Shown here in pieces: positions 1 to 64,000 of a DNA stretch of 64,000 nt. This DNA is from Escherichia coli 042 (GTDB lineage: Bacteria; Pseudomonadota; Gammaproteobacteria; Enterobacterales; Enterobacteriaceae). Within the stretch, counting starts at the first letter, position 1, and every line of letters starts with the position of its first letter. Position numbers and translations under genes: made by a program. Where the stretch lies: the NCBI RefSeq assembly GCF_000027125.1, contig NC_017626.1; one strand, 5' to 3'. The notes under the pieces were generated by a model. The model was given only the letters and a program-made list of their open reading frames with translations, did not search any database and had not been told where the DNA came from.

Positions 1-1
1 G

Positions 2-103
2 CAGCAATTGCAGCAGACTGTGATGACTCACGGCTGGATTTACACCGACGCCCAGCTGTTACGCGATGATATTCAAACACTTTTCACGGCAGAACGATAT
101 TGA
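2..103 (+). CDS. crfC: 3' end of dynamin-like CrfC/YjdA (partial, enters from window edge)
   Basis: Frame 2 is open from the window edge and ends ...RDDIQTLFTAERY* (TGA 101-103), overlapping the TTG start of yjcZ. The assignment rests on the remembered K-12 order crfC(yjdA)-yjcZ-proP, not on alignment. Confidence 0.5.
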   Translation, partial: QQLQQTVMTHGWIYTDAQLLRDDIQTLFTAERY

Positions 104-978
104 CCAAGACGTTACTTGACGGCCCCGGTCGCGTGCTGGAGTCGGTTTATTCCCGCTTTTTAGTGGATTTGGCGCAGGGCGATGATGCCCGCCTTCCACA
201 AGCCCATCAGCAGCAGTTTCGTGAACGACTGATGCAGGAACTTCTTGCGCGCGTGCAGCTTCAGGCATGGACGAACGGCGGCATGTTAAATGCGCCGCTT
301 AGCCTGCGTCTGACATTGGTGGAAAAACTGGCGTCGATGCTGGATCCCGGTCATCTGGCGCTGACGCAGATCGCGCAGCATCTGGCGCTGCTGCAAAAAA
401 TGGATCACCGCCAGCACTCTGCTTTCCCGGAGCTCCCCCAGCAAATTGCCGCCTTGTATGAGTGGTTTTCAGCCCGTTGTCGCTGGAAGGAAAAGGCGTT
501 AACGCAACGAGGCCTACTGGTGCAGGCAGGTGAACAGAGCGAGCAAATTTTTACCCGCTGGCGTGCTGGGGCGTATAACGCCTGGTCGTTGCCTGGGCGC
601 TGTTTTATCGTTCTGGAGGAGTTACGCTGGGGGGCATTTGGCGATGCCTGCCGTCTGGGAAACCCGCAAGCGGTGGCGTTGTTGCTGGGTGATTTGCGCG
701 AGAAAGCGACACAACATCTGGCAGAGAGTATCAATGCGGCACCGACCACGCGTCACTATTACCATCAGTGGTTTGCCTCTTCGACCGTTCCGACGGGCGG
801 GGAGCATGCTGATTTTTTAAGTTGGCTGGGAAAGTGGACCACGGCAGATAAACAACCCGTTTGCTGGTCAGTGACCCAACGTTGGCAAACTGTCGCGCTG
901 GGGATGCCACGACTCTGTTCAGCGCAGCGTTTGGTGGGGGCAATGGTCGAGGAAATCTTCTCTGTAAATTTGGCGTAA
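100..978 (+). CDS. yjcZ: YjcZ, conserved protein of unknown function
   Basis: 292-aa ORF (MTKTLLDGPGRVLESVY...). Length and position directly upstream of proP match K-12 YjcZ. TTG start. Confidence 0.85.
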   Translation: MTKTLLDGPGRVLESVYSRFLVDLAQGDDARLPQAHQQQFRERLMQELLARVQLQAWTNGGMLNAPLSLRLTLVEKLASMLDPGHLALTQIAQHLALLQKMDHRQHSAFPELPQQIAALYEWFSARCRWKEKALTQRGLLVQAGEQSEQIFTRWRAGAYNAWSLPGRCFIVLEELRWGAFGDACRLGNPQAVALLLGDLREKATQHLAESINAAPTTRHYYHQWFASSTVPTGGEHADFLSWLGKWTTADKQPVCWSVTQRWQTVALGMPRLCSAQRLVGAMVEEIFSVNLA

Positions 979-1241
979 ATAATCAGTTACATCAATGAGT
1001 CCTAAACGAAATCCATATGTGAAGTTGATCACAAATTTAAACACTGGTAGGGTAAAAAGGTCATTAACTGCCCAATTCAGGCGTCAACTGGTTTGATTGT
1101 ACATTCCTTAACCGGAGGGTGTAAGCAAACCCGCTACGCTTGTTACAGAGATTGCATCCTGCAATTCCCGCTCCCCTTTTGCGGCCGTCGCGCTGATTTT
1201 TCTGGCGTTTGCGGAAATGGGCCAACTCTGCGAGGAAAGCT

Positions 1242-2744
1242 ATGCTGAAAAGGAAAAAAGTAAAACCAATTACCCTTCGTGATGTCACCATTATTGATGA
1301 CGGTAAACTGCGTAAAGCCATTACCGCAGCATCACTGGGTAATGCAATGGAATGGTTTGATTTTGGTGTTTATGGTTTTGTTGCTTACGCATTAGGTAAA
1401 GTTTTTTTCCCGGGGGCTGACCCCAGCGTGCAGATGGTTGCTGCACTTGCCACTTTCTCCGTTCCCTTTCTGATTCGACCGCTTGGCGGACTCTTCTTTG
1501 GTATGTTGGGCGATAAATATGGTCGCCAGAAGATCCTCGCTATCACTATTGTGATTATGTCGATCAGTACGTTCTGTATTGGCTTAATACCGTCCTACGA
1601 CACGATTGGTATTTGGGCACCGATTCTGCTGTTGATCTGTAAGATGGCACAAGGTTTCTCGGTCGGCGGTGAATATACCGGGGCGTCGATATTTGTTGCG
1701 GAATACTCCCCTGACCGTAAACGTGGATTTATGGGCAGCTGGCTGGACTTCGGTTCTATTGCCGGGTTTGTGCTGGGTGCGGGCGTGGTGGTGTTAATTT
1801 CGACCATTGTCGGCGAAGCGAACTTCCTCGACTGGGGCTGGCGTATTCCGTTCTTTATTGCTCTGCCGTTAGGGATTATCGGGCTTTACCTGCGCCATGC
1901 GCTGGAAGAGACCCCGGCGTTCCAGCAGCATGTTGATAAACTGGAGCAGGGCGACCGCGAAGGTTTGCAGGATGGCCCGAAAGTCTCGTTTAAAGAGATT
2001 GCCACCAAACACTGGCGCAGCCTGTTGACATGTATTGGTCTGGTAATTGCCACCAACGTGACTTACTACATGTTGCTGACCTATATGCCGAGTTATTTGT
2101 CGCATAACCTGCATTACTCCGAAGACCACGGGGTGCTGATTATTATCGCCATTATGATCGGTATGCTGTTTGTCCAGCCGGTGATGGGCTTGCTGAGTGA
2201 CCGTTTTGGCCGTCGTCCGTTTGTGCTGCTTGGTAGTGTTGCACTGTTTGTGTTGGCGATCCCGGCGTTTATTCTGATTAACAGTAACGTCATCGGCCTG
2301 ATTTTTGCCGGGTTACTGATGCTGGCGGTGATCCTTAACTGCTTTACGGGCGTTATGGCTTCTACCTTGCCAGCGATGTTCCCGACGCATATCCGATACA
2401 GCGCGCTGGCGGCGGCATTTAATATTTCGGTGCTGGTTGCCGGTCTGACGCCAACACTGGCGGCCTGGCTGGTCGAAAGCTCGCAGAATCTGATGATGCC
2501 TGCCTATTACCTGATGGTAGTGGCGGTGGTTGGTTTAATCACCGGCGTAACCATGAAAGAGACGGCAAATCGTCCGTTGAAAGGTGCGACACCGGCGGCG
2601 TCAGATATACAGGAAGCGAAGGAAATTCTCGTCGAGCATTACGATAATATCGAGCAGAAAATCGATGATATTGACCACGAGATTGCCGATTTGCAGGCGA
2701 AACGTACTCGCCTGGTGCAGCAACATCCGCGAATTGATGAATAA
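1242..2744 (+). CDS. proP: ProP osmosensing proline/glycine betaine:H+ symporter (MFS)
   Basis: ORF 1209-2744. The K-12 ProP N-terminus MLKRKKVKPITLRDVTIIDDGKL corresponds to the ATG at 1242, giving 500 aa. Twelve-TM MFS pattern plus the C-terminal coiled coil ...DHEIADLQAKRTRLVQQHPRIDE. Confidence 0.97.
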   Translation: MLKRKKVKPITLRDVTIIDDGKLRKAITAASLGNAMEWFDFGVYGFVAYALGKVFFPGADPSVQMVAALATFSVPFLIRPLGGLFFGMLGDKYGRQKILAITIVIMSISTFCIGLIPSYDTIGIWAPILLLICKMAQGFSVGGEYTGASIFVAEYSPDRKRGFMGSWLDFGSIAGFVLGAGVVVLISTIVGEANFLDWGWRIPFFIALPLGIIGLYLRHALEETPAFQQHVDKLEQGDREGLQDGPKVSFKEIATKHWRSLLTCIGLVIATNVTYYMLLTYMPSYLSHNLHYSEDHGVLIIIAIMIGMLFVQPVMGLLSDRFGRRPFVLLGSVALFVLAIPAFILINSNVIGLIFAGLLMLAVILNCFTGVMASTLPAMFPTHIRYSALAAAFNISVLVAGLTPTLAAWLVESSQNLMMPAYYLMVVAVVGLITGVTMKETANRPLKGATPAASDIQEAKEILVEHYDNIEQKIDDIDHEIADLQAKRTRLVQQHPRIDE

Positions 2745-2756
2745 GCTGAAACGGAT

Positions 2757-2785
2757 GGCCTGATGTGACGCTGTCTTATCAGGCC
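2757..2785. repeat. REP-like palindromic element downstream of proP
   Basis: ggcctgatgtgacgctgtcttatcaggcc has the GCCTGATG...CTTATCAGGCC arms typical of E. coli REP units. It starts 13 nt after the proP stop. Confidence 0.5.
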
Positions 2786-2794
2786 AATTGAAGT

Positions 2795-2811
2795 CTTAAG
2801 GTTCACTTAAT
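2795..2811 (+). promoter_or_regulatory. BasR/PmrA box upstream of pmrR
   Basis: cttaag-gttca-cttaat fits the YTTAAK-N5-YTTAAK direct-repeat consensus for PmrA/BasR. It lies about 45 nt upstream of the pmrR ATG. Confidence 0.6.
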
Positions 2812-2855
2812 CTCTGACGCGCATACTCTCCTCCAGGTTAACGGAGGAGAGTGCA

Positions 2856-2945
2856 ATGAAAAACCGTGTTTATGAAAGTTTAACTACCGTGTTCAGCGTG
2901 CTGGTGGTCAGCAGCTTTCTTTATATCTGGTTTGCCACGTACTGA
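2856..2945 (+). CDS. pmrR: PmrR small membrane peptide (29 aa)
   Basis: ATG 2856 preceded by the SD GGAGGAG. It encodes MKNRVYESLTTVFSVLVVSSFLYIWFATY*, a single TM helix. Below the 60-aa cutoff of the ORF track. Its 3' end overlaps the convergent basS by 25 nt. Confidence 0.8.
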   Translation: MKNRVYESLTTVFSVLVVSSFLYIWFATY

Positions 2946-4012
2946 TCTTTCTTCAGCCGTACCCAGGCCCGCGTGCCGGAAGTCTCTTGCCGGTTTTGCA
3001 GGAAAAACTGCCCGTGATGCAACTGTGTAATGCGGCTGACAATACTTAACCCCAGACCAATCCCGCCATAACGGCTGTCCATACGTACAAACGCTTTACT
3101 CAACTCCCCGCATTTACTCTCATCAATACCCGGTCCTTCATCTTCAACGGCCATGACCGCTCCGCCATCTTCTTGCAGCTTAATCATAATGTTGCTGCCT
3201 TGCGGGCTGTAACGATGGGCGTTTTCTACCAGGTTTCGCAATAACATCCGCAGCAGGGTTGCATCACCTTGAACGGTGATGTCGGCGGCGCTCTCTGGCA
3301 ATAGCAGGGTTTGCTGTCGCTGGTCGAGCATGGTACTGAGTTCGTCATACGAGGGGAGAATGACATCTTCCAGCAGTTTTACATGTTGATAATTACCGGA
3401 AGAAAATGACTGTCCGGCACGCGCCAGTTGCAGCAGCTGGGAGACACTCTCCATCATCTGATCAAGCCGTGCCACTAACGGTGCTACATCAATGTGATGC
3501 GTTTTCGCCAGCAGTTCCAGATGCAAACGCACCCCCGCCAGTGGCGTTCGCAGTTCGTGCGCGACGTCAGCGGTAAACAACCTTTCGTTATCCAGCGTGC
3601 TGGTCAGGCGACTGACCAGATCGTTCAACGCCGAAACCACCGCTTCGATTTCGAGGGTGGCGCTGTGAATGGCAATAGGCGTTAAGTTGTCGGCGGTGCG
3701 CGCTTCCAGCTCTTTTTGCAGCTCCGCCAGCGGCCGGGTGATGCGGCGTACCGCCTGATAGCAGATAAATAGCGTCAGGCTGACCATAAAGACGCCGGGG
3801 ACGATCAGGCTGGCGACCGCCTCGCGGATCTCACGCATGATGTGGCGATCGTTGTTGCGATTGTCGCGTAGCGCCTGCTCAAACAGCTGAATCTGCTCGG
3901 TACTTTCATGCCATAGCCAGAAGACGCTGATCAGCTCAAACACCAACAAAATGGCCCCAATGGTCAATATCAGCCGTTGGCGCAGCGATATTGGTCGGCG
4001 CAGAAAACGCAT
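2921..4012 (-). CDS. basS: BasS/PmrB sensor histidine kinase
   Basis: ORF 2921-4021. The ATG at 4012 gives the 363-aa protein M(R)FLRRPISLRQRLILTIG..., with H-box ADVAHELRTPL and ATPase G-boxes. It sits immediately downstream of basR. Confidence 0.95.
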   Translation of the reverse strand: MRFLRRPISLRQRLILTIGAILLVFELISVFWLWHESTEQIQLFEQALRDNRNNDRHIMREIREAVASLIVPGVFMVSLTLFICYQAVRRITRPLAELQKELEARTADNLTPIAIHSATLEIEAVVSALNDLVSRLTSTLDNERLFTADVAHELRTPLAGVRLHLELLAKTHHIDVAPLVARLDQMMESVSQLLQLARAGQSFSSGNYQHVKLLEDVILPSYDELSTMLDQRQQTLLLPESAADITVQGDATLLRMLLRNLVENAHRYSPQGSNIMIKLQEDGGAVMAVEDEGPGIDESKCGELSKAFVRMDSRYGGIGLGLSIVSRITQLHHGQFFLQNRQETSGTRAWVRLKKDQYVANQI

Positions 4013-4021
4013 CAGATTCAA

Positions 4022-4690
4022 TTAGTTTTCCTCATTCGCGACCAGCATATAGCCAAATCCGCGCACGGTGCGGATACGGGCTTTGCCCACTTTGTCGCGC
4101 AGATTGTGGATATGCACTTCCAGGGTGTTGGTCGAGGGTTCATTGTCCCAGTTATAGATGTCGTTGTAGAGAATTTCCCGATGCACCGGGCTGCCTGCTT
4201 TAAGCATCAGGCGCGACAGCAGAGCATATTCTTTGGGCGTCAGAATCAGTTCTTCTCCGCTCATCCATACCTGGCGGCGACCCATATTCAGCGTCAGATT
4301 GCCAACAATCAGCTCACTTTCGCCCTGATTATTATGGCGTCGTAGCAGGGCGCGGATACGGGCGTGTAACTCTTCCAGCGCAAAAGGCTTCACCAGATAG
4401 TCATCGGCACCGACATCCAGCCCGGCGATTTTGTCGGTCAGCGTATCGCGAGCGGTGAGGATCAGTACCGGCAGGGTGTATTTTTTCTGCCGGATACGGG
4501 CGAGAAAATGCAGTCCATCTTCGTCGGGTAACCCTAAATCCAGTACCACCAGGCTGTAATGACCGGCCTCAAGGCTTTGTTCCGCCATCCGCGCGGTTGT
4601 CACGCCATCGCACGCGTAGCCTTCGGTTTGCGCCGCCAGAATCAATCCCTGCAATAACAGCGTATCGTCTTCAACAATCAGAATTTTCAT
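4022..4690 (-). CDS. basR: BasR/PmrA OmpR-family response regulator
   Basis: 222 aa, [16 protein letters not shown]..., receiver domain plus winged-helix domain. Its start overlaps the eptA stop (ATGA). Confidence 0.97.
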
Positions 4691-6330
4691 TCACTCACTC
4701 TCCTGCAAGTTTGCAGAATATCATCCGCAGCCTGGTAATACTTCGTCTCAACGCCAGTTAATCCCAATAGCGTGGAGAATAAATTATCTTGTGAATAGTG
4801 TTGCGTTTGCGCCTGTTTTTGCAGGCAGTTCTGGTCAACCTGATACCGTTTTTGATAATCCTCCGACAGCCACAGCAGCATCGGCACCTGTTTTTGGCTA
4901 TCCGGGGCGATGGCATAAGGCAGACCGTGCAGATAGATGCCATTTTCACCTAACGACTCACCGTGGTCAGAAAGATAAACCAGGCTGGTGGTGAATTTAT
5001 CCTGATGTTCTTTCAGCAGATTAATCGCTTTATCAACAATATAGTCGACGTAAACCAGCGTGTTGTCGTAAGTGTTCACCAGTTGCTCTTTGGTACAGGT
5101 CTGGATCTCGTTAGTGTCGCAGGTTGGGGTAAATTTCCTGAACTGCGGCGGATAGCGGTTGTAATAGGTCGGACCGTGGCTGCCGATGGTGTGTAAGACA
5201 ATCACGCCATCACCCTGCAGGTTATTGATGTACTCTTCCAGCCCGTGGAACAGCACTTCGTCATAGCATTCGCCGTTGATGCACTGACCAGGCAGATTCA
5301 GCGCGGTGACGTTCTGGTGAGGCACGCGGTCGCAGGCACCTTTACAGCCGCCATCGTTGTCATTCCACAGCACGTTGATGCCCGCTCGCTGAATGATATC
5401 CAGCACGCCTTCCTGGTGCTGTGCCAGCTCTTCTTTGTAGTGCTCACGCGGCATATCCGAGAACATGCACGGTACTGAAACTGCCGTTGCCGTGCCGCAA
5501 GATGCGGTATTAGGGAAATAGACCACGTTATCTTTTGCCAGCCGCGGGTTAGTTTCACGCGGATAGCCATTGAGGGAGAAGTTCTCCGCCCGCGAGGTTT
5601 CGCCGACAATCAGGATGGTCAAATTTTTACGTTTCTCTTTCTGCATTAATGGGTTGCGGTGCGCGTCTTCACCAATTCGCACCAGCGGCAGATTTGCCAG
5701 TCGCTGATGGGAGTACCATGACCAGCTGGCAACAATGCTGTTAGAGGGGCTTAAGGATTTCACCAGCTCTTTGTTGTTGCGGAACAATGAGGCGTAGTCT
5801 TTATAAAACAGTGCGGCGACCAGCAAAATCAGCAGTACAGACACCAGAATATTGGCTCCACGGAAAAGAACACTGCGCAGGCGCGAGGTGGCAGGTTTGA
5901 TTTTAATCCAGCAGGCAATCAGCGCAGCAAGCACGCCGCTGAATCCCAGCGTTAATAACATTTGCGGCGTCATCAACGCATAACTTTCTGCCGGAGTGGT
6001 ATCAATAATATTGGCAATCATCGAGCGGTCGATGACGATGCCGTAAGTCATTATGAAATATTGTGCAGCCGCGCCGACCAGAATAAACAGGCAGGCCAGC
6101 GGTCGATTAAGCCATAAGAAAGAGCTTAGTGTCAGGACAATATTAATCACGCTGAAGGCGACGACTGGCATCGACAAGAAAACCAGTACGTTATGCAGCG
6201 AGTCCAGCGGCAGCGCCTGCAACACCTGTTTAAAAAAGGCAATATTCAGGCAGATAGAGATATAAAAAGCGGCCAACAATAGCCAGGCGAGTAAATTCAA
6301 AGAGGGTCTTTTTAGTAGGCGCTTCAACAT
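4687..6330 (-). CDS. eptA: EptA/PmrC lipid A phosphoethanolamine transferase
   Basis: ORF 4687-6375. The K-12 N-terminus [18 protein letters not shown]... corresponds to the ATG at 6330 (547 aa). N-terminal TM bundle plus sulfatase-type periplasmic domain. Confidence 0.95.
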
Positions 6331-6376
6331 CACGGTGTTTCCATCGAACAAAGTGCGCATATGCTCGCAAAGCAAA

Positions 6377-6393
6377 ATTAAGCCAACCTTAAG
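6377..6393 (-). promoter_or_regulatory. BasR/PmrA box of the eptA-basRS promoter
   Basis: The minus strand reads cttaag-gttgg-cttaat (YTTAAK-N5-YTTAAK), about 47 nt upstream of the eptA ATG. It is embedded in the palindrome listed next. Confidence 0.55.
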
Positions 6394-6409
6394 TTCTTAA
6401 GGTTGGCTT
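6380..6409. terminator. Palindromic hairpin between adiC 3' end and eptA promoter (probable adiC terminator)
   Basis: aagccaaccttaag-ttc-ttaaggttggctt has a 13-14 bp stem with T/A runs on both sides. It lies 25 nt downstream of the adiC stop. Confidence 0.5.
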
Positions 6410-6433
6410 TTATGTTTGCTGGATTAAGGGGAA

Positions 6434-7771
6434 TTAATCTTTGCTTATTGGTGCATCTAAGGGATACGGGTTTTTATGCAGCCGGTTGTAATTCAGCGCA
6501 TACATGGCGGTGATGACCATCAGGGTGACAAATGACCACATAACCTCTTTCGCCCCGGACCCCACCACGGCCCAGATGCAGTAGAGGAAGGCAATGGTAG
6601 TAACTGCCAGATATACCGGGCGTGCTTTACCAAAGTGGCCGTGGCCGAGCAGCAGTAACGCCGCACAGGTGTAAAGATATGGCACCAGTGTAAAGATGAC
6701 CGAGACGGAAGAAACCAGACCGAACTCTTTGGTCGCGTTTGGTGAAATGCTGCTGAGCTGGAAGATGGTCATCAAAATACCGACGATAATCAGCCCCGCC
6801 ACTGGCGTACCCGCTTTATTAACACGGGCAAAAATCGGTGGGAACAGTCCGTCATCGGCAGCGGCTTTCGCCGTTTGACCCGCCAGCAACGTCCAGCCGC
6901 CCAGTGAACCTAAGCAACCCGCAGCTGCGCAGAAGGAAACAATGGCCCCGGCGGTGTCACCCAACGCCATCCGTGCGGCATCACCGAATGGCGAGGCAGA
7001 AACGCGCAGTGCGGCATTAGGGATCATCCCCATAATCGCGGTGGTGGAGAGTACATAGCAAACGGCGGCAATCAATACCCCACCAATGGTGGCGATAGGG
7101 ACGTTGCGTTTCGGGTTTTTCACCACACCTGCGGCAACGGAGGCACTTTCCACACCGATGAACGACCACAGCGTAACGTTAAGGGTACTTTGAATTGCAC
7201 CGAAGGTGCCCAGGCCGCTGACGTTCCATGCCGCCATATAGGTTTCACCACGGAACCAGAACCAGCCAAATACGGCAATCCCGACGATGGGGATCAGCGC
7301 CAGCACGGTGGCAACGGCCTGCACGCGGGTGATCATTTTCGGACCGACAATATTCAGCAGGACGAAGATCCACAGCACCACGACGCAGGTGATGGTTAAT
7401 ACCAATGGATCTTTCAGAATCGGGAAGAAGTAACTTAAATAACCTACGCCAATGACCACCATGGCGATATTGCCGATCCAGCAGGCCAGCCAGTAGAGGA
7501 CGTTGGTTTGATAACCGAGAAACGGCCCAAAGCAGCGACGGGCGTAAGCGTAAGAACCACCAGGACTTGGGTCGAGGAACGACATTTTGGCGTATACCAT
7601 CGAGAGCCCCAGCGCACCGATAATCGTCACCAACCATCCATAAATGGCAATCCCGCCAGTGGAGGCCAGGTTTGCAGGTAACAGAAAAACACCTGACCCC
7701 ATAATATTCCCCGACACCATCAGGGTGACGGGGATTAAGCCCACTTTGTGAGCATCAGCATCCGAAGACAT
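6434..7771 (-). CDS. adiC: AdiC arginine:agmatine antiporter (APC family)
   Basis: 445 aa, [36 protein letters not shown]...; paralogous to CadB in this window. Confidence 0.97.
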
Positions 7772-7907
7772 AATTAAACTCCTGCGAAGGCGAGCTTCGT
7801 GACAATAAATTACGTCATATCATACGCCTGCATTCGATAGTTGAATTATTATCGACCGGGTTATCGCTGATGCCGTTATTAATATAGCTCTTCGTTAAGG
7901 TTAAAAA

Positions 7908-8669
7908 TCAGGCGACAGTGCGTTCTCTGTGCTGACTAACATAATGCAGAGGCGTCATACCGTAGAAGTCTTTAAAGACAGAAATAAAGTACGACGTACT
8001 GTTGTAGCCGCAGGATTGTGATACCTGAGAGATATTTTTACCGTCCATCATTAATTCATTGACGGCATAACGCATGCGGCAGGTGGTGATTATTTGGCTA
8101 TAACTGGTGTTTTCGCTTTTCAGCTTTTTCTTTAACAGACTCGGGCTAAGACATAAACAACCGGCTACCATACTAAGATTCCAGTCTTTGTGGATATCGC
8201 TTTCAATAATTTGATAAACGCTGTCACTTACACAATTACGTAACATATACATCATTAATGAAAGGAATTTTTTACTGTCGAGAAAACGGGATAGCACAGT
8301 GAATAATAATGCACGTGTTCGTTCCTTTTCTGACTCAGTTTCAGCGGGCATCATGCTATGTTGCGCGGCAACGCGAAAGACGTCTGGCGTCAGGCATGGC
8401 AGGGTGAGGATGGGCGTAGCGCTACGTTGCCATACTGGTATTTGCGAGAGATCTTTATTCAGAAACCGGAGGTAATCTTTGATGATGTCGTGACTAATAT
8501 GAGCAACCAAAGTGTTATTAAGAGAGGAGACGTCGATAATATTATTTTCACAATTTAATAACGCCATATGGTTAGCTTTAAGGCTAATAGGTTCTTTCCC
8601 ATTCACCCTTATCCAGACATCTTTTTCAGTCAATAAAACAATACAAGGTTGGTCGCTGCAAATCCTCAT
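7908..8669 (-). CDS. adiY: AdiY AraC-family activator of the adi system
   Basis: 253 aa with a C-terminal AraC HTH (...SQVSQSCGYNSTSYFISVFKDFYGMTPLHY...), located between adiA and adiC as in K-12. Confidence 0.95.
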   Translation of the reverse strand: MRICSDQPCIVLLTEKDVWIRVNGKEPISLKANHMALLNCENNIIDVSSLNNTLVAHISHDIIKDYLRFLNKDLSQIPVWQRSATPILTLPCLTPDVFRVAAQHSMMPAETESEKERTRALLFTVLSRFLDSKKFLSLMMYMLRNCVSDSVYQIIESDIHKDWNLSMVAGCLCLSPSLLKKKLKSENTSYSQIITTCRMRYAVNELMMDGKNISQVSQSCGYNSTSYFISVFKDFYGMTPLHYVSQHRERTVA

Positions 8670-8860
8670 ACATGTACTCCTGAGTGCGAATAAAAGACCA
8701 GTTCTCGCTAAAGCGAAGCGATACCGGGAAATGGTTATATAATTGTATGATGAATATAAACATGCATAAAAATAACGAGTTTTACTAATATTACAAATTT
8801 TTATAGTAATTTCTCATGTACATATTTTTTTACAGGCTAAAAAAAGGATAAATAACAGGC

Positions 8861-8887
8861 AAAAAAAAGCGCGGGGTGGGACCGCGC
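8861..8887 (-). terminator. Rho-independent terminator downstream of adiA
   Basis: The minus strand reads gcgcggtcccaccccgcgc followed by an 8-T run. Confidence 0.6.
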
Positions 8888-9004
8888 AAAAAGCATGACA
8901 TTTTTTGTTTGCAGCAATTTTTATGAAAACGTTGCCATACTTAAAAGGCCTCAAGCCAGGCGGCGTAATGTTATTTAACAATTACGCCTTCAGCGGAATA
9001 GTGG

Positions 9005-11275
9005 TTACGCTTTCACACACATAACGTGGTAAATACCGTCAATAATTTCTGTCCCTTCTGTTTCGTGTTCAAATCCAGGGAAATGATGGTCCCAGGATTG
9101 CAGCGAGCGTAAATAACTTACTTGCGGACTGTTTTTATCGCCGAAGTTTTCACCAGACAGCAGCATCGGGATTCCTGGCGGATACGGGATAACTGAGTTT
9201 GCCGCGATGCGTCCTGGCAGATTTTCAATGGATACCAGTTCGACATTGTTGTCGACAATCGCGTTGTACGCTTCACGCGGGGTGATTTCCGCCACCGGCA
9301 GGCCGGAATAGGCTTCGTTCAACCGTGCGCCAGGGTTGTTTTCTTTCAGCCAGGCAAACATGGTGTCACCCAGATCGTGAATCCCCATGTTCGCGTAAGT
9401 GTCAGGATATTGTTCAACAAGTTCCGGCATCACCTGCGCCAGCGGTGTGTTGGCGTCATAGTGGCGTTTGAAGGAGCAAAGGGTGTTAACCAGAGTCCCC
9501 CATTTCCCACGGGTTATGCCCATAGAGAACAGGAACATGATTTGGAAGTCAGTGGTGCGGGTAGGCACAATGCCGTGGCGACCAAGCCAGGCAGTGACCA
9601 GCGCCGCCGGAACACCGGTTTCTTCCAGTTCACCATCTTCACCCATTCCCGGAGCAAGGATGCTGACTTTAATCGGGTCGAGCATACTCCAGTTATCCGG
9701 AATATCTTTGAAGCCGTGCCAGCTTTCGCCCGGATGCATGACCCAGCAGTCCTGAACGGTGGTCAGCAGTTTGGTTGGTGCGTCAGCAAAGTCATAGGTT
9801 TTGCCGGTTTGTGGGTCGGTGACGACTTCTTTGTTCCACGGTTTGAAGAACCAGCTACCGTCAGCGGTGAACTCTTTATACAGCCGCGCCATCGCCTGAC
9901 GGAAATCAACCGCTTCGTCGATCACTTCCTGGGTCAGTGACAGGCCGCTGTTGCCGTCCATCATCGACACTGCCACGTCGTTGGATGCACAGATGGCATA
10001 CAGCGGGGAGGTGGTGGCATGCATCATGTAGGCCTGGTTGAAGCGGGAGAAGTTAATCGCCCCACGACCTTCACGTACATGAATATAAGAGGCCTGTGAC
10101 AGTGCATTCAGTAGTTTGTGGGTGGAGTGGGTGGCGAAAACGGTAGGACCGTTGTGATCGCCAGGTTCGCCGCGCATGGCATAGTGATCGGCATAGATCG
10201 GGTTGAAACGTGCATAGCCGTACCAGGCTTCGTCAAAGTGCAGACGATCGGAGGTTTTTTCCAGCAGATCCTGCGCTTCTTTAGCGTTATAACACACGCC
10301 GTCATAGGTACAGTTGGTCACTACGCAGTAAGACGGTTTTTGCCCGGCTTTGTCTTTAGTCAGCGGGCTTTCACTGATTTTCTTCTGCAAGGTTTCAGGT
10401 TGCATTTCCTGCGGATAGATTGGCCCGATAATGCCGTAGCGGTTGCGGCTTGGCACCATGTAGACCGGTTTCGCGCCCGTCAGCATCAAGCCTTGTTCGA
10501 TGGATTTATGGCAGTTACGGTCAACGACCACGACATCGTTATCGGTCATGCAAGCCTGCATGATGGTGCGGTTAGAGCCGGAAGTACCGACGACTACCGA
10601 CCAGGAGCGATCGGCACCAAATACGCGTGCGGCATATTTTTCGCTTTCGCCAAATGCGCCAGTATGGTCAAGCAAAGAACCGAGGGAAGTTCGTTCGATG
10701 CCCATGTCGGTGCGGAACAGATTTTCACCATAGAAGTCATGGTAGAAACGTCCGGCGGGTGTTTTGGTAAAACCAACGCCACCCTGGTGGCCTGGCGCTG
10801 CCCAGGAATATTCATGGATGTCGCTATATTTCATCAGCGCGCTGAACAGTGGCGGCAACAGTTGCTGGCGGTAGCGGGTCATCGCGGCAACGGCGCGTCC
10901 GGCGATAAAGTCGGCGGTATCTTCCAGAATCCAGGCGAATTCATCGACAAGCTCCAGCAGATCCCGGTCCATTGCGGCGAGGGCTTTTTCCCGATCGCCC
11001 AACAGGAAGACCGGCACGTTTTGTTGGCGCTCATGAAGCTTACCGATCAATTGTCTGACGTTTTGATGTTCGTCCGGATGTTCCATTTGATAGCTGAACA
11101 TCAGGCAGTCAATGGCTTCGTTTGAAGAGAGAATGGCAAAACCATCATCAAAGGAGGTGGATTTAATCACGGTAACATTTTGCTGGCTTAAAGCATCTGC
11201 CAGACGCTCAACGGCGTTACCGACCCAGGTGTCTTGATGGAGAAACTCGCTTTCAACAATTAATACTTTCATCAT
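9005..11275 (-). CDS. adiA: AdiA biodegradative (acid-inducible) arginine decarboxylase
   Basis: 756-aa ORF, M(M)KVLIVESEFLHQDTWVGNAVERLADAL...; PLP fold-I Orn/Lys/Arg decarboxylase. The alternative second-codon ATG at 11272 gives the 755-aa K-12 form. Confidence 0.97.
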   Translation of the reverse strand: MMKVLIVESEFLHQDTWVGNAVERLADALSQQNVTVIKSTSFDDGFAILSSNEAIDCLMFSYQMEHPDEHQNVRQLIGKLHERQQNVPVFLLGDREKALAAMDRDLLELVDEFAWILEDTADFIAGRAVAAMTRYRQQLLPPLFSALMKYSDIHEYSWAAPGHQGGVGFTKTPAGRFYHDFYGENLFRTDMGIERTSLGSLLDHTGAFGESEKYAARVFGADRSWSVVVGTSGSNRTIMQACMTDNDVVVVDRNCHKSIEQGLMLTGAKPVYMVPSRNRYGIIGPIYPQEMQPETLQKKISESPLTKDKAGQKPSYCVVTNCTYDGVCYNAKEAQDLLEKTSDRLHFDEAWYGYARFNPIYADHYAMRGEPGDHNGPTVFATHSTHKLLNALSQASYIHVREGRGAINFSRFNQAYMMHATTSPLYAICASNDVAVSMMDGNSGLSLTQEVIDEAVDFRQAMARLYKEFTADGSWFFKPWNKEVVTDPQTGKTYDFADAPTKLLTTVQDCWVMHPGESWHGFKDIPDNWSMLDPIKVSILAPGMGEDGELEETGVPAALVTAWLGRHGIVPTRTTDFQIMFLFSMGITRGKWGTLVNTLCSFKRHYDANTPLAQVMPELVEQYPDTYANMGIHDLGDTMFAWLKENNPGARLNEAYSGLPVAEITPREAYNAIVDNNVELVSIENLPGRIAANSVIPYPPGIPMLLSGENFGDKNSPQVSYLRSLQSWDHHFPGFEHETEGTEIIDGIYHVMCVKA

Positions 11276-11470
11276 TGCTTACCCGGTTATGAAGGAATCT
11301 TCGTTGCGGGCAAGTATCTTCCGGCCTTTTCGGGCTGTAAAGCGCGTGAAAAACAAACATTTTTGAAATATTTGTTTTTATAAACAATATGTTATGTGAT
11401 TATTTTAAATTATTTTCACTGCTTATTATCGACGGCTAAACTATTTTTTTGGCTGATACTGATATCGTCT

Positions 11471-12379
11471 TTAGCCGGGAAACGTCTGGCGGCGCTGTTG
11501 GCTAAGTTTGCGGTATTGTTGCGGCGACATGCCGACATATTTGCCGAACGTGCTGTAAAAACGACTACTTGAACGAAAGCCTGCCGTCAGGGCAATATCG
11601 AGAATACTTTTATCGGTATCGCTCAGTAACGCGCGAACGTGGTTGATGCGCATCGCGGTTATGTACTGTTTCATCGTCAATTGCATGACCCGCTGGAATA
11701 TCCCCATTGCATAGTTGGCGTTAAGTTTGACGTGCTCAGCCACATCGTTGATGGTCAGCGCCTGATCATAGTTTTCGGCAATAAAGCCCAGCATCTGGCT
11801 AACATAAAATTGCGCATGGCGCGAGACGCTGTTTTTGTGTGTGCGCGAGGTTTTATTGACCAGAATCGGTTCCCAGCCAGAGAGGCTAAATCGCTTGAGC
11901 ATCAGGCCAATTTCATCAATGGCGAGCTGGCGAATTTGCTCGTTCGGACTGTTCAATTCCTGCTGCCAGCGGCGCACTTCAAACGGGCTAAGTTGCTGTG
12001 TGGCCAGTGATTTGATCACCATGCCGTGAGTGACGTGGTTAATCAGGTCTTTATCCAGCGGCCAGGAGAGAAACAGATGCATCGGCAGATTAAAAATCGC
12101 CATGCTCTGACAGGTTCCTGTATCTGTTAGTTGGTGCGGTGTACAGGCCCAGAACAGCGTGATATGACCCTGATTGATATTCACTTTTTCATTGTTGATC
12201 AGGTATTCCACATCGCCATCGAAAGGCACATTCACTTCGACCTGGCCATGCCAGTGGCTGGTGGGCATGATATGCGGTGCGCGAAACTCAATCTCCATCC
12301 GCTGGTATTCCGAATACAGCGACAGCGGGCTGCGGGTCTGTTTTTCGTCGCTGCTGCACATAAACGTATCTGTATTCAT
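11471..12379 (-). CDS. melR: MelR AraC-family melibiose operon activator
   Basis: 302 aa, MNTDTFMCSSDEKQTRSPLSLYSEYQRMEIEF..., divergent from melA. Confidence 0.97.
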   Translation of the reverse strand: MNTDTFMCSSDEKQTRSPLSLYSEYQRMEIEFRAPHIMPTSHWHGQVEVNVPFDGDVEYLINNEKVNINQGHITLFWACTPHQLTDTGTCQSMAIFNLPMHLFLSWPLDKDLINHVTHGMVIKSLATQQLSPFEVRRWQQELNSPNEQIRQLAIDEIGLMLKRFSLSGWEPILVNKTSRTHKNSVSRHAQFYVSQMLGFIAENYDQALTINDVAEHVKLNANYAMGIFQRVMQLTMKQYITAMRINHVRALLSDTDKSILDIALTAGFRSSSRFYSTFGKYVGMSPQQYRKLSQQRRQTFPG

Positions 12380-12528
12380 GGATGGCTCTCTTTCCTGGAA
12401 TATCAGAATTATGGCAGGAGTGAGGGAGGATGACTGCGAGTGGGAGCACGGTTTTCACCCTCTTCCCACAGCGGCGAGGGGAGCGTCCGAGCATCATGAG
12501 GCCGAAAACTCTGCTTTTCAGGTAACTT

Positions 12529-12584
12529 ATTCCCATAAACTCAGATTTATTGATGCTTCACGTAGGATCTGAGTTTATGGGAAT
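12529..12584. promoter_or_regulatory. MelR operator sites 1 and 2 of the melAB promoter
   Basis: Two 18-bp inverted copies, attcccataaactcagat (12529-12546) and atctgagtttatgggaat (12567-12584). Their centres are 38 bp apart, matching the published Site 1 (-100.5) / Site 2 (-62.5) spacing. Confidence 0.65.
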
Positions 12585-12661
12585 GCTCAACCTGGAAGCC
12601 GGAGGTTTTCTGCAGATTCGCCTGCCATGATGAAGTTATTCAAGCAAGCCAGGAGATCTGC

Positions 12662-14017
12662 ATGATGTCTGCACCCAAAATTACATTTATCGGCGCTGGT
12701 TCGACGATTTTCGTTAAAAATATTCTTGGTGATGTGTTCCATCGCGAGGCGCTGAAAACGGCGCATATTGCCCTGATGGACATTGATCCCACCCGCCTGG
12801 AAGAGTCGCATATTGTGGTGCGCAAGCTGATGGATTCAGCAGGGGCCAGCGGCAAAATCACCTGCCACACCCAACAGAAAGAAGCCTTACAGGATGCCGA
12901 TTTTGTCGTGGTGGCATTTCAGATTGGCGGTTATGAACCTTGCACGGTGACTGATTTCGAGGTCTGTAAGCGGCATGGTCTGGAACAAACCATTGCCGAT
13001 ACGTTGGGGCCGGGCGGTATTATGCGCGCGCTACGTACCATTCCGCATCTGTGGCAAATTTGCGAGGACATGACGGAAGTCTGCCCCGATGCCACCATGC
13101 TCAACTACGTTAACCCAATGGCGATGAATACCTGGGCGATGTATGCCCGCTATCCGCATATCAAACAGGTAGGGCTGTGCCATTCGGTGCAGGGAACGGC
13201 GGAAGAGCTGGCGCGTGACCTCAATATCGACCCGGCTACGCTGCGTTACCGTTGCGCAGGTATCAACCATATGGCGTTTTACCTGGAACTGGAGCGCAAA
13301 ACCGCCGACGGCAGTTACGTGAATCTCTACCCGGAACTGCTGGCGGCTTATGAAGCAGGGCAGGCACCGAAGCCGAATATTCATGGCAATACTCGCTGCC
13401 AGAATATTGTGCGCTATGAAATGTTCAAAAAGCTGGGCTACTTCGTCACGGAATCGTCAGAACATTTTGCTGAGTACACACCGTGGTTTATTAAGCCAGG
13501 TCGTGAGGATTTGATTGAGCGTTATAAAGTACCGCTGGATGAGTACCCGAAACGCTGCGTCGAGCAGCTGGCGAACTGGCATAAAGAGCTGGAGGAGTAT
13601 AAAAACGCCTCCCGGATTGATATTAAACCGTCACGGGAATATGCCAGCACAATCATGAACGCTATCTGGACTGGCGAGCCGAGTGTGATTTACGGCAACG
13701 TCCGTAACGATGTTTTGATTGATAACCTGCCACAAGGATGTTGCGTGGAAGTAGCCTGTCTGGTTGATGCTAATGGCATTCAGCCGACCAAAGTCGGTAC
13801 GCTACCTTCGCATCTGGCCGCTCTGATGCAAACCAACATCAACGTACAGACGCTGCTGACCGAAGCCATTCTTACGGAAAATCGCGACCGTGTTTACCAC
13901 GCCGCGATGATGGACCCGCATACTGCCGCCGTGCTGGGCATTGACGAAATATATGCTCTTGTTGACGACCTGATTGCTGCCCACGGCGACTGGCTGCCAG
14001 GCTGGTTGCACCGCTAA
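12662..14017 (+). CDS. melA: MelA alpha-galactosidase (GH4, NAD/Mn dependent)
   Basis: 451 aa, MMSAPKITFIGAGSTIFVKNILGD...GDWLPGWLHR*; full length as in K-12. Confidence 0.97.
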   Translation: MMSAPKITFIGAGSTIFVKNILGDVFHREALKTAHIALMDIDPTRLEESHIVVRKLMDSAGASGKITCHTQQKEALQDADFVVVAFQIGGYEPCTVTDFEVCKRHGLEQTIADTLGPGGIMRALRTIPHLWQICEDMTEVCPDATMLNYVNPMAMNTWAMYARYPHIKQVGLCHSVQGTAEELARDLNIDPATLRYRCAGINHMAFYLELERKTADGSYVNLYPELLAAYEAGQAPKPNIHGNTRCQNIVRYEMFKKLGYFVTESSEHFAEYTPWFIKPGREDLIERYKVPLDEYPKRCVEQLANWHKELEEYKNASRIDIKPSREYASTIMNAIWTGEPSVIYGNVRNDVLIDNLPQGCCVEVACLVDANGIQPTKVGTLPSHLAALMQTNINVQTLLTEAILTENRDRVYHAAMMDPHTAAVLGIDEIYALVDDLIAAHGDWLPGWLHR

Positions 14018-14664
14018 GGGGTTATCGCTTCCGGCGCTCTGGTTATCAAGCCAAAGCGCCGTAGCTGGCGGCAATGCAAGCGAGCGAGGAATATCACCGT
14101 CGTTAATGCGCCAAGCAGCGCGCAGAACATATCGGATTGCGTGTCCCACTGGTCGCCCTGGGTGCCGAGAAAATCATCCGCTCCCTGACCCATTGCCAGC
14201 GCCGCCCACCACTCGATTAATTCATACATCGCGCTTATCGCCAGCGCCACGCAACAGACCAGAAACGCCACCATTTTACGTCCGCGAACGTACATCCCGC
14301 GCACAAGGATCTCACGTGCCACCAGTGCAGGCACCAGCCCCTGGAAAAAATGCCCCAGCTTGTCATACGGATTACGGCTCAACCCCAGCCATTCCTGCAC
14401 CTCAAAACCAACGGGGACTTTCGCGTAGGTGTATTGTCCGCCGACCATCAGGATGATGGCGTGAAAGAAAATGAGCGTATAGAGCAGCGGCGTTAACGGA
14501 TAACGTCTGGCGGTGGCAAGCAGTAGCGGCACGACAATAATCACCGGTGTCACTTCCATCAGCCAGGTGAGTTTGTCATGGGCCGAAATGCCGGTATAAA
14601 TCAGGATTAACGTTAGCGCCAGTGCGCCGGTGTTAAGAATTAACGGCTTGAGTGTGCGGGTCAT
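14014..14664 (-). CDS. yjdF: YjdF inner-membrane protein (DUF2238), 3' end altered at a deletion junction
   Basis: 216 aa, MTRTLKPLILNTGALALTLILIYTG...; multi-TM. As I recall, K-12 YjdF is about 209 aa. Here the tail ...RRFGLIT-RAPEAITP* runs into melA, and the two stop codons overlap (14014-14017). Confidence 0.85.
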   Translation of the reverse strand: MTRTLKPLILNTGALALTLILIYTGISAHDKLTWLMEVTPVIIVVPLLLATARRYPLTPLLYTLIFFHAIILMVGGQYTYAKVPVGFEVQEWLGLSRNPYDKLGHFFQGLVPALVAREILVRGMYVRGRKMVAFLVCCVALAISAMYELIEWWAALAMGQGADDFLGTQGDQWDTQSDMFCALLGALTTVIFLARLHCRQLRRFGLITRAPEAITP

Positions 14665-14750
14665 GGTGAGTTCGCAAGTCAGGGAAAATACTGACTATTC
14701 ACCAGCAAGCGTGAAATTACAATCGTAAAAGAGGTGGCCCAGGGGGATCA

Positions 14751-14770
14751 CCTGGCAGCATGCTGCCAGG
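14751..14770 (-). terminator. Perfect 20-bp palindrome downstream of fumB (possible terminator or stabiliser)
   Basis: cctggcagca|tgctgccagg lies 17 nt downstream of the fumB stop. No clear T-run follows, so function is uncertain. Confidence 0.3.
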
Positions 14771-14786
14771 CGCTGGGCCGAAGAGG

Positions 14787-16433
14787 TTACTTAGTGCAGT
14801 TCGCGCACTGTTTGTTGACGATTTGCTGGAAGAAGTCGTTACCTTTGTCATCGACCAGGATAAACGCCGGGAAATCTTCTACTTCGATTTTCCAGATAGC
14901 TTCCATACCCAGCTCTGGATAAGCGACGCATTCCAGATGCTTGATGCTCTGCTGCGCCAGTACCGCCGCCGGACCGCCGATGCTACCGAGGTAGAAGCCG
15001 CCGTGTTTATGACACGCGTCGGTAACCTGCTGACTGCGGTTACCTTTCGCCAGCATGATCATGCTGCCGCCGTGGGATTGCAGCAGATCCACGTAGGAGT
15101 CCATACGACCTGCGGTAGTTGGGCCAAGTGAACCTGATGGATAACCGGCAGGGGTTTTCGCCGGACCCGCGTAGTAGATCGGGTGATCTTTGATGTACTG
15201 CGGAAGTTCTTTACCGGCGTCAATCAGCTCTTTCAGCTTGGCGTGTGCAATATCTCGACCCACAATAATGGTGCCGGTGAGCGACAAACGAGTGGAAACC
15301 GGATATTGCGAAAGCTGGGCGAGGATCTCTTTCATCGGGCGGTTAAGGTCGACCTTCACCGCTTCGCCTTCACCGGCCTGACGCAGTTCTTGTGGAATGT
15401 ACTGGCCTGGATTGTGTTCCAGTTTTTCGATCCAGATACCTTCGCGGTTGATTTTCGCTTTAATGTTACGGTCAGCGGAGCAGGAGACGCCCATGCCTAC
15501 CGGGCAGGATGCGCCGTGACGTGGCAGACGGATAACGCGAATGTCGTGCGCGAAGTATTTACCGCCAAACTGCGCGCCAAGACCGAGTTTCTGGGCCTCT
15601 TCCAGCAGTTCCTGTTCCAGCTGGACATCGCGGAACGCCTGACCATGTTCGTTCCCTTCCGTCGGCAGCTCATCATAATAGTGAGCGCTTGCTAACTTGA
15701 CGGTTTTCAGGTTGGTTTCCGCAGACGTACCGCCAATCACAAACGCGATATGGTACGGCGGGCAGGCTGCCGTACCGAGGGTACGCATTTTCTCAACGAG
15801 GAAGTTTTTCAGTTTGCCGGGAGTCAGCAGAGCTTTGGTTTCCTGGTAGAGATAGGTTTTGTTGGCAGAGCCGCCGCCTTTAGCGACACAGAGGAATTTG
15901 TACTCATCGCCATCTACCGCGTACAGGTCGATTTGCGCAGGCAGGTTAGTGCCGGTGTTGACCTCTTTGTACATGTCCAGCGCCGCATTCTGTGAATAGC
16001 GCAGGTTATCTTCGATATAGGTGTTATAGACGCCTTTCGACAGCGCTTCTTCATCACCGCCGCCGGTCCACACGCGCTGACCTTTTTTACCGACGATGAT
16101 CGCGGTGCCGGTGTCCTGGCAGGTCGGCAGCACGCCTTTGGCGGCGATTTCGGAGTTTCTTAAGAATTGCAGCGCCACGTACTTGTCGTTTTCGCTGGCT
16201 TCTGGATCTTGAAGAATAGCCGCGACCTGTTTCTGGTGTGCCGGGCGGAGCATGAAAGAAGCGTCGTGAAAGGCTTGCTGCGCCAGCAGAGTCAGGGCTT
16301 CTGGTTCCACTTTCAGGATGGTTTCACCGTCGAAGTCGGCAACGCTAACGTAATCGGAAGTGAGTAGATAGTATTCGGTATTGTCTTTCCCCATCGGGAA
16401 AGGTGCCTGGTAGATAAAGGGTTTGTTTGACAT
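14787..16433 (-). CDS. fumB: FumB class I (Fe-S) anaerobic fumarate hydratase
   Basis: 548 aa, [31 protein letters not shown]..., directly downstream of dcuB as in K-12. Confidence 0.97.
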
Positions 16434-16510
16434 AGCTTCCAGCCTGTAACTCTGTATTTGTTATTCGAAAATGGCGTGCCGCGTAGTGACGGGCGGCACG
16501 CAAAGTGCAT

Positions 16511-17851
16511 TTATAAGAACCCGTACATCGCGGCGAAGATCCAGCCGAAGACGCACGATACGCTCACACCAATCAACCCCGGCAGAATAAAGCTGTGGTT
16601 AATGACGAAGCGACCGATGTGGGTGGTGCCGGAACGGTCAAACTGAATCGCTGCCAGATCGCTCGGATAAGTCGGCAGGATGTAATAACCGTAGCAAGCC
16701 GGTGCTGAAGCCACGATGTATGCCGGATCAACGCCGATCGCCAGCGCGACCGGAACAATCGCCGCCAGCGCCGCAGCCTGAGAGTTTACAAACTTGGAAA
16801 CCAGCAGCAGAACAATGGCATAGGCCCACGGATACTCTTTCACCATTTCGCCCAGTACGCCCTGAATTTCAGACATATGTGCACCGAACATGGTTTCTGC
16901 CATCCATGCGATACCGTACACCGCCACGATGGCGATCATACCGGAACGGAAGACTTCGTTTTTTGAGATAGACGCGGGATTGGTTTTGGTCAGGATAATA
17001 ATCAGCGCCCCGGTCAGCAGCATAAACATCTGAATAACCAGTACCATCGACAGCGGTTTGCCACCGAAGGATGGACGCAGGTCCGAATCAGCACCAAGAA
17101 GGGCGACTACAGCGATTGCCCCGAGGAAAATCCACATTGCCAGCCAGTTGCTTTTCGGCAGTTTTTTATCCAGCAGCGTCGCGGTATCACCGTAAACATA
17201 CTCACGGTTTTCCGGTACGGAGATGAATTTCTGGAACTCTTCGTCTTTATCCAGATCTTTACCGCGGAACCAGCTGAAGATACCGATCGCCAGGATACCG
17301 ATTAACGTCGATGGAATGGTGATTGCCAGCAGGTCGAGGAACTCAAGATGGCGACCATCAAAGGTGACATTACCCAGCATCGCAACCAGAGACACGACTG
17401 CAACCGACACCGGACTGGCGATAATCCCCATCTGTGCACCAATAGAACTTGCCGCCATCGGACGTTCCGGACGGATATTGTTCTTAATAGCAACGTCGTA
17501 GATGATCGGCAGAATGGTGTAAACCACATGACCCGTACCGCAAAGAATGGTCAGCGTACAGGTCACAAACGGCGCGACAATTGAGACATATTTCGGGTTA
17601 CGGCGCAGCAGCTTCTCGGCAATTTGCAGCATGACATCAAGACCGCCCGAAGCTTGCAAGGTCGCCGATGCCGCCACCACCGCAATGATAACCAGCATGA
17701 CATCAACCGGTGGTTTACCTGGCTGAAGGTGGAAGACGAAGACCAGAATGACCAGACCGATACCGCCTAATAAACCCAGCGCGATACCACCCTTTCTGGC
17801 ACCATAAAACAGACATATCAGTATTATGATAAGTTGGATAGTAAATAACAT
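16511..17851 (-). CDS. dcuB: DcuB anaerobic C4-dicarboxylate antiporter
   Basis: 446 aa, [30 protein letters not shown]...; polytopic membrane protein. Confidence 0.97.
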
Positions 17852-18421
17852 GTGTGAACCCTCGCGATAATCCTATTTAAATTTTTGCTGAATAGATCAC
17901 AGTCACGTTCTGTTTTGTATGAACTGTTTTCAGAGCCTGACTAAATATCCGTTTGGTCGTTACCGGCTTGAGCAAATACCTCACAGTGAATATTGGCTGA
18001 TTAAAGCAGCGGCAAATTTATGCACTGTGATAAGCGGCTTTTTCAGAGAGAAAGACTCTCTGGCGATGGGTTTATAGTTTGTACAACGCAGATGTTAATG
18101 TTTTGTTTGCTTCTATCTTATTGATATTTATCGGTCTGTTTTTTGTTCTCAGGGCAGATGTCATTAGGTTTATAGATTAATCTGATCTACCCATTTGTGG
18201 GTAAAAATACACATAATGCGGGTGACATAATAGTTAATTAACTTTTGTTAGCGTTTTGAAATTAAAAACACCGTTCATCTGAAGAGATATTAATTTTTAA
18301 CGATGATGGAGGGATAATTATATTTGATCTGGCACAAGTTTTACTGATGAAGAATGTAACTTGTGCCAGGAATATTTTGCATTACAGTAATAATTATTAC
18401 TTACAGATAACCAGCGATCCG
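17852..18421 (-). promoter_or_regulatory. Long AT-rich dcuB regulatory region
   Basis: 570-bp ORF-free AT-rich interval between dcuR and dcuB. In K-12 this interval carries the DcuR/FNR/CRP/NarL-controlled dcuB promoter. Individual sites were not mapped here. Confidence 0.4.
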
Positions 18422-19141
18422 TTATTGGCAATATTGTTTCAGCAGTGAGTAGTGTTCTGCCTGAATTCGGTAACGGTAAACCGGACGCCCCGTTACGCCA
18501 TAATGGATACTGGTGAACAAGATGTGGCAGTTGACCAGCCAGATGAGGTATTTACGGCAGGAAACACGTGAGATGTTAACCTCGTTGGCCAGCTCGTCGG
18601 TTGAAAACTCATAGTCCTGATGCGCGTCAATCCACTGGCACAGCGTGCGTAACGTCTGCGGCGTTAAGCCTTTTGGCAAGCGACGAGGATCCTGTTCGTT
18701 GGAGCTGCTGCCGTGGATTAGCTGATCAAGCTCGGCCTGGTCATAATACTGATGTTTTTCCAGCGCCATTTTCTTTTGCCGCCAGCCGGTGAGCGCCTCT
18801 TCAAAGCGGGAAGCCTGGAAGGGTTTGATCAGGTAATCCACGACACCGTAATGCAGCGAATCTTTAATGGTTGCCGCATCGGCTGCGGAGGAGATGACAA
18901 TCACATCACTTTTGCAACGCGCGTTATGCAGGACAGGCAGTAAATCGAGCCCGTTCTCTTTTTGCATATAGATATCGAGCAATATCAGGTCGATAGGCGT
19001 ATCGCTATCGAAGATAATCTCTTTGGCTTTCTCCAGCGTCGAGGCTGTTCCACAGCATTGAAAGCCCGGGATTTGTGCCACGTATCGGCGATTCAGCTCC
19101 GCGACCATTGCGTCGTCATCGATAATTAATACATTGATCAT
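18422..19141 (-). CDS. dcuR: DcuR response regulator (CitB family)
   Basis: 239 aa, MINVLIIDDDAMVAELNRRYVAQIPGF...; overlaps the dcuS stop by 4 nt. Confidence 0.97.
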   Translation of the reverse strand: MINVLIIDDDAMVAELNRRYVAQIPGFQCCGTASTLEKAKEIIFDSDTPIDLILLDIYMQKENGLDLLPVLHNARCKSDVIVISSAADAATIKDSLHYGVVDYLIKPFQASRFEEALTGWRQKKMALEKHQYYDQAELDQLIHGSSSNEQDPRRLPKGLTPQTLRTLCQWIDAHQDYEFSTDELANEVNISRVSCRKYLIWLVNCHILFTSIHYGVTGRPVYRYRIQAEHYSLLKQYCQ

Positions 19142-20769
19142 CTGTTCGACCTCTCCCCGTCCCAGGGTATCTGGACAAAAAATTGTGTGAAAATCCCGGG
19201 TTCCGATTCCACGGCGATGCTGCCGCCGAGATTTTCTACCTGTTGTTTGACAAGTGCTAAACCGACGCCTCGCTCGCTTCCTTTTGTCGAGACACCTTTG
19301 TCAAAAATGTGATCGATTTTGTCGGGTGCGATCCCCGGTCCATCATCGTTAACTTCACAGTGCAGCCAGCCGTGACGGTAGTGCAATGTTACGCTAATTT
19401 CGCCACCGGGTTCCGGCCCTAATGCTTCCAGCGCGTTTTCTATCAGATTTCCCAACGTGGTAATCAGCGTCGCGACCTGGTCTTCACTGCCGCTGTCTGG
19501 CAGCTGGCTTTCACTGTTTAAAATCAGCGTATGGCCTAAATCGGTCGCGCGGTTAATCTTGCTGATTAAAAAACCAGCGATAACCGGAGATTTGATCTTA
19601 CCCAGCAGAGAGCCAATCTCTTCCTGATAGTTATTGGCTGTTTTGAGAATGTAATCTTCCAACTGCTTATAACTCTTCAGATGCAATAATCCGAGAATCA
19701 CATGCAATTTATTCATAAATTCGTGGGACCGTTCACGAAGTGCGTCAGCATAGTTGACCAGACCGTCGAGTCGTTGCATCAGTTTACGTACTTCAGTTTT
19801 GTCCCTGAAGGTTGAAATGGCACCGATGATAACGCCATTACTGCGCACCGGAACGGTGTTGATCAGTAATAGCCGGTCTTTAATCGTAATCTCTTCGTCG
19901 CGGCGCGGGGTACCGTCGCGTAACACTTCCGAGACATCTACCACCTGTGACCACGAGTGGCTTAGCGTCGACAGTTTCTCATCGTCCTGCGACTTACGGT
20001 AATTCAGCAATTCTTGTGCGGCATCGTTGATCAGCGTGACCTCGCCGCGATCGTCCACGGCAACGACGCCTTCTTTGATAGACTGCAACATGGCCTGGCG
20101 TTGCTCAAACAGCGTGGAGATTTCGTAGGGTTCCAGGCCGAAAAGGATTTTTTTCAGTACTTTAACCAGAATGCAGGTGCCAATCAGTCCGACCAGCATG
20201 CCAAATAATACTGACCAGATAATGCTCCAGCGACTGTCATTGATCTGTTGGGTCACGCGGCTTAACTCAAGGCCGATCGCCACCACGCCAATTTGTTTAT
20301 GATTTTCATCGTAGATGGGGGTAAATACGCGTAAAGCCTGCGCCAGAAAACCGCGATTGATAGCGACATTTTCTTCGCCATTCAGCGCTTTAAGGATGTC
20401 ATCACCTTTAAATGGCTGACCAATACGCTGGGCTTCAGGATGCGAGTAGCGAAGACTTTGCATATCGGTAACGACAATAAACAGCAGATCGTTGCGTTTG
20501 CGTACGGCTTCCGCGATGGCCTGGATGCCGCTCTCCTGCGGTTTTTTCTGCAAGCCCTGACGGATTTCCGGCGAGTCGGCGAGAGTACGCGCCACTGCCA
20601 GTGCCTTGTTGGCTAGCCCGTCTCGCGTCATATCACTGATTTGCGAGAAGTAAATCAGATGCACCACCAATAGCACCGAGAACAGTACCGCGCTGACCAT
20701 TAAGATCACAGTGGTACTCAATTTCATCGGACGTTTGCGTAACATGCGGTAGGGCAATGAATGTCTCAT
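19138..20769 (-). CDS. dcuS: DcuS C4-dicarboxylate sensor histidine kinase (CitA family)
   Basis: 543 aa with two TM segments, periplasmic PAS and cytoplasmic PAS domains, and a kinase core (...HEFMNKLHVILGLLHL...). Confidence 0.97.
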   Translation of the reverse strand: MRHSLPYRMLRKRPMKLSTTVILMVSAVLFSVLLVVHLIYFSQISDMTRDGLANKALAVARTLADSPEIRQGLQKKPQESGIQAIAEAVRKRNDLLFIVVTDMQSLRYSHPEAQRIGQPFKGDDILKALNGEENVAINRGFLAQALRVFTPIYDENHKQIGVVAIGLELSRVTQQINDSRWSIIWSVLFGMLVGLIGTCILVKVLKKILFGLEPYEISTLFEQRQAMLQSIKEGVVAVDDRGEVTLINDAAQELLNYRKSQDDEKLSTLSHSWSQVVDVSEVLRDGTPRRDEEITIKDRLLLINTVPVRSNGVIIGAISTFRDKTEVRKLMQRLDGLVNYADALRERSHEFMNKLHVILGLLHLKSYKQLEDYILKTANNYQEEIGSLLGKIKSPVIAGFLISKINRATDLGHTLILNSESQLPDSGSEDQVATLITTLGNLIENALEALGPEPGGEISVTLHYRHGWLHCEVNDDGPGIAPDKIDHIFDKGVSTKGSERGVGLALVKQQVENLGGSIAVESEPGIFTQFFVQIPWDGERSNR

Positions 20770-20949
20770 CAGCTTCCTTGTGTGACAAATTTCTTAAGCA
20801 TTATCTCTGATGAGGCGGGTAATTCAAAGGGAGTAAGAATGATTGGCTATATAGGGGAAGAGACTCTGGCAACGGAAACTGCCAGTGCTGTATGAAGATT
20901 CCAGGGCTATGCTTATAGTGAAAACCATACTGATGAGAGAGGGAAGGTC

Positions 20950-21180
20950 ATGGATCAGGCGCTACTGGACGGGGGTTATCGCTGTTATACCGGCGAAAAG
21001 ATCGATGTCTATTTCAATACTGCGATATGTCAGCATTCTGGCAATTGCGTACGTGGCAACGGCAAGTTATTTAATCTCAAACGAAAGCCGTGGATCATGC
21101 CGGATGAAGTCGACGTTGCCACTGTGGTTAAAGTGATTGATACGTGCCCGAGCGGCGCGCTGAAATACCGTCATAAATAA
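20950..21180 (+). CDS. yjdI: YjdI small Cys-rich (Fe-S-type) protein
   Basis: 76 aa, [36 protein letters not shown]...[11 protein letters not shown]; same position as in K-12. Confidence 0.85.
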
Positions 21181-21191
21181 GCGAGGGTAAA

Positions 21192-21464
21192 ATGGAAATA
21201 CGCGAAGGCCACAATAAATTTTACATTAATGACGAACAGGGCAAGCAAATCGCTGAAATTGTCTTTGTGCCGACCGGAGAGAATTTAGCGATTATCGAAC
21301 ATACCGATGTCGATGAAAGCCTGAAAGGGCAAGGGATTGGTAAACAGCTGGTTGCGAAAGTCGTGGAAAAAATGCGTCGGGAAAAACGAAAAATTATCCC
21401 ACTATGCCCATTTGCGAAACACGAATTTGATAAAACGCGTGAGTATGATGATATTCGAAGTTGA
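21192..21464 (+). CDS. yjdJ: YjdJ GNAT-like small acetyltransferase-fold protein
   Basis: 90 aa, [27 protein letters not shown]...GQGIGKQLV...; starts 11 nt after yjdI. Confidence 0.85.
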
Positions 21465-21692
21465 TGGGAGAGTACAGAGTCACGATATTTTTCTTGCTCT
21501 CCGCGGTGTGATGCAGGAGAGTATCTGAAGGGTAGGGGGATGCACAAAGAATGGTCAGAGAGAGCGTTTTTTTGTCCCAAGTCATCCCCTTTACTGAGCA
21601 AAAAAAAAAGAATATCTCCTATATGAAAATCATCGATCGGGGTTAATAAGTTTTGCGTCCCCAGAGCGTTCAATATTGATAGGAGTCATATT

Positions 21693-21989
21693 ATGGAAGG
21701 TAAAAACAAGTTCAATACTTATGTTGTTTCTTTTGATTATCCATCATCTTATTCCTCAGTGTTCTTAAGGTTAAGATCATTGATGTATGATATGAATTTC
21801 TCCTCTATCGTGGCTGATGAATATGGGATACCACGACAATTGAATGAAAACTCCTTCGCAATAACGACATCGTTAGCCGCAAGTGAAATCGAAGATTTAA
21901 TCAGGCTTAAATGCTTAGACTTACCGGATATTGACTTTGACCTCAACATTATGACAGTTGATGATTATTTCCGTCAGTTTTACAAGTAG
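21693..21989 (+). CDS. ghoS: GhoS type V antitoxin (endoribonuclease)
   Basis: 98 aa, MEGKNKFNTYVVSFDYPSSYSSVFLRLRSLMYDMNF...; followed by ghoT. Confidence 0.9.
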   Translation: MEGKNKFNTYVVSFDYPSSYSSVFLRLRSLMYDMNFSSIVADEYGIPRQLNENSFAITTSLAASEIEDLIRLKCLDLPDIDFDLNIMTVDDYFRQFYK

Positions 21990-22016
21990 CCAGGAAGGAT
22001 AAGAAGAACATAAAAA

Positions 22017-22190
22017 ATGGCACTATTCTCTAAAATATTAATTTTTTATGTGATTGGTGTGAACATATCCTTTGTCATTATCTGGTTTATCTCACATGAG
22101 AAAACACATATTCGTTTACTTAGTGCATTCCTGGTCGGAATAACCTGGCCAATGAGTCTGCCTGTGGCATTACTTTTTTCTCTCTTTTAG
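22017..22190 (+). CDS. ghoT: GhoT small membrane-lytic toxin (57 aa)
   Basis: The ATG at 22017 encodes MALFSKILIFYVIGVNISFVIIWFISHEKTHIRLLSAFLVGITWPMSLPVALLFSLF* (two TM helices). Below the ORF-track cutoff; found by manual translation. Confidence 0.85.
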   Translation: MALFSKILIFYVIGVNISFVIIWFISHEKTHIRLLSAFLVGITWPMSLPVALLFSLF

Positions 22191-22265
22191 GAGCTGTAGT
22201 TGAGTGGACCCGCTGGTTATCTTGAAACGAAGCGTCTCTCCTCATAACTGGATTTGCGGAACGAC

Positions 22266-22300
22266 GAACGAAGCAGTCGCCTGACTGCTTCGTTCATTTA
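22266..22300. terminator. Hairpin between convergent ghoT and lysU
   Basis: gaacgaagcagtc-gcct-gactgcttcgttc (13-bp stem) followed by cattt on the plus strand. Confidence 0.45.
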
Positions 22301-22308
22301 AGTGAAAT

Positions 22309-23826
22309 TTATTTCTGTGGGCGCATCGCCGGGAAGAGAATAACGTCGCGAATAGTATGGCTGTTAGTAAACAGCATAATCATTCGGTCGATACCAATAC
22401 CCAGACCAGCGGTTGGCGGCAGACCATATTCCAGCGCAGTCACGTAATCTTCGTCATAGAACATGGCTTCGTCGTCACCTGCAGCTTTAGCGTTAACCTG
22501 TTCCTGGAAACGTTCAGCCTGATCTTCTGCGTCGTTTAATTCGCTAAAACCATTACCGATTTCACGACCACCGATGAAGAATTCAAATCGGTCGGTGATT
22601 TCCGGGTTAACATCATTACGGCGCGCCAGCGGAGACACTTCTGCCGGATATTCCGTAATAAAGGTTGGCTGAATCAGATGTGCTTCTGCCACTTCATCAA
22701 AGATCTCCGTAACAATACGTCCCAGACCCCAGCTTTTCTCTACCGTAATTCCGATAGATTCAGCTAATGCTTTAGCAGCATCAAAATTATCCAGGTCGGC
22801 CATATCGGTTTCTGGACGATATTTTTTGATTGCTTCGCGCATGGTGAGTTTTTCAAACGGTTTGCCGAAATCAAACACATGCTCGCCATAAGTGACTTTA
22901 GTGGTACCAAGAACCTCTTGTGCCAGGGTGCGGAACAGGGACTCCGTCAGTTCAATCAAATCGTGGTAATCCGCATACGCCATGTAGAGTTCCATCATTG
23001 TGAACTCAGGATTATGGCGAACAGAAATACCTTCATTACGGAAGTTACGGTTGATTTCGAATACCCGTTCAAAACCGCCTACAACCAGACGTTTCAGATA
23101 CAGCTCTGGCGCGATACGCAGGTACATATCTAAATCCAGAGCGTTATGATGGGTAATAAACGGGCGAGCAGATGCCCCACCTGGAATTACCTGCATCATC
23201 GGGGTTTCTACTTCCATAAAGCCGCGCGCGACCATGAACTGACGGATAGCGGCCAGAATTTTTGAACGGACAACAAACGTTTGACGGGATTTATCGTTAG
23301 CGATGAGGTCCAGATAACGTTGACGATAACGGACTTCCTGATCCTGCAGACCATGGAATTTATCTGGTAAAGGACGTAGTGCTTTAGTCAGCAGGCGCAG
23401 CTCAGTACAGTGAATGGAAAGCTCACCCGTTTGCGTCTTAAACAGCGTACCGCGGGCACCGATAATGTCACCCAGATCCCATTTTTTAAACTGATCGTTA
23501 TAAACACCTTCTGGCAGGCTATCTCTTGCAACGTACAGTTGAATACGGCCACCGACATCCTGCAACGTTACAAAGGAGGCTTTCCCCATGATACGACGGG
23601 TCATCATTCGGCCAGCAACCGAGACTTCAATGTTTAAGGATTCCAGTTCCTGGTTATCCTTCGCATCAAACTCTTCGTGCAACTGGTCAGAGGTATGGTC
23701 GCGGCGAAAATCATTGGGAAACGCCACACCTTGCTGACGTAGTGCCGCCAGTTTTTCGCGGCGATTTCTCAGTTCATCGTTAAAATCAATAGCCTCATTG
23801 GCTCCCCGTGTTTCTCGTTCAGACAT
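22309..23826 (-). CDS. lysU: LysU heat-inducible lysyl-tRNA synthetase
   Basis: ORF 22309-23853. The ATG at 23826 gives the 505-aa form [33 protein letters not shown]...; class II aaRS. The locus next to dtpC/cadA identifies lysU rather than lysS. Confidence 0.97.
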
Positions 23827-24062
23827 TTTGGTTCCTCTAAATCCAGCTTTCAATTTAGCGTAGATAAAGAGACAGATCGGTACACTGTATTATCTGCCTC
23901 GACTATTAATAACTCAGTTTATCTTATCGAAACTAACGCTTACCTCAAGTTGATATCACTAATAAATAACCATAAAAATGGTTTAAATGACTTATTAATC
24001 TCGATTTGCTAGTGTGATAAACTGAAAGTTAATTTATTCATAACCAATTGTTTTTACGACAG

Positions 24063-25520
24063 TTAATCGTTGCTCTCCTGTATCATATTCGTCGGCGTGC
24101 TAAACAGAAAACGGGTAGCAAAGGCCAATACCACGATGATCGCGACACAAGCCAACGTCCACTCTCCCATCTGAGAAAAGAATCGCTGGTAAGCGGCAAT
24201 TGCCATACCGCTAATTTGCGACTCTGTCGTCTGCTGTGCCACGACGCCTGCCAGCCAGTTGGCGACCGCGCCTGTTGCCAGCATATAAATACCGGTTAAT
24301 ACGCCAGACATTTTCAGACGCGTGATTTGCGCAATCGCCACCGGGTCAATAAAGAGTTCAGCAAAGCCCATTAGCGCCAGCCCGGATACCATCACGCCCA
24401 TTGACGCTTGACCGCCAGCCGCTGCATGTCGGGCATCAAATGCCAGCAACATAAAGCCACAAGCCATCAGCAGTAAGCCAAAGGCAAACTTCAGCCAGAC
24501 GCGCAATGCTGAATTGCCGCGGCTTTCTGGCGACGCCAGCCAGGCCAGAACAACCCCAGCGAGCATCACCGCAATGGCATTCACCGACTGGAATAGTGCT
24601 GTAGGTACTTCAATATTGAATGCCTGACGATTCACAAAGCGATCGATAAACAAGCTGATGGTACTGCCGCCCTGTTGTGCCAGTACCCAGAACAACGTCC
24701 CGACAAACATCAACAATACAATTTGCCAAAGAGCACGGCGGTGTTCGGGGAATTTGATCATCATGCGGGCAATGATTTGTGCTGCAATGAGGCAAACGAT
24801 CGCCAGCAAATATCCGGACCAGTCGTTCTCCAGCAGCAGGGTAAAAAATACTGGGGCTAAACAGAGCATCACCACTAACCAGCTCCATACTGGTAAGGCA
24901 AATTTGACGCTAGTGAGCGCTTTCTTATCCATACTACGCGTGGACTGGAAATGACGATGACCGCTTAAGAAAATCAACAAACCGATAAACATGCCGCCAC
25001 CCGCAAGGGCAAAGCCAACATGCCATCCATACCACTGAGCAGCCAGGCCGCAGGCGATGGGGGCGGCGATAGAACCGATATTGCCTGCAGCATACAGCAG
25101 CGAAAAACCGCCATCACGTCGATGATCGTTCTCGTCGTAGAGCTCGCCAAGCAAACAGCTGATGTTTGATTTGAATAAACCGTAGCCACAAATAATGATT
25201 GCCAGCGCCAGATACAGGCTAAAGGTTGAATTTGTATCAATGCCCAGCACTACATGGCCAAGGGTCATTAACAGCGCGCCGGCAATCACTGCAGTGCGGT
25301 TGCCGAGCAGGCGGTCGGCAAGCCAGCCGCCGAGAATAGGGGTAACGTAAACCAGAGAAGCATATGCGCTGAACAGGCTGATGGCATGGTTATCATCAAA
25401 ACCAAGCTGATGGGTGAGATAGAGAATGAGTAAGGCACGCATGCCGTAAAAACTGAAGTACTCCCAGATTTGGATCGCCACGATATAGTATATCGCGCGC
25501 GGCTGTGAGGGTGTTTTCAT
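24063..25520 (-). CDS. dtpC: DtpC (YjdL) POT-family di/tripeptide permease
   Basis: 485 aa, [35 protein letters not shown]... (PTR2 signature). Confidence 0.95.
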
Positions 25521-25536
25521 GTGTTCTCCTTATGAG

Positions 25537-25565
25537 CAAAAAAGGGAAGTGGCAAGCCACTTCCC
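25537..25565 (-). terminator. Rho-independent terminator of cadBA
   Basis: The minus strand reads gggaagtggcttgccacttccc followed by tttttt, 14 nt downstream of the cadA stop. Confidence 0.6.
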
Positions 25566-25578
25566 TTGTACGAGCTAA

Positions 25579-27726
25579 TTATTTTTTGCTTTCTTCTTTC
25601 AATACCTTAACGGTATAGCGGCCATCAGCCTGACGGTATGCACCGTGAATATCGGTTTCAAAGCCCGGATAGTGAGCGCCGATTTCACACAGCATCTGCA
25701 GGAACTCCAGAACCGGACGGCTTTCTTCGGTGATCATTTCACCCGGCATTACCAGAGGAACTCCCGGCGGATACGGAAGGATCATATTGGCGTTAATACG
25801 ACCGACCATTTCGTCGAGGTAAACTTCTTCGGTCATACCGTGCAGCTCTTTCTGGAACGCAGCATACGGAGTCATTACCATTGTCGGCAGCACTTCAAAT
25901 GCGCGATACATCAGATCCGGCAGATTGTGGTGAACAATCAGTTTGTGGATATTCTGAGCCAGTTCCTGAATACGCATGTTTTCATAGAATTCAGGATCTT
26001 CACGATACAGAGACGGCAGCATGTTTTTCACACGCAGGTTCAGATCGAACGCACGTTTGAAGTCAGTCAGAGCACGCAGCAGGCTCAGTGCTTTGGTCTT
26101 ATCGATACCGATGCTGAACAGGAACAGCAGGTTATACGGACCGGTTTTCTCAACAACGATGCCATGTTCGTCGAGGTATTTCGCCACGATGCTGGCCGGA
26201 ATACCGAAGTCGCTCATGGTGCCGTCTTTTTCCATCCCCGGAGTCAGCAGGGTGACTTTGATCGGGTCAAGATACATGTGCTCGTTATCGATGTTTTTGA
26301 AGCCGTGCCAGGTGCTGTCAGAACGCAGCGGCCAGCATTCAGTCGTATCGATATGATCCGGCTGCCATACATCAAAGAACCAGCCATCAGATTCCGTTCT
26401 CAGGCGTTTGATCTCTTTACGGAATTTGATCGCACGTTCAATGGAACCGTTGATCAGACGCTTACCAGCATTACCTTTCATCATCGCCGCAGCGGTTTCA
26501 GTGGACGCCACGATACCGTAGTGCGGAGAAGTGGTGGTGTGCATCATGTAGGCTTCGTTAAAGGTTTCTTCGTTTACGTCACCTTTAACGTGGATCATGG
26601 AAGCCTGAGAGAATGCCGCCAGCAGTTTGTGAGTGGACTGGGTTTCGTAAATCACTTTCCCTTCTACACGGCCACCGCTCATACCGCATTTACCTTCGTA
26701 AATCGGTGAGAAGTTGGTGTAAGGCACCCACGCGGAGTCAAAGTGGATGGATTTGACATCCAGTGTTTTCTTGATGAAGTCGGTGTTGTACAGCAGACCA
26801 TCATAGGTAGAGTTAGTAATTACAGCATGTACCGGCCAGGTTGCGTTTGGTGTTTCTTTCACGCGCTTAGCAATGGTAGCGTGCTGGAATTCACTCTGTG
26901 GGATACCACCAAGAATACCGTAAGCGTTACGGGTCGGGCGGAAATAGATTGGCGTAACATCGCTCATCATCATCAGGTGGGTCAGCGATTTGTGGCAGTT
27001 ACGGTCAATCAGAATGGTGCTGCCTGCCGGAGCTGAGTACATACCAACAATTTTGTTCGCAGTGGAAGTACCGTTGGTCACCATGTAGCTGCGGTCTGCG
27101 TTAAAGACGCGAGCAATATACTGTTCTGCTTCTTTGTGTGGACCACTGTGATCCAGCAGAGAACCCAGTTCAGATACTGAAATGGAAATATCAGATTTCA
27201 TGGTGTTCGGACCAAAGAAATCATAGAACAGGCTACCTACCGGGCTTTTCTGGAATGCAGTACCGCCCATGTGACCAGGAGTACAGAAAGTATATTTACC
27301 TTCACGAACATATTTAAACAATGCTTTGGTCAGCGGAGGCAGAATAGTGTTGATATATTCGTCAGTGGTCTGCTTGATCTTGTTAGCAATATCTTCAGCA
27401 GCACCCAGCGCATATTCAAAGAAGCTAATCTGTAAACGCAGGTCATTCAGGCTTACATCGAGAGTGGAATACGTATTAGCGAACGCGTACAACGGCAGGT
27501 TCTCGTTCATTTTGCTAATTTCTTCGCACAGCTCGAGATTATATTTATCCCAGTCAAAAATAACGCCGCACAGACGCGCATTGTTTTCGATCAGTTTTAA
27601 TAAGTCGTCACGGTCGTTCGGGTAAACAATCTGGAAGTTCAGACGTTCAAGCGCGCGATGAAGTTCACGGATGGGTTCTTCTTTAAAATAAACCCCCATG
27701 TGATTCAATATTGCAATAACGTTCAT
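25579..27726 (-). CDS. cadA: CadA inducible lysine decarboxylase
   Basis: ORF 25579-27765. The K-12 N-terminus MNVIAILNHMGVYFKEEPIRELHRALERL... corresponds to the ATG at 27726 (715 aa). Confidence 0.97.
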   Translation of the reverse strand: MNVIAILNHMGVYFKEEPIRELHRALERLNFQIVYPNDRDDLLKLIENNARLCGVIFDWDKYNLELCEEISKMNENLPLYAFANTYSTLDVSLNDLRLQISFFEYALGAAEDIANKIKQTTDEYINTILPPLTKALFKYVREGKYTFCTPGHMGGTAFQKSPVGSLFYDFFGPNTMKSDISISVSELGSLLDHSGPHKEAEQYIARVFNADRSYMVTNGTSTANKIVGMYSAPAGSTILIDRNCHKSLTHLMMMSDVTPIYFRPTRNAYGILGGIPQSEFQHATIAKRVKETPNATWPVHAVITNSTYDGLLYNTDFIKKTLDVKSIHFDSAWVPYTNFSPIYEGKCGMSGGRVEGKVIYETQSTHKLLAAFSQASMIHVKGDVNEETFNEAYMMHTTTSPHYGIVASTETAAAMMKGNAGKRLINGSIERAIKFRKEIKRLRTESDGWFFDVWQPDHIDTTECWPLRSDSTWHGFKNIDNEHMYLDPIKVTLLTPGMEKDGTMSDFGIPASIVAKYLDEHGIVVEKTGPYNLLFLFSIGIDKTKALSLLRALTDFKRAFDLNLRVKNMLPSLYREDPEFYENMRIQELAQNIHKLIVHHNLPDLMYRAFEVLPTMVMTPYAAFQKELHGMTEEVYLDEMVGRINANMILPYPPGVPLVMPGEMITEESRPVLEFLQMLCEIGAHYPGFETDIHGAYRQADGRYTVKVLKEESKK

Positions 27727-27805
27727 AGTCATATCTCCAGGTAAAAAAGGCCCCTCCCAACACATGGGACAAAATGAAAGGAGGAGCCTCGGAAAATACT
27801 TTTAA

Positions 27806-29140
27806 TTAATGTGCGTTAGACGCGGTGTGGTTATCCATTGAGTGGCTCTGGCGCTCGTGCATTTTGCGAGCGTAGAACATCAGAATAATCAGGCTGACGA
27901 TGAAGGTACCTGCCAGCTCGAAGGAGCTTGCGCCCATCAGCGCGATGAAGCAGAACACGCAACCCAGTACAGAGCAGATCAGGCTGACAAAGTTGCGGAT
28001 GTTAACGCCTTCAAAACGAATCAGGTCAACGCAAGAGTAGAAGTACGGCAGCATAGTCAGCAGTACTGCGATACCGGTCAGTTCACCGAACAGGTCAGAT
28101 GCTTTACCACCGGCAGAGTTCATCAGAGTGATGAGGATCATCAGGGCAGTCATTTTCACTGCAGCCAGCAGCAGACCTTTTTTCGGAATACCGTTGCTGT
28201 CGACTTCACCATAAACTTTCGGGAAGTTACCGTCGTTAGCGGCACGTACACCTGCCTGGCCTACCAACATCATCCAGGAGCCCAGAGAAGTCAGGCACGC
28301 AAAGGCGGTGAATGCAGAAACCAGCGGCGCAGCCCAGTTACCGAGGATAGTTGAAGCACTGATTGCAAACGGAGCACCGGAAGCTGCCATTACAGAAGAC
28401 GGATACATACCGGAAAGCACCTGAGTCGCAGCGATATAAACAATACCTGCTAAACCAGTACCCAGCATGGTTGCCAGCGGAACGGTACGTTTCGGGTTTT
28501 TAACCATACCAGTACTTACTGCTGCGGATTCAACACCCACGAAGGCCCACAGGCAGAGCAGAATACTTTTAATGATCGCATGACCATCAGTGGTATCCGC
28601 AGTATTCCAGTTAGCTGCATAAGTTGCAGCATCAAACCAATGCCAGCCAACAATAGCAGTCATCACCACAGGAATAAGAACCAGCACCAGACCAATAGTG
28701 GTTAAACGGCTTACCCAGGTACCGCCGAGCATATTTACAAAGGTAAATACCCAGACGATAGCAATACAGGCGATACCCGCCGGAACAGGATCATTTAATA
28801 CTGGGAAGAAGGTGGAAAGATAAGATACAGCGGTAATACCAATCGCCAGGTTACCAATCCAGTTAGCATGGTAATAAAGAACACCTGTCTGAAAACCAAA
28901 TGCAGGGGAAATTTCTCCGGCATAAGCAATTGGGCCACCTTGTTGCGGGTTTTTTGTTGCCAGTCGGGCATATACATACGCCAGCGACATTGCACCAATA
29001 ATAGAGATAATCCAACCCCAGATAGCAATACCACCGATACTTGCTAGGTTCGCAGGTAATAATGCAATACCGCTCCCCATCATATTACCGGCAACCACAC
29101 CGGTACAGGCAAATAGCCCGATCTTCTTGGCAGAACTCAT
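27806..29140 (-). CDS. cadB: CadB lysine:cadaverine antiporter
   Basis: 444 aa, [34 protein letters not shown]...; APC family. Confidence 0.97.
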   Translation of the reverse strand: MSSAKKIGLFACTGVVAGNMMGSGIALLPANLASIGGIAIWGWIISIIGAMSLAYVYARLATKNPQQGGPIAYAGEISPAFGFQTGVLYYHANWIGNLAIGITAVSYLSTFFPVLNDPVPAGIACIAIVWVFTFVNMLGGTWVSRLTTIGLVLVLIPVVMTAIVGWHWFDAATYAANWNTADTTDGHAIIKSILLCLWAFVGVESAAVSTGMVKNPKRTVPLATMLGTGLAGIVYIAATQVLSGMYPSSVMAASGAPFAISASTILGNWAAPLVSAFTAFACLTSLGSWMMLVGQAGVRAANDGNFPKVYGEVDSNGIPKKGLLLAAVKMTALMILITLMNSAGGKASDLFGELTGIAVLLTMLPYFYSCVDLIRFEGVNIRNFVSLICSVLGCVFCFIALMGASSFELAGTFIVSLIILMFYARKMHERQSHSMDNHTASNAH

Positions 29141-29345
29141 GCTCTTCTCCTAATTTCATTTTTGAATTTGGAGTCCGGGTCATGATGTATAACTATTTCC
29201 TGACCAGACCAAACTGGCGCTAAGAATACTCACGAAAAAAGGATTAATCCTAAAGATTAGGTGAAATAACACAAAAGTTTCTGTAAGTGAGAACTTGAGG
29301 TTTTTTATTAACACATCAGGATCGCAAGTTGATATCATGAAAAGA

Positions 29346-29362
29346 TAAACATTCAATGTTTA
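29346..29362. promoter_or_regulatory. Palindrome in Pcad, candidate CadC Cad1 site
   Basis: taaacat-tca-atgttta (7-bp perfect arms) lies about 214 bp upstream of the cadB ATG. Position and quasi-palindromic nature fit what is described for the Cad1 CadC-binding site. The transcription start was not determined here. Confidence 0.45.
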
Positions 29363-29505
29363 CAATGGATTGCGGGACATTTTCTGGTTAAATTTATGTA
29401 ATAAAAATTATGCGGCAAATAAATTGCCGCAACATATTATACCAACAGAAACATACAAAAACTCAACAATAAATATTGCCGAGCATAAATCAACCCGGGA
29501 GTTAC

Positions 29506-31044
29506 TTATTCTGAAGCGAGAAATTTGTCGAGATAAGGTACAACATAAGGAACAGAAGTCTGGAATATACCATTTTCAATCCAGTAAAGGGTGTTTGCCC
29601 CTGGGCGTAAATTAAAGGCGGTGAGATATGCATCAGCTGCTTCCCGGTTCATCCCCTTCATTTCATAAACCTTGCCAAGCAACACATAATTTAGCCAGGA
29701 CATTTCAAGATCAATGCCAGTATTTATCGCCTGGTAAGACTCATCTGTTTTACCTTTTACCAGAGCACTGACCGCTTTTATTTGATATATAATGGACAGG
29801 TTATTCAATTCCGGTAGTGTAACAATGTTATCTATTTCTGTGTTCAGTGCTGCTAATTGTTTTTCATCTAAAGGATGTTGAGAATGGCGCACGATATCAA
29901 CTAATGCTTTTTCTGCTCTCGCGTAGGTAAATTCTGGGGATGATTGAACAATCTCACCTAATAATTCACTGGCACGGTTCAATGATTTATCATCGCCATG
30001 CAGTAAATAATCATGTGCCTGATAAAAATTAGTTAATAACGCACCACGATGAGGCAAAATTTGCTGGAGCATCTCCTGCATTCGTTGTGGCCACGGTTGG
30101 TTTAACGCTTTTGATAAACTCTGGAGTAAATCATTTTGAATCGCCAGCTGATTACCGTTAGTGATGACATAACGTTTATCCAGCATGGTTGAACCATCTG
30201 CATTGTCTACCAATTTTACCGACATAAAGCATTGTTGAGCACGGTATTGGCGCTGATTAACAAACGCAATAGATAATGTTTTACCGGAACTGCTCGGTTC
30301 ATCAATGTTGTAGTTGATTTTGTCATGCACCATAAAGGTGGAGAAGGTGTTAAGTGATGTCGCCACCAAATCACCCACGCCTATCGCGTAAGAGAGCTGA
30401 TACGGGGAACTCCAGCTGTTACAACTTTTATTTACCATATTAATGTCAATATCGCGTGGATTGAGCAAAATACGCGATTTGCTCATCGGAAGACGTGTAT
30501 CAAGACTTGAAAACGCTACCAGTGCTACACAGATACCTAACGACAACAGGAAAAAAAACCATACCCAAAAGGTAGTGAATCGTTTGCTTTTAACTGGGGA
30601 TTGTTCAGGTGGCGTTGCGGTGTTTTGAATGTTAAGACTGTGGGAGGGAGAATCTGTGTCAGGAACCGCCTCTGGTATAGGGGGAGGCGAAGATAGCATT
30701 ATTTCCTCTCCCTCTTCTTCGCTGTACCAGATAACCGGCACCATTAATTTATAGCCGCGCTTTGGTACAGTAGCGATATAGACAGGACTATCTTCATCAT
30801 TATCTTTTAATGACTTACGTAGTTCTGAGATACTCTGCGTCACAACGTGATTGGTGACAATACTTCTCTTCCAGACATTATCGATAAGTTCATCCCTGCT
30901 AAGTACTTCGCCACTGTGTTGAGCAAAGAAAACCAGAAGATCGATTAATCTCGGCTCAAGGGTAAGTTGACGCCCATTGCGGCTAATTTGGTTTATGGAC
31001 GGAGTAACAAGCCATTCGCCAACGCGAACTACAGGTTGTTGCAT
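29506..31044 (-). CDS. cadC: CadC ToxR-like membrane-integrated pH/lysine-responsive activator
   Basis: 512 aa, MQQPVVRVGEWLVTPSINQISRNGRQLTLEPRLIDLLVFF... (winged-helix N-terminus), a single TM segment (FWVWFFFLLSLGICVALVAF) and a periplasmic sensor domain. Confidence 0.97.
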   Translation of the reverse strand: MQQPVVRVGEWLVTPSINQISRNGRQLTLEPRLIDLLVFFAQHSGEVLSRDELIDNVWKRSIVTNHVVTQSISELRKSLKDNDEDSPVYIATVPKRGYKLMVPVIWYSEEEGEEIMLSSPPPIPEAVPDTDSPSHSLNIQNTATPPEQSPVKSKRFTTFWVWFFFLLSLGICVALVAFSSLDTRLPMSKSRILLNPRDIDINMVNKSCNSWSSPYQLSYAIGVGDLVATSLNTFSTFMVHDKINYNIDEPSSSGKTLSIAFVNQRQYRAQQCFMSVKLVDNADGSTMLDKRYVITNGNQLAIQNDLLQSLSKALNQPWPQRMQEMLQQILPHRGALLTNFYQAHDYLLHGDDKSLNRASELLGEIVQSSPEFTYARAEKALVDIVRHSQHPLDEKQLAALNTEIDNIVTLPELNNLSIIYQIKAVSALVKGKTDESYQAINTGIDLEMSWLNYVLLGKVYEMKGMNREAADAYLTAFNLRPGANTLYWIENGIFQTSVPYVVPYLDKFLASE

Positions 31045-31334
31045 AATAGAAACTCATTCGAAAAGGGAATGATGCAATGATAATTGCCACAACCTATTTT
31101 TACCATCTATAGATGGGTTTATTTACATATTATTGGTGAATGCAAGACGTTATTTTTACCAGACATAAACTTCTTGATCACATAGTATTGAGAAAGGATT
31201 TTACTGAGAACCAGAAGTAATATTCCTTACCATCAAAATTCATCATCTTTGCCAAAGAAAAATGTTCAGAAAATAATCCATGGAAAATTGTCCGGAGCGC
31301 TTACTATTTTAATGGATTGTTAGTCTTTGCATGA

Positions 31335-31600
31335 GCAAGCGGACTGATACATTTCTCTTTGTTCTCATTCAGAAAATCTCATCAGTCGGCGTTCAGACCG
31401 GTGTTGTGCTTTATGGATGCGTTACGCTCCTGATGACGTCATTTGACATTCAACAGCATCACGGGGTCGCACGACATTTCACGTCAGTCAGCGCTATAGC
31501 TCAGGAACAAATTTTCCCGAATTGGGATATACCCGCAAAATGCTGGTGTTGTGGGGAGAATTTGGTTGAGTTCGGTAGAAATGATTTTTAGGCAGAACGC
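31335..31600 (-). pseudogene. P4-type integrase C-terminal remnant (yjdQ-like)
   Basis: Minus-strand translation gives broken fragments such as ...HQERNASIKHNTGLNAD* and RLMRFSE. These resemble the ...LSHSERNNVRAAYIH...ERRLMLQWW... C-terminus of P4-family integrases but carry frame breaks. K-12 carries an integrase-remnant pseudogene at this spot (recalled). Boundaries are approximate. Confidence 0.4.
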
Positions 31601-31621
31601 TTAAATTGTGGCGTCCTGAAA

Positions 31622-31650
31622 CGAAAAACGGACCTCCGTGGAGGTCCGTT
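31622..31650 (-). terminator. Original pheU rho-independent terminator
   Basis: The minus strand reads aacggacctcc-ac-ggaggtccgtt followed by ttttt, 10 nt downstream of the tRNA-Phe 3' fragment. Confidence 0.6.
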
Positions 31651-31660
31651 TATATGAATT

Positions 31661-31682
31661 TGGTGCCGGACTCGGAATCGAA
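31661..31682 (-). repeat. 22-nt 3'-terminal fragment of tRNA-Phe (pheU/pheV): island-distal att direct repeat
   Basis: tggtgccggactcggaatcgaa is the reverse complement of ...TTCGATTCCGAGTCCGG(G)CACCA, the acceptor/T-arm 3' end of E. coli tRNA-Phe with one C missing. The rest of the tRNA is absent, and unrelated AT-rich DNA follows at 31683. Confidence 0.8.
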
Positions 31683-31792
31683 AATTTCTTTTATCATATT
31701 GATATTAATATAATTTATTTGGTTTGATTAAAAATGTACCCTCAATTATACCCGCAGTCCCTTTTGATATCGAAAGGGAATCACACTCGGGA

Positions 31793-32635
31793 TCAGGCTG
31801 AGAGCACAGAAGGAAAGTACCTGGCTATTATATCGTTAATTCTGTCAATCAGTTCCAGCCTTTTGAAAGTGATGTGTGCAGATCCCTTCTTAAAGTATTT
31901 AATGATGAACATCTCGTCTTCATAGCGCTCTTTACCCTGAACGGACTGGATGTGACCATCCAGACGAATAGTGATGTTTTCCCGGTTGTCGGGGATCGGT
32001 TTGCCGCTGAACAGATGTAGCATTCTTTCCAGGTCGACGAGTCGGTCAGTCTGTTGCCCGGTGATAAGATGAAACCCCCACCGGTCCCACCTCACTAGGT
32101 TGTTGACGATAATTTTACTGCCAAATTTGCAGGGGCAATTGGTTTTGTAATTCCAGTTCAGTCCCCTGAAGACGTTGATCACCCCTCGCTCAAACACCTC
32201 ATCCTTATTCTGGTGTAGTTGTTCAAATGTGCTCAGAATGTTCGCTTCACTGATTTCCGGAAAATTATCGTGCTCCAGTGACCGGTACCATGTATCACGG
32301 GCCTGTGCATCCATTAAGGAAAGCATCCCTGAACGTTGCATCAGGTCACGCCAGATTTCGCGATCGAGATTGCGTGTGATGGCTTTCATTGCGGTTTCCG
32401 GTTTCTCCATCAGCCAGCAGCCGCAGCGAAAATCCTGTTTCATGGCCCAGTCCGGGGCGGCTTTACCGCCAATACTTTCTGTCATTGCTGATATTTCAGC
32501 CAGTTGCCGGATAAGTGTGTCGATTTGCAGCAGTGTACTCTTTCGTACAGCCAGAATGTGGCGGATACTGGTTGAGCAGATAACGTCCGTATGCCCGGTG
32601 ACCACTTCCGGACGGGAGATTGTGATGTCTGACAT
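31793..32635 (-). CDS. DUF4942-family protein (terminal gene of CP4-like elements)
   Basis: 280 aa, MSDITISRPEVVTGHTDVICSTSIRHILAVRKS.... Family recognised from memory of the gene that follows cbtA/yeeW in such elements; not verified. Confidence 0.6.
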   Translation of the reverse strand: MSDITISRPEVVTGHTDVICSTSIRHILAVRKSTLLQIDTLIRQLAEISAMTESIGGKAAPDWAMKQDFRCGCWLMEKPETAMKAITRNLDREIWRDLMQRSGMLSLMDAQARDTWYRSLEHDNFPEISEANILSTFEQLHQNKDEVFERGVINVFRGLNWNYKTNCPCKFGSKIIVNNLVRWDRWGFHLITGQQTDRLVDLERMLHLFSGKPIPDNRENITIRLDGHIQSVQGKERYEDEMFIIKYFKKGSAHITFKRLELIDRINDIIARYFPSVLSA

Positions 32636-32719
32636 TATCGGTTTCCCTTTTGGTTTATAAACGAAAACGCCAGCCCTGTTCAGGCTGACGTCAGTGGAAT
32701 GAAGTATGGTGAGTGATAT

Positions 32720-33142
32720 TTACCGGTTCTGGTGCAGAAGCTGCAGATGACGAAGAGTACGGACATCCTCCCGGGCCTGTTCGATACAGGGCAACAGTGC
32801 TACCGAATCCGTTTTATCCTCATCGTTGTCAAAGATAATTCCCGATTCGCAGTCGATATTGTCCTGCAGCCACGCAATGAGGATATCCAGCGCTGTTTCA
32901 GTGGTTAATGGCATCACGCTCTGTATCACTGTATTGTCTTCCGGCAACTGATGAGGGCTGGCAGAAGTCGCCGGTGTTTCGGTAGCGTCACGTTCATTCA
33001 CCACGCGGAGTGAATAACCGTTTTCAGCGACTTTGTTAATCAGTTCAGCGAGCTCAATACCATCGACGTCAACGACAATGCGCCCCATGTTCAGCGCCTG
33101 CGCATTAATGCTGTCGGCTTCCAGCGTCAGGGCCAGTTTCAT
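32720..33142 (-). CDS. YeeW-like protein downstream of the CbtA toxin
   Basis: 140 aa, MKLALTLEADSINAQALNMGRIVVDVDGIELAELINKVAENGYSLRVV...; its start overlaps the cbtA stop by 4 nt. Confidence 0.55.
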   Translation of the reverse strand: MKLALTLEADSINAQALNMGRIVVDVDGIELAELINKVAENGYSLRVVNERDATETPATSASPHQLPEDNTVIQSVMPLTTETALDILIAWLQDNIDCESGIIFDNDEDKTDSVALLPCIEQAREDVRTLRHLQLLHQNR

Positions 33143-33516
33143 TGTTTCGCCCCCGGATGTTTACCCAGGGTAATGTTATTTACCGTTCTGTAGTTGTCGC
33201 GTGTCATCAGGCCGGTTGCCCGGCGTGCCCGGAGAATATCAATGCTGTTGATTAACTGCGACGGGGCTCCTGCGCTGAATCCCGGCTGGTCGGTACGTAC
33301 CAGCGCGTATTTTTCAACGAGAAAGTTCACCGCGTCACACAGTGAAATCCCTGCCTCAATATGCTGCTCAATCACACGTTCATCAGCGAACGGTGTGTCA
33401 TTCAGCGTGAGGCCATAGTGCTGGTCCAGCAGTCGGGTGAGCAGTGTCTGCCAGATGGTGATGGGAGACGGGCAGCCCGATGCCTCCCGTACGTGAGTGT
33501 CGGGTAATGTATTCAT
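33139..33516 (-). CDS. cbtA: CbtA/YkfI/YpjF-family toxin (FtsZ/MreB inhibitor)
   Basis: ORF 33139-33621. The family N-terminus MNTLPDTHVREASGCPSPITIWQTLLTRLLDQHYGLTLNDTPF... begins at the ATG at 33516 (125 aa). Confidence 0.85.
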   Translation of the reverse strand: MNTLPDTHVREASGCPSPITIWQTLLTRLLDQHYGLTLNDTPFADERVIEQHIEAGISLCDAVNFLVEKYALVRTDQPGFSAGAPSQLINSIDILRARRATGLMTRDNYRTVNNITLGKHPGAKQ

Positions 33517-33562
33517 CTTAAGTTCTCTGTAACAGGTGGTTATAAAGGGGAGATATCCGGTG

Positions 33563-33940
33563 TTATACGGTGGTTGCGGGCGCTGCCGGTGTCGGATAAA
33601 CAGCCAGATAAACGTAACCACAGGAGCCGAGGGTGTCGGCTTCGCAGGTCAGCCCTTTCGCATACAGTGTCACGGTATGCTGATGGCGGGGATTCAGTTC
33701 ACCACTGGTGAGCATGAGCTCCAGTTGTTTCATCAGCAGCGGAAAGGCCTGGTCCAGGTGGTATGCATCTGCATCGCTGAACCGGCCTCTGATACCGGCG
33801 CGGTCGGCAAGGTAATGCAACCGGTTACCCTTCTGCACCAGACGTGCCCCGAAACAGGGCGTCACGGTGCAGGGCAGTCCCCACCAGAGGCGGTCGTGAT
33901 TGTCGTCGGGAGGCGTTGTCCCGGGGAGTGTGTCTGACAC
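33563..33940 (-). CDS. cbeA: CbeA/YeeU-family antitoxin
   Basis: 125 aa, MSDTLPGTTPPDDNHDRLWWGLPCTVTPCFGARLVQKGNRLHYLADRAG...; directly upstream of cbtA. Confidence 0.85.
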   Translation of the reverse strand: MSDTLPGTTPPDDNHDRLWWGLPCTVTPCFGARLVQKGNRLHYLADRAGIRGRFSDADAYHLDQAFPLLMKQLELMLTSGELNPRHQHTVTLYAKGLTCEADTLGSCGYVYLAVYPTPAAPATTV

Positions 33941-34019
33941 GATAAAGTCCTCACAGAAAATCGGTTAAGAATGGTCCGGTAGTGGCGATAATTCTGCTCA
34001 TCAGAATTCCCTTCCAGAC

Positions 34020-34241
34020 TCAGTTCAGGGTGACGCTCATCAGCCGGACATACGGACCAAAACTGTCCTTACGGCGTTCTGCAAACACAGCCAGTACACC
34101 GGGAATATCCTGCACTTCACGGCCGGTATATGTATCCGTGCTACCGTGCCAGCGGTATTTACCGGTACAGAACGGAAAAAGACGGGATGCAGGATGCTGA
34201 CGGTGAATACGCATGGCTTCACCACGGGTGATGATTTTCAT
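34020..34241 (-). CDS. YeeT-like DUF987 protein
   Basis: 73 aa, MKIITRGEAMRIHRQHPASRLFPFCTGKYRWHGSTDTYTGREVQDIPG... Confidence 0.8.
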   Translation of the reverse strand: MKIITRGEAMRIHRQHPASRLFPFCTGKYRWHGSTDTYTGREVQDIPGVLAVFAERRKDSFGPYVRLMSVTLN

Positions 34242-34327
34242 GAGAATAGTCCTCCTGAATGTGAAAGTAAGAAACAGCTGAGAAAGAGAAACTGAAGTGA
34301 TATGAAGGTGATTGTGACGGTGACGGG

Positions 34328-34804
34328 TTAAAGCAGACCGTGTTCCGCAAAGGAGAAAACCTGGCTGCCACCGACTATCAGATGGTCCGGTACCCGGATA
34401 TCAACCAGGGCCAGTGCCTGTACCAGACGCTCAGTGATAAGGCGGTCTGCCTTGCTGGGGGGGACTTCACCGGACGGGTGATTGTGCGCCAGCACCACGG
34501 CAGCGGCATTGTGGTACAGGGCGCGTTTAATCACTTCCCGGGGATGGACTTCCGTACGGTTGATGGTGCCGGTGAAGAGGGTTTCACCGGCAATCAGCTG
34601 ATTCTGGTTGTTCAGATACAGCACCCGGAACTCTTCACGCTCCAGTCCCGCCATGTTCAGAATCAGCCATTCCCGTGCCGCATGCGTGGAGGTGAAGGCC
34701 ACGCCGGGTTCATGAAGATGGCGGTCCAGGGTTTTCAGGGCCCGCTGAATGAGGCTGCGCTCGCCGGGTGTCATCTCTCCGGGCAGAAAGGAAAGTTGTT
34801 GCAT
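34328..34804 (-). CDS. RadC-like JAB/MPN domain protein (YeeS family)
   Basis: MQQLSFLPGEMTPGERSLIQRALKTL... with the JAMM motif HNHPSG. The ATG at 34804 has the SD GGAGAG. An alternative ATG at 34819 abuts the upstream stop. Confidence 0.88.
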   Translation of the reverse strand: MQQLSFLPGEMTPGERSLIQRALKTLDRHLHEPGVAFTSTHAAREWLILNMAGLEREEFRVLYLNNQNQLIAGETLFTGTINRTEVHPREVIKRALYHNAAAVVLAHNHPSGEVPPSKADRLITERLVQALALVDIRVPDHLIVGGSQVFSFAEHGLL

Positions 34805-34819
34805 TGTGCTTCTCTCCAT

Positions 34820-35293
34820 TCAATCGATGATGCGCATAATGGCGCTGCATTCCGGATGCTGCAGGGCGTAATCCCGCAGCCGGTAATAATGGACCGTCAT
34901 GGCATAACACTCCGTACGACAGGCATGATGACTGTACGTCATCAGACAGGCGGCAATGCCGGCGGCTTCCGGGCTCATTTCAGCGCGGTTACCGTTCATG
35001 GCATTGAACAGTACCCAGTTTTCGCCATCATCGTCATCCGGTTCGGGTGCCATAAATGCCCCGCCGTTGTTCAGGGTGTACAGATTCCAGATACCACCGC
35101 AGTAGTTTTCGCAAAGACGGTCCATCCAGCCGAAGACACGGGGCTCCAGGGTCACCCACTGTGGAATGAGGCCAAAGTGCTGCGGCCAGAAACTGATACG
35201 TTGTTCATCAGGGACGAGGCTGGCAACCAGTTGTTGCAGGTCAGTCTCCGGTGCTGAGACCGAAGAGGTGGTGTTCTGAGACAATGTTTTCAT
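34820..35293 (-). CDS. Antirestriction protein, KlcA/ArdB (YfjX) family
   Basis: 157 aa, ...RISFWPQHFGLIPQWVTLEPRVFGWMDRLCENYCGGIWNLYTLNNGGAFMAPE...; typical of CP4-type elements. Confidence 0.8.
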   Translation of the reverse strand: MKTLSQNTTSSVSAPETDLQQLVASLVPDEQRISFWPQHFGLIPQWVTLEPRVFGWMDRLCENYCGGIWNLYTLNNGGAFMAPEPDDDDGENWVLFNAMNGNRAEMSPEAAGIAACLMTYSHHACRTECYAMTVHYYRLRDYALQHPECSAIMRIID

Positions 35294-35594
35294 ATGTGAA
35301 ATCCTTGTAGTGTGAATAAATGCGAGGAAGTAAAGGTCGGGTGGCTGATAACATCACGTTCATCACTGACCGTGAGACCCGGTAATATCAGGGATGAATG
35401 ATATTCGGCTGAAATTCCGGACAGCCGTACGCGTAACCGTTCCGGTCACAGACGGATGGCCTGATGCCATTGCCTGTACTCAGTCTGCACAGACTGATTT
35501 CTCCGGGACGGTAAAGCAGACGGGTATACCAGGCGCACAGGTCATCATCAGAAATGGAACGACATCCCGGCAGCGCCTTCAGGGACAGGCTGCA

Positions 35595-36413
35595 TCAGCG
35601 CAGGCTCTCCAGCAGCGTTTCCGCCATCACCCACAATGCGCGGTTGAGCTTAATATCGGTGTCGATGCTGTGAATGGCACGGGTGTGGATACGTTTTCCT
35701 CTGGCACTGCGACCGGAAATCCCGCCTTTCAGCATATTCTCCTGGATGGTCTGATAAGTACTCCACAGGTCCTTACCGTAATCCTCCCTGCGTCGCGGTG
35801 TCAGAATGTCAGCGGTGGTGACGGGCTGATGTTCGTCACCATAACGGTAAGTCAGTGCCGCCTGTGCCAGCGCCTGGCGTGCCGGTGGCGGCAGAATCAG
35901 CGACTGCATGGCATCACGCTTTTCCTCAATCCGGTCAAAAACCCCCACCACCTCGTAAGCCCCTTCAATGACTCTGTCCACCACATTTCCCCGGTGCGGA
36001 ACACGCACTTCCCCCAGAGACTGACCACAGACGCATCCGTTCTGGCAGACGAACCTGAAGTAACCCGGCAGCATCTGGTAGCTGGAGGTACCGTCATGAG
36101 AGTTGAGCAGAATAATTTCAGGGAAATGTTCTCCGTTTATCTCTCCGGCCCGCCGCAGACGCAGCATGTGTTTTGTGTATCCCCGGCGGCCCGGGTCGCG
36201 CACACGGGTCTGGCAGGCGAAGAATGGCTGAAAGCCTTCCCGCTGCAGGCTTTCCAGTACGGTGATGGTGGGGATGTACGTATAGTTCTGGCTTCGGGAC
36301 GTGTGTTTATCTTCCCCGAAAATCCCCGGCACATAGTGCATCAGTTCTTCGTGTGTCAGCGGACGGTCACGGCGTATCTGGTTCGCATAACCAAAACGAC
36401 TGGCTAGTCGCAT
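35595..36413 (-). CDS. DUF932 protein (YfjQ/YafZ family)
   Basis: 272 aa, MRLASRFGYANQIRRDRPLTHEELMHYVPGIFGEDKHTSRSQNYTYIPT... Confidence 0.8.
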   Translation of the reverse strand: MRLASRFGYANQIRRDRPLTHEELMHYVPGIFGEDKHTSRSQNYTYIPTITVLESLQREGFQPFFACQTRVRDPGRRGYTKHMLRLRRAGEINGEHFPEIILLNSHDGTSSYQMLPGYFRFVCQNGCVCGQSLGEVRVPHRGNVVDRVIEGAYEVVGVFDRIEEKRDAMQSLILPPPARQALAQAALTYRYGDEHQPVTTADILTPRRREDYGKDLWSTYQTIQENMLKGGISGRSARGKRIHTRAIHSIDTDIKLNRALWVMAETLLESLR

Positions 36414-36512
36414 AATTTGCTCCTTATCGGTGGTTAAGATTTACTGGTGTAATAAATGAAAAAGCCACGTCTCCCGGAGAAGACGCGGCCTGATGGGTGA
36501 AATGAATGACGT

Positions 36513-36746
36513 TTATTGTCTGAGAAGACCGTCACTGGCGAGCCGCGTATTAAGCACCTTTCCGGCATCGGGTTCAGAATTCCGGCAGCGCCAGCGTCGC
36601 TGACCTTCCGCGTTGCGGATAACCCGACGGAAATGCATTCCCGGGTCATCCTGGATAAACACATTGCGGTAAGCTGTTATGACAGCAACCGCCTGCCCGT
36701 ATGAGAAAGATCCTTCAGCCAGGACATACTCTGTGTAACCCGGCAT
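36513..36746 (-). CDS. DUF905 small protein (YkfF/YafX-like)
   Basis: 77 aa, [52 protein letters not shown]... Confidence 0.6.
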
Positions 36747-36824
36747 ATCTGTTTTCTCCTGATAAATAAAAAGCCTCTGCCACGCGTTGTGACAGAGGCT
36801 GAAGCATGAAACTGACTTCAGGGA

Positions 36825-37280
36825 TCAGTTAACGTTTTTTCCGGAAACGGTAATTAGCAGTGGATGGTAGTCCTGGGGATCGAAAACCGATAACGGCAGA
36901 CTGACACGATGGCCGTTACTTTCTTCAGTTGCTTTAATGATTTCGGTTGTGGCGACATTTTCCACGCACTCCGTTTCCAGAAATGCGTCTGTGGTTCGCG
37001 TGGCATTACTGTCACCAAAAGCTTCCGTTTCCATTTTTCTGGTCACCAGCGTCTGACCATATTTGTCTTTGAGTTGCAGAGTGATGGTGAGGGGGCCAAA
37101 CCCTTCATCGTTTCCGCCATTATCCAGCCGGAACTGGTAAGCACAAATATTTCCCGGGAGCCATATCGTATCTGTATTGCGTATACTGATGTAACGTTGA
37201 TCCTGTGCCCGGAGTGGGGCAGACCACGTTAACCCCAGAATGAAGGCGGTAATCATGCAGGTTTTGAACAGGTGAATCAT
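36825..37280 (-). CDS. Small exported protein next to yeeR/flu (possibly the IrmA family)
   Basis: 151 aa with a clear Sec signal peptide, MIHLFKTCMITAFILGLTWSAPLRA|QD. Size and location beside Ag43/yeeR fit my recollection of UPEC IrmA, but I cannot verify the sequence identity. Confidence 0.55.
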   Translation of the reverse strand: MIHLFKTCMITAFILGLTWSAPLRAQDQRYISIRNTDTIWLPGNICAYQFRLDNGGNDEGFGPLTITLQLKDKYGQTLVTRKMETEAFGDSNATRTTDAFLETECVENVATTEIIKATEESNGHRVSLPLSVFDPQDYHPLLITVSGKNVN

Positions 37281-37355
37281 GGTATTTACCTCTCTGAATC
37301 ATGACGATGACACTGACAAGTCAGGTGATAAAACGTAAAAGGTGCAGAATACTCG

Positions 37356-39878
37356 TTATGCCGGTAACTCCGGGGGTAATGCTTCTTCCAGCCGGTTAAC
37401 CATATTGCCGAGATGGGATGCATCATATTCCATGACGGGGCGTTGCCTGATGATACTGACCACCAGTGGTTTGATTAACATATTGGTCGCGGCCCGTTGT
37501 TGTATACCGGCGGCGAAAATGATCTCCAGAGCATTCTGATCGATAACACGGGCCAGATTCGCGTTCAGATTTTCTGTTTCATGTCCGGTCAGCAGGAAAC
37601 TGCCGGCAAGCCATGTCACCTGTTCCTGAATCATTGCCAGAATTTTGACGCGATCTTCTTCAACCAGCGCTCCGGCAATTTTTCCTGATACAGCGGAGGC
37701 AATCATTCCCCCCAGAACACCGCCAACCACACGCCCTGTCAGTGCACCAAATGGTCCCAGTGGACTGAACAGTATCCCGCCCGCCACTGACCCGACAGCT
37801 CCACCTGCCACACCGGAAGATGCCACGGCAAGATTCCTGATGAACTGCGTACCGGAGATCCGTCCCCGCAACATTTTGATCATGTCAGGGCCGGTTGTGA
37901 CAGCTACCAGTGCCAGAGATGTCACCAGCGTACCCTTCATCACTTTGTTCAGGGCACTGATATTTCCTGTACCGGTCCCCTTCTGAAGAGCCAGTCGGAC
38001 AGTCGGACTGGCCGTCGAAAAATCAATGTGCTTCAGCATACCCTGAACAACACTGAGCCGGTGAAGTTGCTGGGTTGTGACGTAGACAGCCAGTGTGCGG
38101 GTGAAGGTTTTTCCTGCCTGGACAGCAGCTGTCTGCAGGGCAGCATCGCGATCGCCGGTGCTGAGCCAGAAGACCGATGCCGTCAGGGCAAAACTGATCC
38201 CTCCGGCCGCCAGACTGACAACCGAACCCTCGGCAATATCATAAGTGACCGATTCGATGGTCCCGAACCGGGTGATATTACGGGCCTGGGTATAAGTCAG
38301 ATGTCCCCGACGAATCAGCCGGGACGCTTCTGCGGGATCGGTTACACCAGGTACTTTACCTTCGCGGATCTTATTCCTCATGGTTTCAACAGCGCCGGCA
38401 TACTGATCACGGGGGACTTCCAGTTGCATGGGGCCATGATTTCCCATGTAACGATACTGTCCGTTTTGTCCGTCGAATGCCGCACCGACGCTACGGGCTG
38501 CAGTTGAACAATATTTCGTCTGGATCTCTGTTCCGCTGACCAGTCTGTCTGCTCCATTTCTGGCATTATTATCACCGAGGATCCGTGCGTTTTTCAGACG
38601 GACTCTGTCGACAATATGGTTTCCCCGTTCAGCGGCAAACCCATGTCCCTGCCCTCCGGAAGCAAACATTTTCTCATTTGTACTCCAGGTTTCCGGCAGT
38701 TTCATGAGAATCAGACCATTCGCCGTTGCATCGGAAATAAAACTGTTGTAGGGGCGTTCATAAATTTCCTGACACAGTGTTTCTGTTTCGCGACAAAGAG
38801 AGGAGCAGTACCATTCCGGATCCGGCTTATGATTTTCCGGGGCATGATGTACTTCTGTCAGCCCGCAGGAGGCACAGATACGAAGCTCATCCACGTGATG
38901 GAATGATACAAAACGGCGACCTTCTGAAAAGGGATACCAGTCACCGCCGTCCAGGCAACGATCGAGAAAATCGTCATTCGCTTCCGGTGATAAATTCAGG
39001 CGGTTCCGGAAGAGGGTTTTCAGTTCATCAGGGGTAAATGACAGGCTCTCTCTCAGCTTTTCGTTGAAACCCGCCATGTTTCTTTCATACCAGGCATTGT
39101 CCAGTAGCCAGTTTCCGTCTGCCAGTTCAAATTCCCTCAGTTCTCCCCGGGAAATCCGTTGTGAAATGAGTGTCAGCCAGATGCGCTCCGTCAGCGTTTC
39201 AGGAAGGCTGTAATCGTTTTGCAAACTGCTCAGCCATGATTTACTGTTGAGCACCGGTTGTTCTTCCAGTGTCTGGCTGATGGCACTGGTCAGTCTTTTC
39301 AGCGCCTGGATCTGGCTGGCCGCCCATAGCAGCGTCACTAATGCAGCCAGCCAGTACAACAACCCGCCCCACCACATCAGTGAGGGTGAAATATCGAACT
39401 GCAATGCGATCAATGGTGCGTATGCAGAACACGCCATAAGGAAAAAGGCAGTATAAAAACAGCAGTAATACCCGTTAATTTCCTTGCTGATATCTTCAGG
39501 TGTGAGCCCGTTCTGCTGAATGGTTCTTATCTGCACGGGAAGAGCCAGCAGACCAGCGGCGAGAGCGGTGGTCAGAATAAATTTTACAGAGTCAAAAGTA
39601 TGAGCCTCCAGTGCGATATGTTTACCATCAAGTCCCCACATGAAGCTGATGATCATTCCGGCAATCGTCAGAAATACGCCTGCCAGCCAGCGAATATGGA
39701 ATAACCGGGTTATGCGTTCAGTGATATAGCCAGCCAGTAAAGCCGGACCGAACAGACACAGCAATATGAACCCTGCCAGCGCAGACGCTGTGCTGGTTAA
39801 TGCTCTGAACAAAAGGCGAAGAATGGCAAATCCTGCGATCAGCAGAATCAGCGCGCCGACTATCTGTAACATAGTCAC
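37356..39878 (-). CDS. YeeR-like polytopic inner-membrane protein (long, 840-aa form)
   Basis: N-terminal and C-terminal clusters of hydrophobic helices with Gly-rich stretches (GGVLGGMIASAVSGKIAG). The central soluble part has a Cys cluster, CASCGLTEVHH...WYCSSLC. It sits immediately downstream of flu, as yeeR does in CP4-44. Confidence 0.7.
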   Translation of the reverse strand: MTMLQIVGALILLIAGFAILRLLFRALTSTASALAGFILLCLFGPALLAGYITERITRLFHIRWLAGVFLTIAGMIISFMWGLDGKHIALEAHTFDSVKFILTTALAAGLLALPVQIRTIQQNGLTPEDISKEINGYYCCFYTAFFLMACSAYAPLIALQFDISPSLMWWGGLLYWLAALVTLLWAASQIQALKRLTSAISQTLEEQPVLNSKSWLSSLQNDYSLPETLTERIWLTLISQRISRGELREFELADGNWLLDNAWYERNMAGFNEKLRESLSFTPDELKTLFRNRLNLSPEANDDFLDRCLDGGDWYPFSEGRRFVSFHHVDELRICASCGLTEVHHAPENHKPDPEWYCSSLCRETETLCQEIYERPYNSFISDATANGLILMKLPETWSTNEKMFASGGQGHGFAAERGNHIVDRVRLKNARILGDNNARNGADRLVSGTEIQTKYCSTAARSVGAAFDGQNGQYRYMGNHGPMQLEVPRDQYAGAVETMRNKIREGKVPGVTDPAEASRLIRRGHLTYTQARNITRFGTIESVTYDIAEGSVVSLAAGGISFALTASVFWLSTGDRDAALQTAAVQAGKTFTRTLAVYVTTQQLHRLSVVQGMLKHIDFSTASPTVRLALQKGTGTGNISALNKVMKGTLVTSLALVAVTTGPDMIKMLRGRISGTQFIRNLAVASSGVAGGAVGSVAGGILFSPLGPFGALTGRVVGGVLGGMIASAVSGKIAGALVEEDRVKILAMIQEQVTWLAGSFLLTGHETENLNANLARVIDQNALEIIFAAGIQQRAATNMLIKPLVVSIIRQRPVMEYDASHLGNMVNRLEEALPPELPA

Positions 39879-39992
39879 TCCGTGATGAATATCATGTTAT
39901 TGTGAATGCCAGTGAATGTGGCACTGAAATGTTTTCCCCCGTCCGGGTCCCGGTCATGATGACCGGAACCACAGAGAGGCAATGCAGAATTA

Positions 39993-42900
39993 TCAGAAGG
40001 TCACATTCAGCGTGGCCTGACTGTTATAACCTTCAGCGCTGCTGCCGCTGACGCTGTGGGCATAACCGGCCTGAACGCCCAGGGTGATATTTTCCCGGAC
40101 ACGGGCTTCCAGTCCGGCCTGCAGATCCAGTGAAGTGCCATTCTGTGAGGGAGAGAACGTCATCCCGCTGCCTGCGGTGGAGGTCCCCACACGCATATCA
40201 CCCCGGGAGCTGAAGGTGCGGATAACGGAAGGCTGTACCCACCAGTTCACCGGCAGTTCACGCACACTGTGTTTTGCACTGTCACGCAGGGGGGCACGGG
40301 ATGAGGTGCCTTCACCAAAGGTCATATCGTTGTGGCTGCCCAGACGGAAACCGGCACGCACATGTTGTGCACTGCCATGCCCGAACTTCACATAACCGGC
40401 GTTGTCCTTACCGTCATCCAGCGAAAGCCCCTGCCAGGTGTACTGCAGCCGTGGCTCCAGCATCAGGTTGTCAGTAATACTGAAGGGCAGACCGGTTTCC
40501 AGTGAGCCCAGCCAGCCCCAGCCCCGTGCGCGGAAGTCGTTATTGCCCGATGACGCTTTCATACTGTGGCGGGTTCCCTGTGCCACAATGTCAGCCCACA
40601 GGCCGGAGGAGGTGTGTGTCAGGTTCATATATCCGCCCAGGCTGCCGGCATCATCCCGGACCGTGCCGGCGCGGGAGCCGTCATCATCCTTAACATCAAC
40701 GGAAGAATGGCCTGCAGCACCATACACTCCTGTCGTCAGTGACATACCGGCGACCTCTGTTCTGAGCAGGTCACCCTCCAGACGGACGAAGCCATAGCTG
40801 CCGCTGCTTTCCGGCGTGGCCCCACGGGCAATACCGCCGTTGTTATCGTGACCGAGATGGCCGCCCTGAATGCTGAGACGGACGCTGTTATTTTCACCGT
40901 TTACACCGGTCTGATGGCTGCGTGAGCCTGCCAGAATCCGGTCATAGTCCATTGCCTGTGTCAGCATGGAGGCGTACAGGGGGACTTCAGCACGATAACG
41001 TTCTTCACTGCGCAGATACCAGCTCTCATCACTGTCCCGGTTGAGGGTGTAGTTAAAGGCCCCGGCCTGCAGCATATTCCCCTGGACAAAAGCCCCTTCC
41101 TCCGTGGTGGCACCGTTAATGGCCTCAACCACCTGAATACCCTTACCGGTGGTCGCCAGCCCCGTACCACTGTTGCCGGCGTTCACCAGATTCAGGATGG
41201 TTTTTCCGGTTGCCCTGCCACCGTCAATGACCAGTCTGTCAGCATTGTTCTGCGCCATATCCGGGCGTACACGCAGGCTGATGGTGCCATTCTGCCCGTT
41301 CAGGTTTTTCACCTGCAGGGTTGCCGGTACGAACTTCCCTGTGCGGGTGGAGGTGAAATGAATCTGTCCGGCATGGCTGAGGTCATCCACCACCGACTGC
41401 ACCGTGGCGTTATCAGGGATATTCCAGGTGGCACCGGATGTCAGGGTGACATTCGTGGGGTCAATGGCACCGTTCAGCACTGTGCTGCCGGTCAGCTTCA
41501 GGGCCGTGCCGCGCTGAGCGATGACATCCGTGGTGACGGTACTGTCGTTCAGCGTCAGCGTGCCTTCATTCAGGTTGACGGTTTTCTGGGTGAGTGTGGT
41601 GTTGCTGACAGTGAGTGTGCCACTTCCTGATTTTTCCACCCTGCCGTTACCGGTAAGAGCGCCTCCCTGCAGGAGTGCATCACCTTCACGGATGGTCAGG
41701 GTATCGTTATTCACCGTTTTCCCGGAAAGGGTAAGCGTGGCACCGTTATTCAGCGTGGTGGTGCCCGCCAGCGAGCCCCCTCTGGCAGTGAACAGTCCGC
41801 CATTTACCGTGGTATCCGTGGCCGTATCACCGGCGTTCAGCGTGAATGAACTGCCTTTTTCCAGCATCAGGGCATCCGCCTGACCGCCCCCGATACGGAA
41901 TGCCGTTCCGTCGCTCCGGGTACCACTGACAGCGGCCCCGGAATCGGCCAGCAGTACACCGCCATTCCCCATGGATACGGTGGTGGCGGCACCACCGTTG
42001 CGGACATCCAGCGTTCCGCCATCATCCACACGGGTATTAGTGGCTGTGTGTCCGCTCAGCACATCCAGACGTCCGCCATTTTCCAGTACGACATTATCAG
42101 CCTTACCCGCCAGAACGGAGAATGCTCCCAGGCGGTTTGTGCCGGTGACGGTTGCAGCTGTGCTGGTAACCAGTGCACCTCCCGTGTTCTGGGTGACATC
42201 AGACGCTTTACCGCCGGCATTCACCTGCAGCTTTCCTTTCTGGTTGATGGTGGTATGCGCGGTAGTTCCTCCTTCCTTAATCACCTGCCAGCCCCCCTCG
42301 TTAATTACCGTGTTCAGCGCAAGTCCGTATTTGTGCACATACTGGTTTCCTCCCTCCAGCCGGGTGTTATGTGCCTCGCCGTGTACCGTCTGGTCACCGC
42401 CGGCGTAAATGAGGGTGTCCCGTGCCATCCCCGAAGACCAGATAACCTGCCGGCCATTTTTGTTGATGGTGGTGGATTCAGCCGTCCCTCCGACCATCTG
42501 ACCGCTGGACACATTTTCAGACTCCGGACCACCTTCTGCACCGGTGTTGACGATGGTTCCGGTTGCCTGCCCGCCATGTTTAATGGTCTGGTAGCCAGAC
42601 TGGTTAATCACCGTTCCGGATGCACTGCCGCCTGCATGTATCCATTGTTCACCACCGTTAAGGACAGTACCGTAAGCCTGCCCGCGCAGATTCTGTCCTC
42701 CACCGGCACTGATAACCGTATCCGTGGCACTGCCACCTGCCATGACATCCTGCAGACCGTTTGCGGTGACCGTGGTGTTTCTGGCAGTGCCACCCCGGGC
42801 TATCTGCTGACCGCCGGTGTTGTCATCAGAGTCCGGCCCCAGCTCAAGCCCGGTACTGACAGTCACGCCATCAGCTGTTCCGGATACAAACTGGTTGTCA

Positions 42901-43112
42901 TGGTTTACCAGTGTTCCGCCATTCACTGTTTCACCCGGGTGCACAACGATGTCAGCAGCCAGCACCGGGAGTGACGTGACTGCGGCAAGAGACAGTGCAA
43001 CCGCCACACCGCCACGTTTACCCCGTGCGCGGGCCAGTTCGGAGGCAACCACGAAAGCGCCCGTAATGTGATTCCATACCAGCCTGTAGCAGGTATTCAG
43101 ATGTCGTTTCAT
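39993..43112 (-). CDS. flu: Antigen 43 self-associating autotransporter adhesin
   Basis: ORF 39993-43118. Extended autotransporter signal peptide MKRHLNTCYRLVWNHITGAFVVASELARARGKRGG..., a repetitive G/T/N-rich beta-helix passenger, and a C-terminal beta-barrel ending ...QATLNVTF. Confidence 0.95.
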   Translation of the reverse strand: MKRHLNTCYRLVWNHITGAFVVASELARARGKRGGVAVALSLAAVTSLPVLAADIVVHPGETVNGGTLVNHDNQFVSGTADGVTVSTGLELGPDSDDNTGGQQIARGGTARNTTVTANGLQDVMAGGSATDTVISAGGGQNLRGQAYGTVLNGGEQWIHAGGSASGTVINQSGYQTIKHGGQATGTIVNTGAEGGPESENVSSGQMVGGTAESTTINKNGRQVIWSSGMARDTLIYAGGDQTVHGEAHNTRLEGGNQYVHKYGLALNTVINEGGWQVIKEGGTTAHTTINQKGKLQVNAGGKASDVTQNTGGALVTSTAATVTGTNRLGAFSVLAGKADNVVLENGGRLDVLSGHTATNTRVDDGGTLDVRNGGAATTVSMGNGGVLLADSGAAVSGTRSDGTAFRIGGGQADALMLEKGSSFTLNAGDTATDTTVNGGLFTARGGSLAGTTTLNNGATLTLSGKTVNNDTLTIREGDALLQGGALTGNGRVEKSGSGTLTVSNTTLTQKTVNLNEGTLTLNDSTVTTDVIAQRGTALKLTGSTVLNGAIDPTNVTLTSGATWNIPDNATVQSVVDDLSHAGQIHFTSTRTGKFVPATLQVKNLNGQNGTISLRVRPDMAQNNADRLVIDGGRATGKTILNLVNAGNSGTGLATTGKGIQVVEAINGATTEEGAFVQGNMLQAGAFNYTLNRDSDESWYLRSEERYRAEVPLYASMLTQAMDYDRILAGSRSHQTGVNGENNSVRLSIQGGHLGHDNNGGIARGATPESSGSYGFVRLEGDLLRTEVAGMSLTTGVYGAAGHSSVDVKDDDGSRAGTVRDDAGSLGGYMNLTHTSSGLWADIVAQGTRHSMKASSGNNDFRARGWGWLGSLETGLPFSITDNLMLEPRLQYTWQGLSLDDGKDNAGYVKFGHGSAQHVRAGFRLGSHNDMTFGEGTSSRAPLRDSAKHSVRELPVNWWVQPSVIRTFSSRGDMRVGTSTAGSGMTFSPSQNGTSLDLQAGLEARVRENITLGVQAGYAHSVSGSSAEGYNSQATLNVTF

Positions 43113-43143
43113 CAGCATTTCCTTAATCAGAGTGAGGGTGAAT

Positions 43144-43177
43144 AAAAAAGCCGGTATCCACAGATGTGGATACCGGC
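43144..43177 (-). terminator. Intrinsic-terminator-like hairpin inside the flu 5' leader
   Basis: The minus strand reads gccggtatccac-atct-gtggataccggc followed by tttttt, about 30 nt upstream of the flu start codon. Confidence 0.55.
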
Positions 43178-43299
43178 AGGTAAAGGGTTACAGTGCCGGA
43201 GGTCCGGCTGACGGAAGTTTCTGACGTGTGGCTCTGTTGTTCCCTGAATCTCATGTCTGTGTGTATCTGCGCACGTTGCTAACAGGAGTTATTATTAGC

Positions 43300-43345
43300 A
43301 TGACGATCGATATAAACGATCGATAAAATAGGTATCGATCGTTTT
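43300..43345 (-). promoter_or_regulatory. agn43 (flu) phase-variation region: three GATC sites / OxyR operator
   Basis: GATC at 43305-43308, 43318-43321 and 43337-43340, within tgacGATCgatataaacGATCgataaaataggtatcGATCgtttta. Three closely spaced Dam sites overlapping the OxyR site are the known agn43 switch. Confidence 0.75.
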
Positions 43346-43445
43346 ATTCTATTATCAGGCTATTGCACGGACAAGAGAGACAGTAACGAAAACAGCGCTT
43401 TTGTGAGCAGACTCAGAGGCAGGGAGGACATCATCCACAACAGGT

Positions 43446-44318
43446 TCAGAAGAAGATCCAGTTCCATACCGCGCGGGCAACAGAGACCACGGTGTCACGA
43501 ACAGCGCGCAGGGCCGTACGGACAACAGAGGCAACACAGACGCTCTCCGCTGTGTCAAATATCCGGTCCACCGCACCGGTAAACTGTTCACGGGCCTGAG
43601 AGCGGACAGACTCCGTGCGCAGCTCGTCCTGCAGTCGGGTCATCAGGGGGCTGGCGGCATGGTCGGGAAGCGCTGTCATGAGCGCACTGACCAGCGTATC
43701 CAGTTCCCAGCCGGTGCGGGCCGATACGGCAACAACCGGATGTACGGGCCGGAACAGACGGAATACCGCCTCCGTTTTCTCACGAATGTTCTGTTCCTGT
43801 GCGGGAGAAGGCTGAATACCTGCCATATCCCATTCATGGCAGGGTTCCGTTTTGTCAGCCTGCGTCACCACAAACAGCACCTGCTGATGTCCGCACTGCA
43901 GGATGTGTCGCCAGAAATACTCATCCACAGACAGGGCCCGGTCATCGGCTTTAATCAGCCACAGCACCAGGTCCAGTTCAGGCAGAATGTCACGGTACAG
44001 GGCTTCATACTCTGCATCCCTGTCCCGGCTCTCGCCCACCCCGGGCAGGTCAGTGATAACCATGCTGTGACCGTGACCACTCAGACGGAAGCGCTGCACT
44101 TCCCGGGTGCCGGCGTGAACATCACTGACCGGTGTGACCTCCCCCTGAAACAGTGCATTACAGAGTGAAGATTTACCGGCCCCGCTTTTACCCATAATGC
44201 CAATCACGGGTTCGTGACTGGTGAGTTTGCGCAGATGTTCCAGGATGTGACGGGAAAGTGAGTAAGGCAGGGAGGAGAGCGGTTTTTCAATTGCCTCAAT
44301 GGCATCAGACGGATTCAT
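43446..44318 (-). CDS. YeeP/YfjP/YkfA-family GTPase
   Basis: ORF 43446-44357. The ATG at 44318 gives MNPSDAIEAIEKPLSSLPYSL... with the P-loop GIMGKSGAGKSS and a DLPG (G3) motif. Confidence 0.85.
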   Translation of the reverse strand: MNPSDAIEAIEKPLSSLPYSLSRHILEHLRKLTSHEPVIGIMGKSGAGKSSLCNALFQGEVTPVSDVHAGTREVQRFRLSGHGHSMVITDLPGVGESRDRDAEYEALYRDILPELDLVLWLIKADDRALSVDEYFWRHILQCGHQQVLFVVTQADKTEPCHEWDMAGIQPSPAQEQNIREKTEAVFRLFRPVHPVVAVSARTGWELDTLVSALMTALPDHAASPLMTRLQDELRTESVRSQAREQFTGAVDRIFDTAESVCVASVVRTALRAVRDTVVSVARAVWNWIFF

Positions 44319-44427
44319 ACATGTATTCCCGGTGAAAAAAGACAAAACCCCGCGCACCGGAAAGGTGGCGGGGGATTCACGGAGATAATATCTGTCTGAG
44401 ATTATTTAGAATGTAACAGGTAATGAA

Positions 44428-45447
44428 TTACTTCCTTCGCTTGTGTTCAAGATATTTCTCTGTAATCAGCATTTCAAAAAACTCTCCTGTTCTCAGACCG
44501 TAAACAGTTCTGAGCTCATCAAGCATTTCTTTCACATTGCTTCTTATATGTATATTAATGGCCTTTTTACCATCACTCCGATATTTGTCCTTTTGTTTTT
44601 TCTGATGCCAGGCATGATTTATTCGTGTTCTGAACAGTTCAATGGTATCAGGCGCTTCTTTCCATAAAGCAAAGGCGACAAGAGAGGCAAGATAATATTC
44701 TTTCGTTGAAGATGGTATGAACCACCGGGTCACTGGGTTATGTACTGGATGTTTTTCATCCTGTTTTTGTTTCAGTCTTGTCCAGAACCACTGACACATT
44801 TCATCATCGTCAGGAAGGAACCACTTAAACTTTTGACAAGCGCTTTTCTTTTTAAGCCACGCCTGCCTGAGTTCCTCGAGGTATATGCTTTTTGCATTTT
44901 TATTAATTAAAGAATGGCAGGAGTCAAAATATGAAATGATTACTTTTATTCGTTCGTTATGGGATGATGGATTATCCGGAAGGTTACTTTTTTTGTAAGT
45001 ATTTAACGTTTCATCGGTAACTGTTCGTATTTTCCTGACTTCAATTCCGTTTTTTATTCCTGATGAATTATGGTTTATTTTCGGGAATTTTGTATGGTCT
45101 TCCTTCGACAGATAAATAGTAGTCCAGGTAAAGAAAGTCGCAAGTTCGTCAGTTTTCAACCAGAGAAAACTCTCTTCAGGCAGTATTGCCTGCCCTGCAA
45201 TAATTTCAAGTTCATTAATTTCTTTGCTGAGAGCTTCTTCTGCAGTCGAACCAAAAACACCAAAAGAATTGTTTGAAGCTTTATAATACTTTTCTTTTAA
45301 AAACGAATTAACATTTCTGATACAGTTTTGTGGGTTGTCAGGCGCAAACTGAGGGAATTCATTGGGGTATTTGTGATTCAGATATTCGGCATAAAACCGA
45401 CATTTACGGGGATCTTTGCATTTGATAAGCATCTGTTCGTTATTCAT
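44428..45447 (-). CDS. Hypothetical 339-aa AT-rich protein with a putative C-terminal ribbon-helix-helix
   Basis: Long ORF in visibly AT-rich DNA, MNNEQMLIKCKDPRKCRFYAEYLNHKYPNEF.... The C-terminus KAINIHIRSNVKEMLDELRTVYGLRTGEFFEMLITEKYLEHKRRK has a strand-helix-helix pattern. No family recognised. Confidence 0.55.
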   Translation of the reverse strand: MNNEQMLIKCKDPRKCRFYAEYLNHKYPNEFPQFAPDNPQNCIRNVNSFLKEKYYKASNNSFGVFGSTAEEALSKEINELEIIAGQAILPEESFLWLKTDELATFFTWTTIYLSKEDHTKFPKINHNSSGIKNGIEVRKIRTVTDETLNTYKKSNLPDNPSSHNERIKVIISYFDSCHSLINKNAKSIYLEELRQAWLKKKSACQKFKWFLPDDDEMCQWFWTRLKQKQDEKHPVHNPVTRWFIPSSTKEYYLASLVAFALWKEAPDTIELFRTRINHAWHQKKQKDKYRSDGKKAINIHIRSNVKEMLDELRTVYGLRTGEFFEMLITEKYLEHKRRK

Positions 45448-46941
45448 TATCTCACTCCATGTCGCCTCTCTTATAACAAAATCGTCTCAATTTTATTTTG
45501 TCACTAAGTGATTATCAAATGTTTTTGTTGTGATTTGTTTATGTTTTTAAATGTCTATGTCATGTTATCAGTGTTTTTATATAAAGATACATTGATGTTT
45601 TTATGATGGTGAAAAATCATATTTTCTTTTATATTCATTTGGTTATGATTGTTTGTTCTGCATTTGGGGGATGACAGAAAAGAATGGGCTGTGTTGATCA
45701 CATGCGCCGTATGCGCTGTCCAGGTTACAGCGCACCTCAATATTCAGTGTTTTCCTGTTGACTGGCATTGTTAATCTTATGTTTTTGGTTTTGTTTTATT
45801 GTGTGGTTGTGAATGTTGTGTTTGGTTTGATGGTTGAGAAAGAAAAAAGAAGACTATGATGCACTAATCAGGAAATATTTTCGACGCCGGTTGAGTTAAA
45901 AGAACAGATAGAGTGGACAGGTGTTGTGTTAATAGTTTACGGCTGACAGCATTCTTATTTTAATAACAGGTGTTATTATTTATGGATTTATACAGACGAT
46001 ACTCCCGCTAAATAGTCAGGTGATGATGGTCGTTGAGTGGTTTTATAAGCTACGTATAGCTCTGTAAGACTTATTAATTCAACGATGACTACCGTTTATT
46101 GATATACATGTATTCGGGAAATGTCATAAAAAATGTCACGTTGTTTGCAGAATCTTTTGTTTTTTAGTTTTTGATACGCAATGACTAAGCAGGAGGACTC
46201 ACTTTGTTTGTATGCTGACCGTGATCGTCAGTGGAGATGAACAATTGACTCTTACACTGAAAAATATACTCTCTTGTTTTTTATCGTTTATCTGCATGAA
46301 ATAAATAATCTTCAGCATTTTTCATGTGAATTTCATCATCTTACCCTGAATGTTCATTTTATCAGTATGATATTCCTTTGTTTACTGATAAAATTAACCG
46401 ATAAATGTTCTTGTTAAGATTGCCAGAATGACAGTTTTTGCTGATTCCGTGCAATGGAAGAGATATTATATCATCTATTTAAGCAATAAGTTTAATACAA
46501 ATTTCAGAAGATGTGTTGGTGAGTTGATGACTAATTTTCAGAGGGGGATGGAAAAGTGTATGGAATCCCACAAAGAAAAAATCGTTATTGTTCAGTTGAC
46601 GTTTATTTCTGGGTGATGACTCCAGTCAGCAGAATATGTTTTTTTCGATGAATGACCCAATAACTTTTTCGTGAATTTCCACGGAGCATGAAAAGCAAAT
46701 CGTTTTCCGGTCCAGCCGTTTGATGTGGGAACGGGGGCAGATGGTGGTGCTCAATGCGCCGGGTAAATATCAATACGATTTGAGGAACCATTTGCTGGTT
46801 AATCTCTTTCCGATAGCATTGGATGCAGCAATCACTACATCCAACGTGAATAACCATGAATTGCACAGAAACAATATACCTGCGACCCTCTCCGGAAATT
46901 CCGGTATCACTGACTACGTACCGCCCGGGAGTGATTATGAA

Positions 46942-47514
46942 TCAACAGGCGTATAACAGGTACTCGTCAATCATCAGTTCAAGCTCGCGCTTTTCCCGTT
47001 TGCGCGCCACAGCCCAGCTTTCAAGTTCTGCGTGTGATTTATGCTTTAACTCTTCAGTCCAGGGCTGCATGGAGTGGGCGCACATCAGATCATACCAGCA
47101 CAGCCATATCAGGGTGTGGTAGAGATCGCGATCGTCAAAACGCCGGAGCAGACTGTTCAGCCTGTTTGCCAGTCGGCTTTCTCCCAGACGATGTAGTTCA
47201 CTGAGTAAAACACCACCCAGGTTAAAATGTGTAAGTAACATGATTTCATGAGTCTGAATGCTGGTCATTAACCCTTCCTGAATGGCAGGAATGAACGGTG
47301 GCGTTGCCGGGTTGACTACCTGATAGAGTCCCTGTGGTGCCACCGAGATGATGGTGCCTTTTTCCGGCAGAAAAAAGTGGGCCAGGGTCAGGCGATGATA
47401 ACCATGAAGATGCGGAGAGCCCATTCCGTGAGCGACAATAAACCGGGTTACACTTGCCATCCATTTCTGATGCTGGGTGAGCAGCAGATCACACCGGTTT
47501 TCAAGTTTTTGCAT
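46942..47514 (-). CDS. Hypothetical 190-aa protein co-oriented with alpA
   Basis: ORF 46942-47541. The ATG at 47514 is preceded by the SD AAAGGAGAG and lies 85 nt downstream of the alpA stop. MQKLENRCDLLLTQHQKWMASVTRFIVAHGMGSPHLHGYHRL.... No family recognised. Confidence 0.6.
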   Translation of the reverse strand: MQKLENRCDLLLTQHQKWMASVTRFIVAHGMGSPHLHGYHRLTLAHFFLPEKGTIISVAPQGLYQVVNPATPPFIPAIQEGLMTSIQTHEIMLLTHFNLGGVLLSELHRLGESRLANRLNSLLRRFDDRDLYHTLIWLCWYDLMCAHSMQPWTEELKHKSHAELESWAVARKREKRELELMIDEYLLYAC

Positions 47515-47599
47515 AATATTCTCTCCTTTAGCACGCAGCAAAATGCCTCCGGAGGCCGGATAGTGTATTCGCTGCGGTTGAACGGGTAATGGTCAGGAA

Positions 47600-47806
47600 T
47601 TACGGACGGGATTGTGCAATACGCGCCTGCAACCAGGCTTCCACTTCACTTTTCAGCCATCGGGAGCTGCGGCCGAGTTTGATGGGGGCCGGAAAGGCAC
47701 CATCCTTGATGAGCTTGTAAAACCACTTATCGGTTAAGCCGGTCAGTTGAGTGATAAACGCCATGTCGACCATCTGGTCATCCATCAGCGAAACTGGGGT
47801 ATTCAT
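47600..47806 (-). CDS. alpA: AlpA-family phage/island transcriptional regulator (MerR-like HTH)
   Basis: ORF 47600-47878. The ATG at 47806 has the SD GGAGG. MNTPVSLMDDQMVDMAFITQLTGLTDKWFYKLIKDGAFPAPIKLGRSSRWLKSEVEAWL... Confidence 0.85.
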   Translation of the reverse strand: MNTPVSLMDDQMVDMAFITQLTGLTDKWFYKLIKDGAFPAPIKLGRSSRWLKSEVEAWLQARIAQSRP

Positions 47807-48504
47807 GAAAATGTTCCTCCGGATGTTGTTAATCTCAACCGGCGTTGGTGATGAAAAACGCACCACCTTCACTGGCATAACAACCGGGGAGAAACGTAAA
47901 AAATGAGCAGGGGAATATTCCTGTCGGGAGATAAACAGGGAGCATGATGCTGGGATACCCGGTGGCTACCGCGAAACGATGTTTCTCGCGCGTACGCACG
48001 ACAGAGAAGGGATGATTTTCGGGAGGATGAGGGGAAGAACCGTCGTTCTTATAATTGCAGAGTTATTTACGGGGCGGTTACGGTGGGGCAGCTCGTGCCT
48101 TGTGGGCAGGGACAGGTATCACCGATGGGATAAGACTGTCTGATTGGTATTATAAATATATAAGAGAGATCAAACACATGAGTTCATATCTGTGAAATAA
48201 ACACTGTGAGTGTGATCAGTGGGTATGAGAACGCAGTAGCAACAGATTACGTTGTACTCACAGGGCTATCCCTGATAGCTGGCGTATAACCTGCGTATAT
48301 AAAACGTACCTGCAACACACGTGAACAGAGTGCATTAAGCATCCGTCTGAGCGGTAAACGTATCCGACCTGGTGAGTGACAGTCTGAGAGACCGGTTAAG
48401 TGGTGGTGCGGGAGTAATGAGTTTGGGGTGGGTACCAGAATGCCAGTCAGGTGCGGTATGCTGGCAGTATCACGTTAATTGCAGCATAAAGTGATGAGAG
48501 GCTA

Positions 48505-48717
48505 ATGGAAGTTAAAACCAAAGAAGACTGGCTGTATCAGTTCCGTCGTTGTTCATCCCGGGAGACGCTGGAAAAAGTGATTTCCCACACACGTTATAAA
48601 CTTACCCTTGCGGAGCTGGAAGCCTTCAACTCTGCGGTTGATCACCGACTGGCAGAACTAACCATGAACAAACTTTACGATCGCGTTCCGGCTTCTGTCT
48701 GGAAATATGTTACCTGA
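48505..48717 (+). CDS. Hha/YmoA-family H-NS co-regulator paralogue
   Basis: 70 aa. ...[14 protein letters not shown]...[36 protein letters not shown] matches by eye the Hha signature RRC..TLERVIE...[27 protein letters not shown]. Confidence 0.85.
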   Translation: [70 protein letters not shown]

Positions 48718-48956
48718 ACGTTCGGTAATCACAGCGGTATTGTGCCGGGCGTTATATGCCTGTGATTCTTTTGCTCTTCTCTGGTTGCTGCAAAGCTGAA
48801 TATGTTCCTGTTGTTGGAGGCCGAGGTAATACCGGGAACGTTAAGCGGTATAGCGACAACAAAGAATTCGAAATCAAAAGGGAATGGTGTACGGAGGTGC
48901 GGGCGGTAATGGGCCGATTTTCGGGCATTACCGACCTCTGCTGAGGTTTTCTCGTA

Positions 48957-49130
48957 TTAGCCGGGGATCCGGTGCGTTGAATATTGACGGCATAAACCGA
49001 CAGGCAGAGTCAGCACCAGCAGTGACGTCAGTAGACAGCGCCGACGATCGGTATTCCGGTAATGGGCAACATCCGTATTATGAGTAATTGCCTTACCACA
49101 ATCCCTGCACACCGTTTTGTGTATCACCAT
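48957..49130 (-). CDS. Possible unannotated 57-aa small protein (CxxC + one TM helix)
   Basis: Manual translation gives MVIHKTVCRDCGKAITHNTDVAHYRNTDRRRCLLTSLLVLTLPVGLCRQYSTHRIPG*. Strong SD GAGGAGGGAG immediately upstream of the ATG at 49130. Below the ORF-track cutoff. No homology evidence. Confidence 0.3.
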   Translation of the reverse strand: MVIHKTVCRDCGKAITHNTDVAHYRNTDRRRCLLTSLLVLTLPVGLCRQYSTHRIPG

Positions 49131-49333
49131 AGCTCCCTCCTCACAGTCTTATCTGTAACCGGTTTTTGGCATTAAAAAAACAACGCTGAAAATTCAGCCG
49201 TCAGTCCGGAGACGACAATCGGGTTATCACAGAGTGCCTGAGATATTGCCCGGTTGGAGGTCACTTCAGGGACTCTGCGCATTTTTTACGGCGTGGTTAT
49301 TCCGTATGAACGAAACCATACGGAGATTTAACC

Positions 49334-49903
49334 ATGACATACGAGTACAACCCCTTCTGGCAACAACGTATCCGTGAGACGGTGCTGCGCGCACTGGATG
49401 TTCATCCCCGTCTGACGGCATTGCGGATTGACCTGCGTCTCCCGGATGTACCGGCAGCAACTGACGCAGCAGTGATATCCCGCTTCATCAATGCCCTGAA
49501 AGCCCGAATCGATGCTTATCAGAAGCGTAAGCGCCGTGAAGGCAAACGCGTGCATCCCACAACCCTGCATTACGTCTGGGCCCGGGAGTTTGGGGAGTGC
49601 AAAGGTAAAAAACACTATCACCTGATGCTGCTGGTCAACCGGGATACCTGGTGTCGTGCCGGCGATTACCGCGCTCCGGGATCACTGGCCGGGATGATTA
49701 AACAGGCGTGGTGCAGTGCCCTGGGAGTGGATACCGGAGATCATACCACGCTGGCGCATTTTCCGGTCAGGCCGGCGGTGTGGCTGGAACGCGATGATGA
49801 CACCGGCTTTCAGCAGGTGCTGGAGCGTGCTGACTATCTGGCGAAGGAGAGTACCAAAGCTTACGGCACCGGTGAGCGCAACTTTGGCTGCAGTCGTGGC
49901 TGA
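49334..49903 (+). CDS. Inovirus Gp2-family protein (YagK/YfjJ family)
   Basis: 189 aa, MTYEYNPFWQQRIRETVLRALDVHPRLTALRIDLRLPD...HYVWAREFGECKGKKHYHLMLLVNRDTW...; pattern recalled from CP4-6 YagK / CP4-57 YfjJ. Confidence 0.75.
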   Translation: MTYEYNPFWQQRIRETVLRALDVHPRLTALRIDLRLPDVPAATDAAVISRFINALKARIDAYQKRKRREGKRVHPTTLHYVWAREFGECKGKKHYHLMLLVNRDTWCRAGDYRAPGSLAGMIKQAWCSALGVDTGDHTTLAHFPVRPAVWLERDDDTGFQQVLERADYLAKESTKAYGTGERNFGCSRG

Positions 49904-50064
49904 GCCCGACAGACGACTTATCTGACCTTAGTGTGATGACGTGTTCACAGCGACCACACTGATTTTCCCTTCTGAGACTGAACTGAAAACCGCCATTCAC
50001 ACCCTGACCACGCTGCCCGTACCGGGACGGCTGTTGCCTGCGTGTCGTCTGGCGGCTGAGGAAT

Positions 50065-50454
50065 ATGACGATGTACGCAAAATCCTTTCTCGCACTTGAT
50101 GGCAACGGACGTCTGACCGGTGCCCGTACCGCACAGACAGCGCCATACGATCGTTACACCTGCCACCTCTGTGGCAGTGCTCTCAGATACCACCCGCAAT
50201 ACGACACTGAACGTCCCTGGTTTGAACACACTGACGACGGGCTGACTGAGCATGGTCATGAGTGCCCTTATGTCAGACCGGAGCGCAGAGAAATACTGTT
50301 GATTAAACGCTTACGGCAATTCGTACCGGACGCCTTACCCGTAGTGCGTAAAGCCAGCTGGCACTGCAGACAATGTCACCACGATTATTATGGGGAGCAG
50401 TACTGCACACACTGTCATACAGGGCGCTTCAGTGAGGAGGTGGTTGCAGAATGA
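50065..50454 (+). CDS. Zinc-ribbon protein, paralogue 1
   Basis: 129 aa with two modules: CHLCGSALRYHPQYDTERPWFEH and WHCRQCHHDYYGEQYCTHCHTG. Confidence 0.65.
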   Translation: MTMYAKSFLALDGNGRLTGARTAQTAPYDRYTCHLCGSALRYHPQYDTERPWFEHTDDGLTEHGHECPYVRPERREILLIKRLRQFVPDALPVVRKASWHCRQCHHDYYGEQYCTHCHTGRFSEEVVAE

Positions 50455-50863
50455 ACGGTATAAAAACGGGGCTGGGATCACGCCGGGTGAGCACATTATC
50501 AGTGCCGATTCTGCGCTCAGCAGAAATATCCGGCATTGTTTCTGTCTTTCCTGTCGTGGCCGGTTGATTTTGCAGACAGATGCTCAGGGGGCGTGGTTTG
50601 AGCACGATTTACATGCCCTGAGCGCGCAACAGAAGGCGGCCTGCGTGGTGCTGAATCCGGAAAAATCCCATCCTTACATTGATGATATGGCGATGTTTTT
50701 ATCGCCATTACCTGTCGTGCTGGAGTGGCATTGTGTGATGTGCGGGCAGCATTTTTCCGGGAAAAAGTTCTGTGAAGCCTGTGGCACGGGGATTTATTGC
50801 AGAGCGGCATGTACGAAGTATGTTTACAGATACCAGCCAGATTTGCTCCGGGACCAGGAGTGA
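50390..50863 (+). CDS. Zinc-ribbon protein, paralogue 2 (start uncertain)
   Basis: Same two-module layout: CFCLSCRGRLILQTDAQGAWFEH and WHCVMCGQHFSGKKFCEACGTG. The ORF-track ATG at 50390 overlaps paralogue 1 by 65 nt. A TTG at 50444 just after the SD GAGGAGG is a plausible true start. Confidence 0.55.
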   Translation: MGSSTAHTVIQGASVRRWLQNERYKNGAGITPGEHIISADSALSRNIRHCFCLSCRGRLILQTDAQGAWFEHDLHALSAQQKAACVVLNPEKSHPYIDDMAMFLSPLPVVLEWHCVMCGQHFSGKKFCEACGTGIYCRAACTKYVYRYQPDLLRDQE

Positions 50864-50868
50864 GGGAG

Positions 50869-51051
50869 ATGCGACATAATTACTTGATCATGCCAGTCAT
50901 GCCCCTGCCGGATCCGGATGTGGTCCGGCGCTTTGTTCCGCGGACGGTGGCTCACTGGCTGTGTCTGCTGATGATCCTCTTTATGCGACATTCAGACAGG
51001 GGAGACATCGATAAACATCATCATCTGCGGGCAAATAGTTACACAGAATGA
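50869..51051 (+). CDS. Possible 60-aa ORF coupled to the zinc-ribbon gene
   Basis: The ATG at 50869 follows the SD GAGGGAG and starts 6 nt after the previous stop. MRHNYLIMPVMPLPDPDVVRRFVPRTVAHWLCLLMILFMRH.... No homology evidence. Confidence 0.25.
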   Translation: MRHNYLIMPVMPLPDPDVVRRFVPRTVAHWLCLLMILFMRHSDRGDIDKHHHLRANSYTE

Positions 51052-51135
51052 TCATTGCTACCGGTTATGGCAAAACTTGGTGATGACCAGGTGAACCATC
51101 GGTGCTTCCGTTGATTCTTATGGACTGATAAAGTT

Positions 51136-51795
51136 TTGTCAGCTGAATCTTTATACGGAATGCTCTTCAGTATGCGTACACAAATTGACTATCTGGCGGA
51201 TAAATACTGTTTTACAGAACGGAACGAATCGCCCCGTCTTCGCCAGCAGTGGCAGGATGTTCTGGAGGAGTGCCGGCAGACAGAGGCCGGGCCAGAAGAA
51301 CGGCTGCGTATTGCACTGCTGAATGTGGATTACGTCACCAGTTTTGAACTGCCTTTTCGCTTGTTGCTTACCCGTACACCACAACTGATTGCTGCGCTGC
51401 GTGAAGAATGGGGAATCAGCCAGAAAAATGTGGTGTTTAACGATAAACGGTTTGGCTGCGTGTACAGCCTGAAGGCCAGCCTTTCTGGTGTGCCGGATAC
51501 ATTCCGGTATCATCTGTCTCATCGTATTCGTCGCGTGGTTGGGAATGAAAACACATCATTGCCATATCAGCAGGTTGCCCGGGAAGTGAAAGCGCCCCGT
51601 GAACGGCTGAAGTATGCACTGGAGGCGGGTTTACTGGTGACTGCACTGGACGGCCTGTTCTGGTTTGGCAGTCAGCGTATTGCGGCTGATGTTCTGAGGC
51701 TGAGAAAGGCCGGAATGCCGGTGGTGACCACGACCGTGGAGGTGCACGATAACCTGACAGGAACAACCCGCAAAGTACCGGCATACCATCTCTGA
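51136..51795 (+). CDS. Hypothetical 219-aa protein (start uncertain)
   Basis: Uninterrupted ORF in the plus-strand block. TTG at 51136; alternative ATGs at 51160 and 51172. No family recognised. Confidence 0.5.
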   Translation: MSAESLYGMLFSMRTQIDYLADKYCFTERNESPRLRQQWQDVLEECRQTEAGPEERLRIALLNVDYVTSFELPFRLLLTRTPQLIAALREEWGISQKNVVFNDKRFGCVYSLKASLSGVPDTFRYHLSHRIRRVVGNENTSLPYQQVAREVKAPRERLKYALEAGLLVTALDGLFWFGSQRIAADVLRLRKAGMPVVTTTVEVHDNLTGTTRKVPAYHL

Positions 51796-51890
51796 TACAA
51801 CCATCAGGGGGAATATTGCTCTGGCAGCAGCAGTACGACATTCTTTATACTTTATCCCCGTGCCTGAAAACATGTGCTAAGGAAACGGGA

Positions 51891-52124
51891 ATGGCAAGGT
51901 CCGATTACGATATTATCAATCTGTCTCTGGAACATGAACTGAATGAGTGGCTGGCAGAGAGAGGTTATGCCGGACTGGTGGATAACCGGAACCGCCTGGC
52001 AGAGGTGGTTACCCGGAAATTGCAGGACAGCTTTTATATCAACGTTTCCTGGGATGCGCTGAACACAGCATACAGTGAACACCCGGAGTGGTTTTCAGGG
52101 CTTGTCTCCGGGGATGAGAATTAA
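51891..52124 (+). CDS. Hypothetical 77-aa protein
   Basis: The ATG at 51891 is preceded by the SD AAGGAA. MARSDYDIINLSLEHELNEWLAERGYAGLVDNRNRLAEVV... Confidence 0.45.
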   Translation: MARSDYDIINLSLEHELNEWLAERGYAGLVDNRNRLAEVVTRKLQDSFYINVSWDALNTAYSEHPEWFSGLVSGDEN

Positions 52125-52176
52125 TAAGTGGATTATGCTGCCATCAGGCAATGTGATTGCCGGCAGGGATTTCGTT

Positions 52177-52368
52177 TTATTCTGTTTCTTCCCGGGGTTC
52201 GGGTTTGAATTTTCCCAGGAAGTTGTACATCGGTCGCATGCAGGGATGCGGATAGCCGTCCCGCATAAACACCACCCGGGTTTCCTCAACACTGGTCACG
52301 GTGACAAGCGCACCATGATCGTCTCTGTATCGCTGATTGATTTTCGGTAATGGAATATCTTCTGACAT
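52177..52368 (-). CDS. Small protein, DUF4222-like
   Basis: 63 aa, MSEDIPLPKINQRYRDDHGALVTVTSVEETRVVFMRDGYPHPCMRPMYNFLGKFK.... Family name recalled with moderate certainty. Confidence 0.5.
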   Translation of the reverse strand: MSEDIPLPKINQRYRDDHGALVTVTSVEETRVVFMRDGYPHPCMRPMYNFLGKFKPEPREETE

Positions 52369-52417
52369 AGATTTCAGAACGGTAACAGTTAACTAAATTT
52401 TCATGTGGTAGCACTGA

Positions 52418-52450
52418 ATCAGGAGTCTCTGCCTCCTGATGTGTTTTGTT
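52418..52450 (+). terminator. Hairpin + T-rich tail upstream of the T6SS promoter
   Basis: atcaggag-tctctgc-ctcctgat (8-bp stem) followed by gtgttttgtt. Confidence 0.35.
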
Positions 52451-52745
52451 AATCTTCTGTTTTTACTAGAAATCCCCTCACTCCTTCTTTCATTGCATTT
52501 TGTTGGGCCCTTCCTCCATATCTTTCCCGCTTTCCAGAAATCACGTCAATGCTGCTGAAACTTTACTCATTGTGATTTTCAATGACTGAAATCAAGAAAA
52601 TACAGTGTTTATGTTAACTGGCTGTATCAAAAGTGTTTTGTGGAATAATTTTCTGTATTTTTACATTAACAATGGTTATAAGCTTTGAATATTCATTATT
52701 TTGCGACATTCCATAGAATAAAGTCCTGATTATTTGCATTATATC

Positions 52746-52798
52746 GATCGATGTATCTGTTATATTGAGATTTTTCAGATCTTCGTCCTATAATGATC
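52746..52798 (+). promoter_or_regulatory. T6SS (tssB) sigma70 promoter with three GATC sites
   Basis: -35 TTGAGA (52765-52770), an 18-bp spacer, and a perfect -10 TATAAT (52789-52794). GATC at 52746-52749, 52778-52781 (in the spacer) and 52795-52798 (abutting the -10). AT-rich Fur-box-like stretches include tataatgatcaaaattaaa. The ATG of tssB lies about 75 nt downstream. Confidence 0.6.
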
Positions 52799-52874
52799 AA
52801 AATTAAATCAGTGCACAAGGGGAGGCATCTGCGGTGATGGAACCCCTGAGATGCAGGTTTCACAGGAGAGAGCC

Positions 52875-53372
52875 ATGAGCAGTTCGTTTCAGAATGAAAT
52901 CCCGAAAGCAAGGGTAAATCTGAAATTAGACCTACATACGGGTGGTGGGCAGAAGAAAGTGGAGCTTCCGCTCAAACTTCTGGTTGCCGGTGATTTCAGT
53001 AACGGACAGGAAGAGCGTCCACTGTCAGAGCGTGTAAAAACGGATATTAATAAAAACAATTTTAATGATGTTCTGGCAGATATCTCCCCGTCTGTACATC
53101 TGAATGTGGAGAACACGCTTGCCGGTGATGGCTCTGAAGAGAGCATCAGCCTGACTTTCCGCAATATGAACGATTTCACGCCAGAGCAGGTCGCCCGACA
53201 GATTCCCCGTCTTAAAGCCATGCTGGCCATGCGTAGCCTTCTGCGGGACCTGAAAGCCAATCTGCTGGATAACGTGACTTTCCGTAAAGAGCTGGAAAAA
53301 ATTCTGCGTGACCCGGCACTGAGTCAGACGCTGCGTGATGAACTGCGTGCACTGGTGCCGGAAAAGGCGTGA
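52875..53372 (+). CDS. tssB: TssB (VipA/ImpB) small sheath subunit
   Basis: ORF 52851-53372. The ATG at 52875 has the SD AGGAGAG. MSSSFQNEIPKARVNLKLDLHTGGGQKKVELPLKLLVAGDFS... is the canonical TssB N-terminus. Confidence 0.95.
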   Translation: MSSSFQNEIPKARVNLKLDLHTGGGQKKVELPLKLLVAGDFSNGQEERPLSERVKTDINKNNFNDVLADISPSVHLNVENTLAGDGSEESISLTFRNMNDFTPEQVARQIPRLKAMLAMRSLLRDLKANLLDNVTFRKELEKILRDPALSQTLRDELRALVPEKA

Positions 53373-53393
53373 TTTAACGGATTACGAGAGAAA

Positions 53394-54938
53394 ATGCTGA
53401 TGTCTGTACAGAAAGAAAAGAACGTTGCAGAGAGCGTGGTATCTGAAGCGCATGCCGGCGACAGCGTATATGCTTCCCTGTTTGAAAAAATTAACCTGAG
53501 TCCGGTATCTGCCCTGAGTGCACTGGATATCTGGCAGGATCCACAGGCCATGTCAGAAGCATCTGCAGATGAACGTCTGACGGCAGGGATGCAGGTGTTT
53601 ATGGAGTGTCTGGCAAAAGCCGGCACGCAGGTGGAAAAACTCGATAAAGCGCTGATTGACCATCATATTGCAGAGCTTGATTATCAGATCAGCCGTCAAC
53701 TGGATGCTGTGCTTCATCATCCGGAATTTCAGAAAGTGGAGTCGCTGTGGCGGGGCGTGAAGTCCCTGGTGGATAAAACGGACTTCCGCCGTAATGTGAA
53801 AATTGAGCTGCTGGATCTGTCCAAAGACGATCTGCGTCAGGATTTTGAGGATGCGCCGGAAATTATTCAGAGCGGCCTTTATCTGCAGACCTATGTGGCT
53901 GAGTATGACACGCCGGGTGGTGAGCCCATTGCCGCCCTGGTTTCAGCCTGGGAGTTTGATGCATCTGCACAGGACGTGGCGTTGCTGAAAAATATTTCCC
54001 GGGTGGCGGCATCTGCACATATGCCGTTTATTGGTTCAGTTGGCCCGGCGTTCTTCCAGAAAGAAACCATGGAAGAGGTGGCTGCCATCAAGGATATTGG
54101 CAACCACTTTGAGCGTGCCGAGTACATCAAGTGGAATGCTTTCCGTGAGACGGACGATGCCCGCTATATTGGCCTGGTGATGCCCCGTGTACTGGGACGC
54201 CTGCCGTATGGCCCGGATACCGTACCTGTCCGCAGCTTTAACTATGTTGAAGAGGTGAAAGGACCGGACCACCATAAATATCTCTGGACGAACGCGTCTT
54301 TTGCCTTTGCAGCCAACATGGTGCGCAGTTTTGTCACCAACGGCTGGTGTGTTCAGATCCGTGGGCCTCAGGCCGGTGGTGCGGTGCAGGATTTGCCAAT
54401 CCATTTGTATGATCTGGGAACCGGTAATCAGGTCAAAATTCCGTCAGAGGTGATGATCCCGGAAACGCGGGAGTTTGAATTCGCGAATCTGGGCTTTATT
54501 CCGCTCTCTTACTACAAGAACCGGGATTATGCCTGCTTCTTCTCTGCTAACTCCGCCCAGAAACCGGCGCTGTACGATACGCCGGATGCAACGGCGAACA
54601 GTCGTATTAATGCCCGTCTTCCCTATATCTTCCTGCTGTCCCGTATTGCGCATTACCTGAAGATCATTCAGCGGGAAAATATCGGTACCACCAAAGATCG
54701 CCGTCTGCTTGAGCTGGAGCTGAATAACTGGATCCGGGGACTGGTGACGGAGATGACCGATCCGGGTGATGAACTGCAGGCCTCGCATCCGCTGCGTGAC
54801 GGAAAAGTGGTGGTGGAAGATATCGAAGACAATCCGGGATTCTTCCGCGTGAAACTCTACGCCGTACCGCATTTCCAGGTAGAAGGTATGGACGTCAGCC
54901 TGTCACTGGTTTCGCAGATGCCGAAGGCAAAAGCGTAA
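53394..54938 (+). CDS. tssC: TssC (VipB/ImpC) large sheath subunit
   Basis: 514 aa, directly after tssB. Conserved TssC stretches include ...HPEFQKVESLWRGVKSLV... and ...PFIGSVGPAFF.... Confidence 0.95.
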   Translation: MLMSVQKEKNVAESVVSEAHAGDSVYASLFEKINLSPVSALSALDIWQDPQAMSEASADERLTAGMQVFMECLAKAGTQVEKLDKALIDHHIAELDYQISRQLDAVLHHPEFQKVESLWRGVKSLVDKTDFRRNVKIELLDLSKDDLRQDFEDAPEIIQSGLYLQTYVAEYDTPGGEPIAALVSAWEFDASAQDVALLKNISRVAASAHMPFIGSVGPAFFQKETMEEVAAIKDIGNHFERAEYIKWNAFRETDDARYIGLVMPRVLGRLPYGPDTVPVRSFNYVEEVKGPDHHKYLWTNASFAFAANMVRSFVTNGWCVQIRGPQAGGAVQDLPIHLYDLGTGNQVKIPSEVMIPETREFEFANLGFIPLSYYKNRDYACFFSANSAQKPALYDTPDATANSRINARLPYIFLLSRIAHYLKIIQRENIGTTKDRRLLELELNNWIRGLVTEMTDPGDELQASHPLRDGKVVVEDIEDNPGFFRVKLYAVPHFQVEGMDVSLSLVSQMPKAKA

Positions 54939-54953
54939 GGCAGGTGTCGGGAA

Positions 54954-56291
54954 ATGAAGATTTATCGCCCATTATGGGAAGACGGGGCTTTTCTGATGCC
55001 CCAGCAGTTTCAGCAGCAGGCTGCCTGGGATGTTCATCTGGCAGACAGCGTTGCCAGAATGGGGCTGGCGCATCCATGGGGCGTGGTGGCTGCAGAGTTT
55101 GATGACTCTCTGTTACCGCTTTCACGGTTGAATGCCACCCGTCTGATTGTTCGTTTCCCGGACGGAACGCTTATTGATACGGAACGCGCGGATAATCTGC
55201 CTCCGGTCTGTGATTTATCGACGGTTTCTGATCGTTCCCTGGTGGATATTGTGCTGGCACTACCGTTACTGAATGCTAACGGTGGCAACCTTGATAATGG
55301 CAGTGAGAGCGAGCGTCCGCGTCGCTGGAAATCAGAAAGGGTGAATGTGCAGGAGCTGGCCGGGCATGAGCAAAGCGAAGTGGCGGTATTGCGGCATAAC
55401 CTGACTCTGCGCATGGCTCATCAGGAAAATGCTGCCTGGCTGACCTGTCCCGTTACCCGTCTTGTTCGTGATGCACAGGGACAGTGGTGCAGGGACCCGC
55501 GTTTTATTCCCCCTCTGCTGACGCTGTCTGCCAGTCCTTCGCTGATGACTGAACTTGCGGAGTTGCTTCATCACCTGCAGGCGCGTCGCCAGCGACTGAT
55601 GTCCATGCGTCGGGAGAACAATGCCCGTCTTGCGGATTTTGCTGTGGCGGACGTGTCGTTGTTCTGGTTGCTGAATGCCCTGAACAGTGCGGAGCCTGTT
55701 CTGAAAGAGTTGCTTGACATGCCTTACCGCCACCCGGAACTGTTGTACAGGGAGCTTGCCCGGCTGGCAGGCTCCCTGCTCACATTCTCGCTTGAGCATA
55801 ATGTGGATGCGGTTCCGGCATACCATCATGAAACACCTGAAAATGTTTTCCCACCATTGCTTTCTTTGCTGAACCGGCTGCTGGAGGCAAGCCTGCCTTC
55901 CCGTGTGGTTTTCATTGAACTGAAACAAAAGGGTGTGATGTGGGAGGGGGCATTACATGATGCGCGTCTGCGCGAAGGGGCTGATTTCTGGCTTTCAGTG
56001 CGCTCTTCCATGCCCGGGCATGAACTGCAGACGAAGTTTCCGCAGCTATGCAAAGCCGGGAGCCCCGATGATGTGTCTGAGGTGGTGAATGTGGCGCTGA
56101 GCGGGGTCATTATCCGTCCGGTTACGCATGTACCGGCGGCCATTCCGCTCCGGCTGGAAAACCAGTATTTCGCGCTGGATTTAAGTACGGATGCGGCCCG
56201 GGCGATGCTGGACGCGGGGCGTTGTACTTTCTACACCCCGGCATCGCTGGGAGATGTGAAACTGGAACTTTTTGCGGTGCTGCGGACATGA
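54954..56291 (+). CDS. tssK: TssK (ImpJ/VasE) baseplate subunit
   Basis: 445 aa, MKIYRPLWEDGAFLMPQQFQQQAAWDVH..., the typical TssK N-terminus. Confidence 0.92.
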   Translation: MKIYRPLWEDGAFLMPQQFQQQAAWDVHLADSVARMGLAHPWGVVAAEFDDSLLPLSRLNATRLIVRFPDGTLIDTERADNLPPVCDLSTVSDRSLVDIVLALPLLNANGGNLDNGSESERPRRWKSERVNVQELAGHEQSEVAVLRHNLTLRMAHQENAAWLTCPVTRLVRDAQGQWCRDPRFIPPLLTLSASPSLMTELAELLHHLQARRQRLMSMRRENNARLADFAVADVSLFWLLNALNSAEPVLKELLDMPYRHPELLYRELARLAGSLLTFSLEHNVDAVPAYHHETPENVFPPLLSLLNRLLEASLPSRVVFIELKQKGVMWEGALHDARLREGADFWLSVRSSMPGHELQTKFPQLCKAGSPDDVSEVVNVALSGVIIRPVTHVPAAIPLRLENQYFALDLSTDAARAMLDAGRCTFYTPASLGDVKLELFAVLRT

Positions 56292-56941
56292 ATAAACCTG
56301 TTATCTCCCGGGCTGAACAGATTTTTTATCCCGGCTGGCTGATGGTCAGCCAGCTGCGCAGCGGGCAACCGGTTGAGGATGGTAAGGCCCTGTATCGCCG
56401 TGCCTGTCAGCTGGTGAAACAGGCGCGTGAAGAGCTGGCCGAAGCAGGATTCAGTCAGAAAAGCAGTGACATCATGTTGTATGCCTTCTGCGCCCTGCTG
56501 GACGAGAGTGTACTGAACCGCGAAAAAACAGACGATGGCTGGCGCACCTGGCAGCAGGACCCGCTGCAGGCTCATTTTTTTGGTACGCTCAATGCCGGTG
56601 AAGAGCTCTGGGAGCGTATTCGTGAACAACTGAAATTACCAGCGCCGGATGTGGCGGTACTGACATGCCTCTGCCGTACGCTTCAGCTCGGTTTTACCGG
56701 TCAGTACCGGTCGCAGGATGATGAGCGTCGCGAAGATGTAATACGCGCACTGACAGCGCGTGTTCCTGCATTTACTTTCGCACAGGATGCGCCGGTGGTG
56801 GTGCGTGCACCGGGTTACCGTGCTGGCAGAACGATGTACTGGTTGTCATGGGGGGCGGGTATTGTGACGCTGGCTGGTCTCTGGTGTGTGCTTTCTTCTG
56901 TGCTTGCAGACCAGGTGGCACGGCTTACCGGGCAGGGATAA
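56288..56941 (+). CDS. tssL: TssL (DotU/ImpK) membrane-complex subunit
   Basis: The ATG at 56288 overlaps the tssK stop (ATGA). 217 aa with a DotU-type cytoplasmic domain plus one C-terminal TM segment (WLSWGAGIVTLAGLWCVLSSVL). Confidence 0.9.
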   Translation: MNKPVISRAEQIFYPGWLMVSQLRSGQPVEDGKALYRRACQLVKQAREELAEAGFSQKSSDIMLYAFCALLDESVLNREKTDDGWRTWQQDPLQAHFFGTLNAGEELWERIREQLKLPAPDVAVLTCLCRTLQLGFTGQYRSQDDERREDVIRALTARVPAFTFAQDAPVVVRAPGYRAGRTMYWLSWGAGIVTLAGLWCVLSSVLADQVARLTGQG

Positions 56942-56943
56942 CC

Positions 56944-58674
56944 ATGCACGTACGTTCCCGTCTCTGGCTGACAATACTGAGTCTGTTCCTGACACTGTGG
57001 CTGATTTCGGGATTCCTGCCGCTGTCTGCAGTAAACCAGATAATACTGACCCTGGTTTCAGTTGTGGCGGCGGGGCTTGTGCTGTGGTACCAGTGGCGTT
57101 GTCTGTCTTCCCGTCGTGATATCCCGGAGAAGGCCGGCGATGACGGTCTGCCGCCTGAGTATTTTCAGGGACATGTGCTGCTTGTTGCCGGAAACTCAGA
57201 TGCGTGGTTCGAACCCGGTCAGGCATACCGGGAAACAGCATCGGGATGGTATCTTCGTGTGGATACGCCGGAGCAGATGAGAATACTGGCAGAACGGTTG
57301 TCGTACAGCCGTCCGGCCCTGTGTGGCCAGGTCGTGGTCATGCTGGGACTTTTACCGGAGCAGCATACCTCAGATGAAGCTTTCCTGTCGTGGTTGCGGA
57401 ACTGGCAGCGTGCAGTCATGCAGTGCCGGCAGTGGCTGAATACCACGCCACCGGTGCTGGTTACATTGATGGTTTCAGAGCCGTCACCACAAAACACATC
57501 CTTAAATAAGCACTCTACACACTGGTTTACACTGACACCGGACCTGCCGGGAATGCATATACGCCTGACGGAAGCCGGAGCAATTCCGGCAGAGGAATGG
57601 CTGCAGGCGTGTGATGCAGCGTCCAGGCTCCGGTGCGTCAGTGAACTGTTATGGCTGAATGCCATGTTGTCCTGGTACAACCGGGTTACTGATGCCCTGA
57701 CAGCTATTTGCCGGCAGGAGCACTTTTATTTCCGGCCGGTTGCCGTTGGATTCTGTCTGACGTCGGTTGCGGCCCGCCCCGGTAATCTCTGGCAACAACA
57801 ACTGACGTCCCTCACTGCATTGCCACCGCCTGCCGGCGTGTCATCACAGGTATTGCCGTTGCCGGATATTCTGCTGTCCGGTATTCCCCGTCATCGTGGA
57901 CTCAGTCACTGGCACAGACTTTGTCGCCAGACGGGGGCGATTGTCGGTGTTTTTCTTCTGCTGGCTATGCTGGCGTCTTTTATGAATAACCAGCGGCTGG
58001 TTCGCAGCGTGGGGGAACACCTGACGGCCTGGCACCGGATGCGCGGATATTCATCTGAATCGAAAACAACAGCACTGCAACGTCTTCAGGCTGACAGCCA
58101 GTTACTGAACGACTGGCAGCAACGTGGTGTGCCACAGCGTTACGGACTGGGATTGTATCAGGGAATGTGGCTGATACCGCCGGTTGAGCGTGCGACTGGT
58201 GAGTGGGTTGCACCACGGCCTCCCCGTCCGGTGATACAGAAAGTTACTCAGACGCCGAAAACGGTTCGCCTTAACAGCCTGGCACTGTTTGATGCCGGTA
58301 AATGGACGCTGAAGCCGGGCGCCACAAAATGGCTGGTGAATGCCCTGGTGGATATTAAGGCAAAAGCAGGCTGGCTGATTGTGGTCAGTGGTCACACGGA
58401 TAATACCGGTGACCCGCTGCGCAACCAGGCCTTGTCCCTGAAGCGTGCAGAGGCCGTTCGCGACTGGATGCGGGATACCGGCGATATTCCCCAAAGCTGT
58501 TTTGCCGTACAGGGATACGGTGAAAGCCGCCCTGTGGCCCCGAATGACACGGCGGAAGGCCGTGCGCGTAACCGCCGTGTTGAAATCAGTCTGGTACCGC
58601 AGGCCGATGCCTGTCGTCTGCCGGACGTTTCCCCTGCGCCGGAAGAGGGCGCATCAGAAAACATAACGGAGTAA
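56944..58674 (+). CDS. tagL: TagL (SciZ-like) peptidoglycan-anchoring accessory protein
   Basis: The ATG at 56944 lies 2 nt after the tssL stop. 576 aa with three predicted TM helices and a C-terminal OmpA/MotB peptidoglycan-binding motif, GHTDNTGDPLRNQALSLKRAEAVRDW...NRRVEI. Confidence 0.85.
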   Translation: MHVRSRLWLTILSLFLTLWLISGFLPLSAVNQIILTLVSVVAAGLVLWYQWRCLSSRRDIPEKAGDDGLPPEYFQGHVLLVAGNSDAWFEPGQAYRETASGWYLRVDTPEQMRILAERLSYSRPALCGQVVVMLGLLPEQHTSDEAFLSWLRNWQRAVMQCRQWLNTTPPVLVTLMVSEPSPQNTSLNKHSTHWFTLTPDLPGMHIRLTEAGAIPAEEWLQACDAASRLRCVSELLWLNAMLSWYNRVTDALTAICRQEHFYFRPVAVGFCLTSVAARPGNLWQQQLTSLTALPPPAGVSSQVLPLPDILLSGIPRHRGLSHWHRLCRQTGAIVGVFLLLAMLASFMNNQRLVRSVGEHLTAWHRMRGYSSESKTTALQRLQADSQLLNDWQQRGVPQRYGLGLYQGMWLIPPVERATGEWVAPRPPRPVIQKVTQTPKTVRLNSLALFDAGKWTLKPGATKWLVNALVDIKAKAGWLIVVSGHTDNTGDPLRNQALSLKRAEAVRDWMRDTGDIPQSCFAVQGYGESRPVAPNDTAEGRARNRRVEISLVPQADACRLPDVSPAPEEGASENITE

Positions 58675-58679
58675 TTTTT

Positions 58680-59171
58680 ATGGCAATTCCAGTTTATCTG
58701 TGGCTGAAAGATGATGGCGGTGCAGATATCAAAGGGTCCGTGGATGTTCAGGACCGTGAGGGCAGCATTGAGGTGGTGGCTCAGGAGCACTGCCTCTACA
58801 TCCCGACGGATAACAATACCGGTAAGCTGACCGGTACCCGTATTCACACGCCGTTTCTGTTTACCAAGGAAATTGATTCTTCCAGCCCGTACCTTTACAA
58901 GGCCGTGACCACCGGGCAGACCCTGAAGTCTGCTGAGTTTAAGTGGTACAAAATCAATGATGCCGGTCAGGAGGTGGAGTATTTCAATACGAAGCTTGAG
59001 AACGTGAAGGTGGTGAAGGTTAACCCGGTCATGCACGACATCAAGAATCCCGCTTACGAGAAGCATAACCACCTTGAGCAGGTGGAACTGCGCTACGAGA
59101 AAATCACCTGGACTTACAAGGACGGCAACATCATTCATTCCGACGCATGGAGTGAGCGTACCACCGCGTAA
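58680..59171 (+). CDS. hcp: Hcp (TssD) inner tube protein
   Basis: 163 aa, MAIPVYLWLKDDGGADIKGSVDVQDREGSIEVV... Confidence 0.95.
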   Translation: MAIPVYLWLKDDGGADIKGSVDVQDREGSIEVVAQEHCLYIPTDNNTGKLTGTRIHTPFLFTKEIDSSSPYLYKAVTTGQTLKSAEFKWYKINDAGQEVEYFNTKLENVKVVKVNPVMHDIKNPAYEKHNHLEQVELRYEKITWTYKDGNIIHSDAWSERTTA

Positions 59172-59179
59172 TTCTGCCG

Positions 59180-59216
59180 GACGGACAGGGCATCCTGTCC
59201 GTCATTTTTATTTTTT
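59180..59216 (+). terminator. Strong intrinsic terminator after hcp
   Basis: gacggacagg-gcat-cctgtccgtc (10-bp perfect stem) followed by atttttatttttt. Confidence 0.7.
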
Positions 59217-59330
59217 CTTCAGCATCTGTTGGCGGGTGCTGAAGAAAGAATTCTCAATCCTGAACACAGACCTGATGCGCCTGGGTTACGGCGAAGGGCG
59301 GTAGCGTGCCTGACGGTCTCCTGACAGTGA

Positions 59331-61997
59331 GTGAATAACATGGAAAATTCGGCAGCCCTGTTACGTCGTCTTAATCATTACTGTGCCCGTGCACTGGAAG
59401 GCGCAGCCTCCCTTTGCCAGACCCGGGCCCATGCGGAAATCACCCCGGAGCACTGGTTACTGAAACTGCTGGAGCAGGGGGAAGGAGACCTTACCGTGCT
59501 GGGCAGGCGTTATGACTGGGATATGGACGCGATATGGCAGTCGCTGCTCGGCTGGCTGGATAACCAGCCCCGTAGCGTACGCAGTCGCCCGCAGCTTGCG
59601 CAGTCCCTGAATGCTCTGCTGAAACAGGCCTGGATGGTGGCCTCATTACAGGGAGAAGAACATATCCGCAGCGTGCATCTGCTGGGTGCCCTGACGGAAA
59701 ATCCGCACCTGGTTCGCTGTGACGGGCTGTGGCCTCTGCTGACACTGAGTCAGAGCCAGTTGCAGCGTCTGTCCCCGCTGCTGGATGCGCAGTCTGATGA
59801 GTGTCCGGAGACGTTACAGGATGCAGAGCCTGTGCTGCCTCAGGGAGACAGTGTGACCTTTATCGGGCGCCCTGTCGGTGCGGATACGGCAGGTATACCG
59901 TCAGGTGACCTGCCGCCGGTGTTACAGGGTGCGCTGGATAAATTCACCCGGGACATCACGGCCAGCGCGAGAGAGGGGAAAATTGACCCGGTATCGGGAC
60001 GCGATACGGAAATCCGTCAGATGGTGGATATTCTCTCCCGCCGTCGCAAGAATAACCCGATTCTGGTGGGGGACCCCGGTGTGGGGAAAACGGCTCTGGT
60101 GGAAGGGCTCGCCCTGCGTATTGTGGAAGGTAACGTACCAGAATCTCTCAGACCCGTCACCCTGCGCACCCTTGACCTCGGCCTGCTGCAGGCCGGTGCC
60201 GGCGTGAAAGGTGAATTTGAACAGCGTCTGAAAAACGTGATTGATGCCGTGCAGCTGTCACCGGCTCCTGTACTGCTGTTTATAGATGAAGCCCATACCC
60301 TTATCGGTGCCGGTAATCAGGCCGGTGGCGCGGATGCGGCCAACCTGCTGAAGCCTGCGCTGGCGCGAGGCGAACTGCGCACCATTGCTGCCACCACCTG
60401 GTCTGAGTACAAACAATACCTGGAACGTGACGCGGCTCTGGAGCGGCGTTTTCAGATGGTCAAAGTGGACGAGCCGGATGATGAGACGGCCTGTCTGATG
60501 CTGCGCTCCCTGAAATCCCGTTATGCGGAACATCATAACGTGCATATCACCGATGAGGCAGTACGTGCTGCCGTCACACTCTCGCGCCGTTATCTGACAG
60601 AACGTCAGTTACCGGACAAGGCCGTTGACCTGCTTGATACTGCTGCTGCCCGTGTGCGGATGAGCCTCGACACGGTGCCGGAACAGCTGACCCGAATCCG
60701 TTCACAGCTCGCTTCCCTCGGTATGGAAAAACAGGCACTGCTGGAAGATATTGCCGTTGGTCATCAGAATCACGGCGAACGCCTGTCTGCCATTGAGCAG
60801 GAAGAGAACGTGCTGATGACAGCACGTGATGACCTGGAGCAGCAGTACGCCCGTGAGTGCGAACTCACCGGTGAGTTACTTGAAAGCCGCAGCGATATTT
60901 CCCGCCAGAGTGAGACACATCACCTGCAGCAGGCACTGCACGACATTCAGCAGAATCAGCCCCTGCTCAGTGTGGATGTTGACGTACGCACCGTTGCCGG
61001 TGTGGTCGCGGACTGGACCGGAGTGCCGTTATCCTCACTGATGAAGGATGAACAGACGGAACTGCTGCATCTGGAAAAGGATATCGGCAGACGGGTGGTC
61101 GGACAGGACGTGGCACTGGAATCCATTGCACAGCGTCTGCGTGCGGCGAAAACGGGTCTGACATCCGGTAACGGCCCCCAGGAGGTGTTCCTGCTGGTCG
61201 GCCCCAGTGGTGTGGGAAAAACCGAAACGGCACTGGCGCTGGCAGATGTGATGTACGGCGGCGAAAAATCACTGATTACCATCAATCTGTCGGAATATCA
61301 GGAGCCCCATACGGTTTCCCAGCTTAAGGGTTCACCGCCCGGGTACGTGGGATACGGTCAGGGGGGTATTCTGACGGAAGCTGTACGTAAGCGCCCTTAC
61401 AGCGTGGTGCTGCTGGATGAAGTGGAAAAGGCCCACCGGGATGTGCTGAATCTGTTCTACCAGGTGTTTGACCGGGGCTTTATGCGCGACGGTGAGGGGC
61501 GTGAAATTGACTTCCGTAATACGGTCATTCTGATGACCTCCAATCTGGGCAGTGACCTTCTGATGCAGCAACTGAGCGAAAAGCCGGAGACAACGGAATC
61601 GGAGCTGCATGAGCTTATCCGTCCACTGCTGCGCGACCACTTCCAGCCAGCACTGCTTGCCCGTTTCCAGACCGTGATTTACCGTCCGCTGACACCGTCT
61701 GCTATGCGCACCATTGTGGAGATGAAGCTTGCACAGGTCTGCGAACGCCTGCACTGCCATTATGGGCTGAGCACATCGGTTGATGAACGTGTGTACGATG
61801 CCCTGACATCCGCCTGCCTGCTGCCGGATACGGGCGCCCGGAATGTGGAGAGTCTGCTGAACCAGCAACTGCTGCCGGTACTGAGCCGGCAGTTGCTGAG
61901 CCATATGGCCGCGAAGCAGAAACCGCAGGCGCTGGCTCTGGCATGGAGTGACGAAGACGGTATGGTGATTGAGCTGCGGCAGGAATGCGCGTTATGA
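59331..61997 (+). CDS. clpV: ClpV (TssH) AAA+ sheath-recycling ATPase
   Basis: 888 aa from the GTG at 59331 (in-frame ATG at 59340). Two AAA+ modules with Walker A motifs GDPGVGKT and GPSGVGKT, plus a Clp-N-like N-domain. Confidence 0.95.
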
Positions 61998-62560
61998 CCG
62001 GCTATGGCAGAAATCAGGACGCTGGCGCAGGTAAAAATCAAAGGGAAGAAGGCTCATTGCGGTTACTGACGCCGGGAGAGATTGCGCTGGCGAGGCTGGT
62101 ATTCAGGTTGACAATCCCTTATGAAAAGGTCTGGATCCACCATGACAGTTTTCTGCCTTTTGGTCTTCAGAATAAGCAAACTGCCATGCCCCCCGATGGT
62201 AAGATTTATTTCCGTGAGCACTATCGGGATGATTATTCACTCAGCGTTCCCTTTTATCAGCATATGTTTATTCATGAAATGGCGCATGTCTGGCAGCGTG
62301 AAAAGGGAATGAATGTCATCGGTCGGGGGATGTTCAGTTGGGCGGTGAATTACCGTTATGTTCTGGACGGGCGTCTGTTAAGCGAATATCCCATGGAGCA
62401 GCAGGCACAAATTATTGCTGATCATTTTACTTTGCAGGCTGAAGGATACGGGACATGGTGTGATATGAGAAGGGACGGTGATATCACACTGGACGGAAAT
62501 ATGTCTGAGTATGTTATTCGCAGCCTGTATACCAGCACGTTGCGGGGGTTCCCATGGTAA
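61994..62560 (+). CDS. Uncharacterised HExxH (zinc-metallopeptidase-motif) protein, T6SS-linked
   Basis: The ATG at 61994 overlaps the clpV stop (ATGA); an alternative ATG is at 61985. 188 aa with no signal peptide. Single HExxH motif in ...FYQHMFIHEMAHVWQREKG.... Confidence 0.75.
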   Translation: MTGYGRNQDAGAGKNQREEGSLRLLTPGEIALARLVFRLTIPYEKVWIHHDSFLPFGLQNKQTAMPPDGKIYFREHYRDDYSLSVPFYQHMFIHEMAHVWQREKGMNVIGRGMFSWAVNYRYVLDGRLLSEYPMEQQAQIIADHFTLQAEGYGTWCDMRRDGDITLDGNMSEYVIRSLYTSTLRGFPW

Positions 62561-63096
62561 AAATAAGAGCCTTTCGTTATCGTTCTGCTTTACTGCTCTG
62601 TCTGACGTTACTGACAGGATGCCCCGGACGCGGGGATTATTATCGGTTTGATGAAACAGTAACGGTCAGCACAAGAGGCGACAATGTGTGTTTCAGTGTC
62701 CCGGAGCCAGAGGACTACCAGCCAGTCAGCGTTTCCATCGCTCCACGGGGAACCCGATTCAGGGAGCGGCAAATTACATCTGAACCCTCGCTTCGTATCG
62801 TGAACGGCCAGCTGTGCATTCCGCCTTCATTCTGTCTTTTTCCTGATAAAGGCCAGTTCATTGTCAGGTCTGTTCTGCACTCTGAGCGCGATAAGGACAC
62901 ACCGCGCATCATGGTTGCCGGCATAGAGATTGCCGACGGGTGTATTTTCGATATCCCGCTTAATGACATGGAGGTCGTGAGGCCATACGGTGAGCTGAAA
63001 AGCAGTAATGTTCAGACTGACCAGAGCGAACGTCATGGTCCCTGCAAATACCCTTTCAGAGCTGTTCGTGGAGTGATAAATCATGAATCTCACTGA
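62554..63096 (+). CDS. Lipoprotein, T6SS-linked (candidate immunity protein)
   Basis: The ATG at 62554 overlaps the previous stop (ATGGTAA). 180 aa. Signal peptide plus lipobox, MVKIRAFRYRSALLLCLTLLTG|C. Confidence 0.75.
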   Translation: MVKIRAFRYRSALLLCLTLLTGCPGRGDYYRFDETVTVSTRGDNVCFSVPEPEDYQPVSVSIAPRGTRFRERQITSEPSLRIVNGQLCIPPSFCLFPDKGQFIVRSVLHSERDKDTPRIMVAGIEIADGCIFDIPLNDMEVVRPYGELKSSNVQTDQSERHGPCKYPFRAVRGVINHESH

Positions 63097-64000
63097 CTCC
63101 CTGCAAAATGTTTTATCCGGGGTGGGAACCCTGAACCGCTACAGACTGGATATACCTTCCTGCCCGTCATCGCTGGATGTTGAAGATTTCAGCGGAACTG
63201 AAGGCATAAGTAAGATTTACCGGTATGACATCATTTTTACCAGTACGGACAGGTATCCTGATGCTGCCTGGTTCCTGCGTAAATCCGCAACCCTGATAAT
63301 GGGAACCGGATTACTGGAAAGCCTGACTGAACAGAAAAAAGTGCACGGTGTTATTACTGATTTCAGACGTATTTCTGGCTCTGAGGACCAGGCACAATAC
63401 CGGATCACACTTAAACCTTTCATTTCCCTGCTGGATAAACAGTTCCGTACACACCGTTTTTTCGTTAATAAATCAGTGCCTGAGGTGGTGGAGCAAATCC
63501 TGACGGAACACGGGCTGAAAGGCTGGGAGTATGAGTTCAGCCTCAAAAGGACATATCCGAAGCGCGAACAGATTAACCAGTATCAGGAAAGCGATCTGAG
63601 ATTTATCCAGCGCCTGCTGGCAGAAGTGGGCATTTTTTACTTCTTTACGTTGCACCCGGATGCGCAGACAGAGGTGATCCACTTCGGTGACGTCCAGGCG
63701 GCGTTGATATTTGATAAAACACTGCCCGTTAACAGCCCGTCCGGTATGAGTGACAGTGGCACAGACTCAGTATGGGCATTGAATGTGGAGCACCGGGTGG
63801 TGGAAAGCCGTGTTATCACGAACGACTATAACCACCGCGAGGCCCAGAACATACTGATGTCCGTACCGGCGGACATGACCCGTGGAGAAGGTTACGACAC
63901 CAGTTATGGCGAGGTTTATCATTACCGGCCACGCCATACAGAAAGGGGCGATAAAATTGACCCTGCGCCGGAGACGGCTAACTTCTGGGCCCGGCTCGAT
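63083..64000 (+). CDS. vgrG: VgrG (TssI) spike protein, N-terminal 306 aa (runs off window end)
   Basis: Not in the ORF track because no stop falls in the window. Manual translation from the ATG at 63083 gives MNLTDSLQNVLSGVGTLNRYRLDIPSCPSSLDVEDFSGTEGISKIYRYDIIF...QYQESDLRFIQRLLAEVGIFYFF..., a gp27-like VgrG signature. Open to base 64000. Confidence 0.9.
   Translation, partial: MNLTDSLQNVLSGVGTLNRYRLDIPSCPSSLDVEDFSGTEGISKIYRYDIIFTSTDRYPDAAWFLRKSATLIMGTGLLESLTEQKKVHGVITDFRRISGSEDQAQYRITLKPFISLLDKQFRTHRFFVNKSVPEVVEQILTEHGLKGWEYEFSLKRTYPKREQINQYQESDLRFIQRLLAEVGIFYFFTLHPDAQTEVIHFGDVQAALIFDKTLPVNSPSGMSDSGTDSVWALNVEHRVVESRVITNDYNHREAQNILMSVPADMTRGEGYDTSYGEVYHYRPRHTERGDKIDPAPETANFWARLD

Follow-up and report, generated by a model that had tools for sequence, protein, structure and literature searches.

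The closest described system is the mel locus of Escherichia coli K-12 MG1655 (b4118-b4121). There a hairpin-bearing spacer, melB (473 aa) and a REP-bearing spacer stand between melA and yjdF, and YjdF has 209 aa. MelB is the melibiose:cation symporter and is coupled to Na+. A second route for melibiose is also described in E. coli. LacY, which is not Na+-coupled, enables K-12 to grow on this sugar at 42 C. Transport of melibiose by LacY is reported (PMC4308713), and LacY-dependent use of the sugar accounts for its use by a cell that has MelA but no working MelB. Phylogroup B2 has been negatively associated with the melibiose pathway (PMC7314097; PMC5996543 Table 1), and genome-scale models predict that most B2 strains do not grow on melibiose (PMC5996543).

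Here we consider a stretch of 64,000 nucleotides from E. coli 042, called the window below. It shares the K-12 order adiA-melR-melA...yjdF-fumB-dcuB, with flanks that are 97-99% identical to K-12. However, of the two only K-12 has melB, the two spacers around it and the 209-aa form of YjdF. We argue that what the window has is very probably a common allele of the Escherichia mel locus, the melB-null one.

Structure of the locus

The gene order in the window is adiA-melR-melA-yjdF-fumB-dcuB (Table 1). When the locus is examined as a K-12-type mel regulon, melR and the MelR-dependent promoter region are present and melB is absent from its place 3' of melA. A tblastn search with K-12 MelB found no melB within the 64-kb window (best E = 5.9), and it is for these 64 kb that its absence from this genome is known. 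Together with the MG1655 alignment, this confirms the claim of the initial annotation that melB is missing at the locus.

The neighbouring genes are close to their K-12 counterparts. Over its 909 nt melR has 4 differences from its K-12 counterpart, all of them synonymous. melA (1,356 nt) has 98.7% nucleotide identity to K-12 melA with 3 nonsynonymous differences (3 aa). The predicted MelA has the N- and C-terminal Glyco_hydro_4 domains at full length (Pfam, E = 8e-82 and 4e-58) and ends in ...GDWLPGWLHR. Its TAA is at 14015-14017, and the yjdF stop is at 14014-14016 (CTA on the plus strand, TAG on the minus strand). The two genes overlap tail to tail by 4 nt, and the overlapping convergent stops that had been claimed are therefore real.

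Table 1. Features of the mel locus in the window
Feature	Position	Strand	Description
melR	11471..12379	-	AraC-family activator of the mel promoter; intact, 302 aa; ORF list; Pfam HTH_AraC + HTH_18
melR-melA divergent regulatory region	12380..12661		282 nt, same length as in K-12; alignment
melA	12662..14017	+	GH4 alpha-galactosidase; intact, 451 aa; ORF list; Pfam Glyco_hydro_4 + Glyco_hydro_4C
yjdF	14014..14664	-	DUF2238 inner-membrane protein; 651 nt, 216 aa; ORF list + Pfam
YjdF tail codons, RAPEAITP	14017..14040	-	junction-derived; replace the K-12 ending (G, then stop)
20-nt filler	14018..14037		replaces 1,665 bp of K-12; possible remnant of the melA-melB intergenic hairpin
Inverted repeat CGGCGCTCTGG / CCAAAGCGCCG	14032..14061		GC-rich, created across the junction; hairpin on both transcripts
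fumB	14787..16433	-	directly beyond yjdF; then dcuB

An alignment to MG1655 defines the junction. Window positions 13850-14017 match K-12 up to the melA stop. From 14038 the window again matches K-12 yjdF, starting one codon before the K-12 stop. Between these points 1,665 bp of K-12 have been exchanged for the 20-mer GGGGTTATCGCTTCCGGCGC. What K-12 has in this place is the 102-nt spacer between melA and melB, melB itself, a REP-bearing spacer of 138 nt and the stop of yjdF. A deletion of about 1.5 kb that took both intergenic regions along with melB had been proposed from the sequence. Both regions are indeed gone, and the exchange is 1,665 bp for 20 bp. It was also correct that YjdF is about 7 codons longer with the tail RAPEAITP. 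The protein has 216 aa here and ends in ...GLITRAPEAITP before the stop, while the K-12 protein has 209 aa and ends in ...GLITG.

It is worth considering how such a junction could be made. A repeat search of 14000-14060 found no IS end, REP remnant or target-site duplication, and only the junction hairpin is present there. Neither the REP spacer nor any IS gave a significant match to the filler. The TTAT(T)CCGG repeats of K-12 were considered as microhomology for a one-step deletion, but they would give another product. The filler does have TTCCGGCGC in common with the 3' arm of the K-12 melA-melB hairpin. When the filler and its context are compared with both strands of the 1,665-bp K-12 segment, the best scores (10 and 9) fall in unrelated places, in melB and in the REP spacer. 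The filler may thus be a remnant of the old melA-melB hairpin. This is suggestive but without statistical support, since the positional match is no better than chance alignments in the deleted segment.

In an Rfam scan of 12300-14900 the only hits were below threshold, resembled plant miRNAs and lay at 12498-12615. We regard these as chance hits that come from a long inverted repeat in the mel promoter.

Distribution in E. coli

The junction is common. A 1.3-kb probe that spans it matches without a break in 1,263 of the 5,426 complete E. coli genomes searched (about 23%), and a 100-nt junction probe finds it in 1,259. Any match to K-12 melB is found in 4,136 of the 5,426. The counts for the junction and for melB are nearly complementary, which argues that melB has not been relocated. 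For ATCC 11775 and ATCC 25922 it is from these near-complementary counts only that melB is taken to be absent outside the mel locus. melA is present in 5,398 of the 5,426 genomes (99.5%).

The carriers include 536, the O25b:H4-ST131 strain MB1341, ATCC 25922 and the type strain ATCC 11775 (= DSM 30083). PGAP annotates the same 1,356-nt melA and 651-nt yjdF with a 4-nt overlap in NT1F34, 536, EC42405, C9 and ATCC 11775. ATCC 25922 has the same junction, with a frameshifted yjdF that is annotated as a pseudogene. With 536 as the query, identity is 99% or more in about 317 genomes, 98.0-98.3% in a large block to which an O25b:H4-ST131 strain belongs, and 96.8-97.5% in the rest.

We take 536, ATCC 25922, the type strain and MB1341 to be members of phylogroup B2. 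Since these named carriers are B2 strains, the allele appears to be found within E. coli mostly, though not only, in phylogroup B2. The window shares the 4-nt overlap, the 651-nt yjdF and the 20-nt filler with these four strains. Its filler has one difference from those of 536, ATCC 25922 and the type strain, and none from those of C9 and NT1F34; the other melB-less E. coli are within 0-1 differences. The flanks tell a different story. Those of the window are a non-B2, K-12-like haplotype that is closest to C9 and NT1F34 (98.4-98.9%). Compared with B2, the window is 7-9% divergent over the 3' 300 nt of yjdF and about 15% divergent over the spacer between melR and melA. Since its flanks are K-12-like while those of B2 differ, the window must have the deletion allele on a recombinant background.

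The initial annotation implied a new deletion in this strain. It is neither new nor strain-specific, as it is found in nearly a quarter of complete E. coli including the type strain, and in other Escherichia species. The annotation had also allowed that the junction could be the ancestral state of a large lineage with melB moved elsewhere. The first part is nearly what we find, since this is a standing allele in several species. The second part does not fit the nearly complementary counts. The melB-less locus is a known, widespread and ancient allele, and finding it here is ordinary given how many E. coli and other Escherichia carry it. The NCBI annotation pipeline has already called the allele in more than 1,200 complete genomes, and the absence of the melibiose pathway from B2 has already been published.

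Other species and the age of the junction

Other species were scanned with YjdF as the query. This used one genome per species and at least 80 loci; E. fergusonii, E. marmotae and clade I were outside the sample. E. whittamii, E. ruysiae, Escherichia sp. E1V33 and the divergent 'E. coli' SCPM-O-B-8794 all have a yjdF that abuts melA, and their YjdF is 216 aa long and ends in a tail like that of the window. The tail is RAPEAITP in the window, E. whittamii and SCPM-O-B-8794, RAPEATTP in E1V33 and KAPDAITS in E. ruysiae. By reading off the alignment, the filler in the other Escherichia species differs at 3-4 of 20 positions. Beside the junction, the final 456 nt of melA diverge by 6-8% and the 3' 300 nt of yjdF by 7-11%, as much as the more distant fumB does. 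Divergence next to the junction is therefore at the species level, which argues against recent introgression except perhaps in the mosaic E1V33.

E. albertii has gone a step further. Its yjdF-adiA junction has a tail of the same type, RAPEALNL, and the final 34 nt of melA, after which the sequence continues in the melR/adiA spacer. What is missing is the remainder of melA and almost the whole of melR, equivalent to window positions 11482-13983. Since the yjdF tail and 34 nt of melA are kept, this scar is a second deletion on the same junction.

Several Citrobacter also lack melB. C. youngae, C. murliniae, Citrobacter sp. Cu233 and sp. wls619 resemble the window in their intact melA and melR and in having yjdF convergent with melA. 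They differ in having a 54-nt spacer with a REP-like hairpin between the stops, and a YjdF of 210 aa that ends in ...SAN, ...IAN or ...ATN. To judge by these sequences, melB was apparently lost in these Citrobacter independently of the Escherichia junction. It must be noted that C. pasteurii has fragments of melA.

The polarity of the change can be read from the genomes that kept melB. K-12, C. amalonaticus, C. braakii, C. portucalensis and Kluyvera share a layout with a hairpin after melA and a yjdF that ends in ...ccggataa. Since these K-12-type features are common to melB-carrying Citrobacter and Kluyvera, they support the presence of melB as the ancestral state of the family, and the junction as the product of a real deletion. 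The ancestral order would be melR-melA-melB-yjdF, as it still is in Kluyvera and some Citrobacter. An old deletion would have taken melB and both flanking spacers and left about 20 nt. yjdF would have been fused to an 8-codon tail whose stop overlaps that of melA. The allele would then have persisted, and it would either predate the splits of E. coli, E. ruysiae, E. whittamii and E. albertii or have crossed them very early.

Loss or regain of melB in E. coli

If the junction is that old, the history of melB within E. coli can be read in two directions. One can suppose that the melB-less junction is ancestral in Escherichia, so that the window simply retained it. melB would then have been re-acquired, or spread by homologous recombination, as one 1.67-kb segment. 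We consider this possible but would not bet on it. The presence of the junction in five other species-level lineages of Escherichia, counting the scar in E. albertii, is in its favor. Diversity points the same way. Seven diverse melB-carrying genomes, picked from the low-identity end of the melB hits, have a mean pairwise difference of 0.72% in melB and of 0 in the 102 nt of the melA-melB spacer. The flanks are at 1.88% in melA, 2.99% in yjdF and 1.97% in fumB. Between K-12 and Escherichia sp. MOD1-EC7003 the difference is 0-0.6% over the spacer and melB and 3.1-4.3% over the adjacent melA and yjdF, and the shift in divergence sits at the indel boundaries. Of the 4,136 genomes with melB, 4,127 have a copy that is at least 99% identical to K-12. 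The same threshold is reached for melA in 2,926 genomes and for yjdF in 1,637. That melB is less diverse than its flanks is a hint of secondary spread within E. coli.

Several points stand against regain. No donor has been identified. The features of the K-12 layout are common to Citrobacter and Kluyvera, so vertical descent fits them equally well. FDAARGOS_946 and 135, which have the most divergent melB, are about equally far from K-12 in melA (0.9-1.0%) and in melB (0.8%). Low diversity in melB would also follow from a local selective sweep or from tighter constraint on the gene. The species sample behind the argument is also one genome per species and does not include E. fergusonii, E. marmotae or clade I. 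A fuller version would have the junction arise before E. albertii split off, the melB of about three quarters of E. coli re-introduced or swept in by homologous recombination, and melA and melR surviving by way of LacY. We offer this version only tentatively. A local sweep or ordinary vertical retention of melB is equally possible.

Selection and sugar uptake without MelB

Under either history, there are lineages that have MelA and MelR without MelB. Between melB-less Escherichia lineages dN/dS is 0.012-0.029 for melA and 0.013-0.045 for melR, over dS of 0.08-0.52. Between melB-carrying species dN/dS is 0.024-0.030, the same as among the melB-less lineages. The melB-less Citrobacter (C. youngae, C. 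murliniae, sp. Cu233 and sp. wls619) have a melA under purifying selection too, with a dN/dS of 0.045. In an alignment of the mel promoter from melB-less lineages, variation is confined to the central spacer, while the promoter-proximal repeats (TTCCCATAAACTCAGAT... / ...ATCTGAGTTTATGGGAA) stay conserved. From the K-12 mel promoter we take these repeats to be MelR sites. The genes are intact, dN/dS is low and melA is nearly universal in E. coli (5,398 of 5,426). We therefore argue that MelA and MelR have long been kept by selection without MelB. The locus would still work as a MelR-regulated alpha-galactosidase gene. It is a clean natural case in which a transporter was lost while selection kept the enzyme and the regulator across species splits.

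The phenotypes of two melB-less strains bear on this. DSM 30083T is melibiose-positive by Biolog, by API 20E and by growth on M9 (PMC4334874), and the junction is seen at its mel locus. ATCC 25922 also has the junction at its mel locus and is melibiose-positive on API 20E (PMC11546641 Table S2). The initial annotation had the alpha-galactosidase stranded without a transporter. Strong purifying selection on melA and melR and the positive reports for ATCC 11775T and ATCC 25922 do not bear this out. The presence or absence of melB should not be taken to mean melibiose-positive or melibiose-negative.

Melibiose and other alpha-galactosides would have to enter through another permease, and the best candidate is LacY. 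LacY probably supplies the substrate of MelA in melB-less strains, though other alpha-galactoside permeases are possible. The lac operon is outside the 64-kb window. In E. marmotae the ONPG and MEL reactions co-vary, with both negative in the type strain and both positive in 25 of 25 listed isolates (PMC11546641 Table S2). This co-variation fits the LacY idea, with the melB state of the species not part of the comparison. For Nissle 1917 the literature search gave nothing directly usable on its melibiose phenotype.

Since melB-less reference strains are reported to be melibiose-positive, metabolic models that gate uptake on MelB alone may mispredict B2. The model predictions for B2 either conflict with the two phenotype reports or else show a gap in the models.

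One could instead hold that melA and melR are non-functional leftovers on their way to becoming pseudogenes after the loss of melB. Both genes were in fact lost later in E. albertii, C. pasteurii, C. werkmanii and Citrobacter sp. ANG330. However, decaying genes should not be full length, nor should their dN/dS stay at 0.012-0.045 over dS of up to 0.5, just as between melB-carrying species. They should also not be kept in 99.5% of E. coli genomes, in the case of melA, or come with reports of melibiose-positive strains that lack melB. We consider the leftover explanation very improbable for the lineages analysed here.

A recent deletion private to this genome is even harder to defend. It would be suggested if the only comparison were to K-12, where the reference has melB, but the identical junction is in 1,263 complete genomes and in other species, and the junction allele has itself gained substitutions between lineages. 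Least credible of all is an assembly or sequencing artefact in which melB collapsed, because the junction recurs base for base in many independent complete assemblies, where PGAP annotates it with intact ORFs on both sides.

Transcription across the junction

The deletion also changed what lies between the two convergent genes. The initial annotation claimed that they have no terminator between them. The MG1655 alignment and a terminator scan bear this out for a canonical terminator. No intrinsic terminator was called at the junction, and neither strand has a U-tract beside the junction hairpin. Across the region the scan gave 5 weak hits against 2.6 +/- 1.5 expected from shuffles, all of them within coding sequence. 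With no canonical terminator between the genes mutual read-through is plausible, and the melA and yjdF transcripts probably read into each other, as far as can be judged from the DNA.

The junction did create a hairpin of its own. The arms of the inverted repeat are 11 nt long, at 14032-14042 and 14051-14061. A 100-nt context around the junction folds at -39.5 kcal/mol (z = -2.37). The arms are conserved between species, but they also encode residues of YjdF, so their conservation says little about the hairpin itself. It may act as a 3' end or as a stabiliser of the transcripts.

Losses and disruptions of mel genes

The junction seen in the window is not the only way in which melB has been lost. 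Several Citrobacter species (comparison loci L014, L015, L017 and L022; about 5630-5690 in each) apparently lost it in parallel, by a structurally different junction. Between their yjdF and melA stop codons lies a spacer of 54 nt that contains a REP-like hairpin, and both melA and melR have stayed intact. All that remains in C. pasteurii (L016) is fragments of melA, and the mel genes are wholly absent from C. werkmanii and Citrobacter sp. ANG330.

In the E. albertii locus (L012 5565-5964) the yjdF tail and the last 34 nt of melA are followed at once by the 3' end of melR and the spacer next to adiA. The join marks a second deletion on top of the melB-less junction; its equivalent in the window is listed in the table.

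The mel locus is also inactivated in nature by further routes, as seen in the collection of 5,426 complete E. coli genomes. An IS5-like ISEc35 or an IS1 interrupts melB in some genomes (strain 3090, EC-107 and HH194M). In SC516 it is melA that is interrupted, by ISApl1.

Features discussed here, in window coordinates
Feature	Position	Remark
Equivalent of the second deletion in E. albertii	11482-13983	
melR-melA spacer	12380-12661	282 nt; divergent regulatory region
Hypervariable central spacer	12440-12560	
Sub-threshold Rfam matches	12498-12615	plant miRNA precursor families
3' 300 nt of yjdF	14038-14337	divergence hot spot within E. coli
pheU-linked island	31683-64000	remainder of window; not in K-12

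Diversity across the mel locus

The melA-melB spacer and melB were compared between locus L001 (5268-6791) and loci L010 and L091-L095, all from melB+ genomes. Diversity in the melB segment is markedly below that of its flanks. The mean pairwise difference is 0.72% in melB against 1.9-3.0% in melA, yjdF and fumB, and there are 0 differences in the 102 nt of the melA-melB spacer. K-12 and Escherichia sp. MOD1-EC7003 have flanks that are 3-4% apart and a melB that is almost identical.

The most diverse gene of the mel locus among melB+ strains is yjdF (up to 5.6%). It also stands out when the window is compared with B2 strains: they are 7-9% apart in the 3' 300 nt of the gene, and about 1.5% apart, no more, in its 5' half. 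In the widely used reference strain ATCC 25922 (L089 3037-3679) the annotation gives yjdF as a frameshifted pseudogene, with melA and melR intact.

The hypervariable part of the mel regulatory region is the central melR-melA spacer. Across the whole spacer the window differs from 536, ATCC 25922 and ATCC 11775 at 41-42 of 282 nt, and from E. ruysiae at 77 of 281 with deletions counted. The promoter repeats flanking the central spacer, like melR and melA, are only 1-3% different. Rfam matches to plant miRNA precursor families here reach 21-27 bits, where the gathering scores exceed 100, and are due to chance. They appear because a long inverted repeat, CCCATAAACTCAGAT...ATCTGAGTTTATGGG, sits in the mel promoter.

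Melibiose phenotype in E. marmotae

The ONPG reaction and the melibiose reaction go together in this species. Both are negative in the type strain, and both are positive in 25 of 25 listed isolates (PMC11546641 Table S2). This co-variation would fit lac-dependent melibiose use.

The pheU-linked island

Colinearity of the window with K-12 stops at 31682, in or beside the tRNA-Phe gene pheU (K-12 4362573). The island beyond it contains Ag43 (agn43), CP4-like genes and a type VI secretion cluster. At least 80% of it is covered in only 45 genomes, and the islands of HSP60, UPEC69, HH35 and EAEC 55989 are 99.9-100% identical to it.

Follow-up and report, generated by a model that had tools for sequence, protein, structure and literature searches.

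The locus analysed here raises the question of why a short piece of a tRNA-Phe gene lies beside cadC, and whether it was left behind by the chromosome or brought in by the island that adjoins it. The window, i.e., the whole stretch of DNA that was analysed, is 64,000 nucleotides long. The piece, TGGTGCCGGACTCGGAATCGAA, occupies positions 31661-31682 on the minus strand and corresponds to the last 23 nt of pheU/pheV with one C missing; both the string match and the alignment with K-12 confirmed this claim of the preliminary description of the DNA. The junction is made up of the following features:

Positions 29506-31044, minus strand: cadC, the first conserved chromosomal gene left of the junction (ORF list, annotation of relatives, K-12 alignment).
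Positions 31626-31651, minus strand: hairpin with a T-tail, predicted terminator of the K-12 pheU type (terminator scan, fold energy, K-12 identity).
Positions 31661-31682, minus strand: block read as attR, the 3'-terminal 23 nt of tRNA-Phe from T-loop to CCA, one G short in the GGG run.

The alignment with K-12 MG1655 was near-identical from cadC through the spacer and the hairpin and went on over the final 23 nt of pheU, where one gap was needed (CCC to CC); the identity broke off directly past ...CGAA. The cadC ATG at 31044 is 617 bp away from the start of the block at 31661, and the offset in K-12 is identical, so that the fragment sits at the K-12 position of pheU, as had been proposed. 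K-12 was used as the empty-site reference, in which cadC, yjdQ, pheU and dicD are contiguous, and the window departs from it after the block. The 22-mer occurred only once in the window, even with three mismatches permitted. ARAGORN reported zero tRNA genes across the whole 64 kb, an intact pheU included, while Rfam over positions 30900-32100 returned nothing beyond one meaningless sub-threshold match. The best junction-spanning matches among complete E. coli genomes were HSP60 (99.6%) and UPEC69 (99.5%). The direct repeat of the tRNA 3' end at the island-distal boundary covers 22 of 23 nt and is placed exactly where collinearity with K-12 breaks. We therefore regard the 22-mer with high confidence as attR, i.e., as the direct repeat at the island-distal side of a P4-integrase-family genomic island inserted in the 3' end of pheU. 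An island-distal att repeat at a core/island junction is also what the preliminary description had seen here.

The hairpin consists of an 11-bp stem with six GC pairs, followed by a T-rich tail (UUUUUCGUUU), and the scan called it terminator-like. Its fold energy was -25.1 kcal/mol (z = -4.6), more stable than 200 out of 200 shuffles, and the combination of a GC-rich hairpin and a U-tract is that of a predicted Rho-independent terminator. The hairpin is identical to the one in K-12, in agreement with the earlier view that the original pheU terminator was kept on the cadC side, and the gene piece upstream of it is now only the 22-nt tRNA scrap. Near-identical copies of the hairpin with its arm were found after the intact tRNA-Phe at the integrase end of the islands in UPEC69 (at pheU) and 55989 (at pheV), while the empty pheV of K-12 has a different terminator, which argues that the hairpin arm is island-borne. 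The terminator had also been called orphaned. This is correct for its place beside the scrap but not for its function, since the island provides the rebuilt pheU with a hairpin that is nearly identical.

The cadC side of the junction, although treated as core, is not pristine. It carries an integrase relic and an old arm:

Positions 31254-31504, minus strand: relic of a P4-type integrase, yjdQ of K-12 (tblastn, blastn, K-12 and RefSeq annotation).
Positions 31528-31660, minus strand: old arm on the integrase side, the leader that runs from the tRNA end to the integrase (89% against the arm of the present island).

In the relic, the start region of the integrase (31468-31497; IALTDVKCRA against MALTDAKIRA) is fused to the C-terminal part of approximately 60 codons (31307-31463), and codons from approximately 11 to 358 are deleted. 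When the UPEC69 integrase was compared by tblastn with the whole window, amino acids 359-420 matched (E = 4e-8), i.e., a short relic and no intact copy. In blastn the relic was 87% identical to the start of the integrase and 68% to its 3' end; the stretch matching the start is 31482-31504. The annotation at this place is pseudogene yjdQ in K-12 and frameshifted integrase in relatives in RefSeq. The stretch 31528-31682 aligned by blastn with the UPEC69 attL at 89% over 156 nt (E = 2e-55). In pheU islands the flanking repeats reach approximately 155-210 bp at approximately 89% identity, i.e., beyond the 22 nt, because the older relic arm was already present. Judged from these alignments, the K-12 spacer between pheU and cadC, with hairpin, leader and yjdQ, appears to be what remains, in decayed form, of the integrase-proximal end of an older P4-type element, and as the leftover of an earlier element it would make the locus a record of two successive integrations. 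An ORF of 86 aa at 31331-31591 was set aside as likely spurious, as it belongs to no family and is antisense to the integrase relic. A literature search on yjdQ returned nothing.

On the other side of the block the sequence had been said to switch abruptly to AT-rich DNA. Approximately 100 bp (31650-31749) do have a GC content of 25%, but the spacer on the cadC side is itself at 29-34% GC and the island beyond is at 50-59%. Dips to 39-45% GC were also seen at 8001-9000, 21001-23000 and 29001-30000, in the left, otherwise core half of the window (mel to cad). The island side of the window contains:

Positions 31683-31792, no strand: short AT-rich non-coding island end (25% GC at 31650-31749).
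Positions 31793-36413, minus strand: distal end of the island, a CP4-44-like 'yee' module with DUF4942, DUF5983, CbtA toxin, CbeA antitoxin, RadC, antirestriction and DUF932 genes (Pfam and UPEC69 annotation).
Positions 36825-44357, minus strand: IrmA-family protein, YeeR-like membrane protein, antigen 43 autotransporter (39993-43118) and GTPase (Pfam, annotation).
Positions 47600-47878, minus strand: AlpA-family helix-turn-helix protein (Pfam Phage_AlpA, E = 9e-9).
Positions 52851-64000, plus strand: Sci-1-type T6SS cluster with tssB, tssC, tssK, tssL, an OmpA-family gene, hcp, tssH and vgrG (UPEC69 annotation, 100% identical DNA).

CP4-like genes had been noted on this side, and those from DUF4942 through DUF932, together with Ag43, are present. 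The AlpA-family gene is a possible candidate for an excision/directionality or regulatory factor of the island. It is placed in an AT-rich stretch of 34-38% GC (listed as the patch 45000-47000), in which an IS1 scrap is also found, and is followed by an hha homologue at approximately 48505-48717. The Sci-1 cluster leaves the end of the window and includes an immunity-like lipoprotein gene. A megablast comparison with 5,426 complete E. coli genomes showed the island DNA at 100% identity in 55989, HH35 and others. The island is an enteroaggregative-type element, of which 55989 has a copy at pheV; its content comprises an integrase, pic, the Aai/Sci-2 and Sci-1 T6SS, Ag43 and the CP4-44-like 'yee' module ending in the DUF4942 gene. 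Of the T6SS genes and pic, the window itself contains Sci-1 from tssB through vgrG; Aai/Sci-2 and pic, as well as Tle1/Tli1, were read only in the continuation of the island in UPEC69.

The occurrence of the island at a second tRNA-Phe gene allowed both of its ends to be compared. 55989 and HH35 have the same island at pheV, where it ends distally in exactly the same deleted 22-mer, to which the K-12 pheV flank is attached. Between the pheV and pheU copies the integrase protein does not differ, the attL regions have 0 mismatches in 1536 nt, and the distal end of the window differs from that of the 55989 pheV island at 0 of 3000 nt counted from the block. An alignment of both repeats, which the preliminary description had suggested as a check, was done at pheU and pheV in relatives, and in the copies examined every attL has the intact 23-mer and every attR is one base short. 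The same element at alternative tRNA-Phe genes (pheV in 55989 and HH35, pheU in the window and UPEC69) points to a probable site-specific mobility. Table 1 of PMC11537424 (PLoS Genet 2024) lists attR as TTCGATTCCGAGTCCGG-CACCA, with a dash for the deletion, for many GI-pheV. The same paper gives 3,339,841-3,450,350 as the position of GI-pheV in 55989, and the coordinates found here match these.

The missing base is thus real, as first described, but it is not private damage of one copy, for 868 E. coli genomes and the pheV copies share the deletion. Among E. coli genomes with this island end, the exact deleted attR was counted in these 868, versus 44 with the perfect 23-mer, the deleted form making up 95% of the attR sites with this island end. 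Perfect 23-nt attR with the same DUF4942 end were seen, e.g., in SUISSEKPC3NDM5 and G3/10, and at least one of them is located at pheV beside yghD. Outside E. coli, 30 species-representative genomes from across Enterobacterales contained the deleted block; the island ends in them are conserved and the left flanks are varied, and at some of these loci it directly adjoins a P4-like integrase. The species include members of Xenorhabdus, Pectobacterium, Yersinia, Klebsiella, Erwinia, Pantoea, Edwardsiella and Sodalis; the block is 22 nt long in some and reaches to the anticodon stem (about 45-50 nt) in others. Pantoea sp. IMH (locus 2749-2770) has a seemingly full-length tRNA-Phe-like copy with the same deletion, and an intact block within the same 8-kb locus. 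The viral contigs scanned for the deleted block gave no match, and so no free attP carrying it. The intact block was found in viral contigs once, in the provirus-like IMG/VR UViG_2531839006_000011, which is not a clean attP. This contig (1-1510) contains an integrase with 98.8% identity to that of the island, the hairpin arm and then an intact 49-nt 3' piece of tRNA-Phe. The piece stops at the anticodon stem, and the tRNA-Phe may have been split there by a second element with a site in the anticodon loop.

We consider it probable that the one-base-deleted block was carried in the attP of the island and is not a displaced chromosomal end, because one and the same island shows the deletion at two different tRNA-Phe genes, whereas its attL is intact. 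On integration, the integrase would recombine the attP of the island with the tRNA gene. On the attL side the chromosome would retain an intact tRNA-Phe, followed by the hairpin-containing arm of the island and the integrase gene (beyond 64 kb), and on the attR side the far island end would abut the tRNA-like block, joined to the former downstream flank. With the deletion in attP, strand exchange would have to take place past the G-run and before the point at which the sequences cease to be identical:

Positions 31651-31667, no strand: inferred recombination interval (attL/attR comparison at pheU and pheV).

The left limit of the interval is an SNP of the arm at 31650 (old-type T versus island-type G), and the right limit is the deletion in the CC(C) run. 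In the pheV copies the identity ends at CCA, which would narrow the exchange to 31661-31667 (TGGTGCC, i.e., GGCACCA in tRNA sense). The attP would accordingly have the form ...GAGTCCGG-CACCA joined to an island arm of the ccgttGatatgaatt type, and in the attB the K-12 arm would adjoin GGG. If the integrase excised the island, perhaps assisted by the AlpA-like protein, an intact pheU with a K-12-type flank would be restored; the deletion would persist since, in this reading, excision is not hindered by it. For the Phe-tRNA islands in general we incline to the view that the attR block is an attP segment with an old one-base deletion, inherited across many genera of Enterobacterales.

The usual description of such repeats is different, as attR is commonly regarded as a displaced fragment of the target gene (PMC4383910). 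The preliminary description followed this model, according to which the 22-mer represents the native 3' end of pheU, pushed aside in favour of one from the island, the crossover took place at the T-loop edge and the missing C is a later mutation in a functionless scrap. The identity block does begin exactly in the T-loop, as is described for this integrase group (preprint 10.1101/2020.11.02.365908), the left flank is K-12-like as far as the block, and the perfect repeats in 44 genomes, like the general model itself, speak for it too. However, the same deletion is present at pheV and pheU beside island DNA without a mismatch in 3000 nt; the time since these copies split is therefore short and an independent recurrence is improbable. 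The predominance of the deleted form with this island end points in the same direction, and so does the finding that in the approximately 30 species the deletion is linked to the sequence of the island end and not to the chromosomal flank. In the published table, attR alleles also track the integrase allele (PMC11537424). Altogether we find the displacement of a chromosomal end unlikely as the source of this block, although the possibility deserves to be kept in mind. The deletion may also have recurred, or have spread via tandem integration and subsequent homologous deletion between identical yee modules.

Two further routes were considered and rejected. Homologous replacement of a resident pheU island was ruled out as the source of the shared deletion, as the island end in the window equals the pheV copy up to the block and another pheU island, that of NRZ106056, already departs from it at a distance of 27 nt from the block. 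After an inversion between pheU and pheV, cadC would not adjoin the distal end. A literature search for experimental att mapping of the she PAI or of pheV islands found nothing accessible.

The opposite end of the island is outside the window. The island of UPEC69 continues with Tle1/Tli1, the Aai/Sci-2 T6SS, group II introns, IS elements, pic and a helicase/methylase cluster, and its far end, approximately 119.6 kb (~120 kb) from the block, consists of a tyrosine integrase, an intact tRNA-Phe and dicD (yjdC). HSP60, in which the far end was located using the K-12 distance from pheU to mutL, has the same arrangement at approximately 75 kb. ARAGORN identified an intact tRNA-Phe(GAA) in both genomes, and the far-end integrase has the P4-family domain set of Arm-DNA-bind_3, Phage_int_M and Phage_integrase. 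A restored pheU and a P4-family integrase had been predicted beyond 64 kb; neither is in the window and both are at the far end in HSP60 and UPEC69, which by analogy supports the same arrangement for the island studied here. The two islands differ by approximately 45 kb in length and in the integrase allele (WP_001218773.1 in HSP60 versus WP_001218809.1 in UPEC69), and a second integrase scrap is found within the island of HSP60. The interior of the island is mosaic, although the ends are shared between HSP60 and UPEC69.

The junction could in principle be a dead scar, where pheU was truncated and lost, the far end has neither intact pheU nor integrase and the island is a fixed remnant; a loss of pheU would be tolerable because pheV encodes the same tRNA. 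The far end lies outside the window, HSP60 has internal integrase scraps and a shorter island, and many GI-pheV are without one end or have degraded integrases (PMC11537424). Nevertheless, in both of the examined genomes that share this junction and island, the tRNA-Phe is intact and the integrase full-length, and we judge the dead scar to be quite improbable. That a chance resemblance or an assembly artefact is behind the 22-mer is scarcely conceivable, as 0 of 100 dinucleotide shuffles contained a match, the position relative to cadC is exactly that of K-12, and the identical junction occurs in 184 complete genomes.

The closest known system is GI-pheV of 55989 (intP4.5 type; PMC11537424). 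Its integrase protein equals WP_001218809.1 of the UPEC69 pheU copy, the distal 3 kb are identical, the cargo comprises pic, two T6SS, Ag43 and the yee module, and its attR is the one-base-deleted form of the published table. It differs in being inserted in pheV beside yghD, whereas the island in the window is in pheU beside cadC, and in that its attR abuts the unrelated pheV terminator, so that the repeat is only the 22/23-mer and not the longer one of pheU islands. A 117-kb pheU pathogenicity island with two T6SS has been described in EAEC 042 and 17-2 (Dudley et al., 2006, as cited in PMC2808357 and PMC6730261). It resembles the present island in the pheU site, in having the Sci-1 and Aai/Sci-2 T6SS, and in size, the UPEC69 copy being approximately 120 kb. 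EAEC 042 was not among the top junction matches, which come from a collection without the source genome, and the island is, judged by these matches, probably nearer to the 55989 version. CP4-44 of K-12 (flu, yeeR-yeeW) has Ag43, YeeR-like, antirestriction, RadC/YeeS, YeeU/CbeA and YeeV/CbtA genes in the same order. Here they form only the terminal module of a much larger tRNA-Phe island, a module known as the flu/yee module (PMC11537424). With systems of the type of satellite phage P4 and CP4-57 the island shares the integrase architecture (Arm-DNA-bind_3, central and catalytic domains), an AlpA-family gene, an integrase gene directly downstream of the target tRNA and a short repeat of the tRNA 3' end. 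It is unlike them in that no P4 replication or packaging functions were seen and in that the target is tRNA-Phe, not leuX or ssrA.

The junction is already known and ordinary; with the site, the island type and the one-base-deleted attR all in print, nothing new is learned from it about the biology of such islands. Mildly new are two points, namely that natural variation was used to map the crossover and that the pheU flank of K-12 is traced to an element. In practical terms, the junction shows where a large island with virulence and competition genes (Ag43, two T6SS) has one of its boundaries, and the identified integration site aids island typing and the design of excision PCR. The natural variation between pheU and pheV, between the 868 and the 44 genomes and across the approximately 30 species suggests where the integrase exchanges strands. 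If this is true, P4-type integrases would do so in the terminal approximately 7 nt (GGCACCA) and not at the T-loop edge of the identity block. Likewise, if the spacer beside cadC is an integrase-proximal relic, the repeats of 155-210 bp around pheU islands could also support RecA-dependent loss, and the pheU terminator of K-12, together with its pheU-cadC spacer, would have come from an earlier element belonging to the same family.

Follow-up and report, generated by a model that had tools for sequence, protein, structure and literature searches.

What lies between alpA and the YeeP/YfjP-family GTPase gene of CP4-type islands, and is all of it cargo? CP4-type modules are among the commonest accessory DNA in E. 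coli and carry genes for Ag43, antirestriction, RadC and CbtA, and the control of these modules is little understood. The K-12 element CP4-57 is bounded by the same families as the locus described here, alpA and a YfjP-type GTPase, and its interval carries yfjI-yfjJ-abpBA-yfjM-rnlAB, among them the Gp2-like yfjJ and genes with a recognised role in defence, much as an initial annotation of the present DNA had said; neither of the two genes discussed below occurs there. In E. coli 042 the corresponding interval encodes two proteins of 190 and 339 aa (ORF190 and ORF339), which were put forward as candidate defence or regulatory cargo by position alone. The DNA analysed (the window) is the whole stretch of 64,000 nucleotides and matches E. 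coli 55989 at 100% identity. That early reading of the segment is partly supported by the results. We favour, with a probability of about 0.55, the view that ORF190 and ORF339 are backbone genes of the CP4-type island family, that ORF190 is tied to AlpA, and that ORF339 would be a positionally fixed, probably autoregulated regulator at the head of an island arm. Not all unrecognised genes between alpA and the GTPase gene would then count as defence cargo.

Genes of the alpA-GTPase interval

The four genes alpA, ORF190, ORF339 and the GTPase gene all lie on the minus strand, the last being downstream of the other three (Table 1). The alpA product matches PF05930 at 36.6 bits (E 4.3e-9), above the gathering threshold of 21. 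ORF190 had been placed 85 nt downstream of alpA behind a strong Shine-Dalgarno (SD) sequence, and indeed the stop-to-ATG distance is exactly 85 nt and the AAGGAG stands 8 nt before the ATG. Co-transcription of the two genes is plausible, the pair also standing side by side in Yersinia and on several metagenomic contigs. A terminator scan found no strong terminator on the minus strand of the spacer. We picture ORF190 as an AlpA-coupled gene of one island arm, which would be translated from the alpA transcript.

Table 1. Positions of the features discussed, numbered from the first letter of the window.
Feature	Position	Strand	Remarks
YeeP/YfjP-family GTPase, 290 aa from PGAP start	43446-44318	-	Pfam MMR_HSR1, E 3e-15; PGAP
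Conserved GTPase leader	44319-44402	-	box TCAGACAGATATTA 44386-44399; GC-rich hairpin 44348-44373; U-run 44335-44347
Replaceable block: IS1 remnant, 1.1 kb AT-rich DNA and ORF339	44413-46922		blastn breakpoints against ABU 83972
ORF339, 339 aa	44428-45447	-	all-alpha, C-terminal DNA-binding-like tail
ORF339 residues 294-334, CopB/RepA2-like tail with ribbon-helix-helix (RHH) sequence pattern	44446-44568	-	Pfam PF10723, sub-threshold
AT-rich non-coding DNA 5' of ORF339	45448-46625	-	1.18 kb, 33.5% GC
Sigma70-like promoter match TTGATA-17-TAAAAT	45490-45518	-	palindrome fills spacer; best site, 10/12
Palindrome TCACTTAGTGA, candidate operator	45501-45511		64 nt upstream of ORF339 ATG
IS1 transposase remnant, pseudogene	46626-46770	-	PGAP annotation in 55989 mapped onto window
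ORF190, 190 aa	46942-47514	-	AlpA-linked protein
alpA-ORF190 spacer	47515-47599	-	85 nt, AAGGAG Shine-Dalgarno; sequence read directly
alpA, 68 aa	47600-47806	-	AlpA/excisionase-type helix-turn-helix; Pfam PF05930 Phage_AlpA; PGAP: helix-turn-helix regulator

The slot had been described as two genes and AT-rich DNA. Both open reading frames hold, as do the lower GC content of ORF339 (37% against 50-58% in its neighbours) and the 1.5-kb gap before it (1494 nt, 35.9% GC), and what had been overlooked is the IS1 transposase remnant, which sits at the identical place in every E. coli variant examined and measures 617 bp in strain E2. The AT-rich DNA has neither an Rfam match nor a convincing ORF; across positions 43000-49500 the sole Rfam match is an IS102/IsrC RNA at 43137-43342, with none in the AT-rich gap or the GTPase leader.

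ORF190 and ORF339 are real genes under purifying selection, with dN/dS among E. coli variants of 0.04-0.14 and 0.17-0.25, respectively, and with homologues of both in other genera. Their description as unrecognisable stands insofar as neither has a match above threshold in Pfam, NCBIfam, PADLOC or PHROGs, although NCBI names some ORF339 copies “transcriptional regulator.” The AF2 models of both proteins are confident apart from the low-pLDDT tail of ORF339, and no PDB fold match was found for either AlphaFold model. ORF190 is modelled as an N-terminal helix, a beta-hairpin and a 7-helix bundle, and its family conserves the motifs G(V/I)LLSEC.RL and LCW..L. Sequence-profile searches of the PDB with both proteins returned only noise (E > 0.03) besides one weak alignment with SvtR, and no enzymatic or effector fold was detected. 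A literature search on the ORF190 and ORF339 protein accessions and on YeeP/YfjP regulation yielded nothing useful.

The ORF339 tail and the palindrome upstream of its gene

The initial annotation had likened the C-terminal end of ORF339 (KAINIHIR...ITEKY, residues 295-332) to an Arc/CopG RHH domain, a suggestion for which the support is consistent but sub-threshold throughout. PF10723 (RepB-RCR_reg), which we take to be a member of the RHH clan, scores 17.5 bits (E 0.004) with the tail and 14.2 bits with the whole protein, short of its gathering threshold of 21. All seven family tails match it, each below threshold, over profile positions 38-76 of 81, and they have no other family match in common. 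The related NCBIfam model RepA2 (PRK13702) gives E 0.014, and a match to PF10723.16 is precomputed for six homologues, whereas a scan of full-length P0005 did not reproduce it. Against the PDB, the tail profile aligns with the RHH protein SvtR (2kel) at E 0.62.

The sequence itself follows the RHH pattern, with a predicted strand of alternating hydrophobic and polar residues, K-A-I-N-(I/T)-(H/Y)-(I/V)-R, followed by VKEMLDEL..Y(G/N)(L/M)(R/S), in which a G/N-x-R/S turn, a sequence pattern only, precedes the second tail helix. N298 is invariant in the 8/8 family members, and all but the one from Serratia keep R302. The order strand-helix-turn-helix is that of Arc, CopG, MetJ, SvtR and the HicB-type proteins with a C-terminal RHH, and, as with these repressors, a palindromic candidate operator overlaps the gene's own predicted promoter. 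Unlike them, the AF2 monomer of ORF339 shows residues 294-316 as helix, not as strand then helix, at pLDDT 58-73; a ribbon made by two chains could not appear in a monomer. From these patterns we infer an RHH fold for the tail. The N-terminal domain (~290 residues) is all-alpha and unlike any known RHH partner domain. We read ORF339 as probably an autoregulated transcription factor with a novel N-terminal domain.

CopB/RepA2 of the IncFII plasmids R1 and R100 is the sole family that the tail resembles, the match staying under the gathering score. A small oligomeric protein of a mobile element, CopB represses a promoter as a tetramer (PMC5717011), and we propose that ORF339 acts alike. The two differ in that CopB is a stand-alone protein of ~86 aa encoded in a plasmid replicon, whereas ORF339 belongs to a chromosomal island arm and has the motif where its 290-aa all-alpha domain ends. 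ORF339 was also considered as the RHH antitoxin of a type II toxin-antitoxin pair and rejected: no small co-varying partner adjoins it, no toxin-like neighbour is specific to it, and the GTPase gene 3' of it is present in thousands of islands that lack ORF339.

The candidate operator is an exact 11-bp sequence, TCACTNAGTGA, found at -62 to -77 from the ORF339 start in six independent lineages (Edwardsiella, Rahnella, Yersinia, the loci L020 and L022, and nine E. coli/Shigella/E. ruysiae variants, in which it stands at -64). The DNA around it is otherwise unalignable across the six, and its chance expectation is ~1e-4 per 160-nt upstream region. There is a single exact copy in the window, and the palindrome is unique in each of the 3-21 kb loci; it co-occurs strictly with close ORF339 relatives and is absent from two loci (L003 and L011) that carry alpA but no ORF339 relative. 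In Yersinia its perfect two-fold symmetry extends up to 19 bp, which fits a symmetric dimer. The promoter match around it is a pattern match only, since the scan was not enriched over shuffles, and in other genera the best -10 element lies further downstream, so that the palindrome would overlap the -35 element instead of the spacer. Many RHH proteins use tetramer-type operators, for which an 11-bp palindrome is short.

We take the palindrome as a putative operator for ORF339. The tail (residues 285-339), as a dimer or tetramer, may insert its ribbon (~296-302) into the major groove of the operator duplex TTAATCACTTAGTGATTAA; bound over the core promoter, it would repress transcription of ORF339, and the N-terminal domain could supply oligomerisation or a signal input.

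An alternative to which we give a minor but real chance is that the palindrome is a promoter element or a site for AlpA or a host protein, ORF339 being, e.g., an adaptor, a sensor or a regulator of distant targets. The right half-site AGTGAC resembles a -35 element and is all that the distant subfamily retains of the palindrome, i.e., in Serratia, the Klebsiella plasmid and Enterobacter, the RHH match of ORF339 is sub-threshold, and the arrangement recalls that of Pseudomonas aeruginosa, in which the AlpA element lies between -35 and -10 and a terminator just before the start codon (PMC7969949), as here the palindrome lies in the predicted promoter spacer and a terminator precedes the GTPase gene. 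However, the element that AlpA of P. aeruginosa recognises is not palindromic and takes up one protomer only (PMC9371919), islands lacking the palindrome can have a nearly identical alpA (ABU 83972), and both the strict co-occurrence with close ORF339 relatives and the two-fold symmetry also count against this alternative.

The likeness to CopB/RepA2 would also suit an improbable second alternative, that ORF339 regulates replication or copy number of the island once it is excised. It would then control alpA and the divergent Gp2/YfjJ-like gene (rolling-circle Rep-like), and the AT-rich gap would hold an origin. ORF339 relatives do diverge from a Gp2/YfjJ-like gene: a REP_ORF2-G2P/YagK_YfjJ protein is encoded opposite them in 8 of the 11 genome loci that are more distant, as it is in Edwardsiella, Rahnella, Yersinia and Serratia, across an AT-rich gap of 0.56-1.7 kb. 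This long gap recurs in other genera, yet its sequence is not conserved: nothing but the palindrome could be aligned across genera, no conserved repeats were found, and the E. coli variants show moderate conservation along the gap, no block standing out. Moreover, the palindrome is 62-77 nt from ORF339 and 0.5-1.5 kb from the Gp2 start, near which the search for a second operator gave nothing beyond chance, and in E. coli an IS1-associated rearrangement parted ORF339 from Gp2 while purifying selection on ORF339 persisted.

Position of ORF339 and ORF190 in the island arms

The regulator reading of ORF339 gains from its position. A 3.6-kb query that includes alpA and the GTPase leader matches 4236/5426 complete E. 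coli genomes, at a median of 4 places per genome, and ORF339 itself is present in 255 of the 5426. Its full-length relatives share between 25% (Vibrio, Alteromonas) and 58% (Edwardsiella) of residues with it, and none is encoded in phage records. In every locus examined they head the right arm, usually ~100 nt before the GTPase gene. The loci come from Edwardsiella, Rahnella, Yersinia, Serratia and metagenome contigs, and from Morganella, Siccibacter, Alteromonas, Vibrio, Ferrimonas and others, together with a Klebsiella IncFIB/HI1B plasmid; the Serratia and plasmid relatives have no adjoining GTPase gene. In more than 15 genera, and on plasmids as well, an ORF339-like gene opens the GTPase/DUF932 arm, whatever cargo is present, and is followed by genes for the GTPase and/or DUF932, antirestriction, RadC and CbeA/CbtA. 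A UCP007319 protein that heads the arm in L011 was tried as an ORF339 homologue and rejected, at a profile comparison probability of 0.6%.

CP4-type islands are organised as two divergent arms. The left arm comprises the Gp2/YfjJ-like gene, alpA, ORF190 and/or zinc-ribbon genes and then variable cargo, and the right arm begins with the ORF339-like gene and continues with the genes listed above. In the E. coli lineage studied here, alpA-ORF190 now points at the right arm, with the IS1 remnant at the junction. ORF190 relatives always lie in the Gp2/YfjJ-alpA operon, after alpA in the left arm, in the loci examined.

The claim that the slot is variable held for part of it. Relative to ABU 83972, in which a yfjI-family gene takes the place of the ORF339 block, the breakpoints fall 19 nt past the ORF190 stop and 16 nt past the ORF339 stop, so that the block in Table 1 is replaceable in E. 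coli and ORF190 is outside it. Whether the two genes travel together had been posed as a question: ORF190 occurs both in company with ORF339 and on its own, in 1014 of the 5426 genomes against 255 for ORF339, and ~750 genomes have it without ORF339.

This distribution also bears on the proposal that ORF190, ORF339 or both serve as cargo for anti-phage defence or abortive infection, which we now regard as very unlikely. The proposal has in its favour that rnlAB and abpAB occupy the equivalent interval in K-12, that the ORF339 block is replaceable and ORF339 itself low in GC and patchy, and that in L011 an ORF190 relative stands directly before BrxR-GmrSD and a type I restriction-modification system. 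Yet the PADLOC check (PADLOC-DB v2) returned 0 families at E <= 1 for ORF339 and ORF190 alike, no effector fold came to light, the sampled E. coli genomes offer two alternatives only for the slot, yfjI or ORF339, and such defence systems as can be recognised in these elements (Gabija, BREX, BrxR-GmrSD) are located elsewhere, past the Zn-ribbon genes or behind ORF190. With ORF339 fixed in position and ORF190 outside the block and tied to alpA, not to cargo, position argues for a regulatory backbone gene instead of defence cargo. That the ORFs are decaying remnants devoid of present function is scarcely credible and was rejected on dN/dS (0.04-0.25), full-length homologues at 25-58% identity across genera and confident AF2 models, even though some E. 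coli ORF339 copies are frameshifted, interrupted by a stop, IS1-cut or truncated, and the IS1 remnant and AT-rich DNA adjoin.

The leader of the GTPase gene

An incidental find of the locus analysis is a structured leader that precedes the GTPase gene in every locus examined, with a terminator nested within an SD-sequestering helix. Positions 44376-44385 and 44327-44336 form the outer helix, in which the SD region is paired. Individual leaders fold with z -3.2 to -6.3, and a covariance model hits each GTPase locus once. After realignment with that model, 91% of the cells are paired and 13/19 pairs are compensatory, which 0/500 shuffles reach; RNAalifold on a plain MAFFT alignment failed.

The island alpA belongs to the same Pfam family as AlpA of P. 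aeruginosa, a Q-like antiterminator, and in that species alpB and PA0807 have an intrinsic terminator immediately before the start codon (PMC7969949), as does the GTPase leader. The leader box TCAGAYAGATATTA is unlike the P. aeruginosa AlpA element GGGACGN5GGTA, and for the enterobacterial proteins, such as AlpA of E. coli CP4-57, no binding element is defined. By this analogy, we conjecture antitermination by AlpA at the leader. Transcripts leaving ORF339 would meet the structured leader, which may gate the GTPase gene and those downstream. A two-tier switch of the right arm can be imagined, albeit as a doubtful extension, in which ORF339, as a signal-responsive RHH repressor, would set the entry of transcription and the leader would be a new antitermination or riboregulatory target, possibly of AlpA, for an arm including the GTPase, Ag43, antirestriction, RadC and CbeA/CbtA. 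The yfjP leader of K-12 CP4-57 has a related box, hairpin and U-run.

The alpA–GTPase interval and its replaceable block

The window sequence is a 100% match to E. coli 55989. Between alpA and the YeeP/YfjP-type GTPase lie two genes, a 190-aa ORF downstream of alpA (ORF190) and a 339-aa ORF ahead of the GTPase (ORF339), for which the coordinates, spacing, Shine-Dalgarno (SD) sequence, GC drop and C-terminal peptide given in the initial annotation are all correct. Neither yielded anything above threshold in Pfam, NCBIfam, PADLOC or PHROGs. Among E. coli variants, dN/dS is 0.17–0.25 for ORF339 and 0.04–0.14 for ORF190, and both are real genes.

Features of the segment and their counterparts in comparison loci (L numbers: other genomes, metagenome contigs or plasmids)
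Feature	Locus	Position	Strand	Remarks
Hha-family modulator gene	window	48505-48717	plus	PGAP: hha; divergent from alpA
alpA	window	47600-47806	minus	
alpA-ORF190 spacer	window		minus	85 nt, carries AAGGAG
ORF190	window	46942-47514	minus	
ORF190-ORF339 gap	window			1494 nt, 36% GC
IS1 transposase remnant	window	46626-46770		in ORF190-ORF339 gap
IS1 remnant, strain E2	L016	2255-2871		617 bp
AT-rich stretch	window	45448-46625		
AT-rich stretch	L005	8912-10000		
AT-rich stretch	L008	8444-10000		
AT-rich stretch	L013	8388-10000		
AT-rich stretch	L044	5308-6982		
ORF339	window	44428-45447	minus	37% GC
Replaceable block	window	44413-46922		
GTPase leader	window	44319-44402	minus	
GTPase leader	L003	12432-12519		
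GTPase leader	L005	11008-11103		
GTPase leader	L008	10975-11060		
GTPase leader	L011	7358-7444		
GTPase leader	L018	6984-7069		
GTPase leader	L041	962-1046		
UCP007319 protein	L011	7453-8193	minus	246 aa
YeeP/YfjP-type GTPase	window	43446-44318	minus	
IsrC/IS102 RNA	window	43137-43342	minus	then Ag43; full-length Rfam match, 255 bits; same as in K-12 CP4-44

Of 5426 complete E. coli genomes, 1014 contain ORF190 DNA and 255 contain ORF339. Strains ABU 83972, ETEC4067 and 20KM2228 carry alpA, ORF190, an opposite-strand yfjI-family gene and the GTPase, with ORF339 absent. Homology to this arrangement stops 19 nt past the ORF190 stop codon and restarts 16 nt past that of ORF339, which delimits a replaceable block that leaves ORF190 outside; the K-12 interval is, as had been stated, yfjI-yfjJ-abpBA-yfjM-rnlAB. 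Every ORF339-bearing copy examined in E. coli, Shigella and E. ruysiae has the same IS1 remnant, longer in strain E2, separating ORF190 from the DNA upstream of ORF339; this points to one ancestral IS1-associated junction, and the remnant probably marks the rearrangement that joined alpA-ORF190 to the ORF339 upstream region. Members of both families are present together in E. coli, Yersinia, L020 and L041; either family is also found alone.

Position of the two genes in related islands

Relatives of ORF339 share 58% identity in Edwardsiella, about 49% in Rahnella and Yersinia, 30% in Serratia and 25–33% in Morganella, Hafnia, Enterobacter, Siccibacter, Alteromonas, Vibrio and Ferrimonas; others occur on 21 large Klebsiella or E. 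coli plasmids, and none was found in the phages searched. The relative heads one arm of the island at every locus; next comes either the GTPase, some 100 nt on, or YfjT/DUF932-antirestriction-RadC-CbeA/CbtA, and upstream lie 0.56–1.7 kb of AT-rich non-coding DNA. Where enough flank is available, a Gp2/YfjJ-like gene, usually accompanied by alpA, points away from the ORF339 relative in most cases: on the plasmids, in Edwardsiella, Rahnella, Yersinia and Serratia, and in 8 of the 11 genome loci that are more distant; the E. coli arrangement, in which alpA-ORF190 points at ORF339, is derived. ORF190 relatives, for which an exhaustive search gave 102 representatives at E <= 1e-3 (roughly a dozen full length), sit in the alpA arm, after alpA and before, after or in place of zinc-ribbon genes.

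These positions argue that both genes belong to the backbone. Recognizable defence systems lie elsewhere, at the distal end of the alpA arm: Rahnella has Gabija and TIR, E. coli PSJ-42 has BREX, and L011 has BrxR-GmrSD together with a type I restriction-modification system. With PADLOC blank as well, the inference that the pair is defence cargo is unsupported and that reading improbable; junk DNA, likewise poorly supported, is barely credible. Strict linkage to alpA is the sole functional clue for ORF190, an uncharacterised AlpA-linked family that perhaps provides an AlpA-coupled accessory protein for excision or regulation.

Every genus, and the plasmids too, has the AT-rich stretch ahead of the ORF339 relative, yet it holds no conserved sequence, ORF or Rfam match. 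H-NS/Hha silencing, to which the island-borne hha is relevant, and an origin are possibilities.

ORF339 as a candidate autoregulator

We favour, with a probability of roughly 0.55, the reading of ORF339 as an autoregulated transcription factor, in which a C-terminal CopB-like ribbon-helix-helix (RHH) tail would bind a palindrome over its own promoter and a novel N-terminal domain would give oligomerisation or signal input. The family signal is confined to the tail: the last 57–60 residues match PF10723 (CopB/RepA2), the only family matched by all seven family tails, at E 0.004; the score of 17.5 bits falls short of the gathering score (21). NCBIfam RepA2 matches at E 0.014, and SvtR, an RHH protein, aligns to the tail at E 0.62 in a profile search of the PDB. 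The tail shows the RHH sequence pattern, an alternating A-I-N-I/T-H/Y-I-R (N298 is invariant, R302 conserved) and then two helices joined by a G/N-x-R/S turn, and the RHH fold initially guessed for it is reasonable; an AF2 monomer, however, draws residues 294–316 as helix, at low confidence. The protein is best filed as a putative RHH/CopB-like autoregulator fused to a domain without known counterpart.

For the Rahnella homologue P0005, a precomputed table lists PF10723.16 at E <= 1e-5, whereas hmmscan of the full-length protein against PF10723.15 reports nothing at E <= 1 and the isolated tail alone matches; this discrepancy may be a model-version effect. In L011, an island without ORF339, a protein of Pfam family UCP007319 lies directly upstream of the GTPase leader; its N-terminus carries an RHH-like motif, IDRYAKSYGISRSKVISDLLD, and homology to ORF339 is undetectable.

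Across genera, the regions upstream of ORF339 relatives are unalignable except for one element, AATCACT(T/G)AGTGA. The exact palindrome TCACTNAGTGA stands 62–77 nt ahead of the start codon in E. coli, Edwardsiella, Rahnella, Yersinia (where it forms a 19-bp perfect palindrome), L020 and L022, with one mismatch in L021, and at −64 in nine E. coli-group variants. It is the sole exact copy within the 64-kb window and within each locus, and is absent from L003 and L011, where alpA is present and an ORF339 relative missing. The E. coli copy occupies the 17-nt spacer of TTGATA/TAAAAT, the region's best sigma70-like match in a promoter scan showing no enrichment over shuffles; for the other genera, taking the best −10 would place the palindrome over the −35. 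The main rival reading assigns the palindrome to another factor or to RNA polymerase itself, and is unlikely: in P. aeruginosa, AlpA indeed binds between −35 and −10 (PMC7969949), but it loads as a single protomer on a non-palindromic site (PMC9371919), and near-identical alpA genes occur without the palindrome.

A distant subfamily (Serratia, Klebsiella plasmid, Enterobacter) keeps AGTGAC alone, plus a different inverted repeat, and the Vibrio counterpart is TACTTAGTA. Such variation fits co-evolving regulator-operator pairs; the same pattern also allows the AGTGAC half-site to be a −35 element. Some 110 nt ahead of its ORF339-like genes (L013, L032-L035, L041 and L044, from Serratia, Enterobacter, Hafnia and Klebsiella plasmids), the distant subfamily has its own conserved sequence, CTACCAGATGTGTTTTTNAGTGAC...TACTGT...ACTAC-N-TGTAGT, which has just the AGTGAC half-site in common with the E. 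coli-type palindrome. CopB-like replication control of the divergent, Rep-like Gp2 gene by ORF339 is possible but less likely than the main rival, no site having been found near Gp2.

A structured leader RNA ahead of the GTPase

The leader RNA of the GTPase and its possible link to AlpA are a more promising lead than the ORF190/ORF339 finding itself. Within the 109 nt that separate ORF339 from the GTPase, about 85 nt form a leader that is conserved across genera, including in islands without ORF339, and a structured leader precedes every YeeP/YfjP-family GTPase examined. It comprises an invariant box, TCAGAYAGATATTA, a GC-rich intrinsic-terminator hairpin with a U-run ending 12–18 nt ahead of the start codon, and an outer helix in which the 3′ part of the box pairs with the SD region, so that the terminator is nested in an SD-sequestering helix. 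No promoter fits downstream of the terminator, so expression of the GTPase must depend on read-through; this makes AlpA-type antitermination an attractive idea, with the leader as its candidate target.

Individual leaders fold with z-scores of −3.2 to −6.3, and in 14 loci a covariance model built from the E. coli leader has a single hit ahead of each GTPase. Covariation is strong in the resulting alignment, which is fitted to the model: 91% of cells pair and 13 of 19 pairs are compensatory, a result matched by 0 of 500 shuffles, with slid controls near 50%. Rfam holds no family for this leader; a recognisable variant of it belongs to K-12 yfjP.

Follow-up and report, generated by a model that had tools for sequence, protein, structure and literature searches.

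The closest described counterparts of positions 45448-46941 of the window (the whole 64-kb stretch of DNA analyzed) are upstream regions silenced by H-NS, such as those of bgl, proU, and LEE, the IS-insertion hotspot upstream of flhDC, the rut-like zones of Rho, and repressor operators located between the -35 and -10 elements of promoters, as in many RHH and HTH autoregulators. Rho-dependent termination zones cooperate with H-NS in silencing foreign DNA, and the spacer between the -35 and -10 elements is a classic operator position. The tract resembles the H-NS-silenced regions by its low GC content, its excess of A/T tracts, and its location in an island with its own hha paralogue, but this likeness is one of composition and context alone; it differs in having no significant A-tract phasing and in its length of about 1.2 kb, longer than most characterized examples. 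Repeated IS insertions in the tract recall the flhDC upstream region. With the rut-like zones it shares an untranslated state, more C than G over most of its length on the strand shared by its neighbors, and a 77-nt run without G, although the match is purely compositional and the upstream gene is divergent in other genera. As in the spacer operators, a perfect 11-bp palindrome is found exactly within the 17-bp spacer of a predicted promoter and is conserved across genera while its flanks vary, whereas only one palindrome is present here, not an array, and the RHH assignment of the 339-aa protein encoded downstream is below the Pfam threshold.

The tract is located in a pathogenicity-associated, CP4-44-like Ag43/hha genomic island, where all genes flanking it are on one strand and an hha paralogue (48505-48717) lies 1.6 kb away. 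Such hha copies have been tied to Ag43 islands in published work (PMC4864382, PMC6480617), and the published papers on hha2/hha3 and irmA do not discuss the tract region. The account that we consider moderately probable is that the tract combines an IS1 relic with an AT-rich spacer carrying a conserved promoter and palindrome, and that the role of the spacer, if any, is based on composition.

Composition, coding content, and the IS1-family relic

The tract (GC content of 35.9%) was found to be composite, with an AT-rich non-coding part at 45448-46611 and an IS1 relic in its right fifth. Its segments, and the reading frames from the ORF listing of 45448-46941, were as follows:

45448-46611, no strand assigned: AT-rich non-coding spacer, which gives the 339-aa gene its long upstream region (GC minimum, no feature or match)
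45555-45740, minus strand: ORF of 61 aa
46428-46616, plus strand: ORF of 62 aa
46603-46866, minus strand: ORF of 87 aa
46612-46898 (to about 46900 or 46925), minus strand: degenerate IS1-family relic of about 290-330 bp (PGAP, Pfam, tblastn)
46720-46956, plus strand: ORF of 78 aa
46899-46941, no strand assigned: junction at which the IS1 relic meets the 190-aa gene at its stop codon (split blastn alignments)

With a GC content of 33.2%, compared to a mean of 50.5% in the 64 kb, the AT-rich part is the minimum among all 1164-bp windows of the stretch. It contains 33 A/T tracts of at least 4 nt against 21 +/- 4 in shuffles, and the A/T-richness noted by eye in the first-pass annotation was thereby borne out, as was the normal GC content of the right-hand 261 bp (46680-46940), measured at 47.9%. 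In the PGAP annotation, considered for half of the window, the gene-free gap of 1178 bp that extends up to the IS1 pseudogene was the longest, followed by gaps of 698 and 506 bp. No annotated feature was found in 45448-46611 among 245 E. coli genomes, and PGAP annotated no intact gene in 45448-46941 in any of 245-247 E. coli genomes. Additionally, 45448-46611 had no match in plasmids and phages and no extra copy outside the island in E. coli genomes, and no tandem repeats or iterons were found in the tract.

The first-pass annotation had described the tract as devoid of a credible coding frame, with four ORFs of 61-87 aa, and exactly these four were recovered. In shuffled versions of the AT-rich part, the longest ORF measured 60.9 +/- 15 aa, and the actual one has 61 aa; hence, its ORF-poverty by itself is no more than chance for such a composition, as expected of non-coding DNA.

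A decayed gene had been proposed as one explanation of the tract. For the AT-rich part, this could be a paralogue of the 339-aa gene truncated by an IS1 insertion at 46612: the gap is about one gene long and abuts an IS relic, and the 62-aa ORF ends at the IS1 boundary, with a start that aligns weakly with the N-terminus of the family (RYYIIYLSNKF/RFYAQYLDNKY). However, this similarity was not significant (HMM score of 3.1 bits, E of about 0.07-0.1), the ORF is frameshifted in several haplotypes, and ORF lengths matched the shuffle expectation. A six-frame Pfam search over the tract gave no match outside the IS1 relic, a search of the concatenated stop-free segments of the AT-rich part (pseudo-BLASTX) against 5.8 billion proteins gave no match at E<=10, and an all-against-all comparison found no peptides conserved between the gaps of different genera. 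Together with the family HMM, which was compared to six-frame translations, these searches gave nothing significant outside the IS1 relic. As judged from these searches, a decayed origin of the AT-rich part is already weakly refuted, and we regard it as quite unlikely.

The right-hand 250 bp or so, in contrast, had correctly been suspected to be a gene remnant. PGAP annotates a pseudogene, "IS1 family transposase", at 46626-46770, the Pfam domain DDE_Tnp_IS1 (PF03400) was matched over profile positions 53-130 of 131 (E=5.6e-12), and residues 75-162 of InsB aligned at 46644-46898 in tblastn (E=2e-11). The relic begins with an IS1-like terminal repeat at 46612, reading GGTGATGACTCCAGTCAGCAG, which resembles an IS1 end, and continues with the InsB-like frame, which contains a stop and a frameshift. 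It resembles the IS1 family in this terminal repeat, in the C-terminal half of DDE_Tnp_IS1/InsB, and in the pseudogene call, while it differs in that about 290 bp are left, without insA and without a recognizable second end. A complete IS1 would have insA and insB, linked by a programmed frameshift, between two terminal inverted repeats spaced about 768 bp apart, and no such element was found. IS1A DNA gave no alignment with the relic at the DNA level, and only the protein comparison works. Loci L003 and L010 carry a version of the relic that is about 606 bp longer and includes insA, and a deletion of about 606 bp appears to have fused two IS1-like pieces into the relic; no second IS1 end was found, the longer L003 copy included. 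By its sequence, the segment from 46612 to about 46900 is an eroded IS1-family relic and not an active IS. At the junction, split blastn alignments revealed about 86 bp extra between 46923 and 46924 in most comparison loci, a piece seen in the L003 sequence. An "empty-site" comparison through strain 13E0767 was uninformative, as its island is truncated by IS21.

Predicted promoter and palindrome upstream of the 339-aa gene

The following features were found at the gene-proximal end of the tract and in the gene downstream:

44338-44362, minus strand: terminator-like hairpin and T-run directly after the 339-aa gene (promoter/terminator scan)
44428-45447, minus strand: 339-aa gene, served by the predicted promoter (ORF and PGAP annotation)
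45490-45518, minus strand: predicted sigma70-type promoter of the 339-aa gene (TTGATA, 17-bp spacer, TAAAAT)
45501-45511, no strand assigned: perfect 11-bp palindrome TCACT-A-AGTGA, a putative operator, inside the promoter spacer

The predicted -35 (45518-45513) and -10 (45495-45490) hexamers form the best promoter-like site of the scan, with 10 of 12 matches, and the promoter ends about 43 bp upstream of the ATG at 45447. Across the region, promoter-like sites were not in excess (nine, against 8.6 in shuffles). Among 12 E. coli haplotypes, the -35 hexamer was invariant and the -10 hexamer was either TAAAAT or TACAAT, and the promoter region could be aligned across four genera. The palindrome TCACTAAGTGA had its sole exact match of the 64 kb at this position and was likewise invariant in the 12 haplotypes, and AATCACTNAGTGA was found at -62 to -77 from the ATG in seven of the eight lineages of the 339-aa family. 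An inverted repeat that overlaps the predicted core promoter and is conserved among orthologous loci is thus present, as is expected of an operator.

The 339-aa gene is named either "hypothetical protein" or "transcriptional regulator" by PGAP. About 4.5% of complete E. coli genomes carry it, O104:H4 outbreak strains among them, and its protein family is very small. At the C-terminus, the Pfam domain RepB-RCR_reg was matched weakly (E=0.043, a score of 14.2 bits with the cut-off at 21), and among six family members scanned only the E. coli member had the match, while precomputed matches are listed for homologues. The assignment of the protein as DNA-binding (RHH) is therefore weak, with a score below the Pfam cut-off. 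Comparisons to PDB sequences returned matches at chance level only, PADLOC and NCBIfam returned nothing, and the AlphaFold model was unusable (pLDDT of 46). The terminator-like hairpin is located between the stop of the 339-aa gene (44428) and the start of the GTPase gene (44318 in PGAP), which suggests that the 339-aa gene is a one-gene transcription unit. The scan predicted no intrinsic terminator downstream of the 190-aa gene.

RNA structure, strand composition, and variation of the spacer

Three local features were identified in the remainder of the AT-rich part:

45713-45733, no strand assigned: hairpin with a 7-bp stem (GCGCTGT/ACAGCGC), in a patch of 49% GC
45777-45853, minus strand: 77-nt run without G (without C on the plus strand), 77 against 39 expected, p<0.003
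46352-46398, no strand assigned: 16-nt inverted repeat, 94% complementary, with a 15-nt loop (repeat search)

Both the GC-normal patch (45661-45760) and its hairpin, described in the first-pass annotation, were present. In most of the other haplotypes sampled, GC in the 3' arm of the hairpin is changed to TA or TC, so that two pairs are lost without compensation, and no T-run follows on either strand; the hairpin is probably fortuitous. When sliding 120-nt windows were compared to dinucleotide shuffles, no general signal of RNA structure was observed in the tract (mean fold z of -0.48 and -0.31), and the sole local outlier was 46280-46399 on the plus strand (z of -4.1). Substitutions in the arms of the inverted repeat at 46352-46398 were not compensatory in other haplotypes. 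Additionally, an Rfam scan of 43000-49500 gave no match in the tract at E<=1, and no Rfam match was found in the gaps of seven related loci.

These results bear on the earlier proposal of a long structured RNA, transcribed on its own as an ncRNA or as the 5' leader of the 339-aa gene. Such an RNA would fit the unusual length of the tract, its conserved strand asymmetry, the local fold outlier, and the occurrence of an sRNA gene, IS102/isrC, elsewhere in the island (43137-43342, outside the tract, the only match of the Rfam scan). It did not hold up against the empty Rfam scans, mean fold scores near zero, the lack of compensatory change in either hairpin, divergence at a neutral level, and a best promoter only 43 bp from the ATG, and the conserved distal module of other genera, considered below, showed no consensus structure. 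A structured RNA is therefore very unlikely.

The GT-rich run reported at 45781-45840 was also recovered, where the quoted string occupies 45781-45836 and contains no C. It is included in the C-free stretch at 45777-45853, the core of a zone with more C than G on the minus strand. The strong bias of G over C on the plus strand of this zone was retained in all 12 haplotypes, and comparable runs without G on the sense strand were found in five to six of the eight family lineages. On the minus strand, the C/G ratio ranged from 2 to 24 in 80-nt windows over 45782-45981 and was above 1 in most of the tract. The zone hence has the composition of rut-type sites: untranslated, C-rich, G-poor, weakly structured, and about 80 nt or more in length. 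Similarly, an AT content well above average, as in H-NS-bound regions, was found over the 1164 bp and was kept in the 12 haplotypes. The AA/TT periodicity peaked at 10.9 bp, which was not significant after multiple testing, and four matches with up to two mismatches to the H-NS high-affinity motif TCGATAAATT were as many as expected in AT-rich DNA. An H-NS/Hha platform would be compatible with this composition and with the nearby hha paralogue. Such readings of H-NS or Rho from composition are non-specific, since AT-biased mutation of unconstrained DNA would give the same.

Divergence was measured among the 12 E. coli haplotypes, which are up to 13% divergent. Third codon positions had a nucleotide diversity (pi) of 0.066-0.077, the IS1 relic one of 0.074, and the AT-rich part one of 0.088; by this comparison, the AT-rich part diverges at a rate close to neutral. 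It contains indels of up to 39 bp, and IS3 insertions or truncation were observed in L005, L011, and L012; HZ13 and A2 are natural variants with IS3 inside the tract. In L012, represented by one strain, XYEH3934, only the proximal 460 bp of the tract are retained; hence, the distal part is dispensable, at least in L012. Tract length remained within about 5% (1114-1164 bp) across the haplotypes, with GC content and skew retained. In these alignments, conservation of sequence was confined to the gene-proximal 70-250 bp or so.

Upstream gaps in other lineages and the role of the spacer

The observation that the tract is far longer than a normal promoter region proved right, and a long gap recurs across genera in the family of the 339-aa gene. 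Eight lineages were sampled, which included E. coli, Edwardsiella, Rahnella, Yersinia, Serratia, and three metagenomic loci, and a gene-free AT-rich gap of 0.6-1.7 kb precedes the family gene in all eight (1164, 1089, 1557, 1377, 1613, 565, 1683, and 797 bp). No larger intergenic gap was present in any locus where the number of called genes allowed a comparison. The family proteins of the other lineages are 30-58% identical to the E. coli protein. In seven of the eight lineages, the sense strand has more A than T and more C than G, with long runs without G. The other genera also share non-coding blocks that hardly vary, CTTCTTTAATATATTAATACCAATCCAACACA and, some 90 nt further downstream, TCACTCTGGAATTATC. 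Located 480-700 bp ahead of the start codon, these blocks are retained even where the proteins are only about 30% identical. Blocks 2 and 3, the distal conserved module of these genera, were not detectable by nhmmer in the E. coli tract.

One alternative to a role of the spacer is that, beyond the promoter/operator of 70-250 bp or so and the IS1 relic, the tract is functionless, horizontally acquired debris that has drifted AT-rich and persists merely because deletions have yet to remove it. The neutral-level divergence with indels, the IS3 insertions, the truncation to 460 bp in one strain, and the lack of conservation between the E. coli type and other genera beyond the proximal block would all be accounted for, and AT-richness is a product of mutation bias. 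However, debris would hardly be expected to recur as a long gene-free gap in all eight lineages across such divergent proteins, to keep its length, GC content, and skew across the haplotypes, to show recurring sense-strand runs without G, or to retain distal blocks in other genera. Because of these recurring properties, at least part of such gaps appears to be constrained, and debris is a doubtful explanation, though one that retains a real chance.

Another reading would be that the gap is a conserved cis-regulatory module of CP4-44-like islands, of which the E. coli tract, with its 77-nt run without G, is a diverged version. Possible roles of this module include a Rho-controlled long leader, a distal looping operator, or an H-NS/Hha-dependent insulator, and an insulator would set the expression of the regulator, GTPase, and Ag43 genes. 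We regard a module of this kind as unlikely.

A further proposal is that the gap serves the island in cis as an origin of replication or transfer, used by an inovirus Gp2-like (YagK/YfjJ) protein, much as filamentous phages use the intergenic region that precedes their gene II. In Edwardsiella, Rahnella, Yersinia, and locus L024, the gap immediately precedes a divergent Gp2-like gene, and block 2 of Serratia contains TTCTTTAATA, which is identical to the core of the f1 gene-II nick site. This 10-mer was exact only in Serratia-type sequences and was absent from the E. coli tract and most other gaps, and an f1-like nick site or origin was rejected for lack of a consistent motif among the gaps. 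In E. coli, moreover, 2.4 kb with alpA, the 190-aa gene, and hha separate the tract from the Gp2-like gene, and the lack of iterons or tandem repeats and the neutral evolution of the sequence also speak against an origin, which is extremely improbable.

Under the composite account of relic and spacer, the 1164 bp of 45448-46611 are a unique, AT-rich, untranslated upstream region of the 339-aa island gene, of which the predicted sigma70-like promoter and the palindrome in its spacer would form the conserved gene-proximal part. The palindrome may be the binding site of a dimeric regulator from the island, and the 339-aa protein is a possible candidate, in which case its gene would be autoregulated. 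The bulk of the spacer would act, if at all, through composition rather than sequence, for which two options are considered. H-NS, with Hha, may bind to the spacer and nucleate there. Alternatively, Rho may stop read-through from the co-directional alpA and 190-aa genes in the G-poor stretch of the minus strand where C exceeds G, ahead of the 339-aa, GTPase, and Ag43 genes. In the other genera, the upstream neighbor of the gap is divergent; hence, insulation from read-through cannot be the general reason for the gap.

The apparent oddity of the tract is thus probably resolved into the wreck of an IS1 and an AT-rich spacer, with no hidden gene or structured RNA. What emerges is a predicted promoter with a palindromic putative operator that spans genera, for an uncharacterized island regulator, and a candidate silencing or insulating zone that separates the alpA module from the genes for the regulator, the GTPase, and Ag43. 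If the gap has a function, it would add modestly to what is known of how genes in horizontally acquired islands are silenced, without amounting to a new principle.

The non-coding AT-rich tract

The tract at 45448-46941 was shown to be non-coding. As the first-pass annotation had described, it contained exactly four ORFs of 61-87 aa and was rich in A+T, with a GC content of 35.9% overall and 33.2% in 45448-46611, the minimum among all 1164-bp windows (50.5% GC in the whole window). A/T tracts were over-represented (33 vs 21 +/- 4), a GT-rich string with zero C was located at 45781-45836, and the GC-normal patch at 45661-45760 (49% GC) included the hairpin at 45713-45733. The unusual length also held, as the annotated half of the window has no longer gene-free gap. 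The longest ORF in the AT-rich part was 61 aa, compared with 60.9 +/- 15 in shuffled sequence of equal composition; this poverty of ORFs equals the shuffled expectation and therefore points to non-coding DNA and nothing stranger.

Two suggested readings of the AT-rich 1164 bp, a decayed gene and a structured leader or ncRNA, were not supported. No annotated feature was found within 45448-46611 across 245 genomes, and no match was obtained by six-frame Pfam searches, by an Rfam scan, or against plasmid and phage collections. All stop-free segments with a length of 18 aa or more (48 in total), when concatenated and compared with 5.8 billion proteins, returned nothing at E<=10, and no tandem repeats were found in the same interval. 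Sliding RNA folds gave mean z-scores of -0.48 and -0.31, where the sole outlier (46280-46399) was centred on a 16-nt inverted repeat, and two pairs of the 45713-45733 hairpin were lost without compensation in most other haplotypes sampled. The AT-rich part therefore corresponds to no known ncRNA, and no pseudogene is detectable in it. An ORF of 62 aa (46428-46616, plus strand) ends exactly at the boundary of the IS1 relic; its start aligned weakly with the N-terminus of the family of the downstream 339-aa protein (RYYIIYLSNKF vs RFYAQYLDNKY; 3.1 bits, not significant), and it carries frameshifts in several haplotypes.

The IS1 relic and the island setting

The right end of the tract, which is GC-normal (48% GC) and had been proposed as a gene remnant, is a relic of the IS1 family, as identified from the following features.

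46612: GGTGATGACTCCAGTCAGCAG, similar to the terminal repeat of IS1
46626-46770: "IS1 family transposase" pseudogene (PGAP annotation)
46644-46898: tblastn alignment to residues 75-162 of InsB, with an internal stop
six-frame Pfam: DDE_Tnp_IS1 match, E=5.6e-12

The relic was too divergent to be aligned to IS1A at the DNA level. In two strains, w264 (L003) and WP2-S18 (L010), about 606 bp of extra IS1-like sequence (L003:4301-4908), which includes an insA-like frame, lies between window positions ~46767 and 46771, and given these longer versions the window copy is a deletion derivative, with its junction at about 46764-46771. At this junction two InsB-like pieces read as if joined in frame. Most comparison haplotypes also contained about 86 bp of further sequence at 46923/46924 (L003:5068-5153), adjoining the 190-aa gene's stop codon.

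The tract matched E. coli 55989 at 100% identity (NC_011748.1, 3435070-3436563, minus strand). Among 5426 complete E. coli genomes, 247 carried it, in every case on the chromosome and at 80-100% identity. Its surroundings are a CP4-44-like island adjoining a type VI secretion cluster, with these features, the first six in minus-strand order:

47600-47806, minus: AlpA-like regulator gene, first in order
46942-47514, minus: 190-aa hypothetical gene, between the AlpA-like gene and the tract
44428-45447, minus: 339-aa gene, after the tract
after the 339-aa gene, minus: YeeP-like GTPase gene
43137-43342, minus: full-length IS102/isrC sRNA (Rfam RF00124, 255 bits), between the GTPase gene and agn43
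after IS102/isrC: agn43, last in order
48505-48717, plus: hha paralogue

Extra hha copies have been linked to Ag43 islands of this type, in work that does not mention the tract (PMC4864382, PMC6480617). Edwardsiella tarda has a weaker IS102/isrC copy (49 bits) in the equivalent place (L015:8116-8359). Another gap without genes, of ~630-700 bp (47879-48504), extends from the AlpA-like gene to the hha paralogue; the composition profile shows a strongly positive GC skew there. AAA_15/AAA_21 ATPase genes were found near the AlpA/Gp2-like module in Edwardsiella (L015:1-2908), Rahnella (L017:1-1743), and Serratia (L023:2417-4387); the first two also encode an OLD-like TOPRIM domain, and that of Edwardsiella lies beside a UvrD-helicase gene (Gabija-like), which suggests that defence cargo is carried at the AlpA/Gp2-like end of related islands.

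Sequence conservation is confined to the promoter-proximal part

Diversity was calculated from an alignment of 12 E. coli, Shigella, and E. ruysiae loci.

Nucleotide diversity (pi) by region
Tract, 45448-46611: 0.088
IS1 relic: 0.074
Codon position 3, both flanking genes: 0.066-0.077
Codon positions 1 and 2: 0.014-0.025

The tract contained indels of 1-39 bp throughout, IS3-family elements were present within it in strains HZ13 and A2, and in strain XYEH3934 the proximal 460 bp were left and the rest was gone. The bulk of the tract is unconstrained in sequence terms, and both its neutral divergence and its tolerance of IS insertions favour the main alternative, that it is simply debris. All 12 E. 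coli haplotypes had a GC content of 33-35.5% and a plus-strand GC skew of +0.20 to +0.27. Comparison of 44428-46771 with three E. coli-group loci (L009, L006, and L007) revealed a strong recombination mosaic: the 339-aa gene of L009 was 99.8% identical to the window and its tract 87.9%, while L007 was identical across 45846-46145 and diverged on both sides.

The conserved part surrounds the top promoter-like site (45518-45490, minus; TTGATA, 17 bp, TAAAAT), which ends 43 bp before the ATG. Its spacer contains a perfect palindrome, TCACTAAGTGA (45501-45511), whose sole exact occurrence in the 64 kb is at this position. In seven of eight family lineages, the sequence AATCACTNAGTGA was found 62-77 bp ahead of the start codon; it was the only k-mer common to at least four gaps (zero in shuffles), and it did not vary among the 12 E. 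coli haplotypes, whose -10 hexamer was TAAAAT or TACAAT. Both the sigma70-like promoter and the placement of the palindrome as an operator are predictions. With a terminator-like hairpin located after the gene (44362-44338), the 339-aa gene was read as a one-gene unit with a promoter controlled via the putative operator.

The 339-aa family is very small: the 5.8 billion proteins searched yielded 10 clusters, all from enterobacterial islands. Besides E. coli and close relatives, members occur in Edwardsiella tarda (58% identity), Serratia (30%), Rahnella, Yersinia kristensenii, and three metagenomic lineages (47-49%). The protein is labelled "transcriptional regulator", a functional label that is essentially putative: its RepB-RCR_reg (ribbon-helix-helix) match was below threshold, its AlphaFold model, with a pLDDT of 46, was too poor to use, and no PADLOC or NCBIfam model matched. 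Many Trp, Cys, and Lys positions are invariant in the family.

The long gap across genera

A long gene-free AT-rich gap precedes the 339-aa-family gene in every lineage (8/8), and it was the largest gap in each locus with enough called genes for comparison.

Length of the gap upstream of the family gene
E. coli (plus IS1 relic): 1164 bp
Edwardsiella: 1089 bp
Rahnella: 1557 bp
Y. kristensenii: 1377 bp
Serratia: 1613 bp
Three metagenomic loci: 565, 1683, and 797 bp

The gaps had a GC content of 33-43%, compared with 53-58% in the adjacent GTPase gene, which was measured in four loci. The sense strand of the gene had A>T and C>G in seven of eight lineages, with significantly long G-free runs in five to six of the eight (77 nt in E. 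coli, 45777-45853, p<0.003); no peptides conserved between gaps were found. This persistence of the gap and its composition across genera argues against the bulk of the tract being debris.

Two non-coding blocks, CTTCTTTAATATATTAATACCAATCCAACACA (block 2) and, ~90 nt further downstream, TCACTCTGGAATTATC (block 3), were common to Serratia (L023:5412-5540), the metagenomic locus L025 (3230-3370), Edwardsiella (L015:5280-5400), and, more loosely, Y. kristensenii (L020:5395-5525), 480-700 bp upstream of the start codon. A metagenome pattern scan added 10 instances (L027-L036 also carry the blocks), eight of them ~475-490 bp upstream of a Serratia-type family gene. The module was nearly invariant even between proteins ~30% identical, and it had neither a consensus RNA structure nor an Rfam match. 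The module shows that gaps of this kind can contain constrained elements; it was not detected in the E. coli tract, and the evidence from other genera does not transfer to the window. In Y. kristensenii, a perfect GC-rich hairpin, TTACCGCCCCCTT-TTCGGGT-AAGGGGGCGGTAA (L020:5430-5475), is inserted between both blocks and looks like a terminator or REP-like element.

The bulk of the tract, if it acts at all, would do so via its composition. In xenogeneic silencing, H-NS and Hha are expected on AT-rich foreign DNA; as the tract includes the window's most AT-rich DNA and the island carries its own hha gene, their binding here would be the obvious expectation. Additionally, the neighbouring genes are all on the minus strand, no intrinsic terminator was predicted after the 190-aa gene, and the minus-strand RNA of the tract, untranslated and weakly structured, has C>G (C/G ratios of 2-24 over 45782-45981), which makes Rho-dependent termination of read-through on this strand plausible. 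By analogy, the bulk behaves as do AT-rich regions upstream of horizontally acquired genes that are silenced by H-NS, Hha, and Rho, and is a candidate member of that class. The palindromic putative operator and the long gap are no new kind of system; they provide new details on an uncharacterised putative regulator, namely a conserved palindromic putative operator and a family-wide long gap.
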